A stretch of DNA of 63,718 nucleotides, filler included, from Folioceros fuciformis (lineage: Eukaryota): the NCBI GenBank assembly GCA_049999805.1. It is 7 parts of 7 records of this genome, joined end to end, with 100 filler letters (N's around TTAATTAATTAA, not from the genome) between each part and the next. Parts side by side here need not be neighbours in the genome. Positions count along the whole stretch, not along the records: positions 18,492 to 31,594 come from JBNGIO010004188.1; 6 more parts are not named here. The stretch is one strand, 5' to 3'. The translations under genes and the position numbers were made by a program. The notes beneath the pieces were generated by a model. It made no database searches. It had not been told where the DNA came from and was given only the letters and a program-made list of their open reading frames with translations. This document shows positions 1 to 63,718 of this stretch, piece by piece (the first letter of the stretch is position 1; every line of letters begins with the position of its first letter).

Positions 1-2169
1 AATAGAAACAACATATTCATTAATGCCATCCGTAGTTAAAGATGACATTTTACTTAAAATTGTTTGAACGGGGATAGCGTTAGTTGAAGATCTATCTCCA
101 GCGTAGTTTTTCCATAATGCCAAATTTGTCTCTTGATTAAGCCAAGAATTTGGAGAAAGTTTGTTGAAGTCTTCTAAATCTCCAATAACTGAGGTAATCT
201 GAATGGAGGATAGTGAAAATCTATTCATATCATTCTCGTAGTCTCAAGGGATAAAATCATACATGTTTACTTTGAATTAATATAATGTAAAAAAAGCTGA
301 TATTTTAAGAAAAAGAAAATCAAAACTTACTTGGATGTAAGATATGAATAAGGAACCTAAAATACTTAGAAGCATGTTTCTTAAAAGTTTTGTCCTCCAA
401 ATAACTTTGAAACCTGCACAAGTTATAATAAATGACTAATTAATATGTATCATGATATAACTAGATCAATCTTAAAATAGAATTAAAATTCCTCAAGGCT
501 TTTCATTTTCATATGAAAAGTTTGTTCTTAATATTTATTTAGAGTTTAAAGTTGAATTAAAGTTTAGNNNNNNNNNNNNNNNNNNNNNNNNNNNNNNNNN
601 NNNNNNNNNNNNNNNNNNNNNNNNNNNNNNNNNNNNNNNNNNNNNNNNNNNNNNNNNNNNNNNNNNNAATGCACTAAGTTGTTCAGTCTTGAAGATTATC
701 TTAAGTTTTCTTTCTCATCATGTAAGAAACATAAAGTGATTGAACTTCCCTAGCCACAAGAGGACCAATCAAGCATTTGATGTAGTAACACAGTCTGTGC
801 AAACCAGCTCTAGGTCCTCAAAACTGCATTTTGTACTAATCTCTAGTTTATGCTATTGATATACTACCATGTTACATCAGTGCTTATGAGATGATGCAAG
901 AAATGTTCATAAAAAATTCTATTCTGACACAAAGCTCAACATGTCCAAGTGTAATGAGAATTCTATTGATAATTAAATTTGATCATAATAGATAATATCA
1001 TAAATTATATTATTCTTGTTGTGTAATAAGAACCACATATTTGTTATATTCCTATGTTAGAGGTTGAACAAACCTATTCTAAAACCTCTAATTAATCAAT
1101 TAAAGGGTATTTAGAAGGGAATTCGAAGTAAAGATTCTTTTAATTTATGTGCATGTTGGTTACACCTCATCATTTGCCAAAGATAGGAAGATCATCCTTC
1201 AATGTTTTCTATTCCAAAATGTCTCTAATGCTGTTGCCTTTATTCTATGACATCAACACTAGCAAAACAAACTTTTTTACCGATGAACTATAATAGACTA
1301 TCCTATGCCATCCTAAGTCTTTTGTATTTTTCTCAAGTAGTTCATTACCATGAATCCAACATACTAGAACACATCCCACATGCCAACACCACATGCATTC
1401 ACATTTGAAGTGAGATTGTAAATAATTTAAAGTCCTAAATCCTTTACATCAAATTTAGTCCAAGTTTTTAATGTATTTCTAGTATTATAAACTCATGTTC
1501 CCTTTACGTGCTCACTACATTTGTGTACCCATCTTTAGTGCCATTCTCAAACTCTTTTGTTTTCACCTCTCTAGTGTGGTGGAAGTTGACAAGTGAAGGG
1601 AATATGCGTATCAACAATTGAGACTAATACTAAAGGGCAAGAAACAACCATAATGCAGTAGATGTGCTATCTAGATAGGGATATTGCTGTTTCAAAAAAA
1701 ATTGGTTCAGGTTCATTTCTCTTTTCTATTCTTTTATTTTTCTCTTTCCTCTTCCTTTCTTTCACTTTTTTTGTTCACATGACTCCAACCAAATGGTCAC
1801 ACATATGTAAGCAGACAATAATTAAGCATTGTACACTTAGATTGTCACTAAGATGATGTGCTTAAAGAGAAGAATGCTCCAAGTACGAGTCGCAAGGTTC
1901 TCGGTACATGTTGTTAAATATTGTCCATACCATCTATATCGAAAATTCATCCTTAGTGGATTGTAATACACTTCTTCTTTTTCTCCGGTTTAAATAGAGT
2001 GGAACATTGAGGTATAAACTGTGTTTCTTCGAAGACCTTTCTTTTTGTAAATGAACTTGTATTAATCGATATATATATATATATATATTCTCTTATAAAA
2101 AAGAGATGGAAAGATGAGAGGAACAACCTGAGCCAGACCAAAGGCCAAATGCGGTACTAGCCCCTTCGA

Positions 2170-2305
2170 ACGTCATTCTCAAAAACTACTTATTACTTCC
2201 AAAATGTCCCAAAATGTCATGATATGGAATAACAAAACGTCATTCTCAAAAACTACTTATTGCTTCCAAAATGTTCCAAAATATCATGATGTGGAATAGC
2301 AAAAA
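2170..2305. repeat. Tandem duplication of a ~66-bp unit
   Basis: aacgtcattctcaaaaactacttatt(a/g)cttccaaaatg...catgat(a/g)tggaata occurs twice in tandem. Confidence 0.85.
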
Positions 2306-2539
2306 CCTACCTACCACTGGTGCCAAAGAAGCCACTTGACCTTCGCTCTTTGGCCAATGCTGTTTACAAAGTAAAGATTATTCTAAATGCAAAATAAATC
2401 ACATTAAGAAAAATCTTCTTTATAAGATTGATGGTTTATTTACACGTGTAAGGTAATTAAATTCCAAGTTTTCTTGAAAAAAAAGATCATTCCCCGTCTA
2501 GAGGGTGGATATTCTGGTAGATATCCATGAGAAAATACT

Positions 2540-2732
2540 AAAATATATAGAGAGAGGAAGTATCTTCTTAGTTATTCCATAACAACCATACACTCGGACA
2601 CTCTCTCACTGCAACTATTTTAAAATATATAGAGAGAGGAAGTATCTTCTTAGTTATTCCATAACATATATGTAAGTTGCGTGGATAGAGTAACAACCAT
2701 ACACTCGACACTCTCTCACTACAACTATTTTA
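2540..2732. repeat. Local duplication with an internal insertion
   Basis: aaaatatatagagagaggaagtatcttcttagttattccataaca and aacaaccatacactc(g)gacactctctcact each occur twice. Confidence 0.8.
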
Positions 2733-3348
2733 ATGGTTTTTCTTGTGGTATCTTAGAGAATATTCTTTTTTCGAATCCAAGTTTTCCATTTCCCGTACCA
2801 AACCGGTCCTGCTCCAAAGAGGGACATGGCTCAACGATTTGAACCACGTTACAGCCCAAAACGGGCTAGATGTTGGGCGGCCCGAGGGCAGAAAGCCCAA
2901 ACACCGCCTTAAACCATGGGACCGTGCTTGCACAAGGTTTGCTTGCTTTGGCCCTAAAACTCGCGTACGCACCAAATGGGACACGTAAACCCTGCGTTTG
3001 TAAAAAAAATTAGAGAGAGAGGCGACGCGTCCCCTTTTGCATGCCATACCCCAGTGTAGACTGGCGAGGATAATGTCGGCAACCACTAATCCACGTTTTA
3101 ACGCTGCTGGAGGGGGTACACGAAGAATCTTATGTATAACGTTCATATATGTAGGTTGCTTCGGTGCAGTAACAAGCAGAAAGAAACCGCGTCTGGACGC
3201 CGCGCTAGAAACCGTATAATAGCCAAGAACCATTGACCGGGCGTTGTATGAGCATCTTGCTCGTCTTCCATAGACGGCTGGGGAGCTTGCGGGATATTGT
3301 CTGTTTGTAAAGGGTAGTGGGGATAGCGCTTGCCTTCCAAGGAGCGCA

Positions 3349-3750
3349 ATGGGCGACCTAGGATTTGGAGCTGCTGTCATTGGCTTCGCTGTGATCACGA
3401 TTCTGGATACGCTTGCCCAAGCACTCAAAGATACTGTCAACCTCCCGAAGTATTGTGGGCAGTTGCATGTGTATGTTCTGAGGATCAAACCCCTGGTATC
3501 GGCAGCACAAGCTTCCAATTCTACGTCTGGCAGTCCGCAAGGTAACCTAATAAAGAGGCCCATTCACGGTTTGCTGATGTCCAGTTTCACGGTATGTAGA
3601 AGTTCTGATGGCCATGGCTATGCAGGCAATGGTGATACTCAGGTGAAGAAATGGCTGCAAGACGTCAAATTGGTGCTGGAAAAAGCTGATCTGCTGGTGG
3701 GCAAGTGCCGAGACCTGCCTGCTGGGAAGTTGAATTCTGTGAAGCACATG
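3349..3750 (+). pseudogene. Truncated gene with an RPW8/MLKL-like N-terminal helical-bundle domain, interrupted by a copia fragment
   Basis: MGDLGFGAAVIGFAVITILDTLAQALKDTVNLPKYCGQLHVYVLRIKPLV...KWLQDVKLVLEKADLLVGKC fits the RPW8/CCR/MCAfunc pattern (C..L...+.RI.P+; L...LEKA..LV.KC). GT..AG in-frame intron at about 3542-3625. Sequence switches to reverse-strand copia gag at about 3750. Confidence 0.55.
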
Positions 3751-4752
3751 TGGGAACAGCTCAAGTCGGTTAAAGCAATGTTGGTCTTGGAACTATGCCT
3801 TGCTTTAGTAACAACCGATGTGTTAGCGGTTTTAGTGTCGCGCTTGGGCTCACCAGCCTTCTTCTTACGGCATTCCTGCTCTCAATGACCTTGGGCTTTG
3901 CACCAAGGTCCCCTTACGTCTAGGGGTTGAGGAAGAATTTGATGTAGAAGGCCCATAGGAGGTGGTACCAGGAGTAGAAGGCCGATGATTGGCATTTGGC
4001 TTCCTGCTCTTGTTGAATGGTTGTCTACCTTTGGTGACAAACATCACCCTATCACCACCATGTTTTGAGGTGCCGGCATTGAACCTAGAAGCCTCTTCTT
4101 GTAAAAGAGCACGAGCTATCTCGGAGATAGAAATTGAAGGTGTCTTGTTAGTACGCACAACTTGATAAGCTTCACGTACAGTGCAATTCTATGAAGAAAC
4201 AAAAGATTGAAAGCTAGCTGGGAGGCTGGCTAGTAGCTGCACCGGAGCTTCGAATCCTGTTAATGGAGTCCCCCAAGTAGCAAGTTGAGCACGCAGATAC
4301 CGAAACTTGCTCACATGAGTAGCAACACTGTCAGAAGGTTGCATTGTTAAAGAATAAAATTCATTGCGAACCGTGACCAATGTCATTACGTTGGTGGATT
4401 GGTAAAAATCCGTGATCTGCCTCCAAGCTTCTGCTGAGGCGAGGGCACCATCAGTGTGATGGAGAGTGACTTCGTCTAGGCCAGAGATAAGCATGTGCAT
4501 AGCCTGTCTATCTTGCCTCCTCCATGAGTTGAGAACGGGTGAAGGTCCAGGTGGTTTCGGGAGAGAGCCATCAACGATGGCAAGAAGATCGCGAGTATTT
4601 AGAGCAGTCTTCATCCGCTTAGACCAAACTTCAAATTTGTTGCCATCAAAACGGTCTTTCTCCTTAAAATCCGTACTCACATTCATAACATTAATGATCG
4701 GAGCAGGAGGAGAAGGTGCCAGTGGTGGTGGTGGAGGTGGAGGAGTAGCCAT
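3751..4752 (-). mobile_element. Ty1/copia gag fragment (UBN2-type gag plus degenerate zinc knuckle)
   Basis: MATPPPP...FKEKDRFDGNKFEVWSKRMKTALNTRDL...LLASLPASFQSF, then ALLQEE and a frameshifted knuckle (GH.EQECRKKKAGEPKR); contains stops. Confidence 0.88.
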
Positions 4753-4906
4753 CTTCAGTAAACTTGTGATTATTGACAGAAAGCTGACTTTGTGATTATT
4801 GACAGAAAGCTGACTTTGTGTTATGACGCAAAACCAAGAATTTGCGTCAATAACCACGCATATAAATGTAAATAGAGATGTACTACTCACAATAACCGTA
4901 CCACAC

Positions 4907-5233
4907 TCACAACATGGGCTCAGAGGGCCCAAAATCAAGTTCAGTGTTAATGTGATTCACAAAATCAAAAGTGGATTCGATTCGGCGAACCATTTCAGCA
5001 ATAGAAACCAAATTGGCGTTGATTTGTGTGATTGAATGCCAAAGAGCTTGATACTGTTGGGTACGTTGTTCCTGTATTGTATCTCTTGCTTGTGCCTCAC
5101 AAAGTTTGTACTCCTTGTAGGTTGTCTCCAGATTCTCGAAAACAGGAGTGAGTTCCTCTCGCTTGATCTCAGATGTCAAACTTGGAAGAGAATCAGCTTG
5201 TACAAAGACTTGTGGTGGTGGCACACAATGCAT
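4907..5233 (-). CDS. Helical/coiled-coil ORF immediately upstream of copia gag (putative element accessory ORF, 5' end lost)
   Basis: Open 108-aa frame on the gag strand ending about 150 bp before the gag ATG; same position as the ORFs at 14769 and 25487. Confidence 0.4.
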   Translation of the reverse strand: MHCVPPPQVFVQADSLPSLTSEIKREELTPVFENLETTYKEYKLCEAQARDTIQEQRTQQYQALWHSITQINANLVSIAEMVRRIESTFDFVNHINTELDFGPSEPML

Positions 5234-5269
5234 AGCAAGTAGTCTCCATCGTGGAGGTAAGCTCGGATC

Positions 5270-6544
5270 TGTCGAGAAAGGCAGTTAGGGCAGAGGTCTC
5301 CATGGCCAAAAGACCAACCCCTCGAAAGGCGATTGGCAAAGAAGCCTGCTTCCGAGCCAAATCACCGACGGCATACTCGAAGGTGCTCGGACCTATGATG
5401 TTTCCCAGAGCCTGCATAACTTGATTGTCAAACTTCCTGAGACTTGATAAGAAAAATAGAGAAGGCACAACAGATCTAGTGAGGTAACCTGGTCGCCGTG
5501 CAACACAAGAAGAAAGGATACCAAACGCAATATGAGGATCACCGATTTGTGAGAGGTCCATGATATGAGCCAAATCTTCATCAACCGCTTCATCCACAAA
5601 CCTATGAACAAAATCAGGAGGTCCTACAGGCACAACCAAGACTCGAAGTCCCTGCGAGGGGGTGATATCCCCTCCTAAATATTGAAGGGGGGGAGTGATG
5701 CTTGAAGGGGACCAAACCCTGCATTTAGATAGCTTGACCCGCAACCCCACCTTGGAGAGCTCTGATGAGAAGAAATCAAATGTTGCTTTAACTGTGACTT
5801 CTTGCCCAAGAATATGAGTGTCATCAGCCACGGAAGGGAAAAGGCATTCCCGAAATGCTAAGGCGGTAGAGGACAATGCACGAAAATGTGCCATTGCAAA
5901 AAGAGCACCCCCCAGCGGATCCCCTTGCCTTGTGCCTATTGCTGAATCAAAAACTGAGACCCCCTCAATAGTCGGGCTGTGCTGGTAGTAAAGCTTGGAT
6001 GGCAAGCCATAGGAGGAACGAACAAAAGGGATAAGACTTGCCAATTGACCTCCTGTACTCTTGAGCTCCGAGAAGATGGCAACCCTAGAGACGGTGTTGA
6101 AAGCATTCTCAATATTAACCTGCAAAGCTACCCAGTGAGGATGTAGCTCAAGGGCCGCCTGAATGCCGAGAGCGGCAGATTCACACCCACATGGGGTAGC
6201 AATCCCAAATTGGTGGGGTGCAAGATACGCTTGGAAGTGCTCTCGAAGTTGAATTGCAATACTTCGGCTGATAAGGCGCAAAAATACCTCTCCCACAGCA
6301 ATAGGGCGCACTCTTGAGGTGGGCTTTTCCAATGCAAGTAGCCTGCTAGCCGCCAAAACTTGAGAGATTCGATTGGGAACTTCGCCCCTAGCCACAGCAG
6401 CTGCTAGTGTATAAAGCTCCGAAAAACTACTTGAGGGATCTTCAGAAGAAAAATAATCTCGAAAGTGGTCATAAACTGTGCCAGACAAACCCCCCGAAGA
6501 AAGTCGCGGCGCAGAAGAGAGTGCATGCCCAAAAACAACCCTAT
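5270..6544 (-). mobile_element. Non-LTR retrotransposon reverse transcriptase, CRE-like, degenerate
   Basis: ASRLLALEKP..VRPIAVGEVFLRL, HQFGI...GCE, QVNIENAFN (catalytic D replaced by N), GTRQGDPLG..LF, SVADD, LRVL.VPVG, QASLPIAF.GVGL. Confidence 0.85.
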
Positions 6545-6644
6545 NNNNNNNNNNNNNNNNNNNNNNNNNNNNNNNNNNNNNNNNNNNNTTAATTAATTAA
6601 NNNNNNNNNNNNNNNNNNNNNNNNNNNNNNNNNNNNNNNNNNNN
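6545..6644. other. Artificial contig-join linker (Ns + TTAATTAATTAA + Ns)
   Basis: Six-frame stop linker embedded in Ns; the same structure recurs six times in the window. Confidence 0.97.
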
Positions 6645-9600
6645 AGCAAGCAGTTAGCCTTAACAGAGAAAAGGCTTCTTATGTCCTGGAAATGGCGGAG
6701 CAGCAATTCTTGCTTGGTGAATTTGACGCAGCTCTCTGCTCTTACCGGTTTGTTGCAAATTTTGACACCAGGGTGACTGCTTGTGACTATGTATTCTGAT
6801 TTTCTCGTACATCTGAGTATGACGTCCATTTGCTATGTAGTAAAGACTTGTGATAGGGGCAATTTGCAGGTTAGCAAGTCAGATGAATTGTTTGGACCTC
6901 GAGGCTTCCTATGGAGTGGTCCAGTGTCTTCTGATACAAGAAGAAGTGAAGGAGGCTGAATTGCAACTACAGCTCATGGTTGAAATATCCGTCTCTATGG
7001 GCAGATCTTGTAGTCTGACCTACCTTCTTGCTCAGTTGAATTGGATAAGTGGTGAAGATGTGAAGGCATGTCTGGACCTGTTGGATGAAACCTTCAACTT
7101 ACACAAGCAGGTACGGACAAGGTGACTTTACGAAGTCCTTTCCGAGGCCGAGTCTTTGTGTTGGAACGCCTTGTGGCGCAAATGACAATGACCTATGGCT
7201 TGCAGGGTGTTCCTAAAAAGTTTGACTATGAATACTTCACGGATCTTAATATGGACAGGTTGTTTGGGATAGCTTATCTATACTTATCCCTATCAGGGGC
7301 CGCATCCCAGGAGGTGAAAACATATGCCTTGGGACAAGCTGCTCACGTACTTGAATACTTGAACAATGCAATTCCGAGTTCTGTGGGCGGCCATCTTATG
7401 CTAGCCCATGTGATGTTTAAACTGGGAAAGCTTGGGTCTACTTTGGACTCCCTTGAGTACCTCCTACGTTTGGACTCTTCGTGTGCATCCGGTCATTTGT
7501 TGCTAGCACAGGTTCCACCCTGCACAATTGTCGACTCTTCACAGTTTTTCCATCACGCATCCCTTTGAAATTATGTAAAGCATTTGCAGGTATATATGTG
7601 CGAAAATAAATACGAGCTGGCTAAGCAAAGTCTTGAAGAAGCTTTGAGTAATGATTTTGCAGTCCGCGATACGATAGATTATCTTGTAATTCATGCCAAA
7701 GTTCTTATGAGTACAATGGATTTTACTGCTGCCAAAAAGGTGCATGCACAATTGTTTGCATGATTATAATGCGATAGGATTTAATCAAATTATTAATATC
7801 AAACATTCATTTGATATGGTTGAAGACTTTGCTATCATGCTAAGTAAGATCTAATGAGACGTTGGACTAAATGAAGTGCAATATAATGAGGCAGGCACTA
7901 GAACATGCCTTGCTACTTTCAGAATCAGAAGTTAAAAGAGGTCAATTGATGTATTACAAATATCCTGGCACAATGAAGCATTTAAATATGATGGGTGATG
8001 ATACAGCTCACATTTTTATGCTCTTAATAGATCTTGACTTAAAATTTGGTATGATAGAAGAAGCAACAATGACAATCCAAAGGGCGAAACCCTTTTTTGA
8101 AGGAACTTCTGATAGAGTAATGAAAAATTTCATATTGAAGAATAAGTTGGGGCAAGGTTAATGAGTCAAAACTATTTGAATTTTAAGTCGGTATCTTTGT
8201 TTTAGGAGCAACTTTTATTAGCAACTTCTGATCTAGCAATGATACAAGCTAATATAAAAGGTGGGCTTCAAATACTTCAACAAGTTTCTAGCAATAGCAA
8301 CCATTACATCCAAGCAAGACTTATTATGGCAGAGATATATCTGAAATACCAAAATGATAAAGCTATGTTCATAAATTGTTACTTGGAGGTGGTTGATAAG
8401 TTTTACAATTCACAGGTTACTATGAGTTCTTTAATTCTTCACTTACTTGACTTAGCTGATGTTTAAAAAAATTTTATTATTTAATAAGATTTAATATGTG
8501 TAAAATAAATATGATTGTGACAATCAGATGTTAATATTATTGAGTGATGCTTTCATGAAAATTAATGCACCTGAACGAGCAATTCTTTCCTATCAAATAG
8601 CAATAGAACAAGGTTTGGAAGATCCATTATTAGCCACAAAGGTAGCAGTTGCCTTTGTATCCATGCATGAATACAAAAAAACCATTGTGCAGTATGAAGC
8701 AATTCTAAAGACTACTTCACATGGTTTTGTGAAATACGGAATACAATATGAATTATCAGGTAGGTTAGTGAAAGTCACATTCATGGCATACATACATTAT
8801 CCTTAGGCTCTATAGAATACAATCATTAACATAAGCTTGTTATCCAGATTTGCAAGTTGCATTAAAGAACTACGAGTATGCAAAAAACATATTAATCACG
8901 TTACTTAAAGAACTTGAATCTGAGTTCGAGTCCTCCAAGTTGGGGATGGTTGAGAGCCAAAAGTTCTTATCGTTATGTGTGAAATCATCTTTACTCCTTT
9001 TAAGAATAATAAATATGGAAGACCAAAACAAAGTTAGAGCAAATGTTTGTCGACTCTTTAATGAACTTCTATTCATTCATGATGTTTGATTCCTTGATAT
9101 CCCTAGCAAGGGCTTGTTTAGAATTTTGTAACATTCCTACAAGTAGATCTTTTTGAGTTTGATCATATCTAGACTTTGAATTGTAATAGGTTTCCTATGC
9201 TATGCAATTCCTCGACATGATTATTGAGAAATTAAGATTTCACATAAAATCTAGTTTACATAGTAGTACATATGCAAAGATCTGCGTTCAACTTTCACAG
9301 GTGGGAATGTTCTCACCTTTCTATAATTAACTCTTAATCATATCCATGTTCTGCTGCACATATGTAAAAGCATGATATAATCTTTTTAGGAATGTGAAGT
9401 GCAAAGTTACTTAGACAAAATTATTCTTTTACTTCACGAAGCCTTAAATTATAATCCCCAAGATGCAGAGCTCTCAATAGCACTTAGTAAAATTCATTTT
9501 GAAAGGTAAAAAAAAAAAAAGATTTCTTTATGTATAGTTAAATTAATTTATTGTGATGGTGTTTTTTTGGGGAAGTAAAGACATTTGAAGTCATCACTCA

Positions 9601-11095
9601 CTTGATTTGATAGGTCAGAAATTGTTGAAAGTGAAGGATGGTGCCTAAAAGCATTGAGTGCAAACCCTTTTGATGCAAAAGCAAAATTTATTCTTGCACA
9701 AGTCATGTTATCCAAAAGACAATATCAATGTGCTATTATGCACTTTAAGCAAATTCTTGAGACCCAACCAAATGATTATATCTCTCTCGCTCAGGTTCAT
9801 ATACTTTAATTATCACCGATTAAAGTTTTGATCACTCACTCAAACTACATAATGGAAAGAGAAAAACACTTGCAAACTAAAACATTTGTTGTATTCAGCT
9901 CGTGCAGTTGTATCGTAAAGTAGACCAATTGGAGAGTGTCCTACCATACTTAAACCGTACACATGGTTTATCATCAAAATCCCACACTCATACAGGGTTG
10001 CAATATTGTAGAGGACTCTATGCTCGATACTCAAACAATCCGTCTAAAGCTCTTCAGGTTTAAATGATTGTGTTATACAAGATATGGATGTTGTTTCAAG
10101 CATCAAAAGTACACTAAATTTGAACATGTTGATTGTTCATACTAGATACTTAATACATCTCGGAGTGATCCATATTGGGGAAAACATATTATTTATATGA
10201 TGATAGAGTTATATCTTAATATCGATGAATTTTTTAGTTGGGAACGGATCAATTCCAGGTGTAATTGGCAAAACCACACACAAGGCATAAAAGCTGCTTC
10301 AAGGCTATTAGTTGAGACCAGGTTTGTTTGTACATCTTAAGATCAAAAAAAGAGTATTCATCAAAAAATATATATATTCACTTCATCTTTTGTTGGATAG
10401 GAAAATTGGCCCTTATACCGCAAAGCAAATTGTTTTTGAGTGTTATACAAAGATGGCCACAGGTGTTAAGAAAGATGTAGAATATGCTCTAGGCCAATTA
10501 AATCTAATTAAAGACAACCACCTTGGTAATGTGTCTATTTTATTGGCCATGGCAATTGCCTTCAATTTGTTATCACAATCAGTTAAAGCCAAGAATCAAT
10601 TAAGACAAATTTTAAAACTTGAATATAAGTGGGAAGATGCTGATGATTTTGAACGTGCATGGTTGATGCTTGCTAGCCTCTACGTACAGGTACCTAGTCA
10701 TTTTTTGTTTTTTTTTTTAATATGAGCTTGCTCTGTATTAAAAACTTTTCTCTTGTTTGTTCTATAAATAGGCCCAAAAGTATGATTTAGCTGAAGAGTT
10801 ATGTACAAGGTGTCTAGAGTACAATGGATCTTGTGCTAGAGCTTTAAAGTACTTAGGACTCATCAAAGAGAAAATTTATGCTCATGCTGAATCTATTAAG
10901 TTTTATGGAAAATCGTTAAGATATTATAAAGGACTATCACCTATGGTTGGGTACCAGCTAGCATTTAATTATGTCAAAGATAGGCACATGATCCCTGCAA
11001 TTTCTATATGTAATAAGATAAGAAAGGCTTACTCAGGTCACCAAAAAATGAAACAAGAGCTCATTGACAAAGCACGTAGTCATATACGAGCTTGA
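6645..11095 (+). CDS. IFT139: Intraflagellar transport complex A protein IFT139 / TPR protein TTC21B (multi-exon, 5'-partial)
   Basis: TPR exons separated by short GT-AG introns. The C-terminus ERAWLMLASLYVQ|AQKYDLAEELCTRCLEYNGSCARA...GYQLAFNYVKDR...ELIDKARSHIRA* matches the TTC21 C-terminal signature. Stop TGA at 11093-11095. Confidence 0.92.
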
Positions 11096-11551
11096 TGTCA
11101 CTCAAAGTTTTGATCAAAATGAACATAATCTACCATGTATACTTCTTACTTCAAAGAAATACGCAAATAAGTGGTATCTAATCATCCACCTTCTTCTTTG
11201 TCTTTACTTTGCTACTTCATTTTTCCTTTTGCTAATGCTAACTAGTTTTCTAGTTTTAAGGGTGGTGCTATCATGGATTGTCTTTTGATCAAAGGCATAA
11301 AAAGAATAAAACGGAATTACCCTAATTTATGCATCCTTGGTGGCTCCTTATTATACAACAGCTAAAAGAAGCTCCATCCATCTAATGAGAGCCACTCTCT
11401 ATTATTGTGAGACTCACTAGCTTCTTAAGTATAAGACTAATATGTGAGATCTTAAAGTATAGGTTCCTGAAAAAAAAATGGTGGGTCAATTAAACATATT
11501 AAATTAAATCATTACATTTTTTTTTGTATGTGTTCAAGAAATAAACTTAAA

Positions 11552-11591
<40 letters not shown>

Positions 11592-12499
11592 TTTTTTGAA
11601 AGTGAACCTAACTATCTAAAAGACATTACTGTTCATTTAAGCTCGTAACCTTAATGAAGCATTGTCCTCTCTCAGCTTATTTCTGACTAGAATATACCTA
11701 TACCTATATAAATTAGACATAACCCTAAACCATAATGGTCAACATATATACATAAATCTATTATAGTCACTCCCACTTATTACATAAGTCCTTAATGCAG
11801 GCAATGACACATTTGTGTTGTAGAATCTTTCTTTTCTTGTTTGTTCATTCTATTTTGTAGCTTTTTTTTTTTTTTTTTTTGTAGTTAATAACTAACTCTT
11901 ATATTTTAGCACCTAGAGAACAAACATTGCATCATTAATTTGGATTTTTTGATCATTTTTTTATGCCAACCCTTTTGTACCCAATATGAGTACTCACATG
12001 CAACCAACCATTTTCTAGACACATATCTTTACATCAAATTTTATCCTAAATAAAGGTTTCCATGAACCAGTGCTATTTGTTTTTTAATCTTCATATCTGT
12101 GAATAGACAAAAAGGAAACCTTTTGGTAAACTTGGCAAGCTTTGAAAAGACTTTTGAAAGCTCTTCGTCTCTAGGTAGGAGTAGACTTTAAGCCCAAGGA
12201 GACCTTGATTAGACCGCAGCTAACAAAGTGCCCAACCAATGACATGACAACCACAAATTGGGAACTCATATTCTCTTGCACAATTAATCTCAAGGTGTAC
12301 AAAAGTGAAAGAGCAATTGCAACCTAAGTAGATAAGGCTTCTTTGTTGCTTAAGAGCTTAAATACCGTAGGCAAGGAATTTGGAACTGAAGGAGAGCCTT
12401 CATAGGAGAAGGCGTTGTCATCTTCAGCTGCATAAGTGAAAGAACTCAAGTAGGTGTAAACCTATATTGTTACCTATTATAATGACATTCCTATGCCGC

Positions 12500-12838
12500 T
12501 CCACTATGCCACTCCTACACGGCTTCTTCATACCACTTCTACACCGCTCAATCATATTGCTAAATTATACTGCTCCTACTCCACACGATCATACTGCACC
12601 TACATTACTCGTACCATTGTCATAGTGCTCAATCATACCGCCCTTACATCACTCTTGTACAAAGTGGTATGGGATGACAAGCAAAAAGGTGATGTAAGGG
12701 TGGTATGATCAAGCACTATAGCGATGGTATGAGCCATATAAGGGCGATATGATTGTGTGGTTTAGGAGCAATATGATAGAGCAGTGTAGGAGTGGTATGA
12801 CTAAGTAGTGTAGGAGCTGTGTAGGAGTGATGTGGAGT
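12500..12838. repeat. Imperfect long inverted repeat (foldback/MITE-like)
   Basis: The left arm catagtgctcaatcataccgcccttacatcac pairs with the right arm gtgatgtaagggtggtatgatcaagcactatag; the outer arms cactcctacac / gtgtaggagtg also pair. Loop at about 12658-12681. Confidence 0.75.
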
Positions 12839-12875
12839 CCACATGATGAATGGATCCCCTGGAAAAATGGTAGTG

Positions 12876-13586
12876 TTTTTTTTTTTTTTTTTTGAGTTTT
12901 GGTTGAATTCTATGAGGAAGTAGTTAGAAAATTAGGCTAGGTAGGTCGGTCAGGACCAGGGTAGTGATTGTGGGTGAGAGGTGAATGGGTAGGTGGTTCT
13001 TATGGGTAGGGTGTGAGTGAAGCCCTAGGGCTATGCGGATGAAGGCGAGCCGGGCTTTTCCTGGGAGCGTGCTGGTGGTCCTTTTGGGGACGAAGAGGGA
13101 CCGCGGGGCAAGGGCCCTGGTGCGGGGAAGGCTGGGTGCGTACAACCTGGATATGGCATGGCCGTTAGTGGATCGGATGCTACGAGCAAGCATGACCAGT
13201 TACCTACAGTTCAAGGTGGTGGAGGGGTCATACCTCTAGACACCGGGGGGGGGGAGGGGGGACCTGGTCACGGTGCCCGCCTTGCAAGCTGAGGTTTTTC
13301 AAGATCAGTCGTTGAGCCTGGTTAAGAAGCGGCCGAAGCTGCTCGGATTCGGATGGGGCAGGGATACGATGTGCTCTCCATCAAGCACAGGCCTTACAGA
13401 CCACCCGGAAGAGGAGCAGGCTGCTGGAAAGGAGCAGGCTAGGCAAATTCTAGCTAGTCATCGGAGGAAGTGGCAAGTTGTGGACACGAATGACATGTAG
13501 GAGGCGAGGGATGCCCGAGGAAAGGAGATTGTGGCCCATTGGAGGATACCAGGAGAGGTGTGCAACCGGCTGGGGGGGCCTAGATG
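12876..13586 (-). mobile_element. Possible degenerate LINE 3' end with poly(A) tail
   Basis: A T-run at about 12876-12893 (poly-A on the minus strand) abuts a GC-rich decayed coding-like stretch; no clean RT motif seen. Confidence 0.3.
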
Positions 13587-14312
13587 NNNNNNNNNNNNNN
13601 NNNNNNNNNNNNNNNNNNNNNNNNNNNNNNNNNNNNNNNNNNNNNNNNNNNNNNNNNNNNNNNNNNNNNNNNNNNNNNNNNNNNNNGAACGGATGGGGGA
13701 TTACAATTCGTGGGGAGGTGTGACCGAGCCTGAGGGTCGAGAGCAATGGCGATGGGCTGGGTCTGGTTGTGACCTAGCCTGTGATGGCAGGTATCAGCCT
13801 CGTCCACTTGCCCTTGCAGCTGCTGCTGCCCCTATCGCCAACATCATTCGACACTACTGCCGATCGTGCTCTAAGCCGGCTTACAGACCAAATGACAATG
13901 ACGGGTGTCTAGTTCATGCACTCGAATTGAGCTGGCTAAACATGAAGATGTAGTCATGGCGGACAATTCGACGGAGACATTCATCATGCCAAAATCGGAA
14001 GGCAGTATGGTCATAGGCGGCTGTCAGCGTTGTCTTGCAGGTGGCTGGATCGCGGCAAGTAGGCGGGCTGGCGGGAGGGCAAACTGGCAGGGTCCAGGCA
14101 GTGTTGCTGGCAAGATCTAGGGGGGCACTACCAGGCAGGCGGCTGGCATGGCAGCTAGTAGGTCGGGGCAGACCTGTGGCAGGCCGGGGTGAATCCATGG
14201 CAAGCCGAGCTGAATCCATGGTGGGTTGGCTAGATCGGGCCAGGCAGGCAGGCGGGCCAACCTGGCCAGTTGGCTCTAGTCGGCAGGCGGCTAGCACCCA
14301 AGCGGCTAGTAG

Positions 14313-14562
14313 TGATGAAATATATCTAGGTTAGGGCACCTCACTTAAATTATCTAGGGCATAAAGTAGTTACTTAATTAGTTGCTCTAGGTAGTTAATT
14401 GTTATATTAGTTAGCTGTTATGTTAGTTGCAACTACCTATGGTTACAACAACTTATAGTTGTAACCACCTAACCACCTAGCCTATATATAGGCTTGTACT
14501 CTTTACTTTCTTAATTCAATTGCATTGTATCTCTTCTGCCTAAGAGCTATTGATTCTCATCA
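14313..14562 (+). repeat. 5' LTR (~250 bp) of a copia element
   Basis: TGATGA...TCATCA termini, internal TATATATA, directly followed by a PBS. Confidence 0.75.
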
Positions 14563-14574
14563 TGATATCAGAGC
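14563..14574 (+). promoter_or_regulatory. Primer binding site (tRNA-iMet type, variant)
   Basis: TGATATCAGAGC versus canonical TGGTATCAGAGC. Confidence 0.85.
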
Positions 14575-14768
14575 ATGTAGCTCTCTATGCTTAAGCTCTA
14601 TGCTTCCTGTTGCTCAATGCTATTCTAAATCTCTTCCATTGTCAACAATGCATTGCAAGGACTTCATTCTAGGCAGCAATCGAGCATAGCATCAAGTGCT
14701 CAAATGATGCAAAATTTGTGCATCCAACTTCTCTTTGCTCTCCATGGATTCTTGTAATCCTAGCAAGC

Positions 14769-15305
14769 ATGGAAGAAAGGAGGAAAGTCAAGACTCAGAG
14801 AAGGAGGCGGCAACAAAAGGACTTCATAGAAGTTTCATCAGAGGACTTTACTCTTTACTCCCCTACTGAACATGATTTGCTTGGAGTCCATGTTTGTAAC
14901 TTAATATTTGCCCTCCTCTCCAAGTCCAAACATAGAGCGAAGTCCATCATATTTGCTAGAAAGACCTTGCTCTCCACACTTAGTCTTTACCAATTAGGTG
15001 CTATTGAGTCCGCAATTTCTCAATTCATCAAATCAAAGACAAGAACTTTCTTCCCTAATCCAGATAAATTACAGCAATCACTTAACACCATCAAATTAGA
15101 AGCTATCCAAATACATACTTCAATTGATGAGAGATTGAATTACCTCAAGCAAGAGATATATTTAATCTCCAAAGCTGTTGAGAAACTAATTGTAGCAGAG
15201 GTTGATATTGCTAACTCTTCTGTCTGGAGCAATACATATACTTGCAATAAAACAATGAAAAGAAGTGCAGCACATGCTTGCGCTTTACTCCCAAATTCGT
15301 CATGA
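14769..15305 (+). CDS. Extra ORF between PBS and gag (basic N-terminus, coiled-coil C-terminus)
   Basis: MEERRKVKTQRRRRQQK...LQQSLNTIKLEAIQIHTSIDERLNYLKQEIYLISKAVEKL; lies inside the element, upstream of gag. Confidence 0.55.
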   Translation: MEERRKVKTQRRRRQQKDFIEVSSEDFTLYSPTEHDLLGVHVCNLIFALLSKSKHRAKSIIFARKTLLSTLSLYQLGAIESAISQFIKSKTRTFFPNPDKLQQSLNTIKLEAIQIHTSIDERLNYLKQEIYLISKAVEKLIVAEVDIANSSVWSNTYTCNKTMKRSAAHACALLPNSS

Positions 15306-15361
15306 GGACTTCGTGTCAAGCACAACCCAGCTATCTTCATTAATTTTGAACATCACCTACA

Positions 15362-15710
15362 ATGTATGAGGAGCAAGTTATTGACGAGGTTACACAGTCT
15401 GACGAGGACGCCGAAAAACTTAAAAGATGGCTTGCTGAAGAAAGAGCCAAGTGGGAAGAAGAGTGGAAAAGAAAGACTTCTGTCTCTCCACATTCAACTA
15501 TGGTTTATGGAGAAGGCTTTAAGGAGAAAGATAGATTAAATGGAAAAGGATATGATGTTTGGCAACTACGTGCCAAAGGAGTATTGCGACAACGTGACTT
15601 AAGGGATATCGTTAGTGGTGATATTGATTGTCCCCTTTGGAATCAAGATTCTAAAGCAAACTGACAATAAAGCAATTAGAGAGCATAGCGATTCTAGGAT
15701 TAGTTCTTCA
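15362..15710 (+). mobile_element. Copia gag N-terminus, truncated by an opposite-strand copia
   Basis: FKEKDRLNGKGYDVWQLRAKGVLRQRDL; ends at the LTR of the 15711-18170 element. Confidence 0.8.
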
Positions 15711-18170
15711 TGTAGTTTGCAATAATATAATAAAGGTCAAAGTTTTCTTATTAGTATTTCTGCTTAAATAGTAGCTTGCGTGCCTAACCGTTTCACCCTT
15801 AACGGCGTGCCGTTTTGTCCGCGTTTACCTAACACTTATGCTTAAGCATGGTTATGGGTACTAAGTGTGCTTCTAACACCCCCTCTTAAACCGGACGTTA
15901 ATGGTGTTAGGTTTAGGGCAGGCGCCGCCGTACTCGGAATGACCTGGGTGCAGAGTAAGGCGCCGCCTCATTCTTTGAGTGCGAGGCTGAGGGTTCACGG
16001 CGGCTGGCGGTGGGGCTTTTGCGCCATCTTGGTAGACACGAGCTGTGAGTGACTGGCGATCATGTGGAGCTCGTCGTGGGCAGCTGATGCTACAGGATAG
16101 TACAGAGCGGTGTTGTCGTTGTTTGGCCGAGGTCGCCTTTGTGGGGGCTTACCTTCCAAGACTTGGGAGTCGGTGTGAGGTGTGCGACGTTGCCATTGCT
16201 TGTGTTTGAGTGCTCTTCCTGCAACCTTTTCCCTTCGCGAGCTTGCACGCAGTGGCTTGAGGAGCCTAGCTGATACGTATGAGGAACGACTGCGTTGCTG
16301 CTATAGCCTCATCCGTCCGGTGAATGGGTTCTTGTGTTGGTGTTCTTGTCTGGCCCCAGCCTCCATTTGTGGTTTGATGTTCTGCTTGTGTGGCTTGCAG
16401 GTGCCGGGTCACGTTGTGTTGGCCGACAAGAGGGCGGTGGACATGTTCAATGCGAGAGTCGACTAGCGGGTGGCGTCTCGAGTTTTACCCCCTCTCATGG
16501 GCTGTGTCCTGTCAAGGTTCGAGATGGGTGGTGAAGTCACCCAGACCCAGCCCTCTCATGTGCAGGTAGTGGGTGTGCTTGGGCAGGCCCTTAGTGAATA
16601 TGTTCGCTGTGTTTGTCTCCGTGCTAGTGTAGCTAACCTTGATGATACCCCTGGACACCACATCGCGAATATAGTGGTGCTGTATTTTGATGTGTTTGGT
16701 TCTGGCATGGAAGGTCGGCCTTGCCACTAGCTCCAAGGCTGAGGTGTTGTCACATAGAATGGGAGTTGGGTCGGTCTGTGGGTGGCCAAGGTCTGAAAGG
16801 AAGCCTCTCTCCCATTCTGCCTCTTTGGCTGCTTCCATTAGCAATTTGTATTCGGCTTCGATGGAGCTAAGGGCAATTGTGGCTTGTTTCTTGCTGCTCA
16901 AGGTGACTGCTACGGATGTGAGCAAGAAGCAATAGGAGGAGGTGCTCCGTCTAGAGTCAGAGTCGGACGCCCAGTCTACATCTGAGAAGCCAGATAAGTT
17001 GAGTTGTTGTCTTTCGCTTCTCTGGTAGTTTGCTGTCCAGTGCGCTCTCCCGGGGCAGCCCAAGAACTGTGATGCAGTACTAACTGAGTACTGTATGTTA
17101 GGCCTGGTCCAGTTGGTGACGAAGATTAGGCTGCCGACGGCATGCCTGTAGGGTACACCTTCCATGTCCTTCAGCTCATTGGGCGTCTGTGGGCTCTGTT
17201 GGAGTGTCAGCTTGGTGCCCACTGCATATGGAGTGGTAGTGGGTCTGGCCTGATCAAGATGGAACTTCAAGAGGATCTCATTGATATACTTGCTTTGGTG
17301 GATAAACGGGATTCCAGCATCTCGTACGCGTAGGAGTTGGATGCCCAGGCAATATTTCAGTTCTCCTATGTCCTTCATTTCGAACCTCTTGTGTAGCTGT
17401 GCCTTCACTTCTACTAACAAGTTGTGGTTGTTTGTGGCAAGTATCAGGTCGTCAACGTATAAGGCGAGGAGTACGATGGAAGATCCTGTTGCCAGTCTAT
17501 ACACATTGGTGTCTGTAGCATTCTGAGTGAAATTAATGCTCAGCAAGTACTCGTGCATGGTGAGGTACTATACTCTCCCACTCTATTTCAGAGTGTAGAT
17601 GCACTTCAGTAGCCTTAACACTTTATGTGGGTGTGTAGGGTCTTGGTAGCCTTTGGGCTGGAGCATGTACAGTTCCTCGTCAAGGGCCCCATAGAGGAAG
17701 GCTGTGCATACGTCCATTTGCTGGAGGTCCAGGTCGAACTCTGTGGTGTAAGCGAGGATGAGGCGAATAAACTAGCTGCGAACTACGGGTGAGAAAGTTT
17801 CTTGGTAGTCCAGCCCCTCCATCTGAGTGAACCCTCTAGCCACCAGTCGTGCTTTAAATCTAGCAACTTCTCCCTTGGCATTCAGCTTAAGTTTGAATGT
17901 CCACTTGCAGGATATGGCCTTCCTGCCAAGCGGGAGATCAACAAGGGTCCAGGTATTATTCTTGATTAGAGACTTGTATTCGTCTTCAACTGCCGAACGC
18001 CATTGCTTGCACTCAGGGCTACTAAATGCCTGAGTGAGTGTCGTAGGTTCTTCAGGTAGCGGCCAGCCTGGGTTGAGTCTAGGGACGGCATGTGCCTTGA
18101 AGTCTATAGAGGCATAAGGTGGCTCCCTCCATTCAGATGGGGGGGGTCTGGTCTATGGTGCGTGGAACGG
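15711..18170 (-). mobile_element. Ty1/copia 3' half: RT-RNaseH, ~630-bp 3' region, PPT and 3' LTR (15711-15878)
   Basis: LYVDDL, DIGELKYCLGI, FSDVDWASD..SRRSTS, TKHIKIQHHYIRD, ANIFTKGL. PPT TTAAGAGGGGG precedes TGTTAG at 15878; the LTR ends ...CTACA at 15711. Confidence 0.92.
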
Positions 18171-18391
18171 TGCGGGAGTTCAGGCTCGTATTGGTAGAAT
18201 AAATAGGCTTATTATTATTATATCCAGCATTAATATTAATAGGACTAATAAGTACATAGATATGAATCGACTGATTCATATCGGCACACACAAGGGTCGG
18301 TGTGAACCTCCAAAGTTTGGGGTAGTAGTTTGTTTTGGTTGAAAAAGGGTTAATAGTGGTATGGTTTGGTTTTCTTTTTCAACTTATTTTT

Positions 18392-18491
18392 NNNNNNNNN
18401 NNNNNNNNNNNNNNNNNNNNNNNNNNNNNNNNNNNTTAATTAATTAANNNNNNNNNNNNNNNNNNNNNNNNNNNNNNNNNNNNNNNNNNNN
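18392..18491. other. Artificial contig-join linker
   Basis: N-TTAATTAATTAA-N; truncates the HSA32-like gene. Confidence 0.97.
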
Positions 18492-19224
18492 CTCCAGCTC
18501 TGAAACACCATTCCTCCGAAACCATCGGAGGGCTACCTTCCGCCGCCAGCTCTTCTGCACTCGTGTCACGGCCTGCGCCGAACTGGATCCCGAGCTCTGC
18601 CTTCGCCTTCAGGCCAGCATTCTTCACTGTCCTGATGAGCTGCAGATGGTCCTCTTCAGAAAGGCTGATAAAGCCCGTGCTCAGCTCCACTACGTCGAAC
18701 CCCAGCTCTTTGCACTCCTGCAATCACACGGCAACTGATGCAATGAGCAGACGTGATGTCATCACCATTGGCGCATGCACCCGCAGTTGCGGTCCGCTCA
18801 CACCATCGATCATTCACCTGTACATAAGGCTTGAAGAATTTCCATCCGTTGGCCAGCACATGCTCAGCCCAGCCTCCAGTGCTCACGTACACACCGTTCT
18901 CGTGAGCCAGCTCAGTGATTCTCTTCACCCCGTCCCTCGACATCAAACTGAAGGAGCCTCCAGCGAACTTGAGCCCGTCCACATAATGCCCCATGGTATC
19001 CAGAATGTCCTGATCAAGCGAGGTGGTCCTTCTGCGTCAGGAAGGTGTGTGCGTGCATTGTCTCTTGGACACGGAAGATGTTCAAAAAGCTCACCAACCT
19101 CCAGATATCGGGGTCCCATGACCGTGTAGTAAGGTCCTCGAATCTCCGTAATTCCATATGCTCGAGGCTTGTCTGGCCTCTCGCTCACATCCACAAAACT
19201 GCAGCACCGCGTCGGCCTTGGCAT
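18492..19224 (-). CDS. HSA32: HEAT-STRESS-ASSOCIATED 32 / phosphosulfolactate synthase (ComA)-like, 3'-partial
   Basis: Spliced RPDKPRAYGITEIRGPYY...|DILDTMGHYVDGLKFAGGSFSLM...AHENGVYVSTGGWAEH...|ECKELGFDVVELS...GLKAKAELGIQFGAG; cut by the contig end. Confidence 0.9.
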
Positions 19225-19453
19225 ACTTGCTTGTTCGCATCAGACACGACTCCTGAGTGGATGCACACGCCGCATCTCCTCTACCCGCACTCGCCTACAC
19301 AAAAACACACCTTGCGCACCCGGAACCCAAATAAACCTGTCCGTCCAATCCACGTCTGACCGCTTGCTCACTCTTCTATTGCCAGAGTCTTAGCGGAACC
19401 CCAGTGAGGTGGATCGAGTGGGCCCCGTAATTTATTTGGATTCCGAAACCCGC

Positions 19454-20900
19454 TCAAAAGCGAACTATCCTACTGCTGATCTGATGAGCCCTTGCCTGAA
19501 GAGGCTTCAATGGTCCATCTCCTGTAGACTTCCCCGCCTTGCCTGACTGCTTCGTTGGCTTGGAAGATTTTTTCTCATCTTTCCTGCTCTCGTTCTCCTG
19601 GTCGCTGACCACATCATCAAACGTCCCTGCTGGGTTATAATCGTCTTCCAAGTCGTCACCACTTGCGAACACAGTCCTCTTTCCTCCCCGACTGGACGCC
19701 AGAGCACCGCCTGCAGCTGGACGAAGGGACAGGCATGCAATGCAAATGGGGAATGAGTTTAGCGCGGAGAAGAAGGAAAGATACACTGCAGAACCAAAGT
19801 GATGAAACCACAGCCACCAACTTACAGATCTTCATCGCAGAACGACCAGCTGCCCCAGGCTTTGCTTTGCCCTTATCAGGACAGTCCTTCGCCAAGTGGG
19901 TAACCCCTCCACAGATTTTACACGAGCCGCCCTGCGAATGGCAGACCCCATCAATTATGGCTCATCTTCAAACTGGCTTCAAACTTCACAAAACCGGCGC
20001 AAGGTGGAGGAGCTGGAGGTGGAGCAGATTCCATGTTACCTTGGGATAAATGCCGTGTGTGTTGGAAGGACAGTTCTTGCTCAAATGACCTGTCCCCTTG
20101 CACAAGAAGCACTCTGCGAAGGACGTCCCTCCTTACACACGGCCATGACCGGACGGCAGATCAGTTGCTGGTGAGGCAACTTAGTTGAGCAAATGATAAC
20201 AAAAGACAGTGGGCGGAGGGTGGAAGAGAGGTTCACCATCCTTCAGCGGTTTCTTGCACTCAACCAGTCGGTGGCCTTTATTCCCGCAGTTGTAGCAGAA
20301 TTTGGCGTCTTGAGTAAACTCGTTCGGACAAGACTTCAACGTGTGACCCCATTGCCGGCAACCGAGGCATATCTGCGTGCAATCGAACAAGAGCATCATC
20401 AGCTTCGAGGCCATTCATTCAATGAAAGGAGCATCCTGGCCTTCACGAACTGAACCATGGCTCACCTTCTTCCGGTCCTGCGCAAATTTCTGAGGGCAGT
20501 CTTTCTCGATATGGTCCTTGGATTTACACATGAAACAGCCATCCCCTGGCTTCTGTCCGGGCATTCGCAGGGGATGCTTCCTCTTCACCTTCTCCCGCTT
20601 CTTGTTCTGGTCGTCTTTGCCATCAGGCATCCTGGCCGAACTCTCTGGCACTGGCTCTTGCCTCTTGGCATTCCCCTCGGTATCGGCCACTTTCGCGTTG
20701 CTCTTCAATTTCTTCCGTGATGCGGTTGTTCCGTCCTCTGCATTTCCCCGTTTCTTCCCGTGCTTCTCCTGTGCACTCTTGGCCGCAGCTGCACGATCCT
20801 TGTCCCCGTCCTCTGTCCTCCGTTTCAATGACTTCTCTACCCTCTCTGGGTGCAGCTCTTGGAAGCGCTTTTTGGCTAGCCGCTGCCGCTTGTTCGCCAT
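19454..20900 (-). CDS. Multi-CCHC zinc-knuckle RNA-binding protein (ZCCHC9-like)
   Basis: MANKRQRLAKKRF...KHPLRMPGQKPGDGCFMCKSKDH, CLGCRQWGH, CYNCGNKGH, CFLCKGTGHLSKNCPSNTHGIYPK, GGSCKICGGVTHLAKDCP across exons; stop at 19454. Confidence 0.88.
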
Positions 20901-21338
20901 ACCCCTGCCCGCACTCGCTTGCGAATGCCAGACTCCGAGCACAAGACCTAAAACCTCTTACACGAGATGATGTCGGGCCCCGCTAAGCCCTTCCTCCAAT
21001 TTCACACCTGCAAGTACGCGTGTGAACCTACGCCTCCTGATTGTACTAGCTTCAGTGTTTGTTGCCGTCGCGATTCCGAAACCCGTGAAGAAGAACACAC
21101 GACATTCTCATTTCTCCAGGCCTGTAGCCAGCCGTCTGCAAGATAATTCCTTGCACCACGATATGTATGTACAATCCGATATGCATACGCTAAGAAAGAC
21201 GGGAAGCCTCCATATATTATCTACAAAGATGCCTGATCCCATCCACACGGACACACTGCTAAAAGCGAGTCGGGAGTTGGGAGTTAGGATGTCTGCTGCC
21301 TCTCCTAGTGCACCTACTCCTTTCGCCTGTTGCTTCGG

Positions 21339-21950
21339 CTAAGCAACAGGCAGCAAGACTTCATTGGTCTTCATAAAGCTAAGAGTGAAAGGTGGGTTGT
21401 ATCTAGCCAAGATGGGGTCCCCAGTGACCGTATACCCTGCCTGCTGCAAAGCTTGCCTCAGCCTCTCCCGTTTCTTCTCCACCAGTTGCTCAGTTGCCGA
21501 GCCAGAGAAGGTGATCACGCCAAACTTCCTGCCAGGAACCTCCCTGATGGCTACAGCTTCATCCGTGGGCTTAGGAACATTTTGGAGGTTGTACTTGGAA
21601 GGCAGGATAAACTGCATCGTTATGAGTCCTCCCTTCTCTTCTGTCACGACTGGAGCAGTCATGGCAATCTTCTCTGCCTTGGCCTCCTGGGTGATGACGG
21701 GTGCTGTCATGGCGATCTTCTCTGCCTCCCCTTCCTTTCCCCCCGTCGACTTCACATTCTTCGGATTACCCAGAGCTCCTATGAAATTGGCCAGCGTCAT
21801 GAACGCTTTGCCCTCTTTGACTTGCAGTGGGTCGTACGAAGTTTCTGCAATCAGCCAAGGCTCGTACTCTCTTATCTCGTAGTCAGTTTCCTTGGCTGCA
21901 ACAGTGTACTTGGGAGTCTCTACAGTAATTCTGCCCAATACCATACCCAT
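21339..21950 (-). CDS. SOUL family heme-binding protein
   Basis: MGMVLGRITVETPKY...YEIREY...AFMTLANFIG..G.P.N...EKIAMTAPV (x2)...MQFILPSKY...LARYNPPFTL...TNEV; intact, single coding exon. Confidence 0.95.
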   Translation of the reverse strand: MGMVLGRITVETPKYTVAAKETDYEIREYEPWLIAETSYDPLQVKEGKAFMTLANFIGALGNPKNVKSTGGKEGEAEKIAMTAPVITQEAKAEKIAMTAPVVTEEKGGLITMQFILPSKYNLQNVPKPTDEAVAIREVPGRKFGVITFSGSATEQLVEKKRERLRQALQQAGYTVTGDPILARYNPPFTLSFMKTNEVLLPVA

Positions 21951-24900
21951 TTTGGAGAACGTAGTTGCTGGTTCCTGTCAACAACCCACTATCAGCACCA
22001 CATCTTTCGGTCTTTCCAACTCAACATGATTCTGCAACCCTTTACGACTCACACCGACCTCGGTGTGCCCCCGTTGTCTCGTCCACTCAGTCTCACACCT
22101 GTTGAATTCGATGAGGTACGGTTCAGCACGACCTGAGTGGGTGACATACATGCCCGCTCGCAGCTATCAAAGAAGCCACTCATTTTAGCCTGCCAGCTGT
22201 CTTCCCTATGTTTTTTAGTTATGTATATCTCTATATTCATTTACTTCAGTTTTTCAATGTCAGCACTTTCGATTACCTACCTCTAACGCACTAACTTCAG
22301 ACTTCCTAGTCCGAGAGAAACGTGGGTTCAAATTCAGTATAGTCATTGAGGAATAATCAAGTATGAAGTCCCTAGTATTTTCACCTCAATTTCTATTTCC
22401 TACTTTCTCCTCTTTTAATCATCTTCATGGCCAACACGCTCCCCCGTGTGGCATACCAATGAGTCTTGGGGTGATCAATTGAAACAATTGATCACCCCCA
22501 TGAGCTTTGACACTAGGATCCTGGAGTTTTTTGGAGATAGTATTGGCTGTGGTACCAAACCTGCATATATTATTGGTTGTGGTACCTTCAACTGTGATGT
22601 CATGGATCTTGCAAGGCAACATATGTGTCTTCCTATCTTGTTCGAAAGCATTGGCTAGCAAGCAATAGAGATATTGGCACCAGCGTCCTTTCAGAGGAGT
22701 TGGGAGCTTTCGACTCCCTGTTTGGCTTCTCATTTTCGTATCCAAGATTCTTGTGTGTTTGGAATCTTTCACCCTCGGAGTTGAGAAGGGTGCCCTCCCT
22801 TTGCAAGTGTTCCTAAAATCGACTAGGGGATACTCTGCATTAATTTTCATCTTTTCTTGCAATGGGTATTCAAGGGCTCCAAGCTTCTCGTCATGCAAAG
22901 AAATATAAGCAAGTGTAGCTCAATTCTCTTTGGGATTCTTCTATCTCTCAGCTCATTTGAGCGTGACTCCGTTCACGCTTGGGAAAGGGTTTAGGTGCTT
23001 GGGAAAGGGTTTAGGTTCTTGGCTTCACCTAGTATCTAGGCTTTCCGAATTGCACCAACCACATAACACATATTTGCTCTGCTCTATTGCATAATATAAA
23101 CGTAACACATGTCTTCACTAGTACATAGTGTAAATGTTTATCTTGCTACATAACGTGAAAGTCCACCTCCCAACAAAAATATGGCTCCTACCTCAAAACT
23201 TCACATCACCCTCTAATAGATACTTTATTTATTTATTTTTAGGAAAACTAGATAGGAAACCCTTCCACCCCTGAGAAGTTAAGACAAATAACCAAATGGC
23301 AACTGCAACACAAGGGACTAGCCCCCTTGCAAGGAATGTCAAAGAAGGGAGGACCACTCAAAGAAGGAACCCCTAGGTTCCTCCGAACTATCAGGTGCTC
23401 CGGTTTGGGCGTAATCAATGTCCGCTCCAGGCGTGGGTGGACTCTGAGGCTGATCAGAAGGTCACCCCCCGCAAGCGGTAGTGTGCACTCGCCATGCATG
23501 ACAGGATTCCCGGATGGCAATTCTTGTCCTCCAGCGAAATACATGCAAGGCGCCACGACACATCAACCATTCTATACGTTAAGAGTACAAATTTCTATTA
23601 GATTTGGTAACCTCGATGCATCACAATGCTCATTGCCAAGTGGGGCATAGGGTATTTCCAGTTCCCTGTACAAGTTGTCTTATTTTTTCACATGTTGCAG
23701 GAAGATGTTCATGATGTTCACTCGAAGAGGCCTAGGAGCATGCTCGCAAGTAGGACAAAGGCATTAGATTTTCGGGATGAACGCATTCCAGGTTGGAGCG
23801 TCCATGGCTAGAGTGAAGCATAAGTACCTTCAGCCCAGCTCATTTGGAGTAGGCAGCGGTAGCGCAGAAGGTGGAGCGCAAATGTTGGCAAATGCAACAC
23901 AAAGTGAGTCCTTGGAGCAAGGTTGCTTGCACAAGTTGATTGAGAATAAGAAAGACCTCTACGTGAGGAGGAATGGGGTGAAGCCAATGTGGACTTGGTA
24001 CCACATAATCCGTTGACGAGCAGAGACTGTGATTACTGCAGCATACAAGTTCGAGTCAATAGAGTTTCTCACAGTGTGGGTGAGGGGTCCAGGGCGATGG
24101 AATTTCCAACTATTGGAGGGGGCTATAGTGTCTTGTGCGAAAGCAGCGTTTACAGCAATGCATATCCACATTAGGGCTGCTGGTCCATATTCCCAGTTGA
24201 AAGAGCCCATGCCAGTGGAACTACGTCGATGGTGCGCAGCATGCCACCCTCATTGAGGGCCTGGCATTTTGGATAGGGCAAAGGACCTTGGGAGTTTGGC
24301 TACTGATGTTATCGAGGCTATGTGCAAGAAGTCCTTGAAGGCCTGCAACTACGTTGTTGAAGTTGGCACACAAGCTTCCAAACTCATGTTCACATGTTTT
24401 GCAATGGCGTCCCACTTCTTCATACTAGTGGTTGATCTGGAGCCAAGTTTCACAGAGGATCATACATTGCAAGCACGAAAGGAGATGGGGGAGCTAAACA
24501 TGAGGAAGGAGCTAGAGGATGATATGAGCAACAATATCTCGAAGACCAAGAAAGGGAAATTTGATCTGGTGAGAAATGTGGGACCACCATGGGAGGAAAA
24601 GTAGCATGTTTTGTAGACGGAGCCGCTTTGGACATGGTCAAGAAAATCACAAGGAGAATGACCATCATGAAAAAATTTGTTTCTCGAAACTGGTATGTAG
24701 GCCATACTCAAATGATGTTATTCATCTACAATCGATGAGATCATTTTGTTTGCTTCACTAATTTATGTGTGAACGTCTCAAACTCAGGGTTGTTGTAAAT
24801 GGTTTTGTAAAATAGGTGACGTGGCACAAATTACTGACTAGGTATGAGAGCCATATCATCCAATGATGACATGGCACTTCATAGGATGGGAGCCACATCA

Positions 24901-25109
24901 TCAAAATATGCCAAGTCATCATATGGTGACATGGCAAGAAAATTCCACGTCTGAATAACATACCACGTCATTGCTCGATGATGTGGTGTGTGCACATGCT
25001 CCTCCCCAAAACCATGAGCCCCAATGCTGAGTGGCCACAAGCCCCAATGCTGAGTGGCCACACCCACTATCGTTGTAGGCTTCTCTGGTCCGTCCCCGTA
25101 AGTGATTTG

Positions 25110-25272
25110 TATTAGGGTTATTCAATAAAGTCTAGTTAACCTCGCATGGTTAACATTAGGGTTACATTATAGAAGTATTTAAGACAATTTTTTTTGTTGA
25201 AGTTAATAATAATTCATTCTCTTGTGCACATGTGAGTTTGGTGTTCGAGAGCTTTCGCATTATTTATTTACA
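25110..25272 (+). repeat. 5' LTR (163 bp) of a copia element
   Basis: TATTAGGG...TTTACA (TG mutated to TA), followed by PBS TGATATCAGAGC (25273-25284). An inverted near-identical copy lies at 30564-30720. Confidence 0.9.
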
Positions 25273-25486
25273 TGATATCAGAGCAGAATACAATTTAGTG
25301 CTAGAATGCTGAGTCTATAGTTCGCATTATGCACATAATATAGCGCAGTCTATCTCAAAGTAGGCTACGTTGTGTGCATAATGGATTGTAGGCTCTGCGT
25401 GTTTAGCACTAGGTTAATTGATTCTAGAGAATATCTAAACTTCAAGTAAATGATGCAACTAGAAGTCACTAGAAAATCTTGTCGAT

Positions 25487-26032
25487 ATGACTCGTAGGAA
25501 TTCCAATCGTCCCTATCGGGCTGTTGAGAATTTCTGCAACCACAGGGCATGGCATCAGTCACCTAGTGGGAACTCAGATAGCTATCGGGAAGAGGAATCT
25601 TACCCATTCTTTACTCGGTTACAAAGGCTTACTAAGTTGTTTCTTGAGTCACAGCACAATTCTCCTTTTAACAGAAGCCAACGTAGAGCTGAGTATAGGA
25701 GAATTACGGCTACACATCGACAAGGAAATTCAACGTCAGAAGGCGATCGTGAAACTAGGCTATTTATTTCCAGCCTATGTGCAGAAATTGCAGCGCGTCT
25801 TTCAGTCCAAGAAGCAGCAATTTTAGAATTGCAATCAAGTATCTCAACAATTGGAGCATTGTCTTCAGCAATCCTGCACTTAGTTCAACGCGCCGACAAC
25901 CACATCATTGGAGCAAATGACTGCTTAGCTGATGTTGGAAGGGCAGTGATTTGTCTTACTACTTATCAAGGGTTGACGTTGAACATCCAGCCTGCTACAC
26001 CTCAAGGGAGGCAGGCACCTAAGTTGGCCTAG
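25487..26032 (+). CDS. Extra ORF between PBS and gag (181 aa, R-rich N-terminus, heptad-like C-terminus)
   Basis: ATG-initiated open frame inside the element, about 200 bp after the PBS and about 410 bp before gag. Confidence 0.55.
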   Translation: MTRRNSNRPYRAVENFCNHRAWHQSPSGNSDSYREEESYPFFTRLQRLTKLFLESQHNSPFNRSQRRAEYRRITATHRQGNSTSEGDRETRLFISSLCAEIAARLSVQEAAILELQSSISTIGALSSAILHLVQRADNHIIGANDCLADVGRAVICLTTYQGLTLNIQPATPQGRQAPKLA

Positions 26033-26443
26033 TTTAGTTCATATTCAATGCTTGTGGGCGCTCCATCAGAGGTGCAGGGCATCAGCCAACGCATGGCGAC
26101 GGGGGTCTGCAGCTTGATTTCAACCGCCGTGGTCATCAGACATTTCGGTTGGTCCTTCCTGACATTTGTCACCAAAACTCACATTTGAATAGGCATCTTG
26201 ATCTAAAAAATAACGTTTCATATCATGTTAAGTTTTTTGAACCGTTGCTAACCCTACAAAATGTCACTGGCATGCTGCTTACCGTTTCATGCCTTCTTTT
26301 TGGGATGAGTCAAATAGTGAGCTAGATGAGTCGTCAAATGTAGAGGAGGATTTTCTACGGTCTCTTGCATCTCAGTTTTCGATCTTTGTACTCCGGCATT
26401 CCTACAAAATCAACCACCCCCATAACCACGACCCATTATCAAT

Positions 26444-29400
26444 ATGGGTACTAATGTAGCAATTGGCTCTACTTATACGGGAGAGTTTAAAGAGAAGGAT
26501 CGGTTTGATGGGAAACCTGCTAGATTCGAGAGCTGGAAAGCTAGGATGAAAGCTCATCTGAATGCACGTGACATGTGGGAGTATGTGGATGGTTCGATCC
26601 CAAATCCCAACCTTGTCCCGTCCACTGCAGCACATCAACCCACAGCTGATGAAATAGCCAACTGGAACAAAGGGAGTAAAGTGGCATTTGCCATACTTTT
26701 CAATGGACTGGATGAGATAACAGTCACAGAAGTTGAGTTCCTTGAGACAGCAGCAGCTGTCTGGAATCAGTTAGTTGACACTTACCAGGTCAAAAATGTC
26801 TGCACCTTGATTCATGTTTGAGAACAATTTCACAGTCTTAGGATGAAGGAAGGGGATCCTGTTGGAACCTATGTCACAAAGTTGAGGTACCTCCGGGCAC
26901 AACTGTTTGCGGTGGGAGCCAAGACGATTGATGTGGAGATGGTTCCTCAACTGTTGACCGGCTTGCCTCCATCCTATCAGACTTTTATCTCAGGACAGAA
27001 TGCTTCCTTGCGTGCTGCCTACCAAGCAGCAGCCAGTGGACAGCCTACTACCTTGGACTTGAATGAAGTCATTGGAGCGCTCCTACAAGAGGAGCACAGC
27101 AGACACAAGTTAGGTGGCACTCATCTTCGAGGTGAGAAGGTCCTGTTTGCATCGAAAGGCAAAGGACCTTGGAAGGGGAAAGGAAAGAAGNNNNNNNNNN
27201 NNNNNNNNNNNNNNNNNNNNNNNNNNNNNNNNNNNNNNNNNNNNNNNNNNNNNNNNNNNNNNNNNNNNNNNNNNNNNNNNNNNNNNNNNNGCTGTCCGCG
27301 GTGGGAGCCAAGACGACTGATGTGGAGATGGTTGCTCAACTACTGATTGGCTTGCCTCCATCCTACCAAAATTTTATCTCAGGTCAGAATGCTTCCTTGC
27401 GTGCTGTCTACCAAGCAGCAGCCAGTGGACAACCTACTGCCTTGAACTTGAATGAAGTCATTGGAGCCCTCCTGCAAGAGGAGCAAAGAAGACATAAATT
27501 AGGTGGCACTCGTCTTCAAGGCGAGAAGGTCTTGTTTGCAACAAAAGGCAAAGGACCTTGGAAGGGGAAAGGAAAGAAGGGTAACTCATCTCAAAATCAA
27601 CATTCCTCGATGCCTGTCGCACCGAAAAGGCAAGGTAACTGCAATTGGTGTCAAGTGCCAGGTCACTGGGAACGTGACTGCCGCAAAAAGAAAGCTGGCG
27701 AGGCCAAGAGGGAGAGCAAGCCTGAGGCTCATGTCACATCCAGTGTGAAGATCAATTCTTCAAGTCAGTGGAAACCCAAGAGCAACAGTTCTATATTAAC
27801 AGTTTGCTTGACGTCTTACAGGGAAACTTCTTCCTCCTGGTTTGTTGATTCAGGTGCCACTGCACATGTCTGTACCAACCGTCAGCTGTTCTCCACCTTT
27901 CACAAACACACAAACAGAGGTCACCACAGTTAGTTTTTGTTGGGGACTCTAGAGGTGTAGAAGTTAAGGGCTGTGGAAATGTAACCATACCTTTGCTAGG
28001 AGGTGCGCTCTTGTACTTGGAAGATGTCCTGTACTTACCTGATATGAGCAAAAACCTACTGAGTATTAGGGCTGTGGCACAAAGTCAGCAGTATGGCTTC
28101 CGTTTTGAGGATAGGAAATGCTACATTTATGAGCTTAGTAACCCACAAGACTATGTAGCTAAAGCCATACTCGCCAATGATTTGTACCAGCTAGTCACAG
28201 TTACCAAGTCTAGAGCTAGGGCTTTAGTTGCTGCATCATATGCACAAGCTAATCTCTGGCATGCAAGGTTGGGTCATGTCAACAAGTTTAAACTGAACAT
28301 CATGGCCAATTCAGATTTGTATAGGGAGAAATTACCTTCTTGTTTCAAACTTTTAGAGCCTTGTAGCTCCTGTATTCTGTCCAAGCAGAAGGAGCTACCA
28401 TTTAAGAACAAGACACCTAATCGTGCCAAGGCCTTGCTTGAACTCATACACGTCGACATTGTTGGAAAAATTCAGGTCAAGTTGTTAGGAGGTGTTGAAT
28501 ACTATCTAACATTGACAGACGATTTTTCAAGATACACGTGGACATTTCCCATCAAACATAAGAGTGATGTGTATGATCATATTGCACCCTGGATCCCTAT
28601 GGTGCAACGCCAAACAGGCCATTTGGTGAAGTGTTTCAGGACTGATAACGGAGGAGAGTTCATAGGCTAGAAGTTTGATGATCTCTTCCAGCAGTTTGGA
28701 ATTATTCGCCAACTCTTTGTGCCCTACACGCAGCAGCAAAATGGGGATGCTGAGAGGAAAACCAAACACTCATGGGAATGACAAGATGCGTGTATCATAT
28801 GCAGGGCTGCAAAAAAACTACTGGGCAGAAGCAGTTGTGACAGCAACTTACTTGTTGAATAGAGTGGTCACATCTGCTATACCTGGAAAGACACCTTATG
28901 AAGCTTTCTAGGGAAGAAAGCCAAGCTTGTCACATCTCAAGGTCTTTGGATCACCAGCGTTTGCATTCATTCATGAAGCAAAGCGCAAGAAGTTAGATGA
29001 CAGGGCTAAACAGTTGGTGTTTGTTGGATACTCAGAGGAGTCAAAGGCTTACAAACTATTTGATCCAGCAACATCTAAAATAACTCTGTCCAAAAGTGCA
29101 ACTTTCAAGGAGCTTGTCCTCCGACAGACTGATGTGGACACAAGGGGTTCTTGCAGCTCTTCTCGTTCCAAGTCACTAGTGGACGAGCAATCTCTCATAG
29201 TCCCGGTCCATTATCCTCAATCTGATGGAGAGTCACCAGATGCTGATGATCACATAGTTGTGGATGATGTTATAAATCCTCTTGCTCCAGCTGCTCAGCG
29301 TGGACAGCTTATTCCTCAGAACCCTAATTTGTAGGTAGCTAATGATGATCTTTCAGCTAGTGTAGATCACTCCGAACATGAAGGCAGAGAAGATGAACAT

Positions 29401-30475
29401 CTTGCAGATGCTGCTTACCTTGAATCAGATATGGATGCAAATGCTGCAAGTGTTGTAAGCCATAGTGATGCTGGCTCTCTTGGTTCGGAAGACTTTCTCT
29501 TGAATTCAGATCATACAGAGGAAGAGGGAGCACCTCCTGCCGCTGCAGTGGGGGATACCTCCCCTCGGTATCCTGTCCGTGAACGCCTTCCATGGGCAGA
29601 GTGGCAGGAACACCTGTATCAGGCTATTGATTTTCGCAGACCATTAGCTCATGTTACTGATTTACATGTGCTTGAAGTTAGGCCTGATCCTTAGAGTTAC
29701 AAAGTGGCACTTGAAGGGCCCGATGGTAAACATTGGAGGACTTCGATTGATGATGAGTATAGCTCGTTGGTCAAGAACAATACATGGGAACTTAAAGATT
29801 TGCCTCCTGGCTGGAAACCTATCACATGCAAGTGGGTTTTCAAAACTAAACTAAAGGCAGATGGCACTATTGCTAGGTATAAATCACGACTAGTAGCTCG
29901 GGGTTTCTCACAGATACCTACAATTGATTATGGAGACACCTTTTCGCCAATGGTCAAACCGCATTCCGTTTGGATTTTGCTAGCCATGGCTGCTCACTTT
30001 GATCTCGAACTCCACTAGATGGATGCTTGCACAGCCTTTCTTCATGGGGAACTTGAGGAGGTCCTATACATGGACTACACTGAAGGATTTGTTGATAAGC
30101 AATTTCCTAATAAAGTCTGCAAGCTGTTAAAAACCATATATGGGCTCAAGCAGAGCCCTTGTGCATGGTACAAGAGGATCATGAAGTTCCTCACAAAGCA
30201 TGGCTTTATTCAATCTCCAGCAGATTCTAATGTTTTTTACCTCAATTTTGACGGGCTATTTGTCATTCTTGCTCTTTATGTAGATGATGCAATTTTGTTG
30301 AGCACCCGCCTCTTCTTCGGTCTTAATTTGAAATGACAGATCAGGCACCGCTTGCCTTCCATCTCGGTATACAAATCCTACGCGATAGGTTACACGGCAC
30401 CATCATTTTACATCAGACCAAATATATCACAGAAATTCTTAAGTGGTTTAATCTGGATTTTGCAAAACCTGTTTC
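26444..30475 (+). mobile_element. Ty1/copia gag-protease-integrase-RT, degenerate, broken off within RT
   Basis: FKEKDRFDG, CNWCQVPGHWERDC, WFVDSGATAH, LWHARLGH, IHVDI, RTDNGGEF, KSRLVARGFSQ, LYVDD; multiple stops and frameshifts. Confidence 0.95.
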
Positions 30476-30563
30476 ATCATCCGGAGGCAATTATCACTCT
30501 TGTCCTTCATTCCAAATATCTCACCAGTAGCACTGATAGTTTTTGCTACTATAATCAGCAAAT

Positions 30564-31594
30564 TGTAAATAAACAACACGGAAGCTCTCGTACACCAAAC
30601 TCGCACAAGAGAATGAATTATTATTAACTTCAGTAAAAAAAATTGTCTTAAATACTTCTGTAATGTAACCCTAACGTTAACCATGCGAGGTTAACTAGAC
30701 ATTACTAAATAACCCTAACACTCCCTCTTAACCGAACAGGGTTAACAAAATCGGGCCTACAAAAAACGGTGTTTAGGGCTAGCTCTCGTATCTAGTCTTA
30801 GAGTCATTAAGACTGAGCAGGCAAGCGAAGCATGAGCGATTCTTGAGTTACATGCAGGACAGGCGAGGACATAAGCGCAAGGAACAAGCGATGTCCGGCT
30901 GTGTGGCCATGAAGACAAATAGTGAGCTTGCGCTTGCAGTCATGTGCATCATCACAGCAAAGAGCATAGCGGCAGGCAACAGCATGGAGGCATGGCGCAA
31001 GCAGAACCTGGCTACTAAGGAGGGAATGACCACCACCAAGGCTGGCGCGGCCGCGTTCTTGGAGATGAACTCAGCAATTTCGACGGTGATGGTCGACCCA
31101 AGTCCCTACTGTGCTGTAGAGAGGGCTAAGCATTCGGCATGGTGGCCAACGCTGGCAGATCAAAATCTGGTCTCACACCTCATGCTGACTCTGAAGAAGA
31201 TGGAGGAGCTTGACCGCGTACTTCAGTTCGCCAAATTGAGGTCAATTGAGCTGGAAGAACTGGTGGCTAGAATCCTTGCTTGCCTACCTCGCATGTTTCC
31301 ACTTACAGTTCCTGAGATCCAGGAGATGGCCAAGGAGCTGAAGGATATGGGCTTCGAGAGCACACTACAAAAATCAGAAGAAGCATCTTACATTGAGAAT
31401 GATCGTGTGTCGTAAAATAACAAAAGCAATGTCTTGTATCTTATGCCATACGTTATGGCGGTTAGGTATTTTTGTGATTATGTGTCTTTTCACGTTAGGC
31501 TATCTAGCCCTAGCTAAAACTTATTTAACTTAATCTAGTTGTTGACTAGCTGACGCTAGACTATTCCTAGGCTTCACTTTGCACCCCCACTTAG
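30564..31594 (-). mobile_element. Inverted copia 3' end: 3' LTR (30564-30720), PPT and 3' internal region
   Basis: The reverse complement reads TTAAGAGGGAG-TGTTAGGG...TTTACA and matches the 25110 LTR apart from about a dozen substitutions and one 6-bp indel. Confidence 0.88.
30843..31415 (+). CDS. Antisense accessory ORF in the copia 3' region (WWP...PLT helical protein)
   Basis: Open 190-aa frame antisense to the element; homologous to a decayed frame at about 61560-61860. Confidence 0.6.
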   Translation: MSYMQDRRGHKRKEQAMSGCVAMKTNSELALAVMCIITAKSIAAGNSMEAWRKQNLATKEGMTTTKAGAAAFLEMNSAISTVMVDPSPYCAVERAKHSAWWPTLADQNLVSHLMLTLKKMEELDRVLQFAKLRSIELEELVARILACLPRMFPLTVPEIQEMAKELKDMGFESTLQKSEEASYIENDRVS

Positions 31595-31694
31595 NNNNNN
31601 NNNNNNNNNNNNNNNNNNNNNNNNNNNNNNNNNNNNNNTTAATTAATTAANNNNNNNNNNNNNNNNNNNNNNNNNNNNNNNNNNNNNNNNNNNN
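31595..31694. other. Artificial contig-join linker
   Basis: N-TTAATTAATTAA-N. Confidence 0.97.
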
Positions 31695-32202
31695 TTACAC
31701 CAGATCTCAATGGGACTAAAACAATTCTGCATCCGAGCTTACTTGCGACCTTTACTTCAAGCAAGCTGTAGGCCGCCTGTAGGTATGAATGGACAGAAGC
31801 ACGAAATAGGCAGGCTTGGTGCTCGGAACAGAAGTCCACAGCGAGGGGGAATCCGCAGGCGCAGGCGCAGGCGGGAGAGGCACGAGGGAAGGAGGATGTT
31901 GTCGAGAAGTGGATGTCGGCCGATTTGCGTATGCTGTCGGCCAATGATCTGTAGGCCCCTGTAGGGATTAGGAAAACGGAGAATGGAGGGAGCGGGAGGC
32001 AAGATGCGGAGAGAGAGCGGAGGTTGACGGGGCCAGTGCCGGGCACGACTAGACTGCAAGTGCGCCGTGCTCTTTGTGCTGTCCGCAGCGGAGCCAGCGA
32101 AAACGAGAGCGAAGTGACGAGCATCAGAGTACGAGTGCCGGAAGCGAGAGGGCAGGGTAGGGCAGGAGCAGGAGCAGGGAAGGCGCACAGCAAGGCGGCC
32201 AT
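31695..32202 (-). CDS. Possible first exon of a gene with an organellar transit-peptide-like N-terminus (partial)
   Basis: MAALLCAFPAPAPALPCPLASGTRT...RTAQRARRTCSL is S/A/R-rich and acid-poor; runs into the contig end; no domain recognised. Confidence 0.3.
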
Positions 32203-33043
32203 AGCCACTTCCTTCACCGGACTGCCGCTCACACTGAACATGTTACAAAGAGCGTGTGCGGGCCGGGTAGGGCGGCGGGAGCGGGAGCGGGAGCTGAGGC
32301 CAGGGCGGCGCGCACCAAGCAGCAGGCAGCAGGCAGGCGGACAGTGGGAGCACTGGACTACTTACTACCTCGGCTCGTCTCGTCTCCTCACACACTCAAG
32401 GCTGGCGATGGAGGAATCCAGGTCCGGTCGGAGGTGGGGGCCGCTCTCCTTGGCGCATGTTGGTGCATGTGCCGTGTGTGTGCGGCGCCAATGTCCTTCA
32501 GGAAGTGTAAGACCCCGCCACAATCTCCTCTCTCCTCTCCCCTCTCTCCTCTGTCCTCGAGGTGGTGTCGCTGTTGCCGTGAACTCCACTGTACATACAT
32601 ACATCATGGCAGGTGGCGCAGGAAAGGAAGGCAACGACCGGGGTCCAGGCCGTCACTCGGCTCCAACGGCCCTGACACGTCCCGAATTAAGATTTCCCGG
32701 TAGCCAGCCCGCCCGCCCGCCCGCCCGGTCGGACCCATGTGCCTCGCATTCATAGCNNNNNNNNNNNNNNNNNNNNNNNNNNNNNNNNNNNNNNNNNNNN
32801 NNNNNNNNNNNNNNNNNNNNNNNNNNNNNNNNNNNNNNNNNNNNNNNNNNNNNNNNCCCGCCCTTCAAGCTTCTGTCACCACCTGCTCTCCGCCTCCCTC
32901 CTTTTCTCTACCACTTCACGCCCGCCCGTATGCTGACTATAATGGGACTCCACTCTCATTAACTTGCCGCAACTTAGTCGTTCCATTAAAAAACGAGTTC
33001 GTCTCGTGTTAAGGGAACGCACAACGTTGTACAAGACTTGAGT

Positions 33044-33102
33044 TCAGGTCAGGTAATGTCAGGTGAAGTCAGGTGAAGTCAGGTGAAGTCAGGTCAGTTC
33101 AG
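33044..33102. repeat. Short tandem repeat (CAGGTGAAGT)n
   Basis: Three perfect copies plus degenerate flanking copies. Confidence 0.8.
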
Positions 33103-34864
33103 TACTCTGACCCAAGGACAAATATTTCCTTTCTCAGTATGATATTTTTTTTCTTATTAAATAGAAATAATAGATTCCAAATGTTACTGATCACTGTGTG
33201 TGTATGTTGACCCCTCTAGCTAGCTAGCTGTCCAGCATGTGATGTGCATTTTAAAACTGTGGTACTGTTGTTGGAGCATCTTGTGTCTCGGTCTTGTTGT
33301 AGCTTGTGTGTTATTGGCATCTCTAACAATCCGTGCAAGTTTTGTATGATTAATTTAATATTGATTAAAATGGGTTAATTTATGTAATCTTGATTGATTC
33401 CAACTCATTGTTCTTATCTGGATGGTACCTTTTTAATCAGTCTTGTCTGACAAGGAAGAATCCTTCAGTGGTGTGTTAATGTAGTGTATGTGTTGGTACG
33501 GAGAGATGGGCAGTGGGCACTAGGGCTCATGACATTTCCATTGCGATTTGGATGAATCCCAAGGGCCAGGGAAGACGAGGCCAGGCCAGGCCAGGCCAGG
33601 CCAGGGAGAGGCAGACGTGTCCTTGATACGATTTGGAGACACAGCCCGAGTGGGTCGTGGCCGTTGTGGGGAGTAGTGATGGGCTGCCACTTGGCCCGGA
33701 GGGCCGGAAGGTGCGTGCAAGCAACGATGTGGGCGGAGCCGGGCCGGGGGCCCGGGGCCCGGGGGCCCGGTACTGTGCGACGTGTTGGGAGAACCCGGTC
33801 TGGAAACCGGAGCAGATGGCCCGGCCTGTCCCCGGGCCTGCCTGCCATGTGGTAACTTCGAGATAGGGACGTATCATCGGCGCAGTCATGAGAAAATTGT
33901 CTTTGACACAAGAGCCACGCGCCGCCCCGCTCTGCTCTTCTCTTCTGGGTTGCTGCTAATTTCAGGATAATCCGGGGGGCCGAAATTAGAGAGGGGCGCG
34001 GGGCACGGGGTGGCGGGACCCACGACAATCGGAGCAAGTATGTATATTACGGTGTGACGCTCGGTGCTCCTCAACCTTTTTTTTTTTTCCCCTACTCTTT
34101 TGCCGGGCTTCGAGCCCGCACTTGGCTCTCCGCCCTTCCCTCTTGTCGTCTGCATTGCTGCAGTCGCTGAAGTGAGTGTGTTCGCGGTGCTCTGCGATTT
34201 GGAGCTGGAGCGCGGTTTGGATTGTGTGGTTTGTGGACCCGTCTGCGTTCAGGGTTGACAGTCTTGTTGAGTGGCGAGGTGAAGAGTGGGCGGCTCTGGA
34301 CAGCCAAGGTGAGGCTCGACCTGGACGGCTTTTTGATTGCTTGTTTAGATTTTTCTTGCTTTGTTTTGCATCGCTGCCGGCTTGGTGCCCGGGCTTGCTT
34401 GCAGTGGAGGCACTGGCTTGGCTTTGAGATTGCTCTGTGTGTGTGTATCGACATAGCATCGGTTGGATCCCGGTTGGTGTGTTGGAACTCGTTTCCATCG
34501 AGTTGTGCTTGCCTGTACTGTATGTCTGAGGAACGGGTGTTGCGTAGTGGTGAGGCCGAGTTGCTTACGGAGCGTGTGTTGTCTGTGACCCCTGTCTGTC
34601 CCGGTTGTTGATTGTCAGCGGTCTTCTTGTTTGTTTTTGTCTTCTTTGGAGTTGAGCGTGCGGCGAAGTGATTGCTTGCGTGCTTCTTGCGGCGGTCCCG
34701 GTCGCTGGTGTGCTGCTGTCCTGGAAACGCACGGGTGTCGGATCTTTCGGCTGCGGGAACTTGACACGGCACCTAATTTTCGGTGGATCGTGGTCCAGAC
34801 GCTACTGCAATTTGCCAAGATGCACGCTCCGAACCTTCTCAAGATTGTGTTGAAGCCTCGTACG

Positions 34865-35368
34865 ATGGCATCGGGGCTGGACAAGGCGGGGAAGAGGAGC
34901 GGTGAGAGCGCTTCCTGTGAGAAGCAGGTTACGCGCTCATCGACCGATTCGGTGTTGGCCGCGAGGCCGGCCTCGGCAAAGATGGCCTGCTTGTGTGCTC
35001 CGACCAAGCATGCAGGCTCCTTCAGGTGCAGGCTTCATCGTGCCGGACAAACACAATGGGCCAGTCATGGGAGTTCGTCGCGAGCTACAGTGCCCAATCC
35101 GGAGCGGGAGACGGTGAGAGCTACAGCGCCCAATCCGGAGAGGGCGATGCAAGCAATCTCGGCTCCCGTCAGTATCTTGGATTTGGAGAGGCCCAACCGG
35201 GGAGACAAGAAACGAGCGCCTGCTGCCTTTCGCTCAGCTTCTATCTCACCTCCCTCAAGTCCTGAGAAGCGTCCCAGCAGGTTCAGCAGGGTCGGGGTTG
35301 CTGATTCCCTCGACGAGTCTGCCGTACGTGGTCACAGGATGCTCTCTGTGTCGTCGACTGTCGAGTGA
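34865..35368 (+). CDS. Plant serine-rich protein with CLCAPTKHAGSFRCRLHR motif
   Basis: Conserved plant motif CxCxPTxHxGSFRCRxH and a C-terminal PSR(L/F)S motif; an alternative upstream ATG lies at 34820. Confidence 0.8.
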   Translation: MASGLDKAGKRSGESASCEKQVTRSSTDSVLAARPASAKMACLCAPTKHAGSFRCRLHRAGQTQWASHGSSSRATVPNPERETVRATAPNPERAMQAISAPVSILDLERPNRGDKKRAPAAFRSASISPPSSPEKRPSRFSRVGVADSLDESAVRGHRMLSVSSTVE

Positions 35369-36410
35369 GTATTCCTTGTTCCTTCAGTTCAGGGCTTGGG
35401 CTTGGGTTAGGTTATTTGCCTTGCAGGGCCTTTTCATGATGGCATTCATTCCTCTTTCCTTTCAGGACCTCTGGTGTGGGGGGCTTCTCCAGGTATCTTT
35501 CGAGGAACGGAGCACCTTCCACCGGGCTATCCGAAACCCTCGTCCGTTGAAGGACCTGAGACACATCCGAGACCCGGAATAGAATAGGTACTCATCCTGA
35601 TTGCTGGTCCCCCGGATACTGGTTTTAAAAACTTTGTACATTTGTTTTTCTCGACTTGTCCAGAACGGACCTACTTGTACATTGAGGATTAATTTCATTT
35701 TTTTAATAGCATGATTTGCGTCATTCTCTACCCTTTGTTTGTAAAGTGTTCACAGTCAAAGACTAGGGTTGAATTGCAGTAGACACGCAACTCCATGATG
35801 TACAGAATCCTTTTTCGCTTGGTACAAGGACCAGTTGACTCCCTGAACCCTGCTAGCAGCACACTTTAATTCCAGTTCTACGGCGGCACCTACACACTTG
35901 TTTCACCGTCTAACAACCTTTACAAGAGGCTGAACCTCTTCACGAGGCAACTGTGCAACAACTGGCAGCTGCCCTCAACTCAATTAACGTACCACTGTGA
36001 CAGAGTAGCTAATGATGAAACGCACGTCAGCGCGTCTGATATTTCTTTGTCTGCGGATGGAGACTGAACAAGTTGCACATCTATCGTGCTCGCACAGTCG
36101 TGTAGCACACACTTCATAAGAGTTCCAAAACTTAATCTTAAATGCCCCATACACAGAAGCTCTCACAACATGGAAGCCAAAACATTCCAGGGCCCACACA
36201 ATGTGCCAAACACAACAATGCAGAGCCCACGTATAATTCGCCAGAAACACCATACCAATAGTAGTAATCATACTAGAAGTGAATGAAGCGAAACTCGCAT
36301 CACAGGTAGTAGTAGATTCTCTGTGCCAGGTAGAACCTTCGTTGGCAAACGGCGAACATAGTTGACGGCATCAGGCCTCCAGTATCCAGGTATTAAGCAT
36401 TTTCCACATC

Positions 36411-37162
<752 letters not shown>

Positions 37163-38006
37163 CTCGGCGAAGCCGCGATTCCCCCGCCTTCTCCAACCAC
37201 AAATCTGTCAAGACCAGTCTCTGCGCAACTCTGATGAGAGGGCAGAATCTCAAGACCTAAGGGGAGCCCGTTCAAGAACGGGAACGCAACGTAACGCAAC
37301 GCAGCGCGTCAGTAAAACTAAAACACCGTGGTAACTTCGAGGTGTCACCTAGAGAATTCCCAAATGTGTTCAAACAACATGTAGATTCCTGAACACCTTA
37401 CAATTTACATACACAGTACACTTATCGCGGTCCGTTAGTAGGAAATACAAAGAAGCATAACATAAGCATTAATCGACTCACCCTTTAACCTCAGGGGCGA
37501 TCATCTTATTTGGCGGGTATTCATTACCGGGTATCGCGTGGCGTGTAAGGTCGGAAAGGGCTGAAATAGAAAAAAAAAACAAAACAAAAAAAGGTAAAAA
37601 TTGTAGATAATCGAAACGACAAGATACCTCCGTCGTCACGGGACGATAAGCGGAGTCATTTCATTTCACCTGGTCTGACTCATCCATTGTCGCCTGGCCT
37701 GCCTTTGCCGTGGCCGTGGCAGAGGAGTAGGTAATGGGGTCGAGCAGGAGGAGAGTGGAGTGCGTCTGCGTCGCAGCAGCAGTACGGCAGCCCCGGCTTG
37801 CTTGAGCTTGTGTGCAAGGCTTGAAGGCCGCTGAGCGTAAGACGTGCAGCGCAGCGCAGGGCCGGGAAGGCAGGGCACGCCAGGCCGGACTCTTACTTAG
37901 TTTTCTTCTTCTTCCTGTCGGGCTCCATTCTGCTCTCCTCTTGCTGCATGTCCCGTGCCTTATATGGGGAAGCGTAATTAGGGAGGGAAGGGGGCCAGTG
38001 TATGCG

Positions 38007-38106
38007 NNNNNNNNNNNNNNNNNNNNNNNNNNNNNNNNNNNNNNNNNNNNTTAATTAATTAANNNNNNNNNNNNNNNNNNNNNNNNNNNNNNNNNNNNNN
38101 NNNNNN
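38007..38106. other. Artificial contig-join linker
   Basis: N-TTAATTAATTAA-N. Confidence 0.97.
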
Positions 38107-38360
38107 GGGGGGGGGGGGTACGTATATAGACACCTGAGTGCCCCCGCACTACCAAGGGCCAAGGACACCCTCGCCCACACTTCTTCTTGGTCCTGTCACT
38201 CAATCCTATCAAATTACCAAGGGCCAAGGAGCCTTTTGGGTATAAATACCCAAGTATTATTTTCATACTAAGCCGCTTCACTCGCATCTTCACAAAAAAA
38301 AACACTATCTGTTCATTCTGTTCTTCAAAATGGGAGTCCCGAAAGTTTTTTCCTGTACAA

Positions 38361-38833
38361 TAGGCTACAATACTTAGTGGCCACCCCTCTATAGAGATGT
38401 CACCAATATACAAAATAGCTATAACATAGAGTGGCTACATACTCTCGACTTCCGTTTGTGGAGACATCACCATTCACATTAGCTACGACACAGAGTCTCT
38501 TCGTAAGACAAGACTAGTTGGGGGAAGAGTCTTGAGAAGAAACCTAAGAGCATGACATGCCTTTTAGGGTAGGGGTTGTATTTTAAGTTGTCACGAAGTG
38601 TTGTAGGGTTGGTAGCCACTAGAAGTTGTCACCGAGTGGTTTAGGGTTGGTAGCAACCAAAAGTTGTTGTGAAGTGTTTCAGGGTTTACAACCAATGGTA
38701 GTGGCTGCAGGGTTAGTGGAACCTTTAAGGGTGGCACCATTACGATACAGCCAAAAGTTACAGCAGACTTGTTGTTGATAACATCAATAAATCAGTGTGA
38801 TTGTATATATTATATGATCTTATACAATTACCA
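38361..38833. repeat. Direct repeat copy 1 (paired with 46375-46986)
   Basis: taggctacaatacttagt...gagacatcaccattcaca...gagtcttgagaagaaacctaa...cctttaagggtg...ttgtatatattatatgatcttatacaattacca is shared with copy 2. Confidence 0.88.
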
Positions 38834-38899
38834 AGGGCTTATAACAAGTCACATTTACTTGGAAGTAAACTGACCATACCGCCATTGTACGTAACTTAT

Positions 38900-40290
38900 C
38901 GCTGTTATGAACGATAGGTCTTGCACCAAAGAGATTAATGGAGACCCATTCTTTTGCTACGGCCTGCATGCGATTTTCAATCTCGAATTGTGTCAGAGAA
39001 GACTAGATGTAGATGATACATAGTCACCACCTTTTACTACCCTAAACGCTTGACGAGTGACTCTCAGGGTCAATTCTGGCTTGAGTATTATGATCTTGGG
39101 GGCTGCAGAAAGGTGTATATCTTCTCCATGCACCCAATTCTTGATACAAGTTAGGAGAACCCTGGAAGGGTCCTCAATTGTGTTGAATCTCATGAATATG
39201 GCTTTCCCATCACCAATCGTACCTTTCTTGCCCAAGGCCCACCTCCTCTGCGCTTCGAGGACGCACTAGATGTATCTCAAGGTTGCAACATTTTGCTGAC
39301 AATTATAATTTGTTCCCCCACCATGTCTATGACAATCCGGGGTGATTTTGGGATTTAGATACATGTAGTTCGGATTAGACAGATTGGTGAGCATGTATTG
39401 AGGCTATGCCCAAGCGTTGCATGTGAGTAACCGTCTCAATGTTGGTTTGCTAAAATGCCTATTCAACATCTTACTTATTGTATGTAAACAGGAACCGTGC
39501 TCTAAGGGCTAGCGTGCTACATAACTTAACAATGTCACATAGGGACATGACCTCCATACCGAAAGCAACTTTTACTCTCTTTGATTAGGCTTGAATTTGA
39601 AGACTTCATAGAAAAAAAGAGATGGAAGTTCCATCTACCCCGTGACAAGGGGAACAACTGGCAATGGGGAAAAGCCAAGAACGGGGGCCTAGCCCATCAC
39701 TTTTCACTCTTTGATTAGGCTAGGATTCGAGGCTATTTGCTGGAGATGAGGATACGTCGCTATATCTTGAAACTTGTCGGGACAGAGGGCAGGGTGAACC
39801 ATCACTAATGTTGTGCCCGCAGTTAGCTTCAACTTGCCACTCTTCCCGTTGCACTTCGATTCCATTTTTCTCCCAAGGTGCGCTTTCAAGGGCTGGAGCT
39901 TCACATGAACAACAAACTCATAAAATCATAGAAGTGACTTGAGCTCGGTATATCTTGGTGCGCGACTTGATGAAAGAAGTGAGATTCCGCATGTTGAGTA
40001 TACCCAAATCTCTAGCATGCTGATCTTCAATGCTGTTCACGTCCGCTAGTTCTAGCCTTTGAACTCATCCTTCCAAGATTCCACCATCATGTTTGGAGCA
40101 ACAATGAGCATCTTCTTGTGCGGACAGCTAGTGAGCAGCCTTTCACAAAGGCTATCATCATCAACTTTCTTCCTAGACCTTGTGCATGTCGCAGAATACA
40201 TCCTCTTCAGCCATTCAAAGACTTGACAAGGAATTGAAATCCTTTCACTTGATGTTTGTTCATCTTGGGCAGAAAGCTAGGAGAAATTAT
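38900..40290 (-). pseudogene. Degenerate CLSY/DRD1-type SNF2 chromatin-remodeler fragment, copy 1
   Basis: Minus-strand translation across frameshifts: PKMNKHQVKGFQFLVKSLNG*RGCILRHAQGLGRKLMMIAF (motif I), CPHKKMLIVAPNMMVESWKDEF (Ia), MRNLTSFI..ELKSL..FYEFVVHVKLQPL, TLVMVHPALCP, FNTIEDPSRVLL...GEDIHLSAAPKIIILKPE...VTRQAFRV (V/VI). Confidence 0.8.
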
Positions 40291-40896
40291 GAAGGTTTTG
40301 TATGAAATATCATTACTGTTCTTTGAGATCATTTTGCCCCTAATGTCCCTATTATGGTTTATCTCTCAGGGTAGGTGGGTTTTCCATCTTGTTTTTCAAT
40401 GAGTTTGAAGATATTTTATATCATGTATGCACATTCGATAAAATAAATTACTCCTCTCTCCTTGTATTGTTTGTTTTAAATATGCTATACTTTATGAGCG
40501 AATACACTTGTCTATCATATCTAAGTAATAGCATTGTTTTAATGATTTTATTACTTTGATCGAAATTTGAATATTGTTGAACACTATATATGTATGCATA
40601 GGTGCTTCAAAAATCACAGCTAGTTGCTGTAGTGATGTTGGCATAAACATCCTTTCCTTGAAGGGATTGGGCTGTATATCTTTGCAGCAAGGCATCATGG
40701 TGTCCCATGCAAGATCCAACTTGGTATATGTTGTTGTTGTTTTTTTTTTTTTTTTTTACATACTTTCCTAGATTGAGTTCAAATTTGTTTTGGAGTGAAA
40801 GTTCACAGTGATTTTTTTTTTTTTTTTGTATGAGATATATTCCACTCTTATAATTTTGTTTTTCTGACTTGTATAATTTCTTCTTCCCTTTGACAG

Positions 40897-41367
40897 ATGC
40901 AACATATACTCAACTTTCCAATGGATGTTCAAATCAAAATTGTGGAGAACTATATTGCAAACCATACCGATGGAACATGGCAGTGGGATCCTATGACAAA
41001 AAAAGCAACTACTGAATATAATGGTGGCACCAGCATAGTGGATCCCAACCTTCACCTCTTTTCTATCAATGCATGTTTGGAACTTGGTTTGGTTACTGAT
41101 GTTGAGATCTTACCAGCTCGACATAATTCAGGGGCATATTGTTGGTTATGTAGACAACCGAGGCGATTTCTTAGTGATGATTACTTCTATTATGATTCAA
41201 ATATACCTTGGGAGATGTTTTATGACGTAACTGCCAAAATTGACATGAATCTTGTGGGCACTTTAACATTGCCTGCCACACCTTGCATCTATTTTGAAGA
41301 TGAAGAGGGCAGGACAAGGGCAAGAGTGCCCAACATACATGTCCCTTCCTTATTTCCCACGCGATGA
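40897..41367 (+). CDS. Hypothetical 156-aa protein with an F-box-like N-terminus
   Basis: ATG follows a pyrimidine tract plus CAG acceptor; ILNFPMDVQIKIVENY resembles an F-box start; CWLC motif; no stops. Confidence 0.45.
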   Translation: MQHILNFPMDVQIKIVENYIANHTDGTWQWDPMTKKATTEYNGGTSIVDPNLHLFSINACLELGLVTDVEILPARHNSGAYCWLCRQPRRFLSDDYFYYDSNIPWEMFYDVTAKIDMNLVGTLTLPATPCIYFEDEEGRTRARVPNIHVPSLFPTR

Positions 41368-41781
41368 AGAGGGTAGGAGAAGGGCAAGTATTGGAGGATG
41401 TTGGACGACAGCACTAATGCGTCACATCAGAGTTAGGAAGGAGGGAGCCTTAGAGTAGGTGTCCCTAGTCCGGTGCTGTATCTCGAACTTTGGATCACCC
41501 CAAGGGGAGTCCGAAATGAAAATTGTGCAAGGATGCATATCAGGAGTTTGTTCCTAGAACCTTTGGCTTGGCTGCTTTTCTTTCTTTGTTACATCTCAGC
41601 GTTTTGGCCTTGTCTGCTAACTGTCCTCGGGTACTGCACTTGAAGCCTCTCCAGTATCTGCAGAAGCTTGTCCTAACAAGTTCCGTTCTTGGGTACTGCA
41701 CTTGAAGTCTCTACAGAGATTGCTCTAACAACTTGCCTGCATTGTAATTGCAATTGGGTACCGCAGTTGAAGCTCTCCAGC

Positions 41782-42142
41782 ATCTGCAGAAGCTTGTTCC
41801 AACAAGTTTATTTGCAGAAGCTTGTTCTAATAAGTTAATCTGCAGAAACTTGTTCTAACAAGTTTATCTGCAGAAGCTTGTTCTAACAAGTTTATCTGCA
41901 GAAGCTTGTTCTAACAAGNNNNNNNNNNNNNNNNNNNNNNNNNNNNNNNNNNNNNNNNNNNNNNNNNNNNNNNNNNNNNNNNNNNNNNNNNNNNNNNNNN
42001 NNNNNNNNNNNNNNNNNNTCTAACAAGCTTATCTGCAGAAGCTTGTTCTAACAAGCTTATCTGCAGAAGCTTGTTCTAACAAGCTTATCTGCAAAAGCTT
42101 GTTCCAACAAGTTTTTCTGCAGAAGCTTGTTCTAACAAGCTA
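41782..42142. repeat. 28-bp minisatellite ATCTGCAGAAGCTTGTTCTAACAAG(C/T)TT spanning an N gap
   Basis: About five copies on each side of the gap at 41919-42018. Confidence 0.93.
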
Positions 42143-43299
42143 TCGGTTCTGTTCTGTTCTTGGGTGCTGCACTCTAGGAATCTTCATTGTCTCTACAATG
42201 AGCATGACAGACCGAGACATGAGTGAGGCTCCTGTTGTCAGACAGTCTTTACAATCCCCGGCTACCGAAGCAGGTCGAAATCTCGAGATGCTTTTAAGGC
42301 TGCCTTGTTAGAGCCAAGCATAGAAGCCACAAGTTCTCCCAACGCAAGGGAAACGGGCTGCTGTCCTTACTAATCGGCTAGCTTCGCCCCATACTATGAG
42401 CCTGAGATCCGTGACAGACGGGTCTGACTCATTGATAGCAGTACTTCTGTCCCGCCAAATCTGAAGCCTCCTGCTTTGCATACCACCATCCCAGGGATGC
42501 ATGATTGGGCTACGGTAGCCCCAAGCCGCTAGGATCTGGTGATCGTCATCTCTGCCTGTTCTGTATCCCGCGCTATCCCAGGATGTCTGTCCTCGGATTC
42601 GAAGCACGTCCAAGTAACGTGCTTATGGCAAGCCACAATACTTAATTTAGGCCCTCCTGCTCAACTTGTTCATGCGGAACAAATGCCTCCATTCCAAGCT
42701 CTTGTTCGCCATGTCCCGTATTCAGCAATGTCCCCTGCACTACATCCTATCCTCCGTTAAGATAACTTCTCAAAATTTGTTGTGCACCTTCCATTTCACC
42801 ACCATAGATATCCACCAGGCACCTAGGTGGCCACAGCACGTCATCCAGCAATTTTCTTCTGGCATGTACAGCTCCCTGCCTTTTTGCCTTTCTCGAACGC
42901 ACAAAACGTAGCTCACACATCTCACGCTGTCCGTGTGACCCAGTTCAGAGGCTGACTTCAGCCTGCTACATACCAAAAGTTTCAGAGACGAAACGGGACT
43001 GTTGGAGAAATGTGTAGGGAGCACAGCCTCCGGCCCAGTACCGAACGTGTTCCGCCAAAATCTACAGCACACGATGCAATGGGACAGACTTCTTCAGCCG
43101 ACATCTGAAAATAAGTCTGAGTGCCATTCCAGAGACAGTCAGGTGAGCTCTGCTACACACTTCAAGCTTCCACAGTGTCAGGGAGTTGGTCTCAATCTCA
43201 GTGTAATGCCTATTACCTCCTCAGCTGGTACGAACCTCGGCCTTCATAGCTAGGGAGTTGGGCTGAGGTGAGGGCTGGAATTCGGTGACTCTGTTCCAC

Positions 43300-44075
43300 C
43301 CAAATTTACGGTTCAAGATGCCATTTGGCAGCCATGGCTCGAGCAGTAAGGGATACATCTTCTCCACAAGCACAGGTCATGATACAGTTTCGGAGAACCC
43401 TTGAAGGGTTTTCATTCTTATCGAATTTTTTTAAGCTGGCAGTAGTATCACCAACACAGAACGCCTTTCTGCCCCAAGGCCCAGCTCCTCTGCATTTGTA
43501 TGATGCTTTGAGGTTAGATATTCTGCTACGAAAAGCCATCATTTCTCTCGTCTTGTCACAATGAGACACAATCGCCATACCGAAATCAGGTTTCACACCT
43601 TGACTTGGATTCTATCTTATTTCGTGAGGATCAGGATACTCGGCTGTATCTTGAAATTCTTCGGGGCAGAGGGAAGACTGAACAGTCCCTAATGTCGTGC
43701 CTACGTTAAGCTTCAGCTTGCCATCTGTGCCGCTGTATTTATTAGTCTTGATTGTTTTCACAAGGTGCCTTTGCAAAGGCTGCAACTTCACATGACAACA
43801 AACGCAAAGTCCTGCAAGTAATTTTAGCTCTGTATCATCGTCGTGCGAGTTGATGAAGGAAGTCAGATTCCACGCGTTGAGTATACCTGCATACTTTTCT
43901 AACGTGCTCGTCTCCTAAACGAGCACTTGATTTCCAGGATTTCTTCCTTGCTGCAGCTTCCCGTCCCATCACCATTTCTTGTGTGGATCAGGCCGTTATT
44001 GTACCCGGTCGTAAATTTTCTACTTGTGCTCCTGCTGCATCCGCTTTTGCGCAAACTCTGGATGGTATAAAATAT
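43300..44075 (-). pseudogene. Degenerate CLSY/DRD1-type SNF2 fragment, copy 2
   Basis: IQSLRKSGC..., NLTSFINSH..ELKLLAGL..HVKLQPLQRHL, GTTLGTVQSSLCP, NPSQGVKPDFGMAIVSHCDK, FDKNENPSRVL..CACGEDVSLTA. Confidence 0.75.
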
Positions 44076-44179
44076 GGACTCTGTCCACATTCTTCGTTCC
44101 AGTGGCGCACTGGAAGAAGACATACCCACAATTTCGGAGATGGGTGATTTTTTGTCCACCTCTGTTGTCAACGATAGCA

Positions 44180-45070
44180 TAGCTCCTGTACCAAAGAGAT
44201 TGATGCCGACCCATTCTTTGGCTACTGCTTGGCTTCGATTTTCAATCTTGTTTGTTTTGGAGGCAACTACATGATCCGATCCACAGTCACCACTTCTGCT
44301 GCCCCAAATGAGAAACACTGCTCTCCCCACTTCTGCTTCCCCAAACGTAACGAGTGACGCTGGGGTCAAACTCTGGCTCCAGCGTTATGATCCTGGATGC
44401 TGACGTAGGTCTTATAATCTTCTCCATAAGCGCAGGAAAACCCTCGACCCGTGAGGAATGTTGTCAAGGTGGGTTTTCACAGCACCCATCAGAAGTTTGT
44501 AGTCCAAGCTTGGCCCAGCTCCTCTGCATTTCCAGACCGCGCTGTTGGATGTGTCTCAAAGGCTGCACCATTCTGTTGAAAATTGTTTGCTGTTCTCCAA
44601 TCTCCATAACGAAATCAGCTTCACACCTTGATTGGGATTCGAAGCTGTTTTTTGGAGCCAGATACTCAGCAGCTGAGGGAAGGGATGAACAGTCACTAAT
44701 GTTGTGCCCGCATAAGGCTTCAACTTGCTGCTTTTCCCGCTGCACTTGGACCCTATCTTTTCCACAAGGTGCGCTCGCAAAGGCCTGAACGACAAACTCA
44801 TAATATCATGGAAGTGACTTGAGCTCGGTAACCTCTTTGTGTGAGTCGATGAAAGAAGTGAGATTCCGCATGTTAGTATTCCTAAATCTCTAACATTCTG
44901 ATCTCTCGTGCTGTTCATCAAAGCACACTTCGACATCCATAAGCACACTTCCATTTCCAGAATTTGCCATGCCTGTGCCGCTTCTTGTGGGATCAATAGG
45001 CCATTAGCGCACGAGCTATCACTATTCTGCTTGTGCTCCAGCTCCATGAGCTTTTGCGCAAACTCTGAAT
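44180..45070 (-). pseudogene. Degenerate CLSY/DRD1-type SNF2 fragment, copy 3
   Basis: IQSLRKS, MRNLTSFIDSHKEVTELKSLP*YYEFVV, GTTLVTVHP, NPNQGVK, RIITLEPEFDPSVTR, HVVASKT.KIENRSQAVAKEWVGINLFG. Confidence 0.75.
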
Positions 45071-45260
45071 TGTGAGCTCGTGGATCACCACCTTCCCCTC
45101 CTGTCCCACACAAAAAGCCCCATTCACAGCATGAGGAGTGACGCCTAGTTTGAACTGTAGCTCCAACAATAGGATCTCGAAGGTGGCAGTATGGTCAACA
45201 TTTTCTGGCCAAGAGTTGATAGAGACCATGTCACCTCTCAAAGGATCTTTTTTGAAGAAG
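45071..45260 (-). pseudogene. C-terminal SNF2 helicase motif V/VI fragment (partial copy 4) fused to copy 3
   Basis: EILLLELQFKLGVTPHAVNGAFCVGQEGKVVIHEL resembles RV+LLDxxWNPxVxRQA+xRA+R+GQxxxVxxYxL and runs in frame into TIQSLRKS. Confidence 0.6.
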
Positions 45261-45675
45261 AATCTCCTTCTGAATCCCTTTACCATTAGTGATGCTATTA
45301 ACCTGGAATACTACCTCCTCCTTTCCTCCTTAACCTGTCTCGTATGGTTGACAATGTTTTGCCATTTACAACAAAAGCACCTGTAGCAAATATGGTCAGA
45401 AAATGTGGTCAGAAGGTTGAACTTAAAACTAACAATATATGGACGACCAAATGTCCAACACAAAGTAATCAATGGACACAAACTATACACAAGTTATTGC
45501 AACTTAGCAAACTACAACGCTTAATGTAGGTCACTTTTACCAACACATGAATGATAACACTTACTAAGATAATGATAAGATGCCAAATTACCTCATAGAG
45601 TAGCTAGAATATAGAGATTGCTCCAATACAAAGTTCCTTTGTGCAGGAGTGTTCCTTTGCGAAAAAGGCGTGCCT

Positions 45676-46460
45676 TTCTAGAGATGTCACCATTCTGTTT
45701 AACTACAACATAGACTGGCTATAACATGGGGGCATCCCTTTCCGCAGATGTCACTATACAATTTAACTACAACACAGAGTGGCTATAACATGGACTCCCA
45801 GCATTTCTTTGAGGCATCCCTTTCCAAAGATGTCACCATACAGTTTATAAGTTATGATATAGAGTGGTTATGATAGACACTCTTAGCATCCCTTTGTAGA
45901 GAAGTTACCATAGCTACAACACAGAGTGACTACACTCATAGCAACACTTAGCATCCCTTCGTAGAGAAGTTACCATAGTGGCTACACGACGCATCGTGGC
46001 TACAATACAGACTCTTGGTGGTTCTATATAGATATGACAGACACTTCTAGCATCCTTTTGTCGAGAAGTTAGCATAGCTACAACACAGAGTGACTAAAGT
46101 TAGCATAGCTACAACACAGAGTGGCTAAAGTTAGCATAGCTACAACACAGTGGCTACAAAACGAACTCTTAGCGGCTTTGTGTAGAAACGTCAACATTTG
46201 GATCAGCTACAAGACCTTGTGATGAGCCCCTTCGTACAGATGTCACCAATATACACAATAGCTACAATATCTAGCAAAAACCACCCTTTTGTAGAGAAGT
46301 TACCATAGCTACAACACAGAGTGGCTACAACACGGACTCTTGGTGAGTGCGTTGTAGAGACGCCAACATTTGGATAGGCTACAATACTTAGTTCACCACC
46401 CCTCTATAGAGATGTCAGCAAGATACTGAATAACTAAAATGTATAGTCACTACAACACAG
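45676..46460. repeat. Degenerate tandem array (~60-70-bp unit, core TAGCTACAACACAGAGTGGCTA)
   Basis: Recurrent agagatgtcacca / agagaagttacca...gctacaacacagagtgg...gcatccctt blocks. Confidence 0.85.
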
Positions 46461-46986
46461 ACTCTCATACTTCCGCCTGTGGAGACATCACCATTCACAC
46501 TAGTTACGACAGAGAGTCCCTTCGTAAGAGAAGACCAGTTGGAGGAAGAGTCTTGAGAAGAAACCTAAAGTATGACATGCCTTTTAGGGTAGGGTTGCCT
46601 TTTAAGTCATTCCGAAGTGTTGTAGGGTTAGTAGCCACCAGAAGTTGTCACTGAGTGTACTAGGGTTGGTAGCCATTGTGAAGTGTTTTAGGGTTTACAA
46701 CCATTGAAAGTTGCTGCAAAGTGTATCGATATTGGTGGTGGTGGCTATAGGGTTGGTCGAACCTTTAAGGGTGACACGATTTTGTGGTCGAGAAGTGTTT
46801 TAATTGTGTTTTAGAAATTCTTTTTTAATTAATCAAAATCTCTCTTTACATGCCTTTCATGACTTAGATTTGTTTTTTCACTAATAGATATTTTCCCATA
46901 CAATCCAAATGTATTGAGATATGAGGATGAAAAAAAGAAAATAGAAGGTGAGCTTGTATATATTATATGATCTTATACAATTACCA
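46375..46986. repeat. Direct repeat copy 2 (paired with 38361-38833)
   Basis: Same blocks in the same orientation; the segment at about 46780-46950 differs from the corresponding part of copy 1. Confidence 0.88.
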
Positions 46987-47896
46987 CTAATAAAATATCT
47001 TAGATGGAGGGAATCCGGCATTTGGAAGACGTGGTTGGATGAGACAATGCAGAATAAGCACCTGCAGTTTGGTGTGCACTCCTGCAGGATTGACAGCATC
47101 AGAGGATCCAGGTCGTCCTCATCCTGGGAATGCAGCAGGAGCAGTTGAAGTTCGGCGATGCTGCCATTGTGAGGCAGTGCCCACAACCCCCTCGTAAAAA
47201 AAACGGATGGTTACATGGAGGAAATCTTAAAGTGGTGCTGGAGAGACTTGAAGCTGCTCTGAGCCCAGCGTCTGCAGCCCTGTCCTGGCAACCCCTGCCC
47301 TGTTACCTCTAGTCAGGAAGCTGGGGTGATGGCTTCATCGAATGAAGGAGCCGCAGCTGCTCCACTGTGAGACCTCACCCTGCGAAGGAGCAGGTATCAC
47401 CACTCAGAGCATTCTAGACAAGAAGCAAGATGGCTACTTGCTCACGATTCTTCTCCCTCAGGACCCCGCGTCCGAAAATTCTTCTTACCAAATCCTCAAC
47501 TGTCGCAAATCCTGGCGAGGAAGGACACATGAATCACATACTTCCGATGCATCGTCACCAGTGACGGTAGAACCACAAGTTGTTCCCAAGGCATATAAAG
47601 CGGCTGACCTGAATACGTTAGGGCACCAGTAAGGTTGTTTCTGTTCGGTCGTTGTGGCGAACATCTCTGTTTCTTCCTTACGTCTGTAGACGGTCTCGCG
47701 AAGGCTAGGGTTCTTCAGGCGAGGTTAGGATCTGCACGGCGTGTCTGATGTTGCTTGCAGTGCGTTTTGACCTTGGTCTGGTCGGTCCATGGAGGCCCGG
47801 CGCCGATGTGTTTGATGTCATTTAGCGTCCCAAGGCCCTGTTTGATCGGTTGTGTGGATGTTTGTGCTAATTGTCGATCGTCTTGGCCATACGCAG

Positions 47897-48013
47897 ATGA
47901 TTGACGACCAAGATCTGGGGTTTTTGGCCAACTTCTTGGGGATCACCATCTTTGTGTTGGTGGTTGTCTATCACTATGTGGTGGCGGATCCCAAGTACGA
48001 AGGCGGCAACTAA
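47897..48013 (+). CDS. OST4: Oligosaccharyltransferase subunit 4 (38 aa)
   Basis: [41 protein letters not shown] directly after an intron acceptor (acgcag); below the ORF-track length cut-off. Confidence 0.93.
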
Positions 48014-49042
48014 TTTGAGGCACTATGTGTGCACGAAGAAGACAACGAACACCCTCCCACGCAATGGAGCTGTCGCTGGCGGCGGCGCAACTGAGGCTGA
48101 GGCTCGATTGCGCAAGCAAGGTTTCTAACATGGTGTAGCGACAAAGTTGTCAAAGATGTAGCTTGTTTTGTTTCCTCAGTACTGAATGGTGTTCTTATCA
48201 CCGAAATGCGCAGTGTATCCCGCAATTAGAAGCTAGCGCATTTTGGGAGTATATATTGTTCGGCGCTGTTTGGCAATTGCTGGTGTGTTCAGTAGGGCTG
48301 CCAGATCTACACCCTTACTCTCTGCGAATGAGTTAAGGTATCCGATCGGGCACATATCGATGCAGGTAACAGTTGAGTCATCACTGTCTTATGTTGGTGG
48401 CAGATGATGAATAACGTACTGCAACATGCTTTTCCATCGCAAGATGTCTGCTCTCCTAATCAGCCACAGGCCCCAGCGTCGTGTATGATATCCTTCGCTC
48501 CTGGAGATGTGTGTCATGGTGGATGAGGCTTTCTTGGTGCTGGAGATGTGTGTTGTTGTGGACGAAGCTTTCTTGGAGAGTGTCTATCCTCCTCAAAAGG
48601 ATGTCGTCATTTCACGTGCGGTTGTGCTTGTTGTGTGTGTGTTTGTACTTGTTGGCCGTGCGTCCCTGATGACAGCTCGTCCAAGCCCTTGGTGGATGAC
48701 GCAAAAGCATAGTTTATCGGAGTTGGCTTGGCTAGCCATGATGAACTCATTAGCATGTCTTTCGCTCCTGGCTGACACCAGGAAGGGACTGTTTTTCTCA
48801 CTTCGTGCTGAGGTAGGACTCACTGCAAGACCGGAAGTTAAGTGCGTGCAGAATTGTCCCAACGTGCACTGTGTGGTTTTCAATTCTAAATGTTTCATTC
48901 ACGTAGGACTGCGAAACGCACAATTGAATTCCCGCGCATAGGACTATGTCCGTCCCATGTTCACGCAAGGGTGAGAACAAAAATACAGGATCTCCTGCTT
49001 CCCAGAAATGCCAGCATGGGTGGAGAGGGATGAAGCGGCAGG

Positions 49043-50180
49043 TTAGCGAGGAAGGACGTCGAGAACAGTGTCACTCATGAGCACGTCGGTGTGGATGTTG
49101 GAGGTGTCGGAGCCTTGATCTTGGCTGCGATGGCGAGACGCCTTGGCCTTGGGAGCTGCCGCTGAAGCATCGACATCGGTGGACACTTCCCAGGCCAGCG
49201 TGCGCCATATATCGTCCAGGTCGCGGACCACCTCGAGAATGGAAGGCCGCTTGTCGGGATCGTCCTGGCAGCAGCTGATGGCGAGGCTCACCAGCGGCTG
49301 CAGCACCTCGGAGGAGTAGGCCCCCATGTGCGGATCCACAACATGCAGCACAGTGCCGGATTCGTACGCCATCTTCACCTCGCGCACGATGTTCTTGCCG
49401 TGGGAGATGGGATGCAGCCCGGTGATGAGCTCCAGCAACACCACCCCGAAGCTGTAGACATCGCTCTTGTCCGTGAGCTTGTGGGTGAGGAAGTACTCGG
49501 GGTCCAGGTACCCAGGCGTGCCCTTCACCACAGTGGATACGTACCCCGGGCCAGAGCCCTCCTGCTCCGGCGCTGGGGCCAGCTTAGAGAGCCCGAAGTC
49601 CGCTACCTTGGCATTCCGCTTCTGGTCCAGCAGGATGTTGGTGGCCTTGATGTCCCGGTGGAAGATGGGCGGGTTGGCCTCGTTGTGCAGGTAGGCGATC
49701 CCCTTGGCGCTCCCCAGGGCAATCCGGAGCCGCGCCACCATATCCAGCCCTGACTCCGAGCCCGCGGACAGATTCTCCCGCAACGTCCCGCCCTCCATGT
49801 ACTCGTACACCAGCATCTGCTCCCCCTGGTCATGGCAGTATCCCACCAGCTTCACCAGGTTCCGGTGATGCACCCGTGACAGCAGCTCGATCTCGGTGTA
49901 GAACTCCCGGCTTCCCTGCAAACTCCCCTCCTGCGCGCGCTTGATGGCCACCTGCCCCTCCACCGCCAGATCCCCGTGGTACACCTTCCCGTAGCCTCCC
50001 CGCCCGATGGCCCGATTGTCGCTGAATCCCTCCGTGGCGTCGCTCAGCTCCTGGAACGTGAACTCCTTCACGCCCGTGATGTGCACGTTGCTGCGGTCGG
50101 CGGTCAGCAGGCCGCGCCTGGCGGTCGACACACCTTTGCCTTCCCCTTTCCTCCTCCTCCTCACGTACCAGGCCCCGGCC
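49043..50180 (-). CDS. Receptor-like kinase cytoplasmic part (LRR-VIII-1-like), 5'-partial
   Basis: Basic stop-transfer [99 protein letters not shown]-terminal VLPR. Confidence 0.93.
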
Positions 50181-50280
50181 NNNNNNNNNNNNNNNNNNNN
50201 NNNNNNNNNNNNNNNNNNNNNNNNTTAATTAATTAANNNNNNNNNNNNNNNNNNNNNNNNNNNNNNNNNNNNNNNNNNNN
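50181..50280. other. Artificial contig-join linker
   Basis: N-TTAATTAATTAA-N; truncates the receptor kinase gene. Confidence 0.97.
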
Positions 50281-51259
50281 CAAAAGCAACAGCGGTCAAA
50301 ATGGTTACCTACTTACTTTTTGCTTCACATATTTTAGGAGCAATAGCTAATTTCGGGAATTATATTCAAGGGGCTAGTCCCTTCCGCCCTAGTGATTTGT
50401 TCCTCCTCATCTTAGGGGTTTTTTTTTTTTTTTGCAAATAATATTTTATTTGTAGAGTCAAAATCTCATTTAATTTTTCTCACAACATTGATATAATGAA
50501 GATTAATAAGTATAAGATCATTTACCTATGATGTGTCAAGTTCTTCTTCACATACATGGCATTCAAGGGGACAATTGCATACAATTGCTGGTGGTATATT
50601 TTGCATAAGAAAATTTACATAACACTTTTTATGTATTATGGTACGCTTATGAATATTGCAATATAATTTACTTAAACAAAAATGTTGAAACTTGGGCCCA
50701 AAATAGTGTGCAGCAAGTTCGCTACAATCACATATGGATATTGTCTTTGGAGGACAAATTGCAACTCTGCGATCCACCACTTCCTTGCACGGACATGGTG
50801 GGTTATCATCTGCTAAAATATATGATGCTGATGTAGGATCATGTATTAATTTTGTGAAAGTTGTATCTAAAAAATGTCCACAAGCTTTGTCTGTTATAAG
50901 CATAATTACAACAAATATAATAAAAATATAGATTTGCAAATACAAACCATTAAGAAAGGATGTTGTTGCACAAGAAAGATAGGGAAAGCACGTCATGTTT
51001 GTCCAGGAATCAATTATTTGTCAAAAATGTGCTAGTTTGAGAGATAGGGGAAAAATTGTATAATTTTTGAAAATAAAATATACTAGAGATTGGTAAGGTA
51101 GTTGACTGATTTTTTTTACTTTTTCTATATGAAAAGTAGAGATCTATATTGATTAGTTTTTTTTGTTGTACTATACATCGTTTCAAAGGTGAGAACCTTT
51201 ACTTTGATGGGAAGCAGAGCCATGTGTGTACTTCCTTGCATAAGACCTTATATGCAACT

Positions 51260-53910
51260 CCCATGGTTGGGTTCTAAGTCTATTGTGGTTGATGCAGCAT
51301 GGACAACCTCAGCATATGACGTATGGAACTCAATGGACTCATATCTGGGCTCTTTCCATTGTTCAAGTGATGGCCTATGTCTGCTAGATCATCTGGGGGG
51401 AGGATCATCGTGGAGTAGGGGTTCTTCTTCAACTTCTGGTCCAGCGTCCAGCATTTCTGGAACATCACGTAGGCCTGCTGGAACATCATCATGTGCTACA
51501 CCATCCTGGAAATGCTAATCCTAGAGCCTATATCACTTGTGCTCGGGGTGCAGGGTTGGGCCCTGTATCATCTGGGAAGTTAGATTCAGATGTCTCTTCG
51601 TTTTCCAGATGTCCTCCCTCAGCAGCTGAATTGGCTCCCTCAGAATCCCAGTGAGACTGGAAACCTGAGGTAGCAGGGCGTGTGGGCTCGATGAAGGTGA
51701 CAGAATGGGCTAGAACAGCTCTCTGTGAGGTAGGATTGGATAGTTTGTACACTTTTGATGTTTCATTGTATCCTACGAAGATGAGTGCTTGAGCACAAGA
51801 ATCTAACTTCCGTCTTTTCTCTGCAGGGATAAGAGCAAACGCGTGAGATCCAAATACCCGTAGATGGAGCAAGCTTGGTTTCCTGTGCCACACAACTTCA
51901 TAGGGTGTCATCAATGGAACTGGACTGGTAAACATCTTATTGAGTACATATGCAGCAGCAACAATGGCCTCATCCCAGAATGTCTGAGGTAATCCAGCCT
52001 AGAGAAGCATGCTACGTGTCATGGATAAGAGGGTTTGATTCTTTCGTTCAGCCACGCCATTCTGCTGTGGTGTGTACGGGACCGTCAACTGCCTATGTAC
52101 CCCATGTTCTTGCAGAAATGCATCAAAGGTTGCGTTTACAAATTTTGTACCGTTGTCAGTCCTTAAGTACTTGACAAACTGTCCTGTCTGGCGTTGTACG
52201 GTTATAAACCAGTCTTGGAATGTGTCGAGGGTATCACTCTTTAAGTGCATAGGATATGTCCAGGTGTACCATGAGTAATCATTTGTGATGCATAAGTAGT
52301 AGGAAGCGCCACCTAGTGAGGGCACTTGTATCTTACCTAATATATCAACATGCACAAGTTCAAGGACAGCCTTTGCTCTGTAGGACGCTAGGTGAGGAAA
52401 TGGGTGCTGCTTCTGCTTGGCTATAATGCAAGCGTCACAGGAAGGAAGATCCTTAAAACACCGGGGTAAGGGTTCCTTGTGACATTCCTGAAGAGACATA
52501 TCTACTAACTTGTGTTGATTCACATGGCAAAGGCAAGTATGCCACAGGATTCCTAACTTCTGTTTATCTGTGGATGTCAGGCCCGCCACCTGCTTATGTG
52601 TATAGATATCCAATCTGTACATATCGTTTTCAAGAATGCCTCTAAAGACATACGAAGACGGGTCAGAGTTCCTATAGAACAAATATGTGTCATCTGCAGC
52701 CTTCATGTGATAGGTCCTTGCTGCATTAGCTTGCTTAGGGATAGTAGGTTCTTTGCCATAGATAGCACATACAACACATCCTGCAGGGTCAGGATTGATC
52801 CATCATGGAGACTGAATTTGCGGATACCTTGCCCTTGTATTTGCAAATTGGTCCGGTTTTGCTCATAACCCAGGAGCACTTTTGTTGTGGGCTGGCGTGA
52901 ATCAAGAGTGAAGAACTGATCTTTGTCCTTGCATATGTGTGAGGTTGCGCATGAATCAAGGTACCAGCTCCCTTCCTTGTGCACAGAACGAGCAAGACAC
53001 ACAATGAGGATCTGCACCGGTGGTTTGGTGTCACCTGATTGTTTGTCCTTTATGGCAACATTCGCAGTGCCCTTAGTAGCACGTTGAGGTTTGCAAGCTT
53101 TCTTCTTCTTGCACTCTCTGGCCCATTGGCCAGCAATTCCACACAAGTTACAGTTTCCTAGTCTCTTGGATGGGAACGAACCACTGTCAAGTTTGCCACT
53201 TGTTGAAGGCCGTGTTGTTTTAGACTTTCCCTTACTAGGTCGAAAGCCTGTAGCTAATACCTTTTCTACCTTGTTCCTGGGAACACTAGCAAAGTTCAAG
53301 CGTGAGTGCTCTTCTTGGTACAAAGCACCTATCACATCTTCACACGTGATAGTGCTTATAGACCCTCCAGCAACGCCACTTGGCTTGACAGGTCCATTTT
53401 GTGTTGTAACAAAAGCTTGATAAGATGGGGGTAAGCTAGAGAGCAACTTTGCAACCGCCTGTGCTTCTGGTATCTTCTCACTAGTCAGTAAGGTGATATG
53501 GGCTCGTAGTTGTCAAAATCGACTTATGTTTGTCGATATCTTCTCTCCCTCCCTCATCTTGAGTGTGTACAGCTCCGTTTGAATAGCACACAGGCTCATC
53601 ATGTTTTGACTTTTGTATGTCCTTTCCAGTTGATTCCACATTTCAGGAGCATCCATTAGGTGTTCAACATCCGGCACAAGATCAACATCAAGAGATGAGA
53701 TGAGTGTAGATCCCATTTAGCAATGTCATCTATCGTTGTCTTGTTTGCTTCAGTAGCAACAAGGTTTGGCTTTGCGTATGTGCTAGCAACAATGTCCCAA
53801 ACACCACGAGCCAACAGAATTGCCTTTATGTGAACACGCCAAACAGAATATCTATTTCCATTGAAACGATTTTTCTCCTTCAGCTCAGAGGTAAAGTTAG
53901 GTCTAGACAT
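51260..53910 (-). mobile_element. Ty1/copia gag-protease-integrase, degenerate
   Basis: LKEKNRFNG, LSSLPPSY, CNLCGIAGQWAREC, WYLDSCATSH, LWHTCLCH, VHVDI, RTDNGTKF, PYTPQQNGVAERKN, LRVFGS. Confidence 0.93.
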
Positions 53911-54197
53911 GCTTCCAAATTTGGGATTTGATGTTGGTTTGAAATGTCTTAAAATGCAAGATAAGATGGAAAGGTAAAAACTCGACATGATGGAAAGCCA
54001 AAGACTCTATATACCTGATAATGATATAACTCAAATGGTACATAATATTGATGCAAATGCAAATAGCAAGCAGGTAATGACCCAATTAACTTAAATAAGG
54101 GAACCTATTCAAATGAAGAGATGGGTCACTGCCAATATGATTCAAATATGAAACATGATATGAATGGAGAGATGTCATTGCATTATGATCCACTTAT

Positions 54198-54290
54198 AGT
54201 TGTAGTTGTAGTTGTAGTTGTAGTTGTAGTTGTAGTTGTAGTTGTAGTTGTAGTTGTAGTTGTAGTTGTAGTTGTAGTTGTAGTTGTAGT
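54198..54290. repeat. (GTTGTA)n microsatellite
   Basis: About 15 perfect hexamer copies. Confidence 0.97.
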
Positions 54291-54783
54291 GGTAGGTACT
54301 TACGGGGTTGGTATTCTAAAGTTTAGGGTAGTCCCCCTTTTTCTTGTGACTCTCTTAGAGCCTCTTCACCCTCTTCTTTAAGATAGATGGGATCTCCCAT
54401 ATATTTTGAAAGAAAATATACATTGACTTGTTTTTTGAACTTAAAAGCAGCGTTCTCTTTTTTTTATAAAGTACGTATGGCTACATAGTACTTTTTGTAC
54501 CTTTTGTACCGTTGTACTTGATATGGTTGTTGAGTATGATACTTAGCTTAGCATTCCTATTCTTTTGTTGAAGCATTATTGCTGCTTAATATGGTTGTTG
54601 AGTACGATGCTTAGCATTTGTATTCTTTCATTATTGTTGCGCGGTTCTTATGTCTACTCATTGTAATTTTGTTTTGTTTTTTAGGGTTTTCACGACCAAC
54701 TGTTGAAGATCCTTTTGAAGTGCAAAAGCTTATCTTTGTGAGTCGCCCAAAGTATTGTCTTGTCGTAAAGACAAAGACTAAAA

Positions 54784-56231
54784 ATGGACAATTATATCAT
54801 AACACAAAGATTGGAAAAGGACGAAAATATTAGAAGACGAAGACTAAAAATGGACAAAATTATCGAAAGACAAAGACGGTGAAATGGATATAATTATCCA
54901 AAGCCAAAGACGTGGAATGCAAGATATGATGGAAGCACAAAGACTTGATGTAGCCCATCCTATGGAAGAATGGGAAAGGCACGTTATCTTTAGAGAACAA
55001 AGGCTCAAAATGGACAATATTATTAATGGACAAAGATTGGAAGTGGACAATATCATCGAAAGTCAAAGACTGGAAATGTATTATTCTATGGAAAGGCAAA
55101 TCCTAGAAATGGAAGATTTTATCAATGCATGAAGATAGGAAATGAACATTACAATGGAAAGACAAAGACTTAAAATGCAAGATAAGATGGAAAGCCAAAG
55201 GCTCGACATGATGGAAAGCCAAAGACTTTATATACCTGATAATGATATGACTCAAATGGTACATAATATTGATGCAAATGCAAATGCAAATAGCAAGCTA
55301 GGTAATGACCCAATTAACTTAAATAAGGGAACCTATTCAAATGANNNNNNNNNNTTATGATCCACATGCTTCACCGCATGTGGCATTTGATCCAAATGAA
55401 AGACCAAATAGATATCATGACCATGACGAGGGGGGTAATAGTAGATATCATGCTCATGACGAGGTGAGTCATAGCACATATTATTCAAGTGGCAAGTATA
55501 ATCTACTTCAACAAGTACATAATGGCCACTATGGTTCAAATGCTTCATATGATTCACATGAAGAGGAAGAGGCTGCCACATACAATCAAAATGGAGAGGA
55601 GCCTAAAAACCAAAAGTATTGGTATTATGCGCACGAAGACCAATATGGTGCCCCACATAATCCAAATGGAGAGCCAGCTATTGATGAATCAATGCACCAT
55701 AATGACCAACATGACGAGATGGTTAATAACAACTATTGTTCAAATAATGGTTATTATCCAAATCCAATGAGACATAATGGCCAATATGGCTCAAATGCTT
55801 CTTATCATCAAAATGAAGAGGTAGCTTATGGGTATTATCCAAACTCAACAATACATAATGCCCAACATGGTTATCGGTATGGCTCAAATGCTTCTTATAA
55901 TCCAAATGAAGAGTTAGCTTACGGCCAATATTATTCGAATTACGTGGGTAGAGACTAATATAACCAACATTATTCGAATTACGTGGGTAGAGACCAATAT
56001 AACCAACATTATTCCAATTACGTGGCTAGAGACCAATATAACCAGCATTATTCAAATTACGTGGATAGACACCAATATAACCAACATTATTCAAATTGTG
56101 TGGAGAGAGTCCAATATAACTCAAATGCACCATATGATTTGAATGGAGATGTATGTAATAACCAAAATTATTGCAATGTCCCAAATGGTCCAAATGGAGA
56201 GGTGCCTAATAAGAAGTACAATTTAAATTAA
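54784..56231 (+). pseudogene. Repetitive low-complexity reading frame (11-aa MD(N)IIESQRLE repeats, then N/Y/H/Q-rich with 13-aa QYNQHYSNYVGRD repeats)
   Basis: ORFs 54884/55142 and 55341/55983 are in-frame pairs separated by single stops; TAA at 55956 replaces the CAA seen in neighbouring repeats. Confidence 0.5.
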
Positions 56232-57190
56232 GAGGTAGCTAATGATCAACATCATTGCAATTATGTGTATGAAAGAGGAACATGATTCAATTGCCGCATA
56301 TCATCCAAATGAAGAAGAAGCTGGCTAGCAGCTTGATTTGAATTATGTGTGTGAAGGCTAGTATGGTTCAAATGTCTTTGTCCACTCGGATCCAAATGGA
56401 ACATTATGTAATGACCCATATGATTCCGACACTAAGTAGAATGCACTATTGTTGATTAGGGTACTAGATCAATTTTAGAGGATCCTAGCTTACTTGATGT
56501 TTTATTAATTTAATTTAATTCAATTTTTATTATATTTATCCTTGTTTATTAGATATTTACTATTTACCTAGAAATAACTTATCTATTGAAATTTTCTCAA
56601 ATGTGTAATGTTTATCCTAACAATGCACTTGTTTTTAGCCTCTTTGTTTCTCTCTCGATTTGCACATCTCCTTTAGTCTAATGATTCCTGCTGCTCCTCC
56701 TCCCATCGCTAGCCATGAGCAACTTCATATCTTGTGCCAATTGGACTCCACGGGTTGCAAGGCGATTGTAGGCCCCTTGGACTTAGTGGGTTGTGGGGTG
56801 GCTACAGGCCCGTGATTGTTTTAGTTTTTTAGTCGTATCATGTTGCCACTATTGGCGCTTGGTTACCTTGCTCTCACTTTGCAAATGTCATGACTTAGAA
56901 AGTCTATTGGCACAATGTGTCGTTCGTGTGAACTTGTGATACAAGATAACTTCACACAAGTTGGCGTCCTTGAAAATACAAGTGCGTGAAGAGAATAACG
57001 TTGTTGCGTTTTGCTTGATAAGACGATTAGTAGACAAAAAGTTATCGCGAGAGGAAAAGTGATAAGCAGTTGCTTTGGTAGGTAACTTTCTCAAACGGTT
57101 TTATACCGCTTAGGGATGTTCATCCAGGTAGTTAGTAACGAGAGGTTGCAAGTATATAGGGGTCTGAAAAGAATGAATAAGCATTCTTTT

Positions 57191-57290
57191 NNNNNNNNNN
57201 NNNNNNNNNNNNNNNNNNNNNNNNNNNNNNNNNNTTAATTAATTAANNNNNNNNNNNNNNNNNNNNNNNNNNNNNNNNNNNNNNNNNNNN
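57191..57290. other. Artificial contig-join linker
   Basis: N-TTAATTAATTAA-N. Confidence 0.97.
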
Positions 57291-57795
57291 CCCCTATTAG
57301 GTCAGAACTAGGTTTGGGTCAAAGTTAGGGTTAGATCAGAGTTAGGTTTAGGTCAGAATTAGGGGCGGCTTAGGTCAGAGAGAGATTGCTGGGTGGTTGA
57401 CTGAGGCTAACCCTAATAGATAGAGATGGAGGTTTGGGCCAAGGTAGTATAAGAGGCTAGACCTGCCATTGAGGAGGGGGCTGTCTACGGTGCGATTTTC
57501 CTGGACCTTGGGTGCAGAACTCCTGGCTTAAGGCGCTGAGCTGGTTGAGACTAAACCAAGGTCTTGATTTCCCTTGCCACTAGGGGAACGTGGAGGATCC
57601 CAAGACTGCCAAGATTCGTGTGGCCGGATCCGCAATGGCTGACCACCTTGCATGCTGGCTGAGGTGAGGTTGCAGGGCCGTGAGCCAAGGAGGCTACCCA
57701 GCCCTAGGCCTCGCCTTTGCCTTGAAGGCTGCAAGAGGGAAGGCTGGTGTGTTCCAAATTGCAAGAGAGAAGGGTTGAGTTGAAGATTTTGGAAG

Positions 57796-57943
57796 TGGAA
57801 GTGTTGAAGTGAGGAGTTGAGCTGAAGTGAGGGGCTGGAGGGTGAAGTGAAGTGCTGAAGTGAAGGACTGAAGTGCTGAAGTGCTGAAGTGAAGGACTGA
57901 AGTGCTGAAGTGAAGGACTGAAGTGCTGAAGTGAAGGACTGAA
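57796..57943. repeat. TGAAG-based tandem repeat (GAAGTGCTGAAGTGAAGGACT)
   Basis: 21-bp units and sub-units running into an N gap. Confidence 0.85.
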
Positions 57944-59349
57944 NNNNNNNNNNNNNNNNNNNNNNNNNNNNNNNNNNNNNNNNNNNNNNNNNNNNNNNNN
58001 NNNNNNNNNNNNNNNNNNNNNNNNNNNNNNNNNNNNNNNNNNNCGTTCAGCTGCGGAGGTAGCTAGCACTAGGTGCTGAGAGTTGGAGGCCAGACTTGGG
58101 GCTGGAGCCTCCTCTTAGCACTGAAGTGATTGATACTTGGAGCTGGAAATGAGGGCTGAAGACAATGCTGGAGTTCTCATTTTGTTGAGGCTGGGGTTGG
58201 TGTTGTGGTAGGAGCCGAAGACAGGACCGAGACTTCTGACCTATTGCTGTAGCACTTGGTATATGCTGATAGATAGGGTGAGATTAGGGAGATGTAGGTA
58301 ACCTTGACATTAGTTCACTCCCTTGGAAGCGAATCATAAGACTGCAACGATAATAAGGGGAAGTGTGGCCCCTTGGTGGTTCTTGGGTGTGCAAGAAATC
58401 ACTCCACACTGCCATATATCCAGTCAAGCTGGATGTTTGCATCACATGCCCAAGTCCGTAGGTCTATCAAATCCCTTGAGTTTAGTTGGCCCCCAAATCA
58501 AGAAAAGGACAAAACATTGGTTTGGGGAGAGTTGGCTACCCTCGTGGGTCGTCCCCTACTACCGGAACCCACCTGAGTATTGTTGGAGGTCCGCGCCATA
58601 GTTGATGGAACAAAACCCCAAGAATGTCGGTTGCCCTCCTTTACGCAAGGTTAGTATACCCCTACCTCCGTAGGCAACTGCTCCCAGCTTCTGTGCAGCT
58701 GATTTCACGTCCCTTGCACGTTTCTCCCTATGGCCCTCACCACAGCAAAGCCCTTTCTCTCTCTTTGAGTCCGCTTGGTCACAACAAGTAGGTCCCCGGC
58801 GTAGGTGTCTTGTCGCACAACTACTCCCTTATTCCCCGCTATGTAGGTAGATGTAGTTCCCTACGTGGAGGTGAGCACCCTTTGTTGATGGGACACCTTA
58901 GGTTGGGACCCCTTTAAATACCCTCTTGTCGTAGGTATACTTCTATATGTAGTAACTGCCCTTAATAGATACCCTACATAGGTGTCCCTTTTTCTGTAGG
59001 TAGCTTGCCCTTCACAACTATATTTCTTATTTGGGTACTACCTCCCACAGAGATATCCTCCCTACATGGGCATACCTCCCTATAGGTAGCCATCCCAAAG
59101 AAGGTAACTTCTTTATAATACTACCCCTTATTATCTCCACTCATCTAACCTACCAAACCAAGACCAAACAAAACTGAAAATGTTATTAGCCGCTCCCTAC
59201 CTACTGTGGGTATTTGCCAAAAACCCACATTCCACAAAGGACTCCACTTATGTACCTATTGTTTCATCCAACCCGGAAAGTAGGATAGAAAATCCTATTT
59301 TGTTTCCCTTTTTCTACTTATCAACCATATCTTCTACAAGTTCTAACTC

Positions 59350-62300
59350 TATTGAAACAGTTATTCCTGATGCTGGTGTCCAACTTCCTATAAATGTGCC
59401 CTCAGATATAGAAGGATTGGATGCTCTAGTAGCTGACATACCTACTGTTGTTTATCAGCTGCCATCAGATGATAATTAGTCTTTGGCCCCTCAGTCTTCA
59501 CTTGATGAGGAGGATGCTGGCCTTGGCGAACATGTTGCTAAGTCGGGTTCTCTAGCAAATTTTTCTACTCCTACTGTTTCCTCTCTTCATTATCCTATGA
59601 GAGAATAGCAACCTTGAGAACTGTGGCTAGAGCAACCCTACCAGTTTGTTGATTTTAAGAAACCATCAACACATGTTGCAGCTATCACCATACTTGAAGT
59701 GAGGCCAGATCCTCAATCGTATCGAGAAGCTTTGGAAGGTCCTGATGGGGAATAGTGGAGATTCTCTATTGCTGAGGAATATAATTCATTGATTAAAAAT
59801 AACACTTGGGAGCTTGCAAACTTGCCACTTGGAAGAAAACCAATCACCTATAAGTGGGTTTTCAAAACAAAGCTTAAAGTTGATGGGACCATTGCTAGGT
59901 ATAAATCTAGGTTGGTTGCCCGCGGCTTTAGTCAGATTCCAGGGATTGATTACGGAGATACCTTCAGTCCTGTGGTGAAGTTGCCGTTTATTCGAATTCT
60001 TCTAGCCATGGCAGCAGAGTTCAATCTGGAGCTTCACCAGATGGATGTGTAAACTGCCTTTCTTCATGGGGAGTTGGAGGAGGTGTTGTACATGACACAA
60101 GCTCGAAGGATTTGTGAGTAAACAGTATCCCAGCAAGGTCTACAAGCTACTCAAGATGATTTATGGATTAAAGCAAAGTCCACGGGCTTGGTTCAAATGG
60201 ATCATGAAGTTCTTAAAAAGTTCTGGTTTCTACAAGAACCCAGCAGACTCAAATGTCTTTTACCTTACAGAGCATGATTTGTTTGTGATCCTGGCACTTT
60301 ATGTTGATAATGCAATCCTTCTCAGCAACAGTCTTCAGCAAATTGACAAGGTTAAAGCCTTTCTGAGGTCAAAGTTCAAGACGACTGACCAAGGCCCTCT
60401 GCAACTTTGTTTAGGAGTACATATTCTTAGGGATAGGCAGCAAGGCACAATTGTTCTTCATCAAAACAAATACTTAAAGGAAATTATGACCAGATTTCAC
60501 CTTGAATCTACTCGTTCGGCTGCCACCGCATCTATAGTGAGAGAAAAGTTGATCGTGGAGCAGTCCCCTCAATTTGCAGCTGATAAGGAGGACATTTCTA
60601 TGGTCCCCTATGCAGAAGCTACTAGCTGCCTCATTTTTTGTGCTAATTGGACCAGGCTAGACATCTCATATGCTATTAGTATGGTCTCGCAATTTCTCAA
60701 GAATCTAGGAAGGGCACATTGGCATGCTGTTAAACGGATCTTTAGGTATCTCAAAGGCACCTTGGCATATGGCCTACACTATACATCCAGTGGGAGAAGA
60801 GAGTTTGCTCTTGTTGCTTTTGCCGATGCTAATTGGGCTGTTGATGCTGATTCTAAAAGAAGTCTGTCAGCTTATGTTTTTCTCCTGGATTCTGGATCAG
60901 TCAAATGGTCTTGCTACAAGCAGGCATCACTAGCTCTGTCCTCAACGGAGGTAGAGTATAAATATTTGACTGATGCATGCAAGGAAGCTGAATGGGAGAG
61001 GCAATACCTTGATTCAATTAGGTTGTCATAGTCTGGTGCTACTCCCTTTTTTTTTGACAACATGTCAACTATAGCATTAGTAGCCAATCCAAGGTTCCAT
61101 GCTAGAACATAACACATAGAACTTTATCATCATTACATACGTGACGTTGTTGAGTGTGGTCTTGTGAAGGTCCAGTATGTCAGTATGGATAAAAATATAG
61201 ATGACCTCTTGATTAAAGGACCACCTCAATCTAAACACTATCAGCACCTTGTAGCTCTAAGTCTCAGGGAATTTATTCTCCTTGCTCCTATCCCTAAGTC
61301 CTTATCAGAATCCTCACAAATGTAAGGTTGTTCAGGAATCTTGTGCATTTTGTTGATACAGCTTTAGGCTGGCCCTCTTTGCTTCCTATTTATTTGCTGG
61401 TTGGGGTAATCTGTAGGGGTGTGTGATCAAAACCAAGTTGTTAGTTTAGTGGACGAAGCTTCACAGTTGTGGGATTTAATTGTGAGCTGCAGCATTTGTG
61501 AGTTAGGCAGAACTAGCTACTGTGTTTAGGCAGTCTACAGAGTTTAAGGGTACCTTTATGAGTTGTTCCAAGACTTAGGACCTGTAGCTAGCTTGTTTTT
61601 CCAGTCCGCAATCCCTTGAATCATTTCTCTGACTTCATCCTATGTTAGTGGCTGTGTTGACATATCGTTGCTTGGTTCTCTCGTCAACAGCTCCACGAGC
61701 TCTTCTATAGCGGCCTTTGCCTTGGTCAACAAGTTGGAAAGCTCGTCGCACTTGTTTGCTGTGGCCTGTAGTACAAGTGCAACAATCGCTGCTTATCAAC
61801 TTGTGAAGGCCACCATGATGCAGAGCTGCCTCCTGGTGCCGGCGCAGTGGGAGCTTGGGCGTTCTTCAGCTTCCGCGTTGATACTTGAGCAAGGGTTTCT
61901 GGCATTCGAGACTACTTGGCGGGCTGTCCTCAACACCAGACAGCTCGCAGCTCTCTTCTGGCCCCTGCTCCAGCCTAGGCCATGGTTGGGACGAGAGTCC
62001 TCTATTCTACGTGCACGCCATAATGTGATGAAGGCTTGTGGTGACTCCGGTGATTTGATTCCAGCTGTTGCTTGTCATCGTTGAACGCGCTTGTGGATTC
62101 TTAAGCTGGGTGACGAGCGTGTTGGCATATGAAGAGTCACTCACGAGAACTAGCTAGCTTGGCCGGGGTTGTTGTGGACTTGTGCAAAATTATGATGCAC
62201 GTTCCATTTAACCTCGTCCGGTTAAGTGGGAGTATTAAAGTAATAAGTTTTAACCTGACTCAGTAAATTGTTAGGCTAATCTATCTAGGGTTAGATCTAG

Positions 62301-62385
62301 CTCAGTATATAAATGCACAATACACTTTATTATAAACACTTTTTAGAACTTTCCTTGCTTATGTGTTTCTGCTAGTGCAAACACA
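59350..62385 (+). mobile_element. Ty1/copia 3' half: IN-RT linker, RT-RNaseH, ~900-bp 3' region, PPT and 3' LTR (~62233-62385)
   Basis: KSRLVARGFSQ, LELHQMDV, YGLKQSPRAW, LYVDN, FADANWA, SSTEVEY; PPT TTAAGTGGGAG at 62222-62232. Confidence 0.92.
61560..61860 (-). pseudogene. Decayed antisense accessory ORF homologous to 30843-31415
   Basis: SASWWPSQVD / frameshift / AAIVALVLQATANKCDELSNLLTKAKAAIEELVELLTREPSNDMSTQPLT*DEVREMIQGIAD. Confidence 0.6.
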
Positions 62386-63718
62386 ACCTTGGCCACCACA
62401 CCATGCTTAAGATCCCACCAGGCATTATGCACCTACATGGCCGGCACCACCACTCGTGCAAAAGCAAGCATAGACAAACTAGAAAGCAAAGTGTGACAAA
62501 AAAAAAAATGAAAGTGTTATGACAAAAATGAGCCCAATAGACTCTCTCCCCCTTATAGGGGATCCCCTCTCTCCTACCTCACCTCTCTTTTGGAAGGAAA
62601 TTACTGTTTTAATAAGATCAACTAAACTAGTGTACCAGTCACTAATTTAGGCTATCCTAGCGTCTAACTTGTTGTCAATATTAAAGATCCAGCCATACCA
62701 CCATCTGACCCTTCTACCACAAGAATCCTCAAACTATTAAACTATTCTACGGTAGTGAACGCCGAACTCATCTTCTCAAATCTTGTGGGCGGCACCTTTG
62801 AAGGTTGTTTCCTTCGCCTTCTCCTTCTACTAACCCATTGTCAATCTTGCCCGTCTCCTAGACAGTCATTGCCATTCCACCTGCAACCACTTCCAACAAT
62901 TCCTACATCAATTGCTCTTGGCCATCTCGCTTGGTAGTCCTTCAGTTCCTCAAATTGACCAAACAGTAGGTTCATTAACCCACAGTCAGTTGGTATACTG
63001 ACTAGAGGTAAGTTAGTTTCTAACCAAGAAAATACAGCATCAGCATTAGTGGGGAGTGGCATGGGTCTACCTCCTACTGGAATGAGATGGTAGATAGACA
63101 ACCAACCCATCTGACCAACAGGTCAGTAAAACTGGTAAGTGTCGATGTAGCCGAAAAATTCCTAAGGTCAGTTGGTTAGTCCTACATCTGCACAATGATG
63201 TGGCACAAGGCCCCTAGGGTTGGTGAGAGCAGTGGGATGAGTAGGCAGAGTGACGAAGAAGGAGAGGGGTTAGTAGCCATAGGTAAGCATGAAAACAATA
63301 CTTCCCACTGCAAAAATAGGGTCAGTAGCAAGGCCCTCGTAGTTGTTGGAACCTGTCATGAGGGTGCCTGGACTATGCTCGAACTGTTGAGCAGGTGGGA
63401 AAGGTAAAATTAGAATTTTCAGCATTAAATCCAGAAAAATAAGAGAGAAAATAGAAAAGAAAAAGAAAAAGGGAAATAAAGGAAAACAAAATAAAAAAGA
63501 TAAAAGGAGAGAAATATGGGATACAGGTATAGGTACGCTAATATGTATAGCTATGGTATGATATCTATGTTATGTAAGAGAATATATACGATAATACGCA
63601 TAATCATGCATATACGGGTATCCATATTTGTTTGAAAATAAATAAAGGGAGAGTGGGGGGTTGAGCACGTGGTCAGGAATCGGGAGAGGAGCGGCGACTT
63701 GCGCACCTGTTAGGAAGA

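Follow-up and report, generated by a model that had tools for sequence, protein, structure and literature searches.

An antisense reading frame with a conserved C-terminal domain beside the 3' LTR of two Ty1/copia elements from Folioceros fuciformis

The elements and their direction

The window analysed here is a stretch of 63,718 nucleotides from Folioceros fuciformis (assembly GCA_049999805.1), made of seven contigs with spacers of the form N44-ttaattaattaa-N44 between them. The Ty1/copia element el1 and its antisense frame occupy the right end of the third contig (18492-31594, JBNGIO010004188.1), next to another copia element, element A. A copia element of a second family, el2, lies on a separate contig, the seventh (57291-63718). 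The features of element A and el1 that matter here are the following:

25108-25285, plus strand: 5' LTR of element A (25108-25273) and primer binding site of tRNA-Met type (25274-25285), of the same family as el1.
30564-30720, minus strand: 3' LTR of el1, 157 bp, TG...CA on the minus strand, recognised from the inverted LTR copy and the junction motif at 30716-30734.
30721-30734, minus strand: polypurine tract with its conserved join to the beginning of the LTR (on the minus strand CGGTTAAGAGGGAG, then TGTTA), from the motif search.
30783-31415, plus strand: open frame of 210 codons, stop to stop, antisense to el1, from ORF reading and dinucleotide shuffles.
30852-31415, plus strand: the antisense ORF as counted from its first ATG (187 aa), with its stop at 31413-31415, from translation.
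31098-31346, plus strand: conserved C-terminal domain of about 83 codons with a WWP motif, amphipathic helices and PLT..E..EM, from the alignment with el2.
31530-31594, minus strand: presumed 3' end of el1 pol (20 codons and the stop), up to the contig end, from translation, from aligning the DNA with el2 where its pol ends, and from read depth.

The direction of el1 was established from its LTR. The segment 30603-30721 is an inverted copy, 93% alike, of 25109-25227, which lies inside the 5' LTR of element A, a copia element on the plus strand, and TGATATCAGAGC, directly after this 5' LTR, is the primer site. TGATATCAGAGC is one mismatch away from TGGTATCAGAGC, which we take to be the canonical tRNA-Met primer site. 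As the inverted copy corresponds to a 5' LTR followed by a primer site of tRNA-Met type, the direction of the el1 LTR is fixed, and on the minus strand the purine tract AAGAGGGAG precedes it. The junction motif CGGTTAAGNGGGAGTRTTA has two exact matches, in el1 and el2, and one further site with three mismatches, with 0.07 expected by chance. Since 30564-30720 is a minus-strand 3' LTR preceded by a purine tract, the frame at 30783-31415 is antisense to el1. The stop at 31530 probably ends el1 pol, on the grounds given in the list above; in public reads, depth is much higher at 31480-31594.

Element A, on the plus strand, has gag from 26426, integrase at 27849-28670 (rve and gag_pre-integrs, 27849-28667) and reverse transcriptase at 29695-30530, with Pfam support, so that integrase lies upstream of reverse transcriptase on the same strand, which is the Ty1/copia order. 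Its gag is of the copia type (PF14223 and PF14244). The terminal features of Ty1/copia are also present among these elements: LTRs with TG...CA ends, a primer site following the 5' LTR of element A, and a purine tract ahead of the 3' LTR in el1 and el2. Element A is strongly decayed over 26426-30530, where its pol holds several stops in frame, and ends abruptly at 30563, el1 beginning at 30564. Also in its gag, 26903-27190 and 27292-27579 form a direct repeat of 288 nt, 90% alike, on either side of a 100-N gap, probably an assembly or scaffolding duplication.

We assigned el1 to the family of element A from the likeness of their LTRs and read the two, on sequence grounds, as members of one family that are nested or inverted head to head. 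That el1 has kept a 210-codon frame, against the decayed pol of element A, suggests that el1 is the younger insertion, nested in element A. The original prediction had described el1 and el2 as copia elements, which is retained with the correction that el1 appears to be inserted in reverse into an older member of its family.

The features of el2 are listed below:

59756-61325, plus strand: reverse transcriptase, RNase H and pol end of el2, decayed and 5'-truncated (RVT_2, PF07727, E 2.6e-24).
61604-61858, minus strand: remnant of the conserved antisense domain, with one in-frame stop and two mutually cancelling frameshifts, from frameshift-tolerant alignment.
61620-62084, plus strand: sense open frame of 154 codons, its third codon positions coinciding with those of the antisense frame, read as a shadow of the latter.
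61796-62074, minus strand: upstream antisense open stretch, 92 codons, lacking an N-terminal ATG and any similarity to el1, from ORF reading and a shuffle test.
62219-62385, plus strand: polypurine tract junction (62219-62232) and 3' LTR (62233-62385), from the junction motif and alignment.

The pol end at 61325, the antisense domain, the junction and the LTR up to 62385 thus follow one another in el2 within a single contig. The reverse transcriptase and RNase H region of el2 matched 845 proteins, the best by bits being from Marchantia polymorpha (343 bits) and the closest by identity an unnamed protein (51%), which indicates that the database searched covers plant proteomes and copia polyproteins. 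Taken with an intraflagellar-transport gene in the window, of which TTC21/IFT139-like pieces are present, the Marchantia match suggests that the source plant has motile sperm. Bryco elements are reported to have a half-tRNA-Met primer site, whereas that of element A is full-length. In both el1 and el2, the spacer between pol and the polypurine tract is unusually long (about 800-890 nt). The flanks of this region, that is the pol end and the purine-tract junction, align between el1 and el2, and the LTRs of the two families hardly align beyond the junction.

The antisense frame and its conservation

The open antisense frame foreseen at el1 is present: it runs from stop to stop over 30783-31415, and the start that had been given for it, 30843, is in frame and 9 nt before the ATG. 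Along the plus strand the purine tract comes first (30721-30734), then the frame and then the putative pol stop (31530), so that the frame lies between pol and the 3' LTR and opposite to gag-pol, a position that places it in the aORF-3R or eORF-3'R class. A frame of 210 codons or longer appeared in one of 5000 dinucleotide shuffles of the el1 spacer (30723-31530). The G+C contents at its three codon positions (0.545, 0.412 and 0.61) look like those of coding sequence, as far as composition goes.

The protein of el1 was compared with el2 by local protein-to-DNA alignment allowing frameshifts, using a custom script. The alignment reached a score of 93 over 85 columns, 31 of them identical, 46 positive and 2 with gaps, against means of 31.8-31.9, standard deviations of 3.9-4.9 and a maximum of 54 for shuffles of the el1 protein (100 and 400). 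The remaining five frames of el1 scored 28-46 against either strand of el2. When both strands of the whole window (63.7 kb) were scanned, the el2 site was the best place outside el1 itself, the next best scoring 46. tblastn alone gave no match because el2 is frameshifted. The decayed antisense frame that had been proposed at the same position in el2 was recovered at 61858-61604 on the minus strand, with its one stop and two frameshifts.

The likeness exceeds chance and is limited to a C-terminal domain of about 83 residues. The protein-level conservation claimed earlier therefore stands for the C-terminal part (31098-31346) and not for the N-terminal half, where the observed score of 28 compares with a null mean of 26.7 and is reached by 64 of 200 shuffles. 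In the C-terminal tail, the last 22 residues, similarity is not above that of shuffles. Two copies enter this comparison, and the el2 copy is decayed and its start unclear.

A third, more distant copia element shares the junction:

15874-16511, minus strand: end of a third copia element, with its pol stop at 16512 and the junction motif, with three mismatches, at 15874-15892, from motif and similarity scans.

Its spacer (15893-16511) is about 620 nt long with 57% G+C, holds several short frames on both strands and shows no similarity to the antisense protein. The presence of a shared junction without a similar frame indicates that the gene is confined to a sub-lineage, or was lost there.

Selection and alternative readings

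We consider that the antisense frame is probably a real protein-coding gene kept by selection. Over the antisense domain, el1 and el2 give pN 0.451 and pS 0.755, the latter saturated, and thus an uncorrected pN/pS of 0.60, and the reverse transcriptases of element A and el2, 80% identical over 81 codons, give pN 0.133 and pS 0.885. With synonymous sites thus saturated from one family to the other, neutral sequence should no longer be recognised, and a domain that is still 36% identical argues for long purifying selection, weaker than that on the reverse transcriptase. The original prediction had spoken of a copia accessory protein under selection, possibly undescribed. In line with this, the alignment is significant and frame-specific, pN/pS is 0.60 rather than near 1 (for two copies with saturated pS), and the literature searched yielded no described family that matches.

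A first alternative, which we regard as unlikely, is that a host-gene fragment or other piece was captured once by a common ancestor of the two elements and is now drifting without use. The G+C content at third codon positions fits such a source: it is 0.61 in the antisense frame and 0.58 in the el2 piece, near the values of host genes (0.60 for the SOUL gene, 0.575 for ubiquitin) and unlike the pol of element A and el2 (0.38-0.45). Passages of PMC7264820 name transduction as one way in which such ORFs are proposed to have arisen, and the el2 copy is decayed. Against idle drift, 36% identity with a pN of 0.45 at saturated synonymous sites requires long purifying selection after any capture, and capture as an origin is in any case compatible with a selected gene. 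Nor was a host or other homologue found. An exhaustive phmmer search of 1.84 billion representatives returned a single hit, a tandem-repeat protein judged spurious as a relative, and word-based searches for homologues of near and shorter lengths returned no relative. A Pfam scan up to E 10 gave only a chance-level match to TRM (E 0.13, below its cut-off), with no match to Transposase_28 (PF04195), SMC or bZIP. There was no usable match in the ESM Atlas, for the whole protein or for residues 80-187, the best PDB match by sequence had an E of about 1, and metagenome contigs searched by protein and by junction motif gave none.

Slightly less probable still, in our view, is that the spacer is non-coding, acting in cis within the RNA or DNA of the element or serving to template a regulatory antisense RNA such as that of yeast Ty1 copy-number control, with the el1 frame arising by chance. 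Antisense non-coding RNAs of retrotransposons are documented (PMC7264820, in the passages at hand), and the broken frame of el2, the unconserved N-terminal half and the internal deletions of some copies all count in its favour. What it does not account for is the frame specificity of the similarity (93, or 131 on a fixed nucleotide alignment, for antisense, against at most 46 or 55 elsewhere), the three-base periodicity of identity, and a frame length reached by one shuffle in 5000; the region has no Rfam match either.

The genomic copies bear on the same point. We viewed them through public DNA contigs from one sample of the same organism, in a listing that favours deeply covered regions. Many copies are 80-99% alike across the frame; three joints show some that have lost 164-430 nt from its 5' part, a point against the coding reading. 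Among the pieces listed (8 of run X1, of which 242 more exist), three lie in or nearly in the frame: one has 46 substitutions and a single gap, and the other two have 22 and 25 substitutions and no gap (93 to 1 in sum). The piece in the LTR carries 17 substitutions and 9 gaps, that in the downstream flank 11 and 12 (28 to 21). None of the 12 best-supported of 56 indels falls inside 30852-31412, before the stop codon. This near-absence of indels among diverged copies, confined to the frame in the pieces listed, hints at a coding role and is support rather than proof. The few majority variants that the listing gives within the frame comprise one synonymous change, three non-synonymous ones and a stop that comes one codon too soon; they are private to the el1 copy and uninformative on selection.

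Two other runs gave observations of a different kind. In the contigs of run X3, which is from the same sample, over 30400-31594, 100 of about 136 changes relative to the window are C>T or G>A, as would come from bisulfite-treated DNA; if so, the methylation state of el1 could be read from them. Run X4, only guessed to be RNA, has one contig on 31396-31594, which extends leftwards in diverged form and shows neither strand nor expression.

It is also conceivable, with little probability, that the sense strand codes, as a SIRE-like forward ORF downstream of pol (61620-62084 in el2) of which the antisense frame would be the shadow. This 154-codon frame is open in el2, and it is a close competitor in codon statistics. 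Identity between el1 and el2 over the 83 codons is 0.52, 0.58 and 0.34 at the first, second and third positions, the third being the least conserved; an alignment optimised on amino acids inflates the first two. The sense frame that shares these third positions fits the position identity equally well and has a pN/pS of 0.57. Since third positions of the two frames coincide, such statistics cannot separate these two frames; stops and amino-acid scores can. Of the two copies el1 is the less decayed, and there the antisense frame is free of stops, whereas the matching sense frame has five (5-10 over the sense frames of el1). When scores are optimised freely, antisense reaches 93 and sense 46. With the nucleotide alignment kept fixed (114 of its 240 positions agree), the antisense BLOSUM sum is 131, with 30 of 80 residues identical, and that of the best sense frame is 55, with four stop columns. 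Moreover, the sense frame is stop-poor by construction, because its stops would, by our derivation, need antisense Tyr, His or Gln codons. The stops in the el1 sense frames and their scores of 28-46 speak against a SIRE-type sense ORF in these elements, and we read the el2 sense frame, from these comparisons, as a shadow of the antisense frame.

Finally, the same small mobile element or gene might have inserted independently, in reverse, between pol and purine tract in both families; nested insertions are common here, el1 itself lying inside element A, but this is highly improbable given the same position and direction in two families whose flanks align, no terminal or tandem repeats found around the frame, and no further copy elsewhere in the window.

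Known antisense genes and a possible role

A selected antisense gene in el1 and el2 would have its nearest counterparts in the Ty3/gypsy superfamily. Antisense ORFs between pol and the 3' LTR are described for maize Grande (gene23), rice RIRE2, Silene Retand and the bean ORF2 families; in bean the 15 families with an antisense ORF2 are gypsy without exception, and the extra ORF of two copia families is env-like and in the sense direction (passages of PMC7264820, PMC11963269 and PMC4093653). The same passages present a regulatory role as proposed and unproven for Grande gene23, the Retand TRP28 proteins and retroviral antisense proteins. These gypsy aORF-3R genes share with the frame described here its place, its antisense direction, its conservation among related families and a function that is not established. 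They differ in their hosts, which are Ty3/gypsy rather than Ty1/copia, and in size: the bean proteins have 211-939 aa, compared to 187 aa in el1, and the Retand spacer measures 2.9-6.6 kb, compared to about 0.8-0.9 kb in el1 and el2. Retand TRP28 also carries Transposase_28, to which the el1 protein shows no match in the Pfam scan, and on this ground the gene does not group with TRP28.

Among copia elements, the only lineage-typical extra ORF named in the passages at hand of the REXdb survey is the sense env-like ORF of SIRE (PMC6317226). SIRE and el1 have in common an extra ORF downstream of pol, in sense direction in SIRE (eORF-3'F) and antisense in el1. For its count of extra ORFs, which took in 582 copia elements of 45 groups, the survey required a minimum of 250 codons (PMC6317226, same passages), a cut-off that a frame of 187-210 codons would escape. 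The original prediction had placed antisense 3' ORFs mainly in Ty3/gypsy and taken the Sirevirus ORF to be sense, which agrees with passages of PMC7264820 and PMC6317226. A copia antisense ORF family is not described in the full-text literature searched, as far as the portions at hand go; reverse ORFs of copia elements may be listed in the supplements of PMC6317226. Antisense transcription as such occurs in Ty1/copia, with copy-number control in yeast Ty1 and promoters in AtRE1 and Mdoryco1-1 (passages of PMC7264820 and PMC11624286); those cases concern promoters or non-coding RNAs, whereas conservation between el1 and el2 is at the protein level.

Retroviral antisense proteins are cited as a model for a regulatory role (PMC7264820, in part). 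HTLV-1 HBZ resembles the el1 protein in being a small protein encoded antisense beside the 3' LTR, and differs from it in that el1 has no bZIP match and its antisense LTR promoter is only inferred.

By eye, a basic patch follows the first Met of the el1 protein, and the conserved domain shows amphipathic helices. A single-sequence AlphaFold2 model contains helices only, at low confidence (pLDDT 46.4), and the protein is accordingly no more than predicted to be all-helical.

With a modest lean in its favour, we interpret the locus as that of a bryophyte-like Ty1/copia lineage with an antisense gene of its own, expressed from the 3' LTR side and encoding a helical protein with a new domain (WWP ... 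PLT..E..EM). An accessory gene of this lineage would fill the spacer that separates pol from the polypurine tract, running against gag-pol. Its mRNA might start in or just inside the 3' LTR, where the TATA-like TATTTAA of U3 reads TTAAATA on the opposite strand, about 200 nt upstream of the ATG, and would end within the approximately 115 nt between the two convergent stops. The product, about 130-187 aa long, would be helical; its N-terminus would vary between elements (that of el1 is basic), and its conserved C-terminal domain may serve for interaction. By analogy with Grande gene23, Retand TRP28 and HTLV-1 HBZ, it could act in trans on the expression or replication of its own element, although any specific role is at best a tentative suggestion; the anti-silencing and particle-related functions offered in the original prediction are likewise no more than guesses.

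Copia elements are held to be structurally uniform. If the interpretation of an antisense gene is true, el1 and el2 would have in copia what Tat/Retand gypsy elements and deltaretroviruses have in their antisense genes, and antisense regulators would have arisen in the two superfamilies of LTR elements independently of each other. Antisense accessory proteins would then be a recurrent solution in LTR elements and retroviruses. The domain of el1 and el2 would also add a protein domain without relatives, in a compact case (about 0.6 kb) for questions of function. Annotation pipelines for transposable elements that seek only gag-pol domains would label the el1 spacer non-coding.

Other open frames were seen in the window. 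In three copia elements, sense open frames of 125-210 codons lie ahead of gag, after the 5' LTR region, at 25463-26032 (plus strand), 14673-15305 (plus strand) and 4907-5284 (minus strand). They have no Pfam match, resemble one another with BLASTP E values of 0.35 or worse, and do not match the antisense protein; they may be fast-evolving leader ORFs or chance frames. At 5193-6596 on the minus strand, a frame of 467 codons runs into the contig end and resembles, by eye, a non-LTR (LINE-type) reverse transcriptase. Pieces of host genes with Pfam matches lie at 7089-7565, 10312-10722, 18659-19036, 21342-21977 and 36535-36936, and include TTC21/IFT139-like ARM domains, a ComA-like domain, a SOUL haem-binding protein and ubiquitin.

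Follow-up and report, generated by a model that had tools for sequence, protein, structure and literature searches.

We identified a cluster of degraded SNF2 gene fragments in a 63,718-nt stretch of Folioceros fuciformis DNA (GCA_049999805.1), referred to here as the window. With a probability of roughly 0.7, we regard these fragments as old copies, made by duplication of DNA and no longer functional, of the helicase-encoding region of a DRD1-type SNF2 gene. On this interpretation, they are ordinary dead gene copies of modest interest and not a transposon-borne weapon against the host silencing machinery. A previous sequence-only reading had described three longer units and a fourth C-terminal stub on the minus strand, and all four were found at 38914-45310. 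The features discussed below are as follows.

38355-38833, no strand assigned: left copy of a low-copy direct repeat bracketing the cluster, ~83-85% identical to its partner at 46370-46986
38914-40428, minus strand: copy 1, the longest DRD1-type helicase-region pseudogene, aligned to profile ~304-429 and 635-812, with a C-terminal tail in addition and without motifs II and III
39047-39190, minus strand: what remains of helicase C motifs V and VI in copy 1, aligned to profile 768-812 at 32.4 bits
39592-39698, minus strand: high-copy short repeat, an insertion of ~107 nt within copy 1, from direct reading of the sequence and from depth
39992-40057, minus strand: copy 1 deletion junction, motif Ia to MRNLTSF, from frame translations, the three-copy DNA alignment and a targeted search
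40058-40287, minus strand: part of copy 1 with motif Q, the Walker A remnant of motif I and motif Ia, aligned to DRD1 profile 351-429 at 68.3 bits
~43150-44066, minus strand: unit 2, the most decayed copy, from DNA matches to copy 1; low-coordinate end approximate
43662-44699, strand and transcript ends not readable from contigs: exact 1038-nt contig of run X3, depth 9.4
44179-45073, minus strand: unit 3, in tandem with unit 2 (head to tail, 1007-bp period), from DNA matches to copy 1
45074-45310, minus strand: stub 4, a piece spanning motifs V-VI that adjoins the beginning of unit 3, aligned to profile 781-830 at 26.3 bits
46370-46986, no strand assigned: right copy of the flanking direct repeat, adjoining a satellite-like array at 45667-46500

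Arrangement and relatedness of the copies

DNA matches placed units 3 and 2 at a 1007-bp period and supported the proposed head-to-tail order of copies 4, 3 and 2, with no element ends in between. Stub 4 lacks the ~220-bp C-terminal tail present in unit 3, and its junction with unit 3 is unlike the unit 3/unit 2 junction. Copy 1 is separated from units 2-4 by a 100-N scaffold gap (41919-42018). Every unit begins within the coding region, and profile 1-300, representing the N-terminal half of the protein, is missing from the copies.

At the DNA level, copy 1 matched unit 3 at 78% over 256 nt (E 2e-55) and 75% over 133 nt, and unit 2 at 73% over 314 nt (E 2e-41) and 71% over 151 nt, while units 3 and 2 were 66% identical over 514 nt. 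Direct-repeat family D10 joins 45134-45186, 44350-44402 and 39053-39105. Unit 3 is thus nearer to copy 1 (78%) than to its neighbor unit 2 (66%), although derived deletions are common to the two neighbors, indicating that the duplication history was not simple.

Homology to DRD1 and family placement

In a frameshift-aware alignment, the collinear chain of copy 1 scored 104.9 bits against the profile of DRD1, which we take to be equivalent to Arabidopsis CHR35; the maximum among 82 control pieces was 32.5 bits (mean 21.2). The chain of unit 3 (41.4 bits) also exceeded this maximum, whereas those of unit 2 (31.9 bits) and stub 4 (32.0 bits) fell below it, and the putative membership of these two rests on DNA homology to copy 1 and collinearity. 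When the whole window was aligned to the profile, the best 4 of 76 local alignments (68.3, 32.4, 26.5 and 26.3 bits) all lay in this cluster on the minus strand, and the 67 alignments outside 38-46 kb scored at most 23.6 bits. The 26.5-bit alignment corresponds to the motif VI block of unit 3; unit 2 aligned to profile 700-806 at 20.3 bits.

Conventional searches agreed for copy 1, the only copy in which Q, I and Ia of the N-terminal lobe follow one another as expected. With hmmsearch, 40428-40141 matched profile 304-401 (31.9 bits), and tblastn with a legume CHR35 ORF as query gave 47% identity (E 1.6e-7). Pfam PF00176 positions 1-41 matched in one frame (E 8e-5; 22.3 bits, just below the gathering score of 24.9), positions 52-71 gave a second match (E 0.093), and the top PDB matches of the Q-I-Ia block were all SNF2 proteins, led by ATRX (E 0.1). 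Queries with CLSY-like ORFs produced partial tblastn matches to copies 1 and 2, the match to unit 2 (E 0.009) coming from residues 352-531 of ORF L009. Motifs IV, V and VI, which make up the helicase C lobe, had no match in the Pfam or PDB sequence searches; their remnants, still recognizable but with key residues mutated, scored 32.4, 26.5 and 26.3 bits in the frameshift-aware alignment against a null maximum of 23.6. In an ESM Atlas feature search with copy 1 39047-39190, 28 of 30 matches belonged to the Helicase_C set (top score 0.95).

For the N-terminal block, CHR35 references scored 150-162, CLSY-like references 110-125 and other SNF2 proteins at most 98, and CHR35 references ranked first, CLSY-like references second and the others last in all four significant blocks. 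These comparisons, and with them the DRD1-type assignment, are to be read against a reference set of angiosperm CHR35, 4-6 CLSY-like ORFs and mostly bacterial metagenomic SNF2 ORFs, without plant ATRX, RAD54, CHR34 or non-seed-plant DRD1. One CHR35 reference locus (L049) was identified as CHROMATIN REMODELING 35 by the name of its near-identical database relatives. An origin of the fragments from a CLSY/DRD1-clade SNF2 gene, as originally suggested, is supported, the DRD1 (CHR35) type being the more exact assignment. The copies had also been called intronless, but the whole helicase region of the reference DRD1 and CLSY-like loci likewise lies in a single ORF without introns (618-669 aa), so this property says little about intron loss.

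A shared internal deletion

Profile ~441-603, about 163 positions that include motifs II and III, is missing from the copies. In copy 1, the WKDEFK segment ends at 40058 and MRNLTSF starts at 39992, with 22 codons between them. In the three-copy DNA alignment, lengths match through the junction and no copy contains additional material, so that the internal deletion previously noticed in all three longer copies has one shared junction. A search of 38107-46000 on both strands with profile 435-610 gave a best score of 18.4 against a null maximum of 21.3, revealing no remnant of motif II or III; the region thus lacks two motifs expected of the SNF2 family, namely III and II, the latter being the Walker B box that reads DEGH in the DRD1 profile. 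One junction common to the three long copies indicates that a single template, already without motifs II and III, was duplicated. Other lesions are less widely shared: units 2 and 3 have a 14-bp loss in common, and the interval from the Q region to motif Ia is ~80 nt shorter in unit 2 than in copy 1.

Decay of the copies

The peptide strings quoted in the sequence-only reading were recovered on the minus strand, in shifting frames. HQVKGFQFL, GCILRHAQGLG and MLIVAPNMMVESWKDEF are present in copy 1, and MRNLTSFI occurs in copy 1 and unit 3, with AWNLTSFI in unit 2. FYEFVV and VHPAL of copy 1 recur in unit 3 as YYEFVV and VHPFP, and a further recurring segment reads NPNQRVK in copy 1, NPSQGVK in unit 2 and NPNQGVK in unit 3. 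A motif V/VI remnant is found in copy 1, unit 3 and stub 4, whereas unit 2 retains a remnant of motif V only.

Stops and frameshifts occur throughout every unit; even the copy 1 block at 40058-40287 contains one stop and one frameshift. CpG observed/expected was 0.49-0.67 in the copies and 0.80 in the neighboring kinase CDS. Copy 1 additionally carries the short-repeat insertion, bordered by a direct duplication of ~23 nt (39699-39721 / 39568-39591) and absent from units 2 and 3. The bin containing it (39316-39718) had a summed DNA depth of 227.6, with many loose contig ends at 39612-39695.

At least one unit might be imagined to encode a truncated, ATPase-dead DRD1-like protein acting as a dominant-negative decoy, since units 2 and 3 are overlapped by ORFs 161 and 212 aa long. 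However, these ORFs cross several ancestral reading frames and follow the DRD1 frame in short parts only, the homologous frame of every unit has stops or needs frameshifts, and the Walker A motif has been destroyed in copy 1 and cannot be recognized in units 2 and 3. The frame analysis leaves this idea largely refuted, and we give it almost no credence.

An expressed paralog as the candidate parent

A paralogous contig covering 40061-40276, the motif Q-I-Ia block, was ~86% identical to the window, from which it differed by 27 substitutions and 3 single-base indels. When the differences listed, which cover 40100-40222, were applied and the rest was taken as window sequence, the stop and the frameshift disappeared and one open frame of 72 codons with an intact canonical GxGKT Walker A emerged. 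This inferred parent frame scored 195-204 against 9 of 9 CHR35 references and 147-161 against 4 of 4 CLSY-like references, with all others at 104 or below. The contig had a depth of 125.8 in run X3 and of 12.8 and 10 in the DNA runs X1 and X2; X3 behaved as RNA, because the GT..AG joint 47721>47895 was seen in this run only. The 216-nt contig is therefore expressed, and it likely represents a live parent gene elsewhere in the genome.

Dispersal and flanking repeats

DNA contig depth over the units was 10.6-25.5, or 1.2-3x the ~8.8 of the single-copy flank, with summed depths of 18-25 for units 2 and 3; genuine repeats of the same scaffold reached 227-369. Dispersal was judged from contig depth and joints, with 24 of 808 contig pieces listed. 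Among these, at least a few rearranged paralogous contigs were seen, and the joints 43092>43833, 43400>39180, 43240>45098 and 42707>43158 indicate rearranged relatives of the units elsewhere. The family thus appears not to be confined to a single locus, so that duplication was probably not purely local and there is room for some mobility.

The sequence-only reading had further proposed that a deleted template was amplified as transposon cargo. Its first half, a single template, is borne out by the shared junction. In its second half, the deleted DRD1 fragment would have been carried by a non-autonomous DNA transposon or an element of the Helitron type, and the array would consist of nested or tandem insertions. 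A single captured template would leave one deletion common to all copies, and the differently arranged copies elsewhere, the elevated depth of units 2 and 3 and the direct repeat pair around the cluster point in the same direction. This pair is satellite-like and could mark a larger element; its bins had a low depth of 15-20, apart from a separate high-copy element at 38107-38351, and no LTR retrotransposon ORFs were found between its arms. However, 38107-50180 contained no terminal inverted repeats (only two pairs of 26-30 nt at 73%), and six-frame Pfam scans of 40400-43304 and 45300-49000 detected no transposase, helicase-Rep or other transposon protein. No ends of an element, whether inverted or long terminal repeats, bound the putative cargo, and no target-site duplication around it was noted. 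Copy number is far under that of the genuine scaffold repeats (227, 369), the units abut with a 1007-bp period, and a divergence of 22-34% would make any such activity ancient. Transposon carriage therefore keeps only a small, though not negligible, share of the probability.

Possible transcription of the array

In addition to the exact X3 contig at 43662-44699, a second one covered 42281-42756 at depth 7. RNA depth over the array was ~3% of that of neighboring genes and could reflect read-through or DNA carry-over. The two exact RNA-run contigs leave room for a functional transcript.

An siRNA or decoy role of the array had also been raised and appears unlikely from the sequence. Specifically, the array might be a regulatory RNA locus whose transcripts or small RNAs act on the parent DRD1 mRNA. 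In favor of this are the exact X3 contigs (depths 9.4 and 7), the place of the source gene in the RNA-directed DNA methylation (RdDM) pathway (PMC11194755) and the precedent of a transposon-derived small RNA acting on a silencing gene (PMC3459959). However, all units are in direct orientation, no inverted repeat or hairpin involves them, and an Rfam search of the array detected neither miRNAs nor any further RNA family. Identity to the expressed paralog reaches only ~86% in the block conserved best, where the differences listed leave at most one identical run of ~24 nt; the copies have diverged by 22-34%, and the low RNA depth could have the explanations given above. We consider a regulatory RNA locus very improbable.

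A possible history of the cluster

Under the preferred reading of old, dead gene duplicates, a genomic fragment starting near profile ~304, roughly the start of the large last ORF in a legume DRD1 locus, would have been copied to the present locus. The stretch from motif Ia to the LREMTSKV-like segment would then have lost about 163 codons, and with them Walker B (DEGH) and motif III. The deleted copy may then have been duplicated locally, by unequal crossing-over or segmental duplication, giving at least three units and the stub. The copies would subsequently have decayed independently through stops, frameshifts, the 14-bp loss in units 2 and 3 and the loss of the stub tail, and the short high-copy repeat, with its ~23-nt target duplication, would have entered copy 1. 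The sequence of these steps, the way in which the copies multiplied and their lack of function are our inference; on this reading, the copies encode no protein and yield at most low-level by-product transcripts.

Comparison with known systems

DRD1 is an SNF2 remodeler required for the association of Pol V with DNA in RdDM, and is reported to exist in one copy in bryophytes and most vascular plants (PMC11194755). The fragments resemble it most closely in the four significant blocks and the inferred parent block, in the collinear order Q-I-Ia, LREMTSKV-like, LPGLxDFTVV-like, GVK, IV, V and VI, and in an SVTRQA-type motif VI context that is found in DRD1-type proteins and in 0 of 6 CLSY-like references. 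They differ in lacking motifs II and III and profile 1-300, in their mutated or lost Walker A, in their stops and frameshifts and in their tandem repetition, and are thus derivatives of the family, not working members. CLSY1-4 (CLASSY), the SNF2 remodelers that recruit Pol IV, form the sister group of DRD1. They belong to the same clade and have the helicase region in one long ORF (L009, L010, L062 and L067; 641-669 aa), but their scores were below those of DRD1-type references in both the N-terminal block (110-125 versus 150-162) and the inferred parent block (147-161 versus 195-204).

Pack-MULE, Helitron or CACTA elements capture host gene fragments, and the cluster is similar in comprising a partial host gene without its ends at more than one locus; it differs in its low copy number and in showing neither the termini and proteins of an element nor target-site duplications. 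The nearest conceptual precedent for a repeat whose sequence acts against a component of the host's de novo methylation machinery is rice miR820, which lies within CACTA transposons and targets OsDRM2, with a hairpin miRNA precursor and co-evolving target pairing demonstrated (PMC3459959). Unlike that system, the present array has neither hairpin nor transposon context. The closest correspondence is with non-processed duplicated pseudogene clusters, which share the head-to-tail units, the common ancestral lesion, independent decay and later repeat insertions. From these the cluster differs in nothing essential, its only special point being that the source gene is a component of RdDM.

Organization of the array

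The array in the scaffold at 38107-50180 is a cluster of old pseudogenes of the DRD1-type helicase region that derive from one template without the SNF2 helicase motifs II and III. The best reading is of ordinary dead gene duplicates whose live parent lies elsewhere. The sequence-only reading had described an array of CLSY/DRD1-type SNF2 remodeler fragments at this place; that feature is real and was correctly described, and the peptide strings quoted for it are all present in the three-frame minus-strand translation.

Features of the window referred to in the text
7089-7568 and 10312-10725 (+): two exons of TTC21/IFT139 type (intraflagellar transport), Pfam E 2.7e-13 and 1.2e-22
38355-38833 and 46370-46986: flanking direct repeat pair, ~480-620 bp, 83-85% identical, bracketing the cluster
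38914-40428 (-): copy 1
39592-39698: ~107-nt insertion in copy 1, with a ~23-nt duplication at 39699-39721 and 39568-39591
~43150-44066 (-): unit 2
44179-45073 (-): unit 3
45074-45310 (-): stub (unit 4), a C-terminal motif V-VI fragment
45667-46500: satellite-like array, akin to the 38355-38833 repeat, whose diverged units measure 31, 64 and ~170 bp
47722-47894: GT..AG intron just upstream of the Ost4 CDS, spliced out in sequencing run X3
47897-47995 (+): Ost4 (oligosaccharyltransferase subunit 4) CDS, from the Pfam scan (region 47488-47995)
48687-48783 (+): C/D-box snoRNA (snR60/Z15), Rfam 44.2 bits, downstream of Ost4
49043-50179 (-): plant receptor-like kinase

Because N44-TTAATTAATTAA-N44 linkers recur at 6545-6644, 18392-18491, 31595-31694, 38007-38106, 50181-50280 and 57191-57290, the window consists of distinct scaffolds joined end to end, and genes flanking a linker may therefore not be genomic neighbours. 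Separate 100-N runs are assembly gaps. The array scaffold has a single one, at 41919-42018, surrounded by a partly palindromic 28-bp tandem repeat (41640-42170; 175-nt arms, 73% complementary), which probably caused the assembly break. Between copy 1 and this gap, an AT-rich 157-aa stop-to-stop ORF (40894-41367, plus strand) had no Pfam match. The window also holds copia-type ORFs and a SOUL protein, and by inference the TTC21/IFT139 exons would point to a plant with flagellate sperm.

Compared as DNA, copy 1 shared 78% identity with unit 3 across 256 nt (E 2e-55) and 75% across another 133 nt; with unit 2 it shared 73% across 314 nt and 71% across another 151 nt. Unit 3 and unit 2 were 66% identical over 514 nt with a start-to-start distance of 1007 bp. 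These matches show that the units are true homologues. The head-to-tail order that had been proposed for units 4, 3 and 2 follows from this comparison and the 1007-bp spacing. Copy 1 lies 3.9 kb from the other units, across the scaffold gap. The array is not perfectly regular, since the stub joins unit 3 only ~61 bp past motif VI, while motif VI of unit 3 is followed by ~284 bp before unit 2 starts. A DPSVT string at ~42.4 kb, considered as a fifth unit, was rejected as chance, since it resembles the units neither as DNA nor as protein.

Assignment to the DRD1 type

Ordinary searches with single-frame pieces failed because the fragments are too decayed. Pfam gave one match only for 11 ORFs (E 0.093), phmmer against PDB gave no relevant match for the motif V-VI ORF or the 203-aa unit 2 frame, and a profile of four C-terminal pieces (A1) likewise had none in PDB. 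A word-indexed homolog search with queries P0001 and A1 returned zero matches, and an exhaustive HMMER search of P0001 against 1.84 billion representatives returned one spurious repeat protein and no SNF2. The sole Pfam SNF2-rel_dom match was the copy 1 Q/motif I frame (positions 1-41, E 8e-5), whose PDB matches were weak and all SNF2, with ATRX best at E 0.1.

References were therefore taken from metagenome contigs, scanned with a degenerate motif VI pattern, which yielded 117 loci including two kinds of plant-like ORFs. The first kind is represented by L049 (618 aa), whose relatives, up to 100% identical, bear the name protein CHROMATIN REMODELING 35 and come from many legumes as well as from other angiosperms (764 proteins at E<=1e-10 among 8000 candidates, with names from the best 120 of 764). 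The second comprises L009, L010, L062 and L067 (641-669 aa), which we call putatively CLSY-like by motifs alone. CHR35 is a protein that we take to be DRD1, and P0089, a CHR35 protein, was counted as DRD1-type. PMC11194755 groups DRD1 and CHR34 with CLSY1-4 in a single small SNF2 subclade, whose nearest neighbours are RAD54 and ATRX.

The DRD1 profile was built from 17 CHR35-type sequences and has 896 positions, with motifs Q, I, Ia, II, III, IV, V and VI at 361, 389, 414, 503, 531, 723, 786 and 810, respectively. With hmmsearch on six-frame translations, 40428-40141 matched profile positions 304-401 at 31.9 bits, and frameshift-aware profile-to-DNA alignment matched 40287-40058 to positions 351-429 at 68.3 bits, across one frameshift and one stop. 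When the whole window was scanned in this manner (3.5-kb pieces, both strands), the top four of 76 local alignments (68.3, 32.4, 26.5 and 26.3 bits) all fell in the array on the minus strand, and the 67 alignments outside 38-46 kb reached at most 23.6 (mean 17.2, SD 2.1). Collinear chaining joined seven blocks of copy 1 in profile order at 104.9 bits, with 41.4 bits for unit 3, 32.0 for the stub and 31.9 for unit 2; against 82 control pieces (maximum 32.5, mean 21.2 bits), copy 1 and unit 3 can be recognised from their protein signal by themselves. What places unit 2 and the stub in the family is the homology of their DNA to that of copy 1.

When the stitched blocks were scored locally with BLOSUM62, a comparison that somewhat favours DRD1 because the block path was fitted to the DRD1 profile, CHR35-type references came top in every block. 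For the N block they scored 150-162, compared with 110-125 for CLSY-like ORFs and <=98 for the remaining, mostly bacterial, SNF2 ORFs. The three C-terminal blocks gave the same ranking with narrower margins. The frameshift-aware search and the CHR35-first scores uphold the proposed CLSY/DRD1-type SNF2 origin, as a ranking by scores within a reference set of angiosperm CHR35 proteins, CLSY-like ORFs and other, mostly bacterial, SNF2 ORFs.

A shared deletion of motifs II and III

In copy 1, motif Ia (WKDEFK) runs to 40058, and after 22 codons MRNLTSF follows from 39992. The residues beside this junction map to profile positions ~430-440 and 604-623, so that ~441-603, with DEGH (motif II) and SGT (motif III) among them, are absent. 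In the three-way DNA alignment across the junction (A2), all copies span it with equal lengths, and strong identity begins just upstream of MRNLTSF. A targeted search of 38107-46000 on both strands with profile positions 435-610 reached at best 18.4, compared with a null maximum of 21.3; that score belonged to EGGDPRAHNSEF at 45095-45017, which resembles the motif II context and was rejected as within the null. The identical deletion junction claimed for the three long copies was borne out by A2 and by the lack of any motif II/III remnant in this search, and all copies, as judged from these alignments, are descended from one already-deleted template.

Units 2 and 3 have in common an extra 14-bp gap in the MLIVAP codons and are ~80 nt shorter than copy 1 from the Q region to the PHKK anchor, a stretch where their alignment to copy 1 is ambiguous and no Walker A is recognisable. 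Another ~195 nt of copy 1 (about 39335-39530) is missing from both. The duplication around the ~107-nt insertion in copy 1 includes the GVK codons, and the insertion is a high-copy short repeat, given its many loose ends and a DNA depth that sums to 227.6. It is possibly SINE-like. Elsewhere in the genome, copies of this repeat have (GAAA)n in front of them, as read on the plus strand.

Every unit carries stops and frameshifts in its homologous frame, and the long ORFs (161 and 212 aa) are mixtures of several ancestral frames. CpG observed/expected was 0.49-0.67 in the units versus 0.80 in the CDS of the kinase nearby. None of the copies encodes a protein. Their lack of introns is of no weight as evidence, since this region is likewise a single ORF in the DRD1 and CLSY-like reference loci.

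Spread of the copies

Three runs of the same organism cover the stretch, all as Logan contigs. Two (X1, X2) are DNA; X3 was treated as RNA because the GT..AG joint 47721>47895, just upstream of the Ost4 coding sequence, was seen in X3 only (depth 260) and because genes neighbouring the array reach depths of 150-800 in it.

Contig joints at 43092>43833, 43400>39180, 43240>45098 and 42707>43158 reveal rearranged relatives elsewhere, so the family is not confined to this locus, as would also be expected had the deleted DRD1 fragment travelled as transposon cargo. However, six-frame Pfam searches turned up no transposon protein in 40400-43304 or 45300-49000, where the matches were Ost4 and one AZUL below threshold, and the scaffold has just two inverted pairs, both weak. 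DNA depth over the units was 10.6-25.5, compared with 8.76 in the single-copy Ost4 region and 227-369 in real repeats. The direct repeat flanking the cluster is satellite-like, with internal 31-, 38- and 64-bp units and low depth, and no retrotransposon ORFs lie between its arms. A very high-copy repeat at 38107-38351 (summed DNA depth 369 versus ~9 for single-copy sequence) ends just before the left arm. The transposon-borne amplification suggested earlier is unlikely and unsupported, lacking element proteins, strong inverted repeats and high depth over the units; a few segmental duplicates fit the data better.

A probable expressed parent gene

On 40061-40276, a paralogous contig shows 27 substitutions and three single-base indels relative to the window, and has a depth of 125.8 in X3 and of 12.8 and 10 in the DNA runs. 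Applying these differences to the window, with the ends of the block taken as identical to it, gave one open frame of 72 codons from which the stop and frameshift of copy 1 are gone and in which Walker A is the canonical GxGKT. This frame scored 195-204 with CHR35 (9/9), 147-161 with the CLSY-like ORFs (4/4) and <=104 with all others, and it is identical to legume DRD1 at 36/71 residues. Most simply, the paralogous contig is the live, expressed DRD1-type parent, and the locus serves as a worked example of tracing such a gene through a single expressed paralogous contig.

Within the array scaffold, exact X3 contigs cover 43662-44699 (depth 9.4) and 42281-42756 (depth 7), and 38107-39315, 40525-41330 and 46570-46972, without X3 cover, were left out as evidence. 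These contigs are a weak hint of low-level transcription, but may instead reflect DNA carry-over or read-through.

Implications and relation to known systems

PMC11194755 reports one CLSY and one DRD1 for bryophytes, and describes DRD1 as single-copy there and in most vascular plants. Since DRD1 is reported as a single gene, a cluster of its pseudogenes is a small curiosity for RdDM evolution. No DRD1 pseudogene array is described in the partial texts of the matches listed by a full-text literature search. For annotators, the risk is that such fragments are miscalled as extra CLSY/DRD1 members or truncated "novel" remodelers. The practical gain is negative, in that the sequence gives no backing to a transposon-carried anti-silencing decoy.

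A putative role of the array as an anti-RdDM siRNA source or decoy is unlikely and unsupported. All units are in direct orientation, no hairpin involves any of them, Rfam found only the snoRNA outside the array (a tRNA search found none) and no match inside it, and identity to the expressed paralog does not exceed ~86% even in the block that is conserved best. We consider it very improbable that a DRD1 fragment, once mobilised or segmentally spread, would give low-level transcripts feeding small RNAs that damp the host Pol V remodeler. The nearest precedent is rice miR820, carried in CACTA elements and set against OsDRM2, for which PMC3459959 describes a hairpin precursor and co-evolving pairing, whereas neither is seen in the array. 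If true, the small-RNA reading would make the array a non-seed-plant counterpart of transposon-borne miR820 versus OsDRM2.
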